NCBI GenBank assembly: GCA_963663995.1
Contig: OY760660.1
Span: forward strand, 1,080,001 to 1,112,000
DNA: 32,000 nucleotides
Origin: Erysipelotrichaceae bacterium
GTDB taxonomy: Bacteria > Bacillota_I > Bacilli_A > Erysipelotrichales > Erysipelotrichaceae
Direction of reading: 5' to 3'
This document shows, piece after piece, positions 1-32,000 of the stretch (position 1 is the first letter of the stretch; the number at the start of each line of letters is the position of its first letter). The notes beneath the pieces are model-generated. The model was not told where the DNA came from, ran no database searches, and saw nothing but the letters and a program-made list of their open reading frames with translations. The position numbers and the translations under genes are program-made.

Positions 1-1345
1 AACGATAAGCCATAAAGATTGCCCGTGTTGTCCAATCAACACCCATCGCTAAAGCAATTCCAATAACGCCTAAATTAAAGACAATTGCGAAAATATAAGA
101 TAGTACAACACGTACAACAACTGTCGCAAACATTGATACTTTCATCGCAAATTTCACATCACCAGCTGCTCTAATCCCACTTGAGAATGGAGATGAGACA
201 GGGAATACTAAGGCATTAAAACTATTATGTATTAAGACTAGAATGATAATTAAATTTTTTGTTTCAGCAGATAAGTCGTATAAATTTAAGACGAATGGAG
301 TTGCGACTAATATCAACACGTTCCACACAACCGAACTTATATAGGTAATTCTTAAAAGCTTCAACATATAGTATTTAGCTGCCTCAATACTTTTAGCACC
401 TAAACTTTGACCAATGACCGTAATAAAAGCTGGATTTAAGGCTACCCCAATCAAGGCTGACATCGACCAAAAGCTTTGAGCTACCCCATTTGCGGCAATT
501 TGACTTGTCCCAAATAATGCAGTAATCGTACTTAAAGCCACTTTTGAAATTTGAAACAAACCTTGTTCAACACTATTTGGTATCGCAATATTTAAAATTC
601 GTTTCATCATATCAGCATGCCAAGAAAAAATATGTTTAATTCTTAAGGTCACTGATTGATCAGGATTGAATGCCCAAACCACCATAATAACTGCCGCTAA
701 GACACGTGAGATAAATGAAGGCCAAGCAACGCCAGCAACCCCTGCATGTAAAATAAAAATACCGATATAGTTTCCAATCACATTTACTAAATTCATAATC
801 AGTGAAACATGCATTGTCTTCTTTGTTTTTCCCATACTTCTAAACATCGCAGCACTACTGTTATAAATAGCTAAAGCAGGAAAAGAGAAAGTTGTAATAC
901 TTAAATAAGTAACACTTGCTTCCATAACGCTTGGATCAACTGTTCCAAATAGTAAACCTAAAATTTGATGATTAAAAATTAACACAAAAGCTAAGGCAAC
1001 AAATGATATAAGTGAAGAAAGCGTCAAAATTTGACTTGCGGCTATATCACTTAATTCTTTATCTCCTTTACCAACATATTGGCTGATAACTACTGCCGCA
1101 CCTGACGCCAAGGCTACAAATATATAGATGAATATTGTTATAAACATGTTTACTAAAGAGACGCCTGAAACAGCTGCTTCACCTGCATAACTAACCATTA
1201 AAGTATCAGCAATCCCGATTAACATTACCAAAAATTGTTCCACAAATAATGGGGCAATGAGATCCCATAATTTCTTATTACTAAACTTCTTTTCAGACTC
1301 AGTCACTTTTACATTTGGTTCAATCCAGTTTAATATCATTCGCAT
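1..1345 (-). CDS. MATE family efflux transporter (partial; C-terminus lies beyond the window start)
   Basis: Absent from the ORF track because it runs off the edge. Hand translation of the minus strand from ATG at 1345 (AAGGAG 8 nt upstream) gives MRMILNWIEPNVKVTESEKKFSNKKLWDLIAPLFVEQFLVMLIGIADTLMVSYAGEAAVSGVSLVN... It stays open to position 1, is multi-TM, and has a MATE (NorM/DinF-like) N-terminal pattern. Confidence 0.8.
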   Translation of the reverse strand, partial: MRMILNWIEPNVKVTESEKKFSNKKLWDLIAPLFVEQFLVMLIGIADTLMVSYAGEAAVSGVSLVNMFITIFIYIFVALASGAAVVISQYVGKGDKELSDIAASQILTLSSLISFVALAFVLIFNHQILGLLFGTVDPSVMEASVTYLSITTFSFPALAIYNSSAAMFRSMGKTKKTMHVSLIMNLVNVIGNYIGIFILHAGVAGVAWPSFISRVLAAVIMVVWAFNPDQSVTLRIKHIFSWHADMMKRILNIAIPNSVEQGLFQISKVALSTITALFGTSQIAANGVAQSFWSMSALIGVALNPAFITVIGQSLGAKSIEAAKYYMLKLLRITYISSVVWNVLILVATPFVLNLYDLSAETKNLIIILVLIHNSFNALVFPVSSPFSSGIRAAGDVKFAMKVSMFATVVVRVVLSYIFAIVFNLGVIGIALAMGVDWTTRAIFMAYR

Positions 1346-1424
1346 AAGAAAACTCCTTACAAACATAGTTTAAAAGAAGTTTATTATTATTAACACTACT
1401 TATAATAAATATATTACTATACAA

Positions 1425-2312
1425 TTAATGTATAGTTTTTAAATCATTTTCAACAAATTTTATAAAGCTTTCAACACTTGGATTAAAAGTAAAATTCTTC
1501 TTATAAGCAAAAACATGTCGACTCACTCGTTCAGGTTTTAAAGGAACAAACTTTAAACCGTCAACTGGTCTCATACTAAATGCACCTTCAATGGTAAAAG
1601 GATAAGCTATATCTTTTTTAACTAATAATAATGAATTTGATAATAGATTGTGTTGAACTTTTAAATTAATATCTTTGATATCTTTCTTTAACCATTGGGC
1701 AATTTCATTTAAGACAATTGAACGATTGGTTCCAATCAAAGGTAAATTAATAATATCAATCTCATCGACTTCACCTTTAATCGATAACGGATGTTCAACA
1801 GGTAAAATAACACCCCATCTTTCTTCAATGAGTAAAGGGGAACTATGATATTTTGCAACTTCAATCGGTTCCAATAAAAACCCACAATCTATAATATTTT
1901 GATCAATTTTTTCTTTAATACCATCACCATTCCCAGTAAAGATTTCAAATCTCACATTTGGGTTATCTACTGAAAACTGTTCAATTAAACTGGCGACATA
2001 GACAGAGGCTTTAGTTTCTCCACAACCAATATGAATTGTATCTATTAAATGATTTGGGTTTTGTTTTAATTCTTCGTGAGTTATATCAATTAAAGCTAAT
2101 AATTCTTTAGCTCTTTTTTCAAAAATAAGACCAGCTTCAGTGAGTGTCATTTGACGTTTCCCACGCACAAAAAGTTCAACACCTAGATCTTCTTCCATAA
2201 GCGCAAGTTGACGACTTATCGTGGGTTGAGTAATAAATAATTTATCTGCTGCTTTACTTAAATTTCCTTCACGAACAATCGTGAGAAACGTCTCCAAAAA
2301 CTCAGTATTCAT
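1425..2312 (-). CDS. LysR family transcriptional regulator
   Basis: 295 aa. N-terminal wHTH (LSKAADKLFITQPTISRQLALMEEDLGVELF) followed by a substrate-binding domain of typical LTTR length. Confidence 0.9.
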   Translation of the reverse strand: MNTEFLETFLTIVREGNLSKAADKLFITQPTISRQLALMEEDLGVELFVRGKRQMTLTEAGLIFEKRAKELLALIDITHEELKQNPNHLIDTIHIGCGETKASVYVASLIEQFSVDNPNVRFEIFTGNGDGIKEKIDQNIIDCGFLLEPIEVAKYHSSPLLIEERWGVILPVEHPLSIKGEVDEIDIINLPLIGTNRSIVLNEIAQWLKKDIKDINLKVQHNLLSNSLLLVKKDIAYPFTIEGAFSMRPVDGLKFVPLKPERVSRHVFAYKKNFTFNPSVESFIKFVENDLKTIH

Positions 2313-2354
2313 ATTATTATCATACCTTAGTTTTATGTTAATATTTCAATCCAT

Positions 2355-2948
2355 TCAAATTTCTTCAACATCGACAATATAAGTACAATTCTCTCTTACC
2401 TTCAATTGAGTGAAGTAGTTTTCTTCCATAGGAATCCAACGTTTTTCAAACATTTGTGCAAGTTCTTCACCATTACGTATGAAAATACGTTCAATTTGTT
2501 GTTTAGGACTAATGGTTAAAAAGAGAGATAAGTGATAATTATCAACTAATTCAGGATGACAAGAGTATGAACCTTCAATGATAATGATGTCTTTTTGATC
2601 GAGTGATATTGCTTGATCGAAATCAAATGTATGGCAATTATATGGACGATATGTAATCGCTTGGTTTGATTTTATAGTTTTTATAATTTCCTCTTGAAAT
2701 CGTTCAATATCGAAATTACCACCAGGCATATTCAAACGTTCATTTGTTCGTTGTTCTTTCTGAAGAAAAAAATGATCCATGTGAACAATATTAGCATTTA
2801 ATTTTTCAGACAATTTTTGAGCTAAAGTGGATTTACCAGAAGCACAACGCCCATCAATCCCAATGACAAATGGTCCTTGTTTAAAATCAAATTTCTCTAT
2901 TTCTGTTAAAATAATACTTGTTATTGTGTTTAAATTTTCTTGCTTCAA
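2355..2948 (-). CDS. P-loop nucleoside (uridine)-kinase-like protein
   Basis: 197 aa. Walker A GIDGRCASGKSTLA near the N-terminus, with the size and layout of the Udk/PRK family. The start codon is TTG (plus-strand caa at 2946-2948) and there is no internal ATG before the P-loop. Confidence 0.6.
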   Translation of the reverse strand: MKQENLNTITSIILTEIEKFDFKQGPFVIGIDGRCASGKSTLAQKLSEKLNANIVHMDHFFLQKEQRTNERLNMPGGNFDIERFQEEIIKTIKSNQAITYRPYNCHTFDFDQAISLDQKDIIIIEGSYSCHPELVDNYHLSLFLTISPKQQIERIFIRNGEELAQMFEKRWIPMEENYFTQLKVRENCTYIVDVEEI

Positions 2949-3002
2949 TGTTTTACCCTATTACTCTAACTAAAAAGTATTTACACTATAAACTATTTTC
3001 TA

Positions 3003-3905
3003 TTAAACAACAAAATTGATTAATTCACCTATAAAAAATGAAAAAAGCATGACATAAGCAAGATAATATATAAAATGTTTTACACCAAGCACTGTCTTTA
3101 ATGCTCCTAAATTAGTAATTTTTGTTGCTGGACCAGAAATCATAAAAGCGGTAGCACTTCCCATACTCATTCCACTAACTAACCATCCCTGTAAAAGCGG
3201 TATAGTTCCACCACCACATACATATAGTGGTACACCTATAGTGGCTGCCATAAGCACGCCAAATGCTCTATCACCACCAAACAATAAAATCATTAGATTG
3301 GTTGGAACATAACGTTGAAATAGAGCAGACAATAAAATACCCACTAAAAAATAGGGACCTGTTGCTTTCACATTTCGACCAATATTTTTTAATAATCTAA
3401 CTAGCAGATTTGGATCAATATCACGACTTTTATGATCTTCAAATTTTTTAAAATCAAAGAAATCGTTAGACTTATAAAAATGCCAGACGAGTAGTCCTGC
3501 CAATATTCCACAAACAAAACTTGAAACAACTCTAATGATTAACGCAGTTTGGCCAAGCGCTACTGAGTAAATAATAAGTTGTGGGTTTAATAAGACTGAA
3601 CTCATCATAAAAGCTGCTAACCAATCATGTCTCATTCCTTTTTGAGAAAATGAAGCAGCAATTGGGATTGTTCCATACATACATAAAGGTGATGCTATTC
3701 CAAGAATAGAAGCTGGAACAATGCCCATTAATCCCCATTTTTTGGATCGCATCGAGTCAAACAAGGAATGAATTTTATCTTTACCAAATACAGAAATTAT
3801 CGAACCAATTACCATTCCAAGAACCCAATACCAAAAAATCATCCTTAATTGAACATCAAAATAAAACCAAAGATATATAAATTCACGATGTAGAATATCT
3901 ATCAT
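3003..3905 (-). CDS. Integral membrane permease (DUF318/ArsP_1-type predicted permease)
   Basis: 300 aa, polytopic. Carries the ASILGIASPLCMYGTIPIAASF...LLNPQ motif block recalled from the PF03773 family. Its ATG overlaps the stop of the upstream gene (ATGA at 3902-3905). Confidence 0.65.
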   Translation of the reverse strand: MIDILHREFIYLWFYFDVQLRMIFWYWVLGMVIGSIISVFGKDKIHSLFDSMRSKKWGLMGIVPASILGIASPLCMYGTIPIAASFSQKGMRHDWLAAFMMSSVLLNPQLIIYSVALGQTALIIRVVSSFVCGILAGLLVWHFYKSNDFFDFKKFEDHKSRDIDPNLLVRLLKNIGRNVKATGPYFLVGILLSALFQRYVPTNLMILLFGGDRAFGVLMAATIGVPLYVCGGGTIPLLQGWLVSGMSMGSATAFMISGPATKITNLGALKTVLGVKHFIYYLAYVMLFSFFIGELINFVV

Positions 3906-4960
3906 TCAATCACTACCAAGTTATATGTACGACTACCTAAACCAGTCTCTTCTGCATTTTCTAAAGTAAGTAGACCATTGCGACTCTCAACTCGACTAAT
4001 GAACGAATTGCTACCTGGCATATTGTAGACTAGATCAATACCTGCTTGATCTATCGCAACTGGATCTAAAGAAGCAATAATTCCAATATCATGAATTTCT
4101 GGTTCAGCAGGATTTCCATTACAATCACAGTCAATTGATATGCGATTTAGAACACTGATATAAATTATTTGATCGCCTAAATGATCAGTGACTGCTAGAC
4201 TAGCATCTCCCATTGATTCTAAAAATCCGTTTTGTTCGCCATTCCAAGGTGATGTGTGACTTTCTCCTGATGTATGAATAAGGCATTTTCCTTCAACCGA
4301 AGCTAATCCAATCGATATATTTTTGATTGCACCACCAAAACCAGCCATTGCATGTCCTTTAAAGTGTGACAAAACAACATAAGAATCATAGTCCACAAAA
4401 TGTGAACCAACTAAATTCTCTTTTAGACGCGTCCCACCATTTACAGGTAAGGCTATTGAACCATCAGCATCTAGAATATCAAAATCTGCGATCGCAGTAT
4501 AACCATGATCTTCAGCAACTTGCATATGTAAGGCTGTATTAGAACGAGATCCCCCATACGCAGTATTATCTTCAACAATGGTTCCATCTAATAATTGAAC
4601 TAAATCTTTAATTAATTCAGGTTCTAAATAATTGCTTGCTGGAGGTTCGCCAGTTGACAACTTTACCGCAACAGATCCAGTTGGTGACCACTCTAGTGCT
4701 TCATAAATTTTAACCATAGCCTCAGGACTTATGTCAGATATAAAGAAAACGTCAACATTAGAGGATGAATCTTGATATTCTAAATCATTTAGGGCTAAAT
4801 AAGTTCCACCGTTGGTCAAAATACTTTCACCCTCTATTTGATCTGGTGAAGTATATCCTTGTTCTTCAGAATCATTTGAGTTAGTCGTATTAGATTGACT
4901 ACAAGCACTCAAGATACTAAGACTTAAAACAAATGCTAAAAATAAATAAGATTTTCTCAT
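3902..4960 (-). CDS. DUF362 domain lipoprotein
   Basis: 352 aa. Lipoprotein signal peptide with lipobox (LSILSAC), a Ser/Thr/Asn-rich linker, and a C-terminal ISIDCDCNGNP...DPVAIDQAGIDL block typical of DUF362. Confidence 0.6.
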   Translation of the reverse strand: MRKSYLFLAFVLSLSILSACSQSNTTNSNDSEEQGYTSPDQIEGESILTNGGTYLALNDLEYQDSSSNVDVFFISDISPEAMVKIYEALEWSPTGSVAVKLSTGEPPASNYLEPELIKDLVQLLDGTIVEDNTAYGGSRSNTALHMQVAEDHGYTAIADFDILDADGSIALPVNGGTRLKENLVGSHFVDYDSYVVLSHFKGHAMAGFGGAIKNISIGLASVEGKCLIHTSGESHTSPWNGEQNGFLESMGDASLAVTDHLGDQIIYISVLNRISIDCDCNGNPAEPEIHDIGIIASLDPVAIDQAGIDLVYNMPGSNSFISRVESRNGLLTLENAEETGLGSRTYNLVVIE

Positions 4961-5091
4961 AACGTTTCTCCCTTCAAACCTTTAGTTCAATCAATTTCTT
5001 AAAATTTGTTGAATGCCTATACAATGAAATATAAAAATTTAGAGAATATACATTTTTGCCCAAATTTCAAAAAATATATCAATTTAAAACA

Positions 5092-5122
5092 ATTTTACTA
5101 CCCTGTAGTGACTACAATGCAA
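5092..5122 (-). promoter_or_regulatory. Promoter with 19-bp spacer containing the dyad TGTAGTcACTACA (MerR-type geometry; also fits T-N11-A)
   Basis: Minus strand reads TTGCAT-TGTAGTCACTACAGGGTAG-TAAAAT. It lies upstream of the DUF362/permease/kinase/LysR string. 26 of 31 positions are identical to the element at 14424-14454. Confidence 0.5.
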
Positions 5123-5189
5123 CATTGAAATGTAATTATCTAATTTATTTCTTAAATTGCTTATTTTTTTTATATTTCTAACTATCTTT

Positions 5190-5226
5190 ACATCTGTCTT
5201 GTCATCTGTTGTATTTGTGATATTAT
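5190..5226 (+). promoter_or_regulatory. nadA promoter (-35 TTGTCA, TG-extended -10 TATTAT) overlapped by a candidate NiaR operator
   Basis: ACATCTGTCTTGTCATCTGT at 5190-5209 overlaps the -35 (5199-5204). The extended -10 TGATATTAT is at 5218-5226, the RBS AGGAGA at 5238-5243 and the ATG at 5251. From memory, the Bacillota NiaR site has a TGTCTTGACA-type core. Confidence 0.45.
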
Positions 5227-5250
5227 TTTGGCTAATCAGGAGAAACAAAT

Positions 5251-6153
5251 ATGAATCTAATCGAACGAGTAAATCAATTAAAAAAAGAAAAAAATACCAT
5301 CATCTTGGCACACTATTATGTCCCAGAAGACATTCAAAAGATTGCTGATTACGTGGGAGACTCTTACTATTTAAGCAAGATTGCTAGTCAAGTTATTGAA
5401 GATACGATTGTTTTTTGCGGGGTTAAATTTATGGGTGAAAGCGCAAAAACCTTAAATCCAAATAAAACAGTATTAATGCCCGATAGTCGTGCAGATTGTC
5501 CAATGGCTCATATGGTGGATCTTGATAAGATAAAGCAATTACGTGAAGAAGTTAAAGATTTAGCGGTTGTTTGCTATATCAATTCAACATCTGAACTAAA
5601 AGCACATTCTGATGTATGTGTAACCTCTTCAAATGTTGTAACAATCATAAAAGCACTTGATGCGAAAAATATCTATTTTGTACCAGATCAAAATCTTGGG
5701 CGATATATTGCCTCCAAAGTACCTGATAAGAATTTTATTTTTAATGAGGGACATTGCCCAATACATACTAATATCACTGAAACTGATTTACTAAATCAAA
5801 AGAAAGTATATCCAAATGCATTAGTCTTAGCTCACCCAGAGTGTACGCAAGAAGTGTTAAAACATGCAGATTACATTGGTAGTACTTCAGGAATTATTGA
5901 CTTCGCGCAAAAGAGTGTTCACCAAGAATTTATTATCGCTACTGAAACAGGTGTTTTTTATGAACTAAATAGAAAGTGCCCACAAAAAAATTTCTACGCT
6001 GTCAACCATAAACAAATTTGTCCTAATATGAAATTAAATACCCTTCAAAAAGTGATTGATGTTTTAGAAAACGAAAATAATTCAATTACACTTAATGAAG
6101 AATTAAGATTACAAGCGAAAACTGCATTACAAAGAATGTTGGAATTAGCGTAA
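5251..6153 (+). CDS. nadA: Quinolinate synthase NadA
   Basis: 300 aa. Motifs ILAHYY, FCGVKFMGESAKTL, CPMA, YINS and HPEC are typical of NadA. It is the first gene of a nadABC-niaR cluster. Confidence 0.93.
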   Translation: MNLIERVNQLKKEKNTIILAHYYVPEDIQKIADYVGDSYYLSKIASQVIEDTIVFCGVKFMGESAKTLNPNKTVLMPDSRADCPMAHMVDLDKIKQLREEVKDLAVVCYINSTSELKAHSDVCVTSSNVVTIIKALDAKNIYFVPDQNLGRYIASKVPDKNFIFNEGHCPIHTNITETDLLNQKKVYPNALVLAHPECTQEVLKHADYIGSTSGIIDFAQKSVHQEFIIATETGVFYELNRKCPQKNFYAVNHKQICPNMKLNTLQKVIDVLENENNSITLNEELRLQAKTALQRMLELA

Positions 6154-6158
6154 TAAAA

Positions 6159-8202
<2,044 letters not shown>

Positions 8203-8215
8203 AAAGGAACATATC

Positions 8216-8764
8216 ATGAACGGTAAAGAAAGAAGAGAAAAAATAATTGAACTGATTAAAAAATCAGATGTTGCTCTATCAGGAACAGAACTTTCTAAAA
8301 GTTTAAATGTTTCTCGTCAAGTCATTGTTCAAGATATTGCACTACTTAGAACAGCTGGCTTTAATATTATTTCTACCACTAAAGGTTATCTTCTTATCTC
8401 CGTTAATAGTCAAATTCAACGTGTTTTTAAAGTAAAACACAGTGATGAACAAATTGAAGAAGAGTTATTGAAAATCATCGATTTAGGCGGAACTATCGTT
8501 GATATTTTTGTCAGCCATCGAGCCTATGGTCTGATTCGTGCTGAATTAAATATAAAAACTCATCAAGATGTTAATCAATTCATGGATGGCTTAAAAACTG
8601 GAAAGTCATCACCCTTAAAAAATATCACTCACGGTTATCATTACCATACGATCACAGCTAAATCACATCACGAATTAGATCGAATCTATCAAATGCTTCT
8701 TGATGAAGAATATTTGGTTAGTATTGATGATTGGGATTGGCAGTATATCTCGTTTTCAGAATAA
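8216..8764 (+). CDS. niaR: NAD-biosynthesis repressor NiaR (YrxA type, HTH + 3H domain)
   Basis: 182 aa. N-terminal LSGTELSKSLNVSRQVIVQDIALLR closely parallels B. subtilis YrxA/NiaR. The C-terminal region is His-rich (HGYHYHTI). It is the last gene of the nad operon. Confidence 0.85.
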   Translation: MNGKERREKIIELIKKSDVALSGTELSKSLNVSRQVIVQDIALLRTAGFNIISTTKGYLLISVNSQIQRVFKVKHSDEQIEEELLKIIDLGGTIVDIFVSHRAYGLIRAELNIKTHQDVNQFMDGLKTGKSSPLKNITHGYHYHTITAKSHHELDRIYQMLLDEEYLVSIDDWDWQYISFSE

Positions 8765-8774
8765 CTTAGATGAA

Positions 8775-9792
8775 TTAATCGCTATACTCCTCCCAGAAAT
8801 CAACAGCATTTAACATCCAGCCTTCCGCAATAGTTCCTATACCAAGTCCATATCCATGAGATAATCCATTAAATATTTCTATCTGAACATCAGTTCCATT
8901 TGATTTAATTTTTTCTAATCTTTCTTCCATAACACGATAGTCTACTATCCCATCATTTGTACCCACGTTGTTGTAGGTTGGAGGTTCATTCCCAGTTACT
9001 TCTGATAAGGCTGTGTATTGCATTATTACAGCTGAAGGACGTGGATAAGTACTTTCGCCATAATATTCAGTTCCATTGGATCCTAACCACGCTGCTAGTC
9101 TTGCCCCTGCTGAACCACCCCATAATGAATAATTATTTGTATTTACTTCTAAAGTATCTGCATGCTTCATGCTTAAAGACATAGGCAATGGCACGCGCTA
9201 AATCTTCACTTGCTAAAAGTGCATCAGGACGATAAATAAGAGCGAACGCATTATAGCCCATTTTAGATAGTTCTAGAGCATGATGAAAACTATCGTGAAG
9301 TGCTCCCACATAAGCAAAGCCACCTCCAGCATTGAGTATGGCAAATTTTTCATTTGGATTACCTTTAAAATAAAACAAACCTGTATTTTCTTTTGATGGA
9401 TCTAATATTTTTTCTTCATCTGTGTAAATATCATAAAAAATAGTATTATTCCCATCGACTTGATTTTTCATATAGTTTATTACTTCAACAGTATTTTCAG
9501 AATTAATATTGCCGTACCATGTTAACGATACATCTTCTAAAGTATTGCCACTATAGTACCTTTGATCACTTGGAAATATTAATCGACCAAATGTTTCAAA
9601 TCCCGGGTATGTTATGACGTCACTTATTGTAGTATTAGCATGAAATTGATGATCATTTTCAGCATTACTTACATTACTATAATTACTATTTACTGTTTGT
9701 GTACAAGATGTCAAAAAAACCAAAATGAAAATGAGTCTATATGTTTTATTTACATGTTTTTTTAATTTATGGCTCTTAATAAGCTTCTTCAT
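8775..9792 (-). pseudogene. Alpha/beta hydrolase (esterase/lipase-like) lipoprotein, inactivated by a 7-bp tandem duplication
   Basis: Two overlapping ORFs (9133-9792 and 8775-9194). The first carries a lipobox (VFLTSC) and the N-terminal half of the fold. The second carries the nucleophile elbow WGGSAGARLAAW. The plus strand has catgctt-catgctt at 9161-9174. Deleting one copy joins …AIAYVF to KHADTLEVN… in frame, giving about 336 aa. Confidence 0.8.
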
Positions 9793-9962
9793 ATTCTTAT
9801 TTTAATGTTAACAGTTCATGTAAAAAATGCAAAAAATTTATAGTTTTCTATTCCCAATAAAAAAAGGAAAAGTTAAACAAGTCGTTTGACTTGATATTTC
9901 GTATATGATAAAACTAAGTTCATATTCTCGTACATGTGTACGAAAAAGGAGAATTAATTTAT

Positions 9963-10718
9963 ATGAGTAACTATGTTGTGATTACTGGCGCAAGCTCAGG
10001 TATCGGTTATGCGGCCGCAAAATCGTTCGCAAAAAGAGGTCATAATCTTATTGTTGTGGCTAGACGTGAAGAAAAATTATTACAATTAAAAAACGAAATT
10101 ATAGCTGAATATCCAGGTGTTGATGTGGTTGTAAGAGTACATGATTTAGAGAAGATTGATACACTAGATGCCTTCTACGATGAATTACAAGCATTCAAAA
10201 TTGATACATGGATTAACAATGCAGGTTTTGGTTTATTAGGTGATGTTAAAGATAATGATGAAGCTAAAGTTCTTTCAATGTTACGATTAAACATTGAAGC
10301 ATTGACAGTATTTACTATGCGCTTTGTGCGTGATCATTGGACAAATGAAAATGCAACCTTAATCAATGTTTCATCTACTGCAGGTTATAGTGTTGGTCCC
10401 CATCTTGCAGCCTATACAGCATCAAAATATTATGTTTCAGCTTATACGGAAAGTTTAATCCATGAAGTTAGTGTTTCTGATGATGCTAGAATGAGAGTTA
10501 AATGTTTAGCTCCTGGATCAACCGATTCAGAATTCTTCTCTGTTGCAACAGGTGGTATGGAAAAACCGAAAGGTCATAAGAGTAATACATCTAAAGATAT
10601 GGCTGAATTCATGTTTGAATTATATAAGTCAGACCTTCCAGTTGGTAAGTCTTATTCAATCGATTTCACAAATCGTTTAGAAGAACCTCTTCATACTCAC
10701 GGTAATCGAAAAAAATAA
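9963..10718 (+). CDS. SDR family oxidoreductase
   Basis: TGASSGIGYA Rossmann motif, NNAG, and catalytic YTASK. I prefer ATG at 9963 (AAGGAG at 9946-9951) to the GTG at 9936 used by the ORF track. Confidence 0.85.
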   Translation: MSNYVVITGASSGIGYAAAKSFAKRGHNLIVVARREEKLLQLKNEIIAEYPGVDVVVRVHDLEKIDTLDAFYDELQAFKIDTWINNAGFGLLGDVKDNDEAKVLSMLRLNIEALTVFTMRFVRDHWTNENATLINVSSTAGYSVGPHLAAYTASKYYVSAYTESLIHEVSVSDDARMRVKCLAPGSTDSEFFSVATGGMEKPKGHKSNTSKDMAEFMFELYKSDLPVGKSYSIDFTNRLEEPLHTHGNRKK

Positions 10719-10757
10719 TACCAATATAAACAAAGGGATATCACATTGATACCCCTT

Positions 10758-11759
10758 TTATTTTGTTATTTTTTTACGGTGAGAACCTAAGAATACTGGT
10801 CCAATTTTAATCTCATTTAAATGTTGATCAATCTTTTCGACTTCATCTATTGAAAGATTAATTTTACAACTATTGAAATTTTCTTCTAGTCTTTCAAGTT
10901 TAGTAGTTCCAGGAATTGGCACAATATCAACATCTTTGCTTTCCATCCACGCTAATGAAATTTGAGCCATTGTTGCGTTTTTTACATCCGCTAATTGTTT
11001 AAGATAATCCAATAAATCTTTTGAAGCTTCATAACCTTCTTCAGTAAATTGTGGCATACGAGAGCGAAAATCATTAGACTTATCATAGTTATCAGTGCCA
11101 TGATAAACCCCACTTAGAAAACCATTTGCCATAGGTGAGAAAGCAACAAAAGTAATGTTTAATTCTTTACATACATTAAACAAATATTCATTTTCTCTTG
11201 CCATCATTGAATAGCGATTTTGAATGGCACTTACCGGGAAAATCTTATGTGCTCTTCTGAGTGTATCTTCATCAACTTGTGATATTCCCCAAGCTCTAAT
11301 TTTCTTAGAATCAAATAATTCTTTCATCGTTTGCGCTACTGATTCAATTGCTGTATATGGATCAAGTGTGTGCAAATAATATAAATCAACATAGTCAGTT
11401 TGTAATCTTTTTAAACTTTCTTCCAAAGTGTTTTTGATTGTTTCTGGTCTTGCATCTAATGTTCTTTGACCATCTACCATTGTAATTCCGCATTTTGTCG
11501 CAATCACAACTTTCTCACGAATATCCTTTAACGCTTCACCAACTAGATCTTCATTATACAAAGTTGTGCCATCTTCACTTTCAGCAGTGTATCTTTGAGC
11601 TGTGTCAAAAAATGTATAACCTAAATCATAAGCTGCACGTATTCTTCGAACTGCTTCTGCATGTTCCATGGGCGCACCGTAAGCATGTGTAAAGCCCATA
11701 CAACCGAGTCCAACCGGACTAATCTCAATATCTGTGTTGCCTAAAAAAACTTTTTTCAT
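10758..11759 (-). CDS. Aldo/keto reductase (long AKR11/YhdN-like type)
   Basis: MKKVFLGNTDIEISPVGLGCMGF…FFDTAQRY…DLYYLH… are AKR hallmarks. The start is moved to ATG 11759. The 34 upstream codons in the ORF-track model overlap the LysR gene terminator and promoter and look non-coding. Confidence 0.85.
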   Translation of the reverse strand: MKKVFLGNTDIEISPVGLGCMGFTHAYGAPMEHAEAVRRIRAAYDLGYTFFDTAQRYTAESEDGTTLYNEDLVGEALKDIREKVVIATKCGITMVDGQRTLDARPETIKNTLEESLKRLQTDYVDLYYLHTLDPYTAIESVAQTMKELFDSKKIRAWGISQVDEDTLRRAHKIFPVSAIQNRYSMMARENEYLFNVCKELNITFVAFSPMANGFLSGVYHGTDNYDKSNDFRSRMPQFTEEGYEASKDLLDYLKQLADVKNATMAQISLAWMESKDVDIVPIPGTTKLERLEENFNSCKINLSIDEVEKIDQHLNEIKIGPVFLGSHRKKITK

Positions 11760-11779
11760 TTTTTTACCCCTGTATCTTG

Positions 11780-11810
11780 AGTATAAACATAAGCAAATAT
11801 TAAATGTCAA
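11780..11810 (-). promoter_or_regulatory. Candidate sigma-A promoter of the AKR gene (TTGACA … TATACT)
   Basis: Minus strand has TTGACA (11810-11805), an 18-19 nt spacer, then TTATACT (11786-11780). It lies between the LysR terminator and the AKR ATG. Confidence 0.4.
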
Positions 11811-11812
11811 GA

Positions 11813-11841
11813 TAAAAAAAGACATTGTTTTCAAATGTCTT
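11813..11841 (-). terminator. Rho-independent terminator after the LysR gene
   Basis: Minus strand reads AAGACATT-TGAAAAC-AATGTCTT followed by TTTTTTT, 4 nt after the LysR stop. Confidence 0.65.
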
Positions 11842-11844
11842 AGC

Positions 11845-12696
11845 TTAGTAATCAAGAACACTGTTTAAGAATAAATTCTGAAAAGTCTTTTTATTTTTGA
11901 GTAGACAACATATAAAATAGCTGACTTTTGCTTCATGATCTAAGATAGGAATGATTTTACGATCACTTGGGATTTCGTCACGATTATTCGCTAAATTTGT
12001 TGTGAAATGAGGTAGTGTCGACGAATGTATGAGTTCTTCAAATGCATCTCTTTCATTTTGTATAAAAAATTTTGAATGAGGCATTTTTGCTTTTGGTAGT
12101 TCACTCCAAAATCCAATATCAGCTAATAAAAGCATGTTCTCACCATCTAAGTCTTTCAAGAAAAGTGCATCTCTTTGAGATAATTTATGCGATTCAGGCA
12201 ATGAAAACATGAGGTTCTCTTCACCGAATTTTTTACAGTAGATATTCTCTTCAAACGGTTTTGAATTCAAAATAATGATTTGATATTCTTCATCAAGCAA
12301 ACCTTTGATTAAACCTGCTTCATCATCTAGATGTGTTTCAATTTTCGATTCCGCAAAGAAATCATGTGTTATTTTCGATAACTCTCTTAAAGGAATAGGT
12401 GCACATCCACCAATCGAAATCATCTGATTGTGACGATTGTAAGTTTGTACTTTATTAAGTGTTTCATCTACAGATGACAACAATTTGATTGATTCAAGTG
12501 CAGCTAGCTTGCCATTTTCATTTAAACTTAATTTATTTTTTGTGCGATTAAATAGCGGAACATTAAACTCACATTCAAGTCTTTTCATCACTCTTGTTAA
12601 TGTTGGTTGAGAGATATTCAATGATTCTGCCGTTTGTGTTAAAGTGCCCACTTTCTGAAATTCGATGAGAATTTTGAGATCTTCTAAATTTAACAT
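11845..12696 (-). CDS. LysR family transcriptional regulator
   Basis: 283 aa. HTH LTQTAESLNISQPTLTRVMKRLECEFNVPLF. Divergent from an SDR operon. Confidence 0.9.
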   Translation of the reverse strand: MLNLEDLKILIEFQKVGTLTQTAESLNISQPTLTRVMKRLECEFNVPLFNRTKNKLSLNENGKLAALESIKLLSSVDETLNKVQTYNRHNQMISIGGCAPIPLRELSKITHDFFAESKIETHLDDEAGLIKGLLDEEYQIIILNSKPFEENIYCKKFGEENLMFSLPESHKLSQRDALFLKDLDGENMLLLADIGFWSELPKAKMPHSKFFIQNERDAFEELIHSSTLPHFTTNLANNRDEIPSDRKIIPILDHEAKVSYFICCLLKNKKTFQNLFLNSVLDY

Positions 12697-12718
12697 AGCT
12701 AAGTCCTTAACTTTTTGT

Positions 12719-12733
12719 ATTCATATTCTGAAT
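12719..12733. promoter_or_regulatory. LTTR-type box ATTCA-N5-TGAAT (contains T-N11-A)
   Basis: Perfect 5-bp dyad in the 124-bp divergent region between the LysR gene (12696) and the SDR gene (12821). Confidence 0.4.
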
Positions 12734-12820
12734 AGTAGTATGCCATATTGATATTGTACATATTATTTGGGTATAAGTAAAATCTTAGTGTAAACAAACT
12801 ACTAAAAGGAGAAATTAATT

Positions 12821-13558
12821 ATGAAAAATATTGAAAATAAAGTCGTTATCATTACTGGAGCTTCATCAGGTATTGGTGAAGAAACTGCACGAGTACTTGT
12901 TGAAAATGGCGCAAAAGTTGTGCTTGGCGCAAGACGTGTAGACAAACTTATCGCATTAGCGAATGAACTTGGTGAAAATGCAGTCTATCTAAAATCTGAT
13001 GTTGTAAATCTTGATGACATGAAAGCTCTCGTCACTTTAGCAAAAGAAAAATATGGAAGAGTGGATGTGGTCTTTGCTAATGCTGGAATTATGCCAGCAG
13101 GCAGCATGTCAGAACTTAAAGTAAAAGACTGGATGGATATGGTTGATATTAATATTAAAGGTGTTCTAAATACCATTGCAGCAGTCTTGCCAGATTTTGT
13201 GGAACAAAAAAGTGGCCATGTAGTCGCAACTGCATCGGTGGCAGGTATACGCTCAGTTCCAGGCAATGCAACCTATTCAGGTACTAAGCACTTCGTTAAA
13301 GTATTGCTCGATTCATTTAGAACAGAATCTGTCTTGGAAGGTACAAATATTCGTACAACAACCATTTATCCTGGTGCCATTAAAACTGAACTATTAAATA
13401 CGATTGCTCCATCAGATCGCAAATCTATGGTCGAAGAGTTCTATAAGAATGTTGCTTTAGAACCAATCGCAATTGCTAATGCTGTTTTATATGCTGTGTC
13501 TCAGCCAGATAATGTCGATGTTTCAGATCTTGTAGTAAGACCAAGTAAAGAAAATTAA
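12821..13558 (+). CDS. SDR family oxidoreductase
   Basis: 245 aa. TGASSGIGEE, NAGI and YSGTK motifs. Confidence 0.9.
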   Translation: MKNIENKVVIITGASSGIGEETARVLVENGAKVVLGARRVDKLIALANELGENAVYLKSDVVNLDDMKALVTLAKEKYGRVDVVFANAGIMPAGSMSELKVKDWMDMVDINIKGVLNTIAAVLPDFVEQKSGHVVATASVAGIRSVPGNATYSGTKHFVKVLLDSFRTESVLEGTNIRTTTIYPGAIKTELLNTIAPSDRKSMVEEFYKNVALEPIAIANAVLYAVSQPDNVDVSDLVVRPSKEN

Positions 13559-13563
13559 GCCTA

Positions 13564-14397
13564 ATGAAAACATGGTTAATTACTGGATGTTCATCGGGTT
13601 TTGGTAAAAGCTTAGCTGAAGCAGTTCTTGAAAAAGGTTGGAATTGTGTTGTGACCGCAAGAAAACCAGAAGTCTTACAAGCATTCAAAGATAAGTACCC
13701 AAAGACTAGTTTAATCATATCTTTAGATGTTACCGATACACATTCAATTCAGAGTGCAGTTGATACAGCAATTAATCATTTTGGAAAGATCGATGTACTG
13801 GTCAATAATGCTGGATATTGTTTACGAGGCGCAGTTGAAGAATGTACAAGTGATGAGATTCAAAGGCAATTTGATACTAATTTCTTTGGTCCAATCAATG
13901 TCATAAAATCAGTTTTACCCTATATGAGAAAAGAAAAAGATGGTTTTATCATCAATTTCTCCTCCGTTGCTGCTTTCGCAACAGCTGAAGGTTCTGCTTA
14001 TTATGGTTCTTCAAAGGCTGCCCTCGAAAGTGTATCAGACGGGTTAAGAAGAGAAATTAATCCATTAGGTATCAAAGTCATGCTAGTTGAACCTGGGCCC
14101 TTCAAATCAGATTTCTACAACCGTTCACTCGATATTAATAACGTTAATATTGATGACTATAAAAATACGGCAACAAAGCGAAAAGTAAAAATGGAAAACT
14201 TAGATGCACCTGTACCTTATACATGGGGTGATACTGATAAAGCAGCTAATGCTATTATCCAAGCTATTGGTGAGGACAATCCTCCATTTAGATTACTTTT
14301 AGGAAGTTTTGCCATTAATCTTGCCAATTCGATTATGAATGAGAAAAAAACTGAAATGGATCAATGGCAAGATTTAAGTATTCAAACCGATATTTAG
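13564..14397 (+). CDS. SDR family oxidoreductase
   Basis: 277 aa. TGCSSGFGKS, NNAG and YYGSSK motifs. It starts 5 nt after the previous SDR. Confidence 0.85.
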   Translation: MKTWLITGCSSGFGKSLAEAVLEKGWNCVVTARKPEVLQAFKDKYPKTSLIISLDVTDTHSIQSAVDTAINHFGKIDVLVNNAGYCLRGAVEECTSDEIQRQFDTNFFGPINVIKSVLPYMRKEKDGFIINFSSVAAFATAEGSAYYGSSKAALESVSDGLRREINPLGIKVMLVEPGPFKSDFYNRSLDINNVNIDDYKNTATKRKVKMENLDAPVPYTWGDTDKAANAIIQAIGEDNPPFRLLLGSFAINLANSIMNEKKTEMDQWQDLSIQTDI

Positions 14398-14423
14398 AAA
14401 TTTAAAAAACTTTCATTTTTCAC

Positions 14424-14454
14424 TTCCATTGTAGTTACTACAGTGTTGTAAGAT
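14424..14454 (+). promoter_or_regulatory. Promoter with 19-bp spacer containing the dyad TGTAGTtACTACA (twin of 5092-5122)
   Basis: TTCCAT-TGTAGTTACTACAGTGTTG-TAAGAT, about 50 nt upstream of the AKR ATG at 14506. Confidence 0.5.
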
Positions 14455-14505
14455 GAAGTTTGTCAGATAAAAGTTCTGAAATTTTTTAAAAATTAAGGAG
14501 AAAAA

Positions 14506-15345
14506 ATGAAAACTATTACATTATCAAATGGAATCAAAATGCCTATGTCAGGTATTGGTGTATTTAGATTAACACTACCTGAAACTGAAAACTCAGTTGA
14601 GTCTGCACTTAAAAATGGTGTAAGGCTTATTGATACAGCCAATGGCTATATGAATGAAAGTGCCACTGGTCGTGGTATTAAAAGAAGCGGTATTAATCGC
14701 GAAGAAATCTTTCTTGTCACAAAACTATGGCCAACTGTTTATGAAAAAGATACAGCCATTGAAGAAACACTAAAAAGATTAGATACAGATTATATTGATC
14801 TACTCTTCTTACACCAACCAACGAGTAACTGGAAAGCAGGTTACAGAGCAATTGAAAAAGCTTATAAAGAAGGTAAAGTAAAAGCGATTGGTCTTTCAAA
14901 CTTCTCAGAAGAAAAATTAAAAGAAGCGATTGAATTTGCTGAAATCAAACCACATATGGTTCAAGTTGAAGCACATCCTTATTATCCTCAAGATGAATTA
15001 AAGAAATTATTAGCCGAAAACAATATGGGGTTAATGGCTTGGTTCCCACTTGGTCATGGTGATAAAGCACTGATCGAAGAACCCATTTTCACTAAATTAG
15101 CTGAAAAATATGGCAAAACAAATGCTCAAGTTATCCTTAGATGGCACATTGAATCTGGTAATGTTATAATTCCAGGATCAAAGAACCCTGATCATATTAA
15201 AGATAACAACAACATCTTCGACTTCGATTTAACTAATGAAGAAATGGCAGAAATTGCAGCTATCAACAAAGGTATTCGTTACTATAACGCTACACCTGAA
15301 CTTGTTGAATCATATGCAAGCATGCAATTAAAAGAAGATATCTAA
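14506..15345 (+). CDS. Aldo/keto reductase (short 2,5-diketo-D-gluconate/YvgN-like type)
   Basis: 279 aa. IDTANGY, LKRLDTDYIDLLFLHQP, EAHPY and IIPGSKNPDHIKDN motifs. Confidence 0.9.
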   Translation: MKTITLSNGIKMPMSGIGVFRLTLPETENSVESALKNGVRLIDTANGYMNESATGRGIKRSGINREEIFLVTKLWPTVYEKDTAIEETLKRLDTDYIDLLFLHQPTSNWKAGYRAIEKAYKEGKVKAIGLSNFSEEKLKEAIEFAEIKPHMVQVEAHPYYPQDELKKLLAENNMGLMAWFPLGHGDKALIEEPIFTKLAEKYGKTNAQVILRWHIESGNVIIPGSKNPDHIKDNNNIFDFDLTNEEMAEIAAINKGIRYYNATPELVESYASMQLKEDI

Positions 15346-15358
15346 GAATAGTTTAGTA

Positions 15359-15395
15359 AACATGTTAACGGCTTTTGTTAGCATGTTTTCTTTTA
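15359..15395 (+). terminator. Rho-independent terminator
   Basis: AACATGTTAAC-ggctttt-GTTAGCATGTT (one mismatch) followed by TTCTTTT. Confidence 0.6.
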
Positions 15396-15444
15396 AAAAC
15401 GAAATTAAAAGAGTAAATAAACATACTCTTTCGAAAGGAGCCAA

Positions 15445-16443
15445 GTGAAAAATACAGTAAGGTGGTCTGTATCTTTACTTATATTAATAACAATGATAAG
15501 TGCATGCAGCAAACAAGAATCAGAAAATATAACTAGCACACAAAACAATGAGAGTTTAAATATTCTTCCTCAGACTGGATTAACCGTAAGTGTACCTACA
15601 GAATATTTAAGAGAAGCCAATGAACAAGGAACAATTGTGCAAATTGATTATGCATCAAAGGATTATGTGAGTGACCTTTCTGATATCACTAAGACAGCTT
15701 TTGTTTATCTACCCTATGGTTATCAAGAAAATGATACAGAGACAAAATATAACATCATTTATTTAATGCATGGTTGGAGTGGCCATGCGGGTGAGTATTT
15801 TGAATTCTTAAGTACAAAAAACATGTTTGATCAACTCATTGAAAGAGGTGAACTTGAACCATCCATCATTGTGTCCGCAAGTTTTTATACAGAAAATAGT
15901 AGTCGAGATTTTGGTGGATCTGTAGCAGAACTCAGAGTATTCCATAACGATTTTGTGAATCATTTAATGCCAGCAGTTGAAGGTCAATTCAATACCTATG
16001 CTACTTCTACTTCAAAAGAAGATTTAATGACTTCAAGAGATCATCGTGCCTTTGGAGGATTTTCATTAGGTTCAGTGACAACATGGATGGAGTTTGCTTA
16101 TGATTATGACTATATACGTTATTTTCTACCAATGAGTGGTTCTAGCTGGTACTTTGGTGGATATGGTGATTATTATCCTGAAGAAACCAGTGACTTCTTT
16201 GAACAACTTATTACTGAGAACGATTTAAACAATAGAGGTTATTTCATTTATGTAGCGACCGGTACAAGAGATTCAGTTCGTGATCAAGTTGATATTCAAA
16301 TGGATGAAATGTTAGCTAGAAATGATTTCTTTACACCTGATCATGTCGTTTATTATATGAAAGATGGTGGCCAACATGATTTCGTTGCTGTTCAAGAATA
16401 TTTATATAACGCACTACCCCTCTTCTTTAAATTAGAAGAATAA
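15445..16443 (+). CDS. Secreted esterase-family lipoprotein (alpha/beta hydrolase, putative-esterase type)
   Basis: GTG start after AAAGGAG. Lipobox ITMISAC, then YLMHGWSGH and a GFSLG nucleophile elbow. Confidence 0.75.
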   Translation: MKNTVRWSVSLLILITMISACSKQESENITSTQNNESLNILPQTGLTVSVPTEYLREANEQGTIVQIDYASKDYVSDLSDITKTAFVYLPYGYQENDTETKYNIIYLMHGWSGHAGEYFEFLSTKNMFDQLIERGELEPSIIVSASFYTENSSRDFGGSVAELRVFHNDFVNHLMPAVEGQFNTYATSTSKEDLMTSRDHRAFGGFSLGSVTTWMEFAYDYDYIRYFLPMSGSSWYFGGYGDYYPEETSDFFEQLITENDLNNRGYFIYVATGTRDSVRDQVDIQMDEMLARNDFFTPDHVVYYMKDGGQHDFVAVQEYLYNALPLFFKLEE

Positions 16444-16543
16444 CTATTTCATAACTCTCGAAAAACAATAAGTCGATAAGATCCATCCAAAATAGACAAT
16501 ATAAATATTAAAGTCGAAAGGAGGGATTTTTACATGCACACTT

Positions 16544-16762
16544 TTGGGTACTTTTTTCAAACATTTATATCAATTCACAAACCCTGTTTGTTTTATACAT
16601 GGAATTGAAGATAGTGTTGTAAGTTATACAGCTGCAAAAAACTACCATTATATATATAAGGATAGCGAACTTAATTTACTTAAGGGTCAATGCCACACAT
16701 TCAGTGCCAATCTTGATGAAGCAGTAGATATCGTAATTAAATTCATTTTAAAAAACAAATAG
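16544..16762 (+). pseudogene. C-terminal remnant of an alpha/beta hydrolase
   Basis: Only about 72 codons (…PVCFIHGIEDSVV…GQCHTF…), matching the His-loop end of the fold. A good RBS (AAAGGAGGG) and ATG at 16534 are in a different frame and stop after 24 codons. This suggests an internal deletion. Confidence 0.5.
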
Positions 16763-16781
16763 TTAATTTGACGTTAAATAA

Positions 16782-16809
16782 AACAGCACCTGAGACATCA
16801 AGTGCTGTT
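16782..16809. terminator. Bidirectional terminator between convergent genes
   Basis: AACAGCACCTGA-gaca-TCAAGTGCTGTT (12-bp stem, one mismatch), flanked by an A-run on the left and a T-run on the right. Confidence 0.7.
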
Positions 16810-16838
16810 TTGTTAGTTACCTATTATTAAATGTTTAT

Positions 16839-17696
16839 TTATCTTTGCTTAGAACAATCTATTCTCATTAGTTTAATGATGAACCCGAAGATGAAATCTG
16901 GAATATTAAAGAAAGGCTTATTCTTATCCAATGATCTAATTACTCTCATTTCTTCTGGATTTAATTCAAAATCATAGAGTTCTATATTTTCTTTAATATG
17001 TAGAGGGTTCAAAGATTTAGGAATAATGATATGTCCTTCTTGAAGATGCCATTTCAATATAATTTGAGCAGCTGATTTACCATATTTTTGAGCATACCCA
17101 GAAAAAACTTTTTCTTGTAATAGCCCTTTGTTCGCATGACCTAATGGATACCATGCTTCTAATTTTATATTATATTTTGAAAGTAATTGCTTAAGATCTT
17201 TTTGTTGATAATATGGATGACATTCAACTTGTGCTACTGCTGGTAATATTTTTGTTTGGCTAATTAAATCTTCAGTTCGTTCAACATTAAAATTACTTAT
17301 GCCAATGTTTTTAATAATACCTTTTTCAACATATGTTTCTAAAACTTTCCAAGCAGCCACATAGTCTCCGAATGGTTGATGAAGAAACAACAAATCTAAA
17401 TAATCAGTATCTAATCTTTTTAAAGTATCTTCAACCGCTTTAATGGTCTTATCACTTCCATAATCACTTGGCCAAATCTTAGATGTTAAGAAAATTTCTT
17501 CTCTTTTCAAGCCACTATTTTTCATTGTTTGACCAACAGCTACTTCATTTAAATATAAGTTAGCCGTATCAATTGAACGATAACCTTCATTAAAAGCCGT
17601 TTTCAACATCGAATCTATATTTTTGGATAAGACTTGATAAACACCAATACCAATTTGATCCATTTTATTATTATTGTTTAATTTAACTTGTTCCAT
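16839..17696 (-). CDS. Aldo/keto reductase (short type, paralog of 14506-15345)
   Basis: 285 aa. IDTANLY, LKRLDTDYLDLLFLHQP, ECHPY and IIPKSLNPLHIKEN motifs. Confidence 0.9.
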   Translation of the reverse strand: MEQVKLNNNNKMDQIGIGVYQVLSKNIDSMLKTAFNEGYRSIDTANLYLNEVAVGQTMKNSGLKREEIFLTSKIWPSDYGSDKTIKAVEDTLKRLDTDYLDLLFLHQPFGDYVAAWKVLETYVEKGIIKNIGISNFNVERTEDLISQTKILPAVAQVECHPYYQQKDLKQLLSKYNIKLEAWYPLGHANKGLLQEKVFSGYAQKYGKSAAQIILKWHLQEGHIIIPKSLNPLHIKENIELYDFELNPEEMRVIRSLDKNKPFFNIPDFIFGFIIKLMRIDCSKQR

Positions 17697-17704
17697 ACAC
17701 TTTC

Positions 17705-18673
17705 CTATCTAAATCCATATTGAGTGTGTGGAACATATGCTTCTTCTAAGTATTTTATTTCCTCAGCACTTAATTTAATATTCATTGCTTCTACGGCTTC
17801 ATCAATATATTTTGTTTTTGAAGCACCAATCAGAGGCGATGTAATATAAGATTTAGAAAGTAACCAGGCTAATGCGATTTGACTGGTCGATTTCCCATAT
17901 TTTTCTGCTAATTCATAAACTCGTTTGATGATGATCTTATCGTTTTCTAAAACATATTTATTTTGGAGTTTACCAATACCATCCACTCTTTCTGCTTCAG
18001 GGTCTTTATTGAATACACCGTGCGCTAAGGGTGAAAATGGAGTGATCGCAATTTTATTATATTGGCACATGGGTACCATTTCTTTTTCTTCTTCGCGATA
18101 TATCAAATTTATCACATCTTGCATCGAAACAAATTTAGCCCAACCATTTTTTTCGGCAATCGCATTTGCTTTTTCAAGTTGCCATGCATACATGGCTGAA
18201 GCACCAATATAACGAATCTTTCCTGCACGCACTAAATCATTGAGGGTTTCCATAACTTCTTCTATAGGAGTTGTATAATCCCAACGATGAATAATATAGA
18301 GATCAATGTAGTCTGTTTGTAAGCGTTCTAATGAATGCTGTAATTCGGTATATATCATCTTCCGATTCAAACCTTTAGCATTCGCATCATCTCTCATAGG
18401 GTAGTAAAGTTTGGTAGCTAAAACAACATTATCGCGATTGGCATACTTCTTGATCGCTTTACCTAAAATTTCCTCTCCTTCACCTAAAGCATAATAATTA
18501 GCTGTATCAAAAAAGTTTATTCCACACTCTAAAGCATATTTTATAATCTCAATTGCATCATCTTCGCTCACTTTACCAGCAATACCACCACGATTAGATG
18601 TGCCATAGCTCATCGTTCCTAAACACAATTTTGAAACTTTTAATCCCGTATTTCCTAAATTTACATAATCCAT
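17705..18673 (-). CDS. Aldo/keto reductase (long type, paralog of 10758-11759)
   Basis: 322 aa. LGNTGLKVSKLCLGTMSYG, FFDTANYY and DLYIIHRWD motifs. It ends 8 nt upstream of the next AKR. Confidence 0.9.
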   Translation of the reverse strand: MDYVNLGNTGLKVSKLCLGTMSYGTSNRGGIAGKVSEDDAIEIIKYALECGINFFDTANYYALGEGEEILGKAIKKYANRDNVVLATKLYYPMRDDANAKGLNRKMIYTELQHSLERLQTDYIDLYIIHRWDYTTPIEEVMETLNDLVRAGKIRYIGASAMYAWQLEKANAIAEKNGWAKFVSMQDVINLIYREEEKEMVPMCQYNKIAITPFSPLAHGVFNKDPEAERVDGIGKLQNKYVLENDKIIIKRVYELAEKYGKSTSQIALAWLLSKSYITSPLIGASKTKYIDEAVEAMNIKLSAEEIKYLEEAYVPHTQYGFR

Positions 18674-18693
18674 AAAATACCTCCTGCATTTTA

Positions 18694-18724
18694 ATCATAA
18701 ACCTTGGAGCAGACTCTAGGTCAA
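18694..18724 (-). promoter_or_regulatory. Promoter with 19-bp spacer and ACCT…AGGT imperfect dyad (MerR-family-like geometry)
   Basis: Minus strand reads TTGACC-TAGAGTCTGCTCCAAGGTT-TATGAT, 20 nt upstream of the AKR ATG region (RBS AGGAGG). Confidence 0.45.
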
Positions 18725-18740
18725 GAAATATAGGTTTTTA

Positions 18741-18771
18741 TTTAAAAAACCCATTTCTTGCAAAATGGGTT
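18741..18771 (-). terminator. Rho-independent terminator of the MarR-pirin operon
   Basis: Minus strand reads AACCCATTT-TGCAAG-AAATGGGTT followed by TTTTAAAT. Confidence 0.7.
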
Positions 18772-18794
18772 ACACAAAATGTAATAAAGAAATC

Positions 18795-19493
18795 TTAATT
18801 TTTCTTCATTTCAATCACGATAAAATGACTTGGTTCAATTGCTTTAATACTTAAATTTTCTTCAATCGTTTCAAGTGCATCACGTTTATCTAAAATAGTT
18901 TGATTAATATTAGACACGCCTTCAATTTGGATTAAATAAGCTTGTCTATTTTCTTCTACATTAAAATCAATGCTTTGATCCTTATCTAACTCCAAAACTG
19001 AGATATTAACATCTTGGTGAATTTTAATTGCACCATTTCCTTCAATATGACTAATAATTTTTAACCATTTATTATGTCTATCATCATAAGTAAATCTCAT
19101 ATCACCATATTGAGGCTTATATCCATTTTTATCCGGTAATATCCAAATCTGAAGGAAACGTGCTACGTTGCTTCCCCAGTTATGTTCGCTGTGCCAAACG
19201 CCTGTACCAGCACTCATGTATTGAACATCCCCACGAGCTATCGTATTTTCATTCCCCATATTATCACCATGTGATAATTCACCATTAACAACATATGAAA
19301 TAATTTCCATATCTCGATGGGGATGTAAATCAAATCCTGTTTGTGCATTCACTAAATCATCATTAATCACTCTGAGTACGCCAAAATTCATATTTTTTGG
19401 ATTATAGTAATCAGCAAATGAAAAATGAAACAAACTTCTTAACCAGCCTAAATTACTAGTTCCCATCTTTGTGTGATCAATTTTTCTAATCAT
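18795..19493 (-). CDS. Pirin family protein
   Basis: 232 aa. Cupin metal site HPHRDMEI…H…E and a bicupin length. Confidence 0.9.
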   Translation of the reverse strand: MIRKIDHTKMGTSNLGWLRSLFHFSFADYYNPKNMNFGVLRVINDDLVNAQTGFDLHPHRDMEIISYVVNGELSHGDNMGNENTIARGDVQYMSAGTGVWHSEHNWGSNVARFLQIWILPDKNGYKPQYGDMRFTYDDRHNKWLKIISHIEGNGAIKIHQDVNISVLELDKDQSIDFNVEENRQAYLIQIEGVSNINQTILDKRDALETIEENLSIKAIEPSHFIVIEMKKN

Positions 19494-19494
19494 T

Positions 19495-19935
19495 TTATTT
19501 TCCTTCTTTCAATTTTTCTTGAGCATGTATTCCAATTTTTTTATTATAGTTATGATATTGCTTATTCTCATCTTCACTAAATACTCTAAATATTTCTTGG
19601 ATGAATTGTTGATGCTCATTAAAGACAAATTGTATTTTTTCTAAACCCTCATTTGTTAAATGAGCATAGATTTTTCGCTTATCGTTTTCACATTTAAGAC
19701 GTATGACATAGTTTTTACTTTCCAATTGATCTATAACATAAGTTATTGACCCACTTGATAGTAATACTCTTTGCGCTATTGCTTGAATTGCAATATCTTT
19801 TTTCTGACTATACAAGAGTTCTAGTACCATGAATTCGCTTAAACTTAATCCGTACTGCGAAACATTTCTTTCAATCAGTGTCTCTATACTTCTCGAAGCT
19901 TTTAATAAGCTAATTAAACTTTTTAGTTGTCGCAT
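19495..19935 (-). CDS. MarR family transcriptional regulator
   Basis: 146 aa. wHTH with LSLSEFMVLELL…SGSITYVIDQLESKNYV. It ends 1 nt before the pirin start. Confidence 0.85.
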   Translation of the reverse strand: MRQLKSLISLLKASRSIETLIERNVSQYGLSLSEFMVLELLYSQKKDIAIQAIAQRVLLSSGSITYVIDQLESKNYVIRLKCENDKRKIYAHLTNEGLEKIQFVFNEHQQFIQEIFRVFSEDENKQYHNYNKKIGIHAQEKLKEGK

Positions 19936-19946
19936 GCTTTCACCTA

Positions 19947-19970
19947 ATTTATCTTGAATTCAAGATAAAT
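19947..19970. promoter_or_regulatory. Perfect 24-bp palindrome; probable MarR operator
   Basis: ATTTATCTTGAATTCAAGATAAAT, 12 nt upstream of the marR ATG, between a TATAT-type -10 region and the RBS. Confidence 0.55.
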
Positions 19971-20063
19971 ATATAATCTTTTATTTTATTTAACCATTCA
20001 TATGCCCAATATAAAAAAACACTTTTTGAAGAAGTGTTTATATTTTTAATATTCAAATAACTG

Positions 20064-20945
20064 TTAATGGGAATCTAAAACTGCATAGACTGTTCCGATA
20101 ATCATTAGAATTACAGCACTATAGAAAGCTATTGTTAAAGTCTCATGAAAGAACATCCAAGACACAATGACACCTACAAATGGCGCAATTGCATAGAAAG
20201 CACTTGTTTTAGCTGCACCTAAATATCTTTGTGCAGAAATATAAAAATAAATACTAAGTCCATAAGCAAAAAAACCTAGAACTAAGGCAAATATTATATA
20301 GATTAAGTCAAAACTTAATTCTTTAATAAAGTAAGCAATAATTAGTGAGCCCAAACCTGAACCTATTCCTTTAATTACAACAATATGTAATGGGTTCTTA
20401 ACAGATAACATTCTGGTAAAGTTATTTTCTAATCCCCAACATATTGTTGCACTTAGTGCTAATAATGAGCCCAAAGAAAAGCTAAAGCTTTCTATATCAC
20501 TTATCGATAAAACCACACTAGCAATACTGACAAAGATAATCGCAATCCATAATTTTCGACTTATCTTTTCTTTAAATATTAAGTATGCGATGAGTGTTGT
20601 CGCCACAATCTCAAAATTGTTTAATAAGGAAACACTCTCAGCACTTGTCATTGTTAAACTAATCATTAATAATATCGGAGCGAGTATATCAAGTAATACC
20701 ATACCAATAACAAACGGACAATCATTTCTTGTTAAATTTTCACTTTTATCTTTGTGTTCTAATCTCTGCACAGATACGACAAAAAACATACCAATACCTG
20801 CACCTAAATAAAGTAACGCAGCCATTAAAGTGGGTGGTAACTTTCTCAGCAAAACCTTTGAGACTGGAGTACTTATTCCATATAAAACAGCTGCCAGAAT
20901 CGCTAGTAATATTGCATTATTTGCTTGCCTCTTTAATAATTTCAT
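20064..20945 (-). CDS. EamA/DMT family transporter
   Basis: 293 aa, about 10 TM segments, with the two-fold internal repeat architecture typical of the DMT superfamily. Confidence 0.85.
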   Translation of the reverse strand: MKLLKRQANNAILLAILAAVLYGISTPVSKVLLRKLPPTLMAALLYLGAGIGMFFVVSVQRLEHKDKSENLTRNDCPFVIGMVLLDILAPILLMISLTMTSAESVSLLNNFEIVATTLIAYLIFKEKISRKLWIAIIFVSIASVVLSISDIESFSFSLGSLLALSATICWGLENNFTRMLSVKNPLHIVVIKGIGSGLGSLIIAYFIKELSFDLIYIIFALVLGFFAYGLSIYFYISAQRYLGAAKTSAFYAIAPFVGVIVSWMFFHETLTIAFYSAVILMIIGTVYAVLDSH

Positions 20946-21184
20946 TTATCATTCAAACCATTTTTCTTTCATGAAAAGTATAACAACAGTTAATTAACAT
21001 CATAAGCATACAACAAAACTAAATATTACAGATATGATGACATTTTCAGTTACTTTTAATAAAGGAAATTTTATTGCATCATATATGATAACTTTATGAG
21101 TAAATTATCTTTTAAGCATAAAATATATTCTCATTGAATTCTGAGTCAAAATTCAGTACACTACTTCTTGTGTCGAGGTAAGAT

Positions 21185-22741
21185 ATGAGCATTTGTACAG
21201 TAGAAAATTTAACGCATGGTTTTGGTGATCGTGCGATATTTGAAGATGTTTCATTTAGATTATTAAAGGGTGAACATGTAGCATTAGTCGGAGCGAATGG
21301 TGAAGGTAAATCTACTTTCATGAGCATCCTTACAGATCACCTAGTTCCTGATGAGGGAGTGATTAAATGGGCATCCAAGGTTAGAGTTGGTTACTTAGAC
21401 CAACATTCAAGTTTGAAAAAAGGTTTAAGTATCAAAGAAATCCTTCAACAAGCTTTTTCCTATTTATTTGAAAACGAACAAGAAATTCTTTCACTCTATG
21501 AAGAAATGGCATCTAACCCCGATATCGATATGGATCTTGCTTTAGAAAAAATTGGAGTACTTCAAGATACTTTAGACCACCATGGATTTTATACCTTAGA
21601 TATTCGAATCGAAGAAGTTGCAAGTGCACTTGGTTTAACATCTATTGGATTAGAAAAAGATGTTGATGATTTGAGTGGTGGTCAAAGAAAAAAAGTATTA
21701 CTTGCTAAATTATTACTCGAAGAACCTGATATTTTATTACTTGACGAACCAACCAACTATTTAGATGAACCTCATATTGAATGGTTAAAGAAATATCTAC
21801 AAGAATATGAGAATGCCTTTATCTTAATTTCTCATGATATTGAATTCATGAATGATGTAGTTAATTTGATTTATCATGTTGAGAATTGTCATTTGACGCG
21901 ATATGTAGGTAACTATCATGAGTTTGAGCGTCTCTATGATCAAAATAAAAAAAATCTGGAGTCTGCCTTTAATCGACAACAAAAAGAAATCGCAAAACTT
22001 GAAGACTTTGTAGCACGTAATAAAGCACGTGTATCAACACGTAATATGGCTCATTCTCGTCAAAAGAAACTCGATAAAATGGATAAAATTGTTTTGAGCT
22101 CAGAAAAACCTAAACCTAGTTTTAACTTTAAGCCAGCTCGTAGTTCAAGTCGTGTGATTGTTAATGCGAGTGACTATGTTATTGGCTATGATAAACCTTT
22201 ATCTAAACCATTTAAATTTAGTTTAGAGAAAGGTCAAAAAATTGCCCTAATTGGATCTAATGGCTTAGGTAAAACAACATTACTTAAAAGTTTATTAGGG
22301 ATGATTGATCCTATTTCAGGTCACTTAGAAAAAGGTGAGTTTTTACATATAGGTTACTTTGAACAAGAATTGAAAGGATCACCTTCTACAACTTGTATTG
22401 AAGAAATATGGTCAACTTTCCCTAGTTATAGCCAAGTTCAAATAAGACATGCATTAGCTAAAGTTGGTTTAACAACTCAGCAATTAGAATCAAAAATTTC
22501 TGTTTTGTCTGGCGGTGAGCAAGCAAAAGTTAGATTATGTAAGATATTAAACACTGAATCTAATGTACTTGTATTAGATGAACCCACAAACCATTTAGAT
22601 CAAGATGCTAAAGATGAACTAAAGAGAGCCCTCATCGATTATAAGGGTGCTATCCTACTTGTTTCTCATGAACCTGACTTCTACGAAGATATTGTTAGTG
22701 ATATCGTAAATATTGAAGATTGGACAACTAAAATTTTCTAG
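21185..22741 (+). CDS. ABC-F family ATPase (two NBDs with linker, no TMD; YfmM-like from memory)
   Basis: 518 aa. Two Walker A sites (GANGEGKST, GSNGLGKTT), two signature motifs (LSGGQ, LSGGE), and a charged inter-domain linker (RQQKEIAKLEDFVARNKARVSTRNMAHSRQKKL). Confidence 0.9.
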   Translation: MSICTVENLTHGFGDRAIFEDVSFRLLKGEHVALVGANGEGKSTFMSILTDHLVPDEGVIKWASKVRVGYLDQHSSLKKGLSIKEILQQAFSYLFENEQEILSLYEEMASNPDIDMDLALEKIGVLQDTLDHHGFYTLDIRIEEVASALGLTSIGLEKDVDDLSGGQRKKVLLAKLLLEEPDILLLDEPTNYLDEPHIEWLKKYLQEYENAFILISHDIEFMNDVVNLIYHVENCHLTRYVGNYHEFERLYDQNKKNLESAFNRQQKEIAKLEDFVARNKARVSTRNMAHSRQKKLDKMDKIVLSSEKPKPSFNFKPARSSSRVIVNASDYVIGYDKPLSKPFKFSLEKGQKIALIGSNGLGKTTLLKSLLGMIDPISGHLEKGEFLHIGYFEQELKGSPSTTCIEEIWSTFPSYSQVQIRHALAKVGLTTQQLESKISVLSGGEQAKVRLCKILNTESNVLVLDEPTNHLDQDAKDELKRALIDYKGAILLVSHEPDFYEDIVSDIVNIEDWTTKIF

Positions 22742-22768
22742 TTTAGAAAATAAATTATTAAAAGCTAA

Positions 22769-22796
22769 AAGCACTTCATATGAAGTGCTTAATTTT
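22769..22796 (+). terminator. Rho-independent terminator of the ABC-F gene
   Basis: Perfect 10-bp stem AAGCACTTCA-ta-TGAAGTGCTT followed by AATTTT. Confidence 0.75.
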
Positions 22797-22966
22797 AGGA
22801 CATGTTACTCGTATGAGAACTATTTACAAGAACATATTTATTTGCTTATTTATTTATATTTACAATTTAAAAATTTGATTGATTTTAAACTCAAAAAAAT
22901 TGAAAATCAAAAATATAAATATCTTATAGTACTATTCCATTTTTAACTGTCTTATTTTTAAAAAGA

Positions 22967-23194
22967 TTACTTAACTGTTGTCTTTAATACATCAAACCCT
23001 AATTTGGTAATCACTTCATTGACTTGCTCAATTGATACATTGGAGTCTTCAAAGTCAAACTTTACCTTACTAGAATTAAATAGAACATTCACACTATTCT
23101 TATCCACACCAGCCATTGATTTAACGGCACTTTCAATCTTCATAGAACAAGATGGACAAACTAATGTATCTAACTGTAATACTGCTTTTTTCAT
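22967..23194 (-). CDS. Heavy-metal-associated (HMA) domain protein, metallochaperone-like
   Basis: 75 aa ferredoxin-like HMA fold with a CPSC metal motif (LVCPSCSMKIE). It overlaps the ATPase stop by 4 nt. Confidence 0.8.
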   Translation of the reverse strand: MKKAVLQLDTLVCPSCSMKIESAVKSMAGVDKNSVNVLFNSSKVKFDFEDSNVSIEQVNEVITKLGFDVLKTTVK

Positions 23195-25053
23195 ATAGCC
23201 TCCGATTTAATTTTAAATTTTAATAAACGCATTCCATTTAGAATGACAATTAAAATACTTCCTTCATGGACAAACATGCCAATTGACATGTTCATCCACT
23301 CACTAAAGAAAACACTTACTAATAAAAAGATGACAACTGCTATCGCAATAAATATGTTCTGTCTCATATTCATCGTGGTTTTTTTGCTTAATACATAAGC
23401 ATGAACTAAACTTTCAAATTTTGAGTTCATTAACACTACATCTGATGTTTCAATAGCTACATCTGTTCCACATCCCATCGCAATACCAATATTAGCTTGT
23501 GTAATGGATGGACTATCATTAATGCCATCACCAACAAACACAACGTGATGATTTTCTTTTTGCAGTTTCTTAACAAATTCCAGTTTATCTTGTGGCAGTA
23601 AATTCCCATAAGCTTCACTAAAATTTAGTTCTTTTGCGATAATATCAACCGTACTTTGATGATCTCCTGACAATAATATAAAACGTTTAATCCCCTGTTT
23701 TCTTAATCGTTCAATATTTTCCTTAACATTTTCTCGAAGTTGATCTTTCACACCAATAATACATTTTAAAGAATGATTAATGGACATCAAAGTTAGGGAT
23801 TGTCCACTATTTACGATTTGTCTGATCTCTTTCATCTGTTCATCATCGATAAGTACCCCTTCACTTTCCATTAATGAAAGATTACCTATGATGATCCGTT
23901 TATGATTGACTTCAGCTTTAATTCCTTGACCTTTAATCACTTCTGTTTTTTCGATTTTTACTATGGCAACCTTATCAAAATACTCAATGATTGCTTTTGC
24001 TAATGGATGCGTAGATTCATGTTCAACACTTACCAAGATAGATTCAATCTCTTTAGAGTCTTGATCAAAAATTTTGATGCTCGATACTTTTGGTCTTCCT
24101 TGAGTAAGTGTACCTGTCTTATCAAATACACAAACATCAGCCTGACTGAAACTTTGTATGATTTCACTTCCTTTGAATAAAACTGAGTGACTAGCACCAT
24201 TTCCTATTCCAGCGACATTTGACACAGGGACACCAATGACTAAAGCACCAGGGCACCCTAAGACTAAGATTGTGATTGACAACTCAATGTTTTGTGTAAA
24301 AAGATAAACAATAAACGCTAACAACAATACCACAGGTGTGTAATATTTAGAGAAGCGATCAATGAATCGTTCTGCTTGTGATTTAGAATCTTGTGCTTCT
24401 TCAACTAATTCAATAATCTTTCCAAAAGTTGTATCTTCACCCACACGTAGTGCTTGAACTTTAATCGTCCCGTTATCGACAATGGTTCCAGCAAAGACTT
24501 TCGAATCCTTTTCTTTAAATACCGTTTTTGATTCACCAGTAATACTGGCCTCATCGACATACGCCTCACCACTAAGAACTAATCCATCGACTGGTATCTT
24601 CGCGCCTGTTTTAACTAAGACGAGCTCATTCACATCTATCTCATCAATATCTACTTCTTTATAGCTTCCATCTTCATTTAACCTTAAAGCCGTTTCAGGA
24701 GCCAAATCAAGCAGTGTTTTAATCGCCATTCGCGTTTTATTTAAAGTTCTTGCTTCTAAGTAAGCACCAAACAAAAATAGAAAACTGACGATAGCCGATT
24801 CTTCATAGGCTTGAATCATAAATGCACCAAGCACTGCAATCGAAACTAAGACATCAATACTAACTACCTTAACCTTTAATGATTGGTAAGCTTGTAAAAA
24901 GATGGGTAATGACGCAAAGATTGATGAGCAAATCAATAAGACTTCAAAGACACCATAATTACCAAGTGCTAGCCTATTAAAAAAGCCAATAAGAATGAAG
25001 GTACCACTGATAAATATAATGTGGTTTTTATGCTTAAAAATTAATTTTTGCAT
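23191..25053 (-). CDS. P1B-type heavy-metal-translocating ATPase (CadA-like, no N-terminal HMA domain, CPG transmembrane motif)
   Basis: 620 aa. TGES, DKTGTLT, GDGINDSP and HEGSILIVILNGMRLL motifs. The TM6 motif reads LGCPGAL instead of the usual CPC. Confidence 0.9.
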   Translation of the reverse strand: MQKLIFKHKNHIIFISGTFILIGFFNRLALGNYGVFEVLLICSSIFASLPIFLQAYQSLKVKVVSIDVLVSIAVLGAFMIQAYEESAIVSFLFLFGAYLEARTLNKTRMAIKTLLDLAPETALRLNEDGSYKEVDIDEIDVNELVLVKTGAKIPVDGLVLSGEAYVDEASITGESKTVFKEKDSKVFAGTIVDNGTIKVQALRVGEDTTFGKIIELVEEAQDSKSQAERFIDRFSKYYTPVVLLLAFIVYLFTQNIELSITILVLGCPGALVIGVPVSNVAGIGNGASHSVLFKGSEIIQSFSQADVCVFDKTGTLTQGRPKVSSIKIFDQDSKEIESILVSVEHESTHPLAKAIIEYFDKVAIVKIEKTEVIKGQGIKAEVNHKRIIIGNLSLMESEGVLIDDEQMKEIRQIVNSGQSLTLMSINHSLKCIIGVKDQLRENVKENIERLRKQGIKRFILLSGDHQSTVDIIAKELNFSEAYGNLLPQDKLEFVKKLQKENHHVVFVGDGINDSPSITQANIGIAMGCGTDVAIETSDVVLMNSKFESLVHAYVLSKKTTMNMRQNIFIAIAVVIFLLVSVFFSEWMNMSIGMFVHEGSILIVILNGMRLLKFKIKSEAI

Positions 25054-25058
25054 AAGTC

Positions 25059-25355
25059 TTATAGATTACTATAACTATCGGATAATTCTTTAAGCATCAC
25101 AAAGACAGCTTCATATGTTTCACAGACATCACTAGGCACCTTATATGAATTAGTAATTGAATTTAAACGATCAAATTCTTCTCTTAAATCTGACTCGTTA
25201 TTTTTATATTTATCAACCAATTTATTGTATTCAACACGTACATCAAAAAATTCGGGATGATGTCCACCATGAACTCGCTCTACTACCGGAACATATTGTT
25301 GAAGCTTAGGAAAGAATCTTTCAAAAGTTTGATTAAATGCTTTTTTTTCACTCAT
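25059..25355 (-). CDS. Small helical protein of unknown function with VHGGHHPE motif (hemerythrin/RIC-like segment, tentative)
   Basis: 98 aa. RBS AAGAGG. It is the first gene behind the FNR-box promoter and ends 5 nt before the ATPase start. The motif resemblance is from memory only. Confidence 0.5.
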   Translation of the reverse strand: MSEKKAFNQTFERFFPKLQQYVPVVERVHGGHHPEFFDVRVEYNKLVDKYKNNESDLREEFDRLNSITNSYKVPSDVCETYEAVFVMLKELSDSYSNL

Positions 25356-25386
25356 ATCGATTTACCTCTTTTATTTATCTATAAGA

Positions 25387-25429
25387 AGTATATTTTTTCT
25401 GTATGATTTATTCCTTGACGTACATCAAG
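25387..25429 (-). promoter_or_regulatory. FNR-box promoter (class II geometry)
   Basis: The plus strand reads CTTGACGTACATCAAG at 25414-25429; the core TTGAC-GTAC-ATCAA is 25415-25428, 9/10 to TTGAT-N4-ATCAA. The box centre at 25421.5 lies 29.5 nt upstream of the first base of the -10 TATACT (25392-25387). That places it at about -41.5. Confidence 0.6.
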
Positions 25430-25433
25430 TATT

Positions 25434-25458
25434 TAAAAAAAGACCAGTAATTTGGTCT
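25434..25458 (-). terminator. Rho-independent terminator after the crp/fnr gene
   Basis: Minus strand reads AGACCA-AATTAC-TGGTCT followed by TTTTTTT, starting at the stop codon. Confidence 0.7.
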
Positions 25459-26159
25459 TATATCATCAGCAATTCATCAATATTCAATAATTCTATTTCT
25501 TGATTTGTTATTTGTTTAATCAAACCTGATTCTTCAAATTCAAATAGTTTTCGACTAATCGTTTCTGGACTTGTCCCAAGATAAGAAGCTAAATCTTTTT
25601 TACTCATACCTAAATGAATTATTTTTGTTGATTCTTCATTCTCGATACTTTCGACTAAATATAAAGCTAAACGAGTTTCTACTTTTTGTGTCGCAAAGCG
25701 TGTGCTTTGTTCTTCAGACTTAGATAATCGTTTTGATAATTCTGACATGATTTTCAATGATATTTGTGGATAAGTGTTCAGCAAACTCTGTAGTTCCTCT
25801 CGTTTAATCATACAGATACTTGTATTCATCATTGCACTCGCAAATGCATCATGAATAGAATCATTAAATAATGAAAGTTCGCCTGTAAAGTCGCCCGGAT
25901 TCAATAATCGAATAAGTTGACTTTTCCCATCTTCAGTTATTCGATCAATTCTTACACGCCCTCTAGAAATGACATATAATGCATCAGATTTTGTGTTTGG
26001 TTCATAAATCATTTCACCTTTTTTAAATGTTGTCGTTACTATAAGTTTCTGAATTTCATCCATCTGATCTTGAGTTAAATGATTAAAGATAGGAACTGTA
26101 CTTACACAGCCCTTATCATTTTGCATACAACATTCATGACCCAAACATTTATCTGTCAT
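25458..26159 (-). CDS. Crp/Fnr family regulator with N-terminal Cys cluster (FNR type)
   Basis: 233 aa. Cys5, Cys10, Cys11, Cys18 plus an internal Cys (NTSICMIK), a cNMP-binding-like beta-roll, and a C-terminal HTH (KDLASYLGTSPETISRKL). Confidence 0.88.
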   Translation of the reverse strand: MTDKCLGHECCMQNDKGCVSTVPIFNHLTQDQMDEIQKLIVTTTFKKGEMIYEPNTKSDALYVISRGRVRIDRITEDGKSQLIRLLNPGDFTGELSLFNDSIHDAFASAMMNTSICMIKREELQSLLNTYPQISLKIMSELSKRLSKSEEQSTRFATQKVETRLALYLVESIENEESTKIIHLGMSKKDLASYLGTSPETISRKLFEFEESGLIKQITNQEIELLNIDELLMI

Positions 26160-26486
26160 TAATATATCTCCTTATTTAAACTTTACAACTTATCTATTTA
26201 TCAGCATATTGTATCAAAATTCACACATGTTGGTCTCACTTACACTTTATCGTTTTTTACTATCAAATAATTTATCATTTTAACGTATTCTCAATTTATT
26301 TCGTTATCGAAATTAAAAGATTTTTCCAAATTTATTCAAACAAGAAAAACTCAATAAGGGGGCATTAATATATACATTATACACACGACAAAAATTAACC
26401 TAATTTAACATCTCTTTAAAGATTTTTTCATTCACAACAAAAAGTCGCAGATATTAATTAGAACTTATATTATTTCATCTCTTCAT

Positions 26487-27608
26487 CTATTCATATCGAT
26501 AGATAGCAGCGATCCCAGTTATACTTGGTATTTGCTCCTTATGCAACATCCATACTTTTCCATTATTTATTAAGACAGTTTCAACTAAATCATCCAATAG
26601 GTTATTCTTAGTACTATTTAAATCATCTTCTGGATTTAATACATCACGATCAATCTCAACCATCAAAACATCAATCTTACCTATTTTAGCAGCTTTAACT
26701 ACTTCATCAAGATTAGAAGAACACCTATGTTCTGATATTAAATTTTGATATGTATTAATCATGGACATAACTTTTTCTTCATCTAATTTATCTATGATTT
26801 CAGTCACTCTCTTTTTAAGATCATTTAAGTTTAAAGATTCGCAACTTGCATCAATGACTTGTTCTATTAAATAAGGGTTATGACTAATGTCTTTGAATAG
26901 TGAATGATGTTCACTGACAGATACCAAGATTAATGGGCACTCTGATTTCTTTGAAATGTTTTCAAAGACATAACGATCAATAAATCTAAAATACTTCTCT
27001 GTATCTCGATCGTATTCTTCTTTTTTATCCGTATTGCTTATTTGTATCGAAGGACTACCTACTCCACCAAAGGAACCTTGACTAAAATAAGAATCTGTAT
27101 GTTGTTTTCCTAAAACCGCATCTCGAGTCAAGTCTGCTTTTGAATCCATTTCAATTTTAAAAATCTCATTTCGATTCCACTGAAAAAGTTCAAAATGGTT
27201 TCGACTTAATCCTAAGACTTGATAGTCTGTCATTGATTGGAAAGCATATAATAGAGGACTTATATGAAAAAGTTCTCCTACATAGACCTTTGACTTTACA
27301 CTGCTGTGAAGGTTGTATACAAAACACTTATCAATAGATGCGAGTATTGCAATCCCTTTATTTACTTTGTCCCAAAAAAACGTATCTTTCTCTAACAAAT
27401 ACAATGGGTTCATTAGAGCATCAATATTGTCCTGATCATAGTTTTTCACGAGAGTTTCTTTTAATTCACGTAATAAGTTCTTATAAACAATAAAATTTTG
27501 TTTATTCCCCTCATTCAATCTGTGAGTTGATTGATAAAGTGAAACAACAGGACCTTTTATATCTCTAATTTCACTAAATAAGAATCTATTCTTGATTTCA
27601 TATAACAT
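26487..27608 (-). CDS. Bacterial archaeo-eukaryotic release-factor-like (baeRF family) protein, tentative
   Basis: 373 aa. The N-terminal …IKGPVVSLYQSTHRLNEGNKQNFIVYKNLLRELKETL and the C-terminal …GKVWMLHKEQIPSITGIAAIYRY match my memory of baeRF family termini (pxVSiYxPTHR … KNLLre … aAIxRY). No database search was possible. Confidence 0.55.
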   Translation of the reverse strand: MLYEIKNRFLFSEIRDIKGPVVSLYQSTHRLNEGNKQNFIVYKNLLRELKETLVKNYDQDNIDALMNPLYLLEKDTFFWDKVNKGIAILASIDKCFVYNLHSSVKSKVYVGELFHISPLLYAFQSMTDYQVLGLSRNHFELFQWNRNEIFKIEMDSKADLTRDAVLGKQHTDSYFSQGSFGGVGSPSIQISNTDKKEEYDRDTEKYFRFIDRYVFENISKKSECPLILVSVSEHHSLFKDISHNPYLIEQVIDASCESLNLNDLKKRVTEIIDKLDEEKVMSMINTYQNLISEHRCSSNLDEVVKAAKIGKIDVLMVEIDRDVLNPEDDLNSTKNNLLDDLVETVLINNGKVWMLHKEQIPSITGIAAIYRYE

Positions 27609-27622
27609 ATGGCACTCCTTTC

Positions 27623-27646
27623 AATTCCTAATACATATTAGGAATT
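27623..27646. promoter_or_regulatory. Perfect 11-bp-arm palindrome abutting the RBS of the baeRF-like gene
   Basis: AATTCCTAATA-ca-TATTAGGAATT, immediately upstream (minus sense) of GAAAGGAG and the ATG at 27608. It could be an operator or a 5'-UTR hairpin. Confidence 0.4.
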
Positions 27647-27789
27647 AGTCATAGGATTTCATAAGTTCTGCTTCTAATTTCACTATATGCTTATTTCGTT
27701 CAAAAAGATAGTTTGAATGATATTTTATATTTTTCTAATTTTTACAAATTATTAGCGAAACCAATATTATCAAAATAACTCTAATCAAG

Positions 27790-27810
27790 AAAAAAACCCA
27801 TACAATGGGC
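27790..27810 (-). terminator. Private terminator of junction element A
   Basis: Minus strand reads AAAGCCCA-TTGTA-TGGGTTTT with a run of 7 T. It begins 12 nt after the CCA of the tRNA-like core. Confidence 0.6.
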
Positions 27811-27811
27811 T

Positions 27812-27906
27812 TTAATTCACACATGGTGCGCGTGACAGGAATCGCATTACATTCCCAAATCTTCCCGTATCTTACCATATTAAAACTAGGACGGACTAGG
27901 GGGGGG
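27812..27906 (-). repeat. Junction element copy A (short form, 3 decamer units)
   Basis: The minus strand reads in this order: C8 run, CTAGTCCGTCCTAGTT, 3 units of about 10 nt, then AATGTAATG, then CGATTCCTGTCACGCGCACCA (plus 27824-27844), then trailer TGTGTGAATTAA. The 24 nt acatggtgcgcgtgacaggaatcg are identical in all three copies. Confidence 0.85.
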
Positions 27907-28108
27907 TGATTGTTATATTAAGATAGTTACTTAGCTGTTAATTGTATACGACTACTTATGTTTTTTAGTTGACATGACAATGTATTTAATACAAATCATC
28001 ACTTATAATTTTCCTCTGAACTAAAATCACTTTTTTCAATTAACTGATCTAAAGAATTATTTTTTTATAGATAACTTCCTTGCCTACTTTTGTTTCACTT
28101 ACCAAACA

Positions 28109-29173
28109 CTAATTGTTTTTTACTAGATCAAATAATCTCTTATTCTGGTATATTCGCTCTTTACCAATTTTCTCAGATATCAAAAAGCCATTTTCTTCCA
28201 ATTGTTTTAAATAGCTAACTGCTGTTTTCCTAGTTACATTCAATCCCTTTTCGACAAAGATTGTTTTTGTATAAAATTCTTTGAACAATATTTCAATAAG
28301 TTCTTTACTATAAATATTTGGCAACTCTTCCTTAATCTGATCTCTCATTAAAATCACTTCATTATTTATAAGCTTTGTTAGTTCAAGTGTTTCTTTTGAT
28401 ATTTCTTCTATTCCTTTAAGTATAAATACAATCCACCCTTCCCAGTTCTTATTTTCTCTAACATCTTGTAATAAATGATAGTATGCTGCTTTATTTCTAA
28501 TGATAAAACGACTTAAATATAAAATAGGACTATCTAGCAAACCTTTTAGAATTAAAAACAAAACATTTATAATTCTTCCAGTTCTTCCATTTCCATCATA
28601 AAAGGGATGTATACTTTCAAACTGATAATGTATAACAGCTAATTTAATCAAATCATCTATTTCATCATCAATATTTATATATTTTTCTAGATTATTAAGA
28701 TATTCTCTTATTACATCTTCACCAACTGGTGGAGTATAGACTATCTCACCTGTTTTATCATTTTTAAGAACAGTACCTGGAACTTTCCGAATTCCAGCAC
28801 TGTTTTTTTCAATAATCTCTTGAATTTGAACAATCATATTAGTCGATAAAATATTATTTTTAGATACTAGCTCAAATCCTTTCCATAACGCAGCTCTATA
28901 ATTCTCCACTTCTTTACTAGCTGGATTATTAGAAGATTGCGAACTCATTTCTCGATATAAGTCATCATGAGTTGTAATAATATTTTCAATTTCAGAACTG
29001 TCTTTTGATTCATTTATTATGATTGCATTTATTAAAATATTCTTATTTGGTATTGTTTCTGAATAGCCTTTTAGTTCAGATAAATATTTATGAGCAGAAA
29101 CTAATTGCTTCAATATTTTTTTAGTTTCAAGGTCTATATTGGGAGGCAACATAGGTAAATTTTGTTCAAACAT
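28109..29173 (-). CDS. Fic family protein (class II, N-terminal inhibitory helix, C-terminal wHTH)
   Basis: 354 aa. Fic motif HPFYDGNGRTGR, inhibitory motif SSEIEN ((S/T)xxxE(G/N)), a Fic_N-like start (LPPNIDLETKKILKQLVSAHKYLSELKG), and a C-terminal VTRKTAVSYLKQLEENGFLI. Confidence 0.92.
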   Translation of the reverse strand: MFEQNLPMLPPNIDLETKKILKQLVSAHKYLSELKGYSETIPNKNILINAIIINESKDSSEIENIITTHDDLYREMSSQSSNNPASKEVENYRAALWKGFELVSKNNILSTNMIVQIQEIIEKNSAGIRKVPGTVLKNDKTGEIVYTPPVGEDVIREYLNNLEKYINIDDEIDDLIKLAVIHYQFESIHPFYDGNGRTGRIINVLFLILKGLLDSPILYLSRFIIRNKAAYYHLLQDVRENKNWEGWIVFILKGIEEISKETLELTKLINNEVILMRDQIKEELPNIYSKELIEILFKEFYTKTIFVEKGLNVTRKTAVSYLKQLEENGFLISEKIGKERIYQNKRLFDLVKNN

Positions 29174-29190
29174 GACATATAACTCCTTTA

Positions 29191-29222
29191 CATAGGTATT
29201 ATAACACCATTAATTACCTATG
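29191..29222 (-). promoter_or_regulatory. Extended -10 promoter of fic embraced by an 8-bp inverted repeat
   Basis: Minus strand reads CATAGGTA-attaatgg-TGTTATAAT-ACCTATG. The extended -10 TGtTATAAT is at 29206-29198 and the arms CATAGGTA/TACCTATG are at 29191-29198 and 29215-29222. Confidence 0.5.
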
Positions 29223-29332
29223 TTCTTGTGATATGGGTAATATTTTTATTTTTTTACCTATATAAATACACTATAAATAAATTATAAACTCTATCCAGTG
29301 ATTAGAGTAATCCCACATTATCCCCCTACAAG

Positions 29333-29353
29333 AAAAAAGCCCAAAGAATGGGC
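29333..29353 (-). terminator. Private terminator of junction element B
   Basis: Minus strand reads GCCCA-TTCTT-TGGGC followed by TTTTTT. Confidence 0.65.
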
Positions 29354-29354
29354 A

Positions 29355-29487
29355 TTAATTCATACATGGTGCGCGTGACAGGAATCGCATTACATTCTCA
29401 AAACTTAACAAACACTACCGTTTCATACCATTTCTTCCCAAATCTTCACGCATCATCCCATATTAAAACTAGGGTCGGACTAGGGGG
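29355..29487 (-). repeat. Junction element copy B (long form, 7 decamer units)
   Basis: Same architecture as A and C. The tRNA-like core is at plus 29367-29387, the decamer array at 29397-29466 and ACTAGGGtcggACTAGGG at 29468-29485. My hand alignment gives 13 mismatches to copy C over the 124 aligned nt from ACATGG to the G-run. Confidence 0.85.
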
Positions 29488-29601
29488 ATGAAATTTTACT
29501 TCTTTAATTCTTAAGTGGGTATTACATATTTTATATATGAAAAAAATCTATGCCTATGGCAGCAATACCCACTCATGTTTTCCGTCGCATTACAAATAGT
29601 C

Positions 29602-30120
29602 TCATTGCAATATGTAATCAATAATAATTAAATCTTCATAAACCAAAATCAGATAAATCCTATCACTAGGCATATCCTTTACGGATTGTTCCGCATTTAT
29701 CGTAAAATATCTATAACAATTACATTTTAAGTCAAATGGAAGTAAATCTACTTTCGAGACATCGTTAATAGAGTATTCTTTAATAAAGTGAAGGTTTTGA
29801 GCAATACCGTCTATCACTTCCTGCTCTTCAATGATTTCATCATTCTCTAGATCATTAATAAATTTATAGAAATCACTTTCTTTATTGATTTTTAGAACCA
29901 TGAAACTTTCATAAATCTTTCCTTCAAAAGACACCACAGTATATTGATCAGTTTCTAAATAAGGGAGAAGTTCAGCATATCTAAAGTAATCAGAGGGTTG
30001 ATCTATTTCTGGATCAAGTGGATCATCTAGTATAACGGATACAACTAAAATTAGGATTATAGCGAGAAATAGCGCTGTCAAGAACATAAAGATGTACTCA
30101 AAATATTTAGATATTTTCAT
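29602..30120 (-). CDS. Membrane-anchored hypothetical protein
   Basis: 172 aa. One N-terminal TM helix (IFMFLTALFLAIILILVVSVIL) followed by an acidic extracytoplasmic domain. I recognise no motif. Confidence 0.6.
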   Translation of the reverse strand: MKISKYFEYIFMFLTALFLAIILILVVSVILDDPLDPEIDQPSDYFRYAELLPYLETDQYTVVSFEGKIYESFMVLKINKESDFYKFINDLENDEIIEEQEVIDGIAQNLHFIKEYSINDVSKVDLLPFDLKCNCYRYFTINAEQSVKDMPSDRIYLILVYEDLIIIDYILQ

Positions 30121-30207
30121 CGTAGCAGGAATCTCCTAATATAAATCAACTAATTAGTAGACAAGTTTAATTGCTTTAAATGGAACTAAACAATAATAGT
30201 ACAGATC

Positions 30208-31395
30208 CTATAATTTAAAATTCAATAAAAATTCTTCTATATTAATATGTTTAATTCCATTATATGAAAAATCCACGGAATCCATTGATAGAACTAATTT
30301 AGGATATGAGTCATTGATAGAATTTAGAACACTAAATTCTCTTTCTCTGGTCGTTTCTGAACCAAGTAAATAGGATACTTGTATATATAACTTCTCATCA
30401 TTTTTAGTGGCAATAAAATCAATTTCCTGTTGATTTAACTTCCCGATATTTATAGTGTACCCTCTTCTCACAAGTTCAATGTAGACAATATTTTCTAAGA
30501 TTAATTCAATGGCTGCTTCATTATTCCCTACAACAGCTTCTCTAAAACCGTGGTCAGCAATAAAGTATTTTTCTTCTGTTTTTAATAATGCTTTCCCATT
30601 GATGTCATATCTTGAAGCTTTATATAATATAAAACCCTTTTCTAGGATATCAATATAATGAAGTATTGTATCAACACTAATTTTTATGTTTTGTGATTTT
30701 AGATATTTTGAAATGGACAGAGCTGAAAAAGTTTTAGATGTATTCGCACATAGATAAATGATAAGTTTTTCAAGTGTTGCTGAATTTCTAATATCATAAC
30801 GTTGGATAACATCTTGAAGAATAGCTGATTGAAAACTGTCTCTAAGTACAGTCATTGATAAATCATAATTTAAGTCAAAAACGGTTATCGAAGGTAGTCC
30901 ACCGAAAGTTATATAGTCATTAAATGTAGCTTGTTTATGATAGTTTTTAAATTCTTTATAAGAAAAAGGGTGTACTAAAATCTCTACATATCTTCCAGCT
31001 AAATAAGTAGATAAGTCTGAAGACATTAAATCTGAATTTGATCCCGTAATATAGATATCAAATTTATTCATCGCATGGAAAGCATTGACGGCTTTTTCCC
31101 AATCTTTTATCCTACCTACTTCATCAAGAAATAGATATAATTGTCCACTGCACTTTTTATCCCATTCTAAAACATTGTTAGTTAAATCTTTATAGTCCTT
31201 AATGTCGAAGTTCTCAGGAAGTTCAAAATTTAACTTAAGAACATTTATTTCTCTTGTAGCATTTTTTATTAAATCTGCAATATACATGTCCAAAAGAACT
31301 GATTTTCCAGAACGTCTTAATCCAGTGATTACTTTTACAAATGGCTTGTCTTTAAAATCACCTAGCTTTTGAATGTATTCTATTCGCTCAATCAT
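30208..31395 (-). CDS. AAA-type ATPase with DUF4143-like C-terminal region (COG1373 type)
   Basis: 395 aa. Walker A GLRRSGKS and Walker B LYLFLDEV. The C-terminal EIDFI…KLYIQV segment resembles a PD-(D/E)xK-like core, as recalled for this family. Confidence 0.85.
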   Translation of the reverse strand: MIERIEYIQKLGDFKDKPFVKVITGLRRSGKSVLLDMYIADLIKNATREINVLKLNFELPENFDIKDYKDLTNNVLEWDKKCSGQLYLFLDEVGRIKDWEKAVNAFHAMNKFDIYITGSNSDLMSSDLSTYLAGRYVEILVHPFSYKEFKNYHKQATFNDYITFGGLPSITVFDLNYDLSMTVLRDSFQSAILQDVIQRYDIRNSATLEKLIIYLCANTSKTFSALSISKYLKSQNIKISVDTILHYIDILEKGFILYKASRYDINGKALLKTEEKYFIADHGFREAVVGNNEAAIELILENIVYIELVRRGYTINIGKLNQQEIDFIATKNDEKLYIQVSYLLGSETTREREFSVLNSINDSYPKLVLSMDSVDFSYNGIKHINIEEFLLNFKL

Positions 31396-31544
31396 AATAT
31401 CTACCTCTATTTCGATTATATTCTAAATAATATCATATTTCAAATATTATTTCGATTATAATCTAAATTAATATTTATTGATAAAACAAAATAGCCAGTC
31501 TATTTCATGAATTTCTTAATGATTCATATTTATGTATTAAGACT

Positions 31545-31572
31545 AAAACAAAAGAACATCTTTTAGATGTCC
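31545..31572 (-). terminator. Private terminator of junction element C
   Basis: Minus strand reads GGACATC-TAAAA-GATGTTC followed by TTTTGTTTT. Confidence 0.65.
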
Positions 31573-31705
31573 TTAATTGATACATGGTGCGCGTGACAGG
31601 AATCGTATTACATTGCCAAAACTTCCCAAACACTACCATTTCATGCCATTTCGTCCCAAATCTTCCCGTATCTTCCCATATTAAAACTAGGGGCAGACTA
31701 GGGGG
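31573..31705 (-). repeat. Junction element copy C (long form, 7 decamer units)
   Basis: The tRNA-like core is at plus 31585-31605, the decamer array at 31615-31684 and ACTAGGGgcagACTAGGG at 31686-31703, followed by a G-run. Confidence 0.85.
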
Positions 31706-31839
31706 ATTAAAATTTAAAGTGTGTTGTTTATTTATCATTGATACTATCGTTAAGATATTTTTGTAAAAGTAAACAAAAGTATTCATACTACAATAATATG
31801 TATTCATATTCCCCTTCTCACTACATTTTTCAATAGAAA

Positions 31840-31881
31840 TATATAAAAGGACAAGTTAATCTTTTTAGACCATCTTGTCCT
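31840..31881 (-). terminator. Terminator of the upstream minus-strand gene
   Basis: Minus strand reads AGGACAAG-(18 nt)-CTTGTCCT followed by TTTTATATATTT, 7 nt after the stop at 31888-31890. Confidence 0.55.
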
Positions 31882-31887
31882 AAATAA

Positions 31888-32000
31888 TTATTTTACTTTA
31901 AAGCCGTTTTCTTTCATCCACGATTTATACGCACCCATATTTTCGCTGAAAGTATTCCAAACTCTATGTTTATATGGAGTTTCTCCTTCGTACCAATGAC
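31888..32000 (-). CDS. Hypothetical protein (C-terminal 36 codons only; the rest lies beyond the window end)
   Basis: Hand translation gives …HWYEGETPYKHRVWNTFSENMGAYKSWMKENGFKVK*. It is open to the window edge and followed by a terminator. Confidence 0.5.
   Translation of the reverse strand, partial: HWYEGETPYKHRVWNTFSENMGAYKSWMKENGFKVK

Follow-up and report, generated by a model that had tools for sequence, protein, structure and literature searches.

What divides a 4-kb region of this Erysipelotrichaceae genome into small, co-oriented groups of genes, each bounded by a short element that ends like a tRNA? We analysed the window (the whole stretch of DNA, 32,000 nucleotides) together with arrays of the same elements in related genomes or contigs, namely OY781039.1 (OY below) and several labelled with L numbers. 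The best explanation of the region is that it forms the tRNA-distal part of a tandem array at a tRNA-Leu(TAG) integration hotspot. We consider it probable, though well short of certain, that the region consists of CIME-like mini-islands whose accretion, within a small Erysipelotrichaceae clade, took place through site-specific recombination at an att core of tRNA origin.

Architecture of the junctions and their cassettes

An exact search identified three minus-strand copies of the 21-mer CGATTCCTGTCACGCGCACCA in the window, where none is expected by chance (0 of 100 shuffles contained a match). The elements around them (junctions C, B and A; Table 1) could be aligned over their full length, bearing out the single strict architecture that a sequence-only reading of this DNA had proposed. 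Each junction runs from a C-run through two CCCTAG repeats spaced by 11 nt, AGTTTTAAT, a series of 10-bp units (similar to ATGGGAAGAT) and AATR to CGATTCCTGTCACGCGCACCA, a trailer, and a hairpin with a T-run. Junctions B and C carry seven 10-bp units and junction A three, an exact deletion of 4 units relative to B and C that is also apparent against the orthologous full arm in L021. The proposed 10-bp periodicity was evident in the window junctions (lag-10 autocorrelation of 0.44-0.62, against 0.25-0.31 ± 0.05 after shuffling), and with the relatives included there are two unrelated arm families, each periodic at lag 10 (type 1, 0.53-0.62; type 2, 0.51-0.53; shuffles, ~0.3).

In each window copy, CGATTCCTGTCACGCGCACCA is followed by TGTRTSAATTAA and then by a terminator hairpin; the trailer reads TGTATCAATTAA, TGTATGAATTAA or TGTGTGAATTAA across the three junctions. 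A consensus scan placed a terminator-like hairpin immediately 3' of each core, as the sequence-only reading had it, but its further claim that the hairpin differs in every copy needs a small correction: those of junctions A and B are related (GCCCATTGTATGGG and GCCCATTCTTTGGGC), and only that of junction C is unrelated. The type-b hairpin of junction C, a junction that nhmmer recovered with an E-value of 7e-53, is also found ahead of the orthologous ATPase cassette in OY (j4) and L014/L015. Apart from the terminator we found no stable fold (z = -0.74 as RNA and +0.38 as DNA), and there was no further copy of the junction elsewhere in the 32-kb window or in the 16 kb upstream. One possible decayed fourth junction was read by eye and lacks statistical support (nhmmer E-values of 0.36 and 0.11); C-to-T changes make up the majority of its differences from the core.

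Between the window junctions lie cassettes of one or two genes, all on the minus strand and with the gene content described earlier. The ATPase of cassette 1 was assigned to PDC-S01 by PADLOC (E 1e-139), and this cassette has a promoter region of its own with two 20-nt direct repeats (31467-31448 and 31427-31408).

Table 1. Coordinates of the junctions, cassette genes and distal flank in the window
Feature	Coordinates	Strand	Description
Junction C	31546..31707	-	C-run and 2 x CCCTAG 31705-31686; seven 10-bp units 31679-31610; 21-mer 31605-31585; common core TCCTG..TGTA 31601-31581; trailer TGTATCAATTAA; type-b hairpin 31574-31552 and T-run
Cassette 1 cargo	29602..31395	-	AAA_14/DUF4143 ATPase 30208-31395 (Pfam); 172-aa membrane protein 29602-30120
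Junction B	29329..29490	-	C-run from 29487; seven 10-bp units 29461-29392; 21-mer 29387-29367; common core 29383-29363; trailer TGTATGAATTAA; type-c terminator 29353-29339 and T-run
Cassette 2 cargo	28109..29173	-	Fic/SoFic-type protein, 354 aa (Pfam; PADLOC SoFic, E 8e-114)
Junction A	27786..27906	-	C-run 27906-27899; CCCTAG-type repeats; three 10-bp units 27878-27849; 21-mer 27844-27824; common core 27840-27820; trailer TGTGTGAATTAA; terminator 27813-27793 and T-run
Cassette 3 cargo	26487..27608	-	baeRF-family protein, 373 aa (Pfam), behind junction A
Possible decayed fourth junction	26341..26400	-	TTTTGTCGTGTGTATAATGTATATATTAATGCCCCCTTATTGAG-T-run
ABC-F ATPase gene	21185..22741	+	Conserved chromosomal flank on the distal side of the array (Pfam)

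Origin of the core and arrays in related genomes

The 21-mer had been read as a tRNA 3' end, and it is exactly that: CGATTCCTGTCACGCGCACCA is identical to the last 21 bases of the tRNA-Leu(TAG) gene in Erysipelotrichaceae genomes. The core common to the junctions, TCCTGTCACGCGCACCATGTA, is 21 bp long and comprises the last 17 nt of tRNA-Leu plus TGTA. ARAGORN detected no tRNA anywhere in the window and an Rfam search of the window gave no match, so no junction copy is a full tRNA, in agreement with the earlier description. Junction B is 87% identical to the OY tRNA-Leu and its trailer over 55 nt, and its trailer is similar to the terminator behind the intact tRNA-Leu in OY and L021.

The intact tRNA-Leu(TAG) gene stands at the head of arrays of the junction elements in three related genomes or contigs, OY781039.1, L014 and L021, the arrangement of the last being shared by L022 and L023. 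On the OY chromosome (complete, 1.96 Mb), exact copies of the core are confined to tRNA-Leu and its array. The compact junction layout recurs in at least 6 genomes, at >20 junctions in all. Core identity is 96.5% over 22 internal junctions, at which the core has no tRNA function; the arms are only ~60-90% alike. The terminator that follows tRNA-Leu varies by genome, being of type c in OY and in L021 but of type b in L014, and these types are also present at internal junctions; terminators thus travel with cassettes, in line with the element-borne terminator that, on the sequence-only reading, an island rebuilding a tRNA gene would need.

The suggested check for the cognate tRNA just beyond position 32000 of the window failed locally: neither tRNA-Leu nor an additional core is present within ~16 kb upstream of junction C. 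The L016 array likewise has no tRNA within 10 kb. The distal flank of the window is nonetheless syntenic with the tRNA-anchored array of L014, in which the ABC-F gene lies immediately behind the last junction (window versus L014 13774-15387, 79.3% nucleotide identity over 1615 nt).

Both content and order of the cassettes differ between relatives. OY reads tRNA-Leu, AbiEi/AbiEii, j1, an HTH-TPR set, j2, a duplicate set, j3, RelB/ParE, j4, ATPase+TM, j5, Fic314 and a core gene. L014 reads TrxB-META-tRNA-Leu, a Schlafen-like ATPase, a DUF2599 set, ATPase+TM, an empty unit, RelB/ParE and ABC-F, with a junction after each unit from the Schlafen-like ATPase to RelB/ParE; the relative order of the RelB/ParE and ATPase cassettes is therefore reversed between the two. 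In L021-L023, tRNA-Leu is followed by Fic354, a junction and the flank, and Fic354 is the Fic cassette of the window.

Each window cassette is also found elsewhere in a different context, and homology of the three breaks at the edges of the core (left, 31601, 29383 and ~27846; right, 29362). Cassette 1 has orthologues with other neighbours in OY (84.6%, window 31628-29362), L014 (95.8%, 31601-29602) and L016 (87.6%). Cassette 2 (29383-27852) is 94.9% identical in L021, where it sits directly on the intact tRNA-Leu(TAG); the left breakpoint between the window and L021-L023 is the T of TCCTG. Cassette 3 (27846-26485) is 95.7% identical in L019, preceded there by an unrelated (type-3) arm with an identical core and trailer and followed by a rhamnose operon. 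Between the window and L014, identity is 95.8% for the ATPase cassette but 79.3% for the adjacent ABC-F flank, which points to recent horizontal movement of this cassette. Together, the tRNA-headed arrays and the differences in order support the serial accretion of mini-elements at a tRNA att site that had been put forward.

Some differences do not fall at the core. Homology between the window and L014 extends only as far as the stop codon of the membrane protein, and genomes vary in whether a type 1 or a type 2 arm follows the ATPase cassette; homologous recombination therefore has a part in remodelling the arrays as well. Within the OY array, the arms are closer to one another than to orthologous arms in other genomes, which suggests gene conversion among them. 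Neither a circular form nor an empty site came to light, and assembly collapse of the two flanking arm copies can explain a 29-nt terminal overlap of L015.

How the array may have formed

A scan of the window ORFs that took in all those of about 140 aa or more gave no recombinase; there was likewise no tyrosine recombinase in any array locus and no integrase, excisionase or transposase in any array of the window or its relatives, as the sequence-only reading had noted for this DNA. We infer mobilisation in trans by elimination: a recombinase that is not encoded by the array must be supplied by an unlinked host gene or a visiting element, and the cassettes are probably moved by such a hypothetical unlinked enzyme.

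In the mechanism we propose, a cassette would be a core-to-core unit in which the core TCCTGTCACGCGCACCATGTA is followed by a trailer and intrinsic terminator of its own and by a promoter region. Next would come its cargo of one to three genes (defence, toxin-antitoxin or accessory) and an arm of ~100 nt (first a C-rich box, then 10-bp-phased repeats), up to the next core. The core of a circular cassette would recombine with that of the tRNA gene or of any resident junction. Insertion would restore the tRNA 3' end, bring in a new terminator and, distal to the cassette, leave arm and core behind as a junction. As cassettes were repeatedly inserted, excised and reinserted, arrays could come to differ in content and order between genomes. 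The recombination complex probably uses the phased arms either for arm-type binding or as a static bend.

An alternative, which we regard as unlikely yet worth weighing, is that the array is a fossil. The junctions would be attR scars of successive integrase-bearing islands or prophages at tRNA-Leu whose integrases, like most of their genes, were later lost, and no cassette would be mobile as such; genomes would differ only through deletion, natural transformation and RecA-dependent recombination between junction repeats of 25-170 bp. Repeated integration is known to leave partial tRNAs scattered in islands (bioRxiv 10.1101/2020.12.28.424599; PMC9897764; PMC5704250), and the breakpoints beyond the core, the arms swapped relative to cargo, the homogenised look of the OY arms and the failure to find a recombinase all suit such a history. 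It does not sit well, however, with the absence of integrase pseudogene remnants, for which the intergenic spaces of only 110-220 nt leave no room, or with an identical compact layout throughout the junctions. Decay would also have had to spare the internal cores while the arms diverged and to keep the phasing and length of two arm families, and it fits poorly with exact core-to-core units in new contexts and with a cassette that is 96% identical between genomes beside a 79% identical flank.

Very improbable, in our judgement, is a Xer-type origin like that of IMEX or pdif modules, with the core and trailer as a dif-like site and the modules moved by the host chromosome-dimer resolvase. It would account for the missing dedicated recombinase and for the look of recombinase-less modules between short conserved sites, and by eye ACCATGTA(G/T)AC loosely resembles the XerD half of a Firmicute dif. 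The core nevertheless is not built as two inverted arms of 11 bp with a 6-bp spacer between them (by manual count, self-complementarity extends to ~2 of 11 positions), and the site is the 3' end of a tRNA gene where the array is anchored, not the dif site at the terminus. The reading of the junctions as a dispersed MITE- or REP-like intergenic repeat, or as a 3'-UTR, terminator or small-RNA element that resembles a tRNA end by chance, has the good intrinsic terminators directly behind co-oriented genes and a length of ~120-160 nt, as in many bacterial intergenic repeats, in its favour, but it is largely refuted and scarcely credible given the lack of an Rfam family, of a stable fold past the terminator and of further copies in the 32-kb window, in the 16 kb upstream or, for the exact core, outside the tRNA-headed array of the OY chromosome, and given the 21-nt exact identity with the tRNA-Leu that heads the relatives' arrays.

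Comparison with known systems

Accretion of mini-islands at tRNA-Leu, the reading we prefer, brings the arrays close to CIMEs. According to PMC5704250 (which cites Pavlovic 2004 and Bellanger 2011), CIMEs such as those related to ICESt1/ICESt3 in Streptococcus thermophilus keep attL and attR and lack integration and transfer genes; like the units here, they are stacked in tandem where a target gene has its 3' end, have arm sequences in common and are presumably moved by the integrase of a related element. The arrays here differ in having as many as 5-6 very small units in succession, with one to three genes each and mostly defence and toxin-antitoxin cargo. Their target is tRNA-Leu(TAG), their arms have a stereotyped 10-bp phasing and each unit has a terminator; a cognate ICE or IME is not in sight and derivation from a decayed one is not evident. 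Prochlorococcus has tycheposons and tRNA-linked islands (bioRxiv 10.1101/2020.12.28.424599), and the defining feature of a tycheposon is a tyrosine recombinase of its own, in many cases alongside replication genes. The present arrays, in contrast, have no tyrosine recombinase in or near them, and their units are much smaller and carry a conserved non-coding arm.

The ssrA-specific islands of Dehalococcoides reportedly also lie in tandem at a tRNA-like tmRNA gene, each flanked by a direct repeat of the gene's 3' end; unlike the units here, each is said to span 10-30 kb and to encode its own ssrA-specific serine recombinase. In pdif modules and IMEXs, recombinase-less gene modules lie between short conserved sites and the recombinase is encoded elsewhere, but here a tRNA 3' end, not a dif-like inverted pair, serves as the site, and the arrays are chromosomal and tRNA-anchored.

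Integrons, especially sedentary chromosomal ones rich in toxin-antitoxin genes, share with these arrays the ordered units of one or two genes between recombination sites, the cassette order and content that vary between strains, and the frequent toxin-antitoxin and defence cargo. The arrays here, however, have no intI, attI or Pc beside them, no attC-like single-strand hairpin fold at their junctions, cassettes with their own promoters and terminators, and a tRNA-derived site. Accretion in tandem at tRNA genes is known already, as are CIMEs that lack an integrase (PMC5704250; bioRxiv 10.1101/2020.12.28.424599), and the arrays are an unusually regular, integron-like layout rather than a new principle: they resemble an integron-style site for swapping genes that has no recombinase gene nearby and whose cassettes are anti-phage and toxin genes.

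Junction architecture and origin of the core

Three copies of the 21-mer CGATTCCTGTCACGCGCACCA lie in the window, always on the minus strand (junctions A, B and C), and none of 100 shuffled sequences contained a match. The sequence-only reading had described three repeats of a single layout, separated by genes for an ATPase with a membrane protein and for Fic, with a baeRF gene after copy A; both the repeats and this gene content were confirmed. Aligned on the minus strand, the three junctions share a C-run, two CCCTAG repeats spaced 11 nt, AGTTTTAAT and an arm of ATGGGAAGAT-like 10-bp units, followed by AATR, the 21-mer, TGTRTSAATTAA, a hairpin and a T-run. A consensus scan placed a terminator-like hairpin immediately 3' of every core in the window. 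The arms of B and C contain seven units each and that of A only three, an exact four-unit deletion, and the lag-10 autocorrelation of the arms was 0.44-0.62 (0.25-0.31 ± 0.05 in shuffles). These junctions are not tRNA genes or pseudogenes with a cloverleaf of acceptor, D, anticodon and T arms: ARAGORN predicted no tRNA gene in the window, no Rfam family reached the gathering threshold anywhere in it, and identity to tRNA-Leu does not begin until CGAT/TCCTG, within the T loop and T stem.

A scan of one genome per species across 185,579 species recovered the 21-mer from just five stretches of DNA, each belonging to Erysipelotrichaceae or related Bacilli. Four of these hits, in OY781039.1, a Bacilli MAG, Thomasclavelia spiroformis and one more Erysipelotrichaceae MAG, match the 3' end of tRNA-Leu(TAG) exactly. 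The fifth is a copy of the junction element in the complete 1.96-Mb chromosome OY781039.1, 7.3 kb downstream of tRNA-Leu; the two loci are adjacent. The earlier recognition of a tRNA 3' end in this string was therefore correct and no coincidence. All junctions have in common a 21-bp core, TCCTGTCACGCGCACCATGTA, which consists of the last 17 nt of the tRNA and TGTA. As in an attR, this direct repeat equals the 3' end of the tRNA that heads the island in OY781039.1 and in contigs L014 and L021-L023; in the window's own genome no tRNA lies within ~16 kb upstream. A PBS-like reading, with the repeats as the complement of a tRNA 3' end as in LTR retroelements, was rejected because they have the same sense as the tRNA gene heading the arrays.

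The shared core is preceded by at least three families of arms: type 1, which is the window's own and has seven or three GGGAAG-type units; type 2 and its variant 2', with AAAGC/AAGCAA-type units; and type 3. Every type starts with a C-rich box ~105-115 nt upstream of the core. The type 2 arm is unrelated to type 1 by sequence, yet it is also periodic at lag 10 (0.51-0.53 vs 0.33 ± 0.04); this periodicity is absent from the type 3 arm. Predicted folding of either junction strand was no better than that of shuffled sequence (z = -0.74 for RNA of the sense strand and +0.38 for DNA of the other strand), the terminator hairpin alone being stable, which argues against an attC-like hairpin or RNA structure and suggests that the arms, if they act at all, act as duplex DNA. 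They may provide an array of arm-type binding sites, or bends in phase that would aid assembly of a recombination complex.

Cassette arrays in relatives and their exchange

With an nhmmer profile of the element and a fuzzy search for the core, we mapped the arrays of relatives in the orientation of the tRNA. Arrays are carried by the samples ERZ15185028, ERZ15185074, ERZ21862665, ERZ28573710, SRR13003738/53/56, ERR2683122 and SRR23967292.

Order of genes and junctions (J; j1 to j5 in OY781039.1) in the arrays of relatives
Locus	Order
OY781039.1	TrxB-like, META, tRNA-Leu / AbiEi, AbiEii / j1 / HTH-TPR, DUF2599 protein, small membrane protein / j2 / second copy of HTH-TPR, DUF2599, membrane set / j3 / RelB, ParE / j4 / DUF4143 ATPase, 172-aa membrane protein / j5 / 314-aa Fic / MetH-like core gene
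L014 (110-kb contig)	TrxB-like, META, tRNA-Leu / Schlafen-AlbA2 ATPase, 156 aa / J / DUF2599 set / J / ATPase, membrane protein / J / ~220 nt empty / J / RelB, ParE / J / ABC-F, PHP
L021-L023 (three samples)	tRNA-Leu / Fic354 / J / UbiE-type methyltransferase, META
L016/L017	unknown genes / J / ATPase, membrane protein / J / UbiE-META flank as in L021-L023
L019/L020	J / baeRF / rhamnose operon

The window's ATPase (AAA_14/DUF4143) belongs to the PADLOC candidate defence family PDC-S01 (E 1e-139) and is paired with a membrane protein of 172 aa, its Fic protein is of the SoFic type (PADLOC, E 8e-114), and a baeRF-family protein follows junction A. Each of these three cassettes has a close relative in a different context, and homology breaks at the core. 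To the left of the Fic-cassette core lies the arm of the ATPase cassette in the window and an intact tRNA body in L021, and in L019 the baeRF unit is preceded by an unrelated arm. The RelB/ParE and ATPase cassettes stand in opposite order in OY781039.1 and L014, and cassette content and order thus differ between relatives, as the sequence-only reading had proposed. Its claim that the cassettes lack a recombinase also held up in domain scans of the window and its relatives.

Coordinates of features in the window and in compared contigs
Sequence	Positions	Feature
Window	31585-31605 (minus)	21-mer, junction C
Window	29367-29387 (minus)	21-mer, junction B
Window	27824-27844 (minus)	21-mer, junction A
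Window	31601-29602	ATPase cassette, 95.8% identical to L014; match starts at the T of TCCTG
Window	31628-29362	ATPase cassette, 84.6% identical to OY781039.1; match ends 5 nt past the junction B CCA
Window	29383-27852	Fic cassette, 94.9% identical to L021
Window	27846-26485	baeRF unit, 95.7% identical to L019
Window	31408-31467 (minus)	ATPase-cassette promoter region: 20-nt direct repeats TTTAGATTATAATCGAAATA and TTTAGAATATAATCGAAATA, 40 bp apart, a TATAAT box inside each
Window	26341-26400 (minus)	rejected candidate for a fourth junction
Window	22967-26159	array to ABC-F: Crp/cNMP-binding regulator, 98-aa ORF, P-type (E1-E2) ATPase, 75-aa ORF
Window	22967-23194	75-aa ORF, overlapping the 3' end of the P-type ATPase gene
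Window	21185-22741	ABC-F, distal flank of the array
Window	9936-19935	dense aldo-keto reductase/short-chain dehydrogenase cluster, LysR and MarR regulators, pirin
Window	5251-8764	nadA-nadB-nadC, NiaR-like (HTH_11 + 3H) regulator
L013	11485-17663 (~10-16 kb past window 32000)	AlwI-like restriction enzyme, two Dam-type methyltransferases, DNA-methylase fragment
L013	10001-10693, 13366-14058	230-aa ORF of unknown function, two copies
L001	9521-9530, 9698-9702	examples of single-base indels relative to the window
L014	12025	internal junction, type-c terminator
L014	12046-12300	'empty' ~220 nt interval between arm 2 + core + type-c trailer and short arm 1 + core
L014	5846-7195	Schlafen/AlbA_2 + HATPase_c_4 protein directly 3' of tRNA-Leu(TAG)
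L004	5598-7172	the same type of protein directly 3' of tRNA-Leu(TAG), in a different genome
L008	1-1000	first ~900 nt 40% GC, remainder 28%
L015	1-29, 2231-2259	29-nt terminal direct overlap inside arm type 2

Window and L014 share 95.8% identity over the ATPase cassette but 79.3% over the ABC-F gene flanking both arrays, which indicates that this cassette moved horizontally, and recently, relative to the chromosome. The terminator immediately 3' of the tRNA is type c in OY781039.1 and L021 and type b in L014. Both types recur at internal junctions (type c at window A and B and at L014 12025, type b at window C and OY781039.1 j4), as expected if an incoming unit swaps in its own tRNA 3' end and terminator.

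At 22 internal junctions, where the core has no tRNA function, 16 of 462 core positions were mismatched (96.5% identity), against ~60-90% likeness among type-1 arms. The arms have a history of their own: that of the ATPase cassette is type 1 in the window, OY781039.1 and L011 and type 2 in L014, L016 and L010, and the three type-1 arms of OY781039.1 are most alike each other, so homologous recombination or gene conversion also reshapes the arrays. We infer that the cassettes are mobilised in trans. The main rival is a fossil array that homologous recombination alone has reshaped, which accounts for breakpoints off the core and for the homogenised arms, and which is hard to reconcile with how compact the units are and how well the cores are conserved, with two arm families that are both phased, and with a cassette identity that exceeds that of the flank. 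Xer-type recombination is a weak alternative. The IMEX/pdif site is a 28-bp dif-like sequence in which two partly palindromic 11-bp Xer arms surround a 6-bp spacer, and the core and trailer of the 22 junctions have no inverted symmetry by eye, judged by this general dif layout rather than by the clade's own dif. A dispersed repeat of the MITE or REP kind is likewise weak, as the complete OY781039.1 chromosome contains just two exact copies of the core, each of them part of the array, and no extra junction copies turned up across 48 kb from the window's genome.

The scan of window ORFs, which covered all of at least ~140 aa, revealed no recombinase domain, and no recombinase is encoded in the array loci of OY781039.1, L014, L016/L017, L019/L020 or L021-L023. 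Small ORFs of no known function in the arrays had no Pfam match, and a hidden recombinase or excisionase was not detected among them. The element had no BLASTN match in phage or plasmid collections, IMG/VR contained neither the 21-mer nor the arm pattern, and JGI metagenomes yielded no match to the arm pattern and two short contigs with the core+TGT pattern. A 17-mer match in IMG/VR (L012) was a chance occurrence inside a GC-rich phage gene. A mobilising element combining these arms with an integrase was thus found in none of these collections.

Several observations in the compared sequences stand apart from the cassette comparisons. The paired 20-nt repeats of the ATPase-cassette promoter region look like duplicated promoters or an operator pair. 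The 'empty' interval in L014 looks like a cargo-less cassette remnant or a junction-to-junction scar. A Schlafen/AlbA_2 gene directly follows tRNA-Leu(TAG) in both L004 and L014; no junction is recognisable behind it in L004, and the site 3' of this tRNA may be a defence-gene hotspot also outside the junction-bearing clade. L016/L017 carry an IS256-like transposase upstream, and no tRNA lies within 10 kb. In L008, the 5' part encodes an AAA_25/RepA-like ATPase fragment that ends in an HTH and is joined to a truncated Fic314; this left end reflects either chimeric assembly at low coverage or insertion of foreign DNA into the cassette, and we did not rely on it. L015, a 2.26-kb contig, holds the ATPase cassette alone, and its terminal overlap could mean a circular cassette or an assembly in which the two flanking arm-2 copies collapsed, and is thus uninformative.

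Surroundings of the window's array

The ABC-F gene at the distal flank of the array is syntenic with L014, where it abuts the last junction directly, unlike in the window. The intervening segment of the window (22967-26159) looks like a further insertion without a recognisable junction; none was detectable between the baeRF unit and ABC-F. The candidate at 26341-26400 resembles the core with a type-c trailer and was rejected as not significant (E 0.11-0.36). Its differences from the core are mostly C-to-T (TTTTGTCGTGTGTATAATGTAT...) and thus transition-rich, and it may be the decayed distal junction of the baeRF unit.

Contigs L001 and L013, from the window's strain, cover ~16 kb upstream of junction C and contain a gene for an unknown enzyme, a PTS-bgl operon, an ISL3 transposase, a PASTA-domain lipoprotein and an AlwI-like R-M system. 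This region held no tRNA-Leu (ARAGORN), further core or integrase, and the core-matching tRNA that the sequence-only reading had suggested just past position 32000 was therefore not found there. Either a large insert now lies between the array and its tRNA, or rearrangement has altered the locus. The sole recombinase met near the arrays is a 197-aa serine recombinase of the resolvase/invertase type, in the R-M island ~11 kb upstream. This R-M module may be mobile or invertible, and we found no link between it and the tRNA-derived junctions.

Relative to the window, the metagenome sequence of L001 and L013 contains single-base indels, and its Fic, baeRF and window-end genes are broken up; these look like long-read assembly errors rather than biology. 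The nad genes and the reductase cluster elsewhere in the window look like ordinary housekeeping or accessory metabolism.

A possible cassette platform at a tRNA gene and its relation to known systems

In its testable parts, the earlier interpretation as cassettes was supported. A stronger version, which we consider possible but rather unlikely, is a dedicated and still active platform, functionally an 'integron on a tRNA gene', on which an unlinked recombinase moves one- to three-gene defence or toxin cassettes at the tRNA-Leu-derived 21-bp core. The recombinase, possibly host-encoded, would excise and reinsert cassettes at the core, the interchangeable ~100-nt arms with their 10-bp phasing would serve as an architectural element, and each cassette would supply a replacement terminator for the tRNA.

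How defence islands assemble and reshuffle is an open question. Each unit of these arrays is a single system (SoFic, PDC-S01 ATPase, AbiE, RelB/ParE, Schlafen-like ATPase, baeRF) with a precise tRNA-derived site at its borders; units have been exchanged between species and have changed order within one locus, with no recombinase linked to them. A tRNA-fragment repeat can thus mark the cassette borders of an active or recently active hotspot and need not be a mere annotation nuisance. If the enzyme were found, the arrays would offer a simple, testable model for modular immune-gene exchange and a compact att-site toolkit of a 21-bp core and phased arms. If the 'integron on a tRNA gene' is real, it would be a way to build and shuffle defence islands in Firmicutes.

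Integrons provide a cassette mechanism mainly in Proteobacteria; we know of no comparable cassette platform established in Firmicutes, nor of such building and shuffling of defence islands described as a system. In place of an integron head (intI, attI and Pc), the arrays of OY781039.1 and L014 begin with TrxB-like, META and tRNA-Leu and have no integrase, and they differ further from integrons in that the cassettes carry their own promoters. Unusual features are the small, regular units, the lack of a recombinase in four fully viewed arrays, the phased and conserved arms, the cassette-borne terminators and the defence or toxin cargo; together they make an arrangement that works like an integron without being one. 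Tycheposons share the partial-tRNA flanks, but their type of tyrosine recombinase is absent here, and no cognate tyrosine or serine recombinase lies within the elements, as no array contains a recombinase domain. CIMEs keep their att sites and lack integration genes (PMC5704250); likewise, the present cassettes, bounded by core, arm and trailer, retain att sites without genes for integration or transfer. In tRNA-linked islands, new arrivals shift the older elements inward, and partial tRNAs remain (bioRxiv 10.1101/2020.12.28.424599; PMC9897764), and the dynamics of the present arrays match those described.
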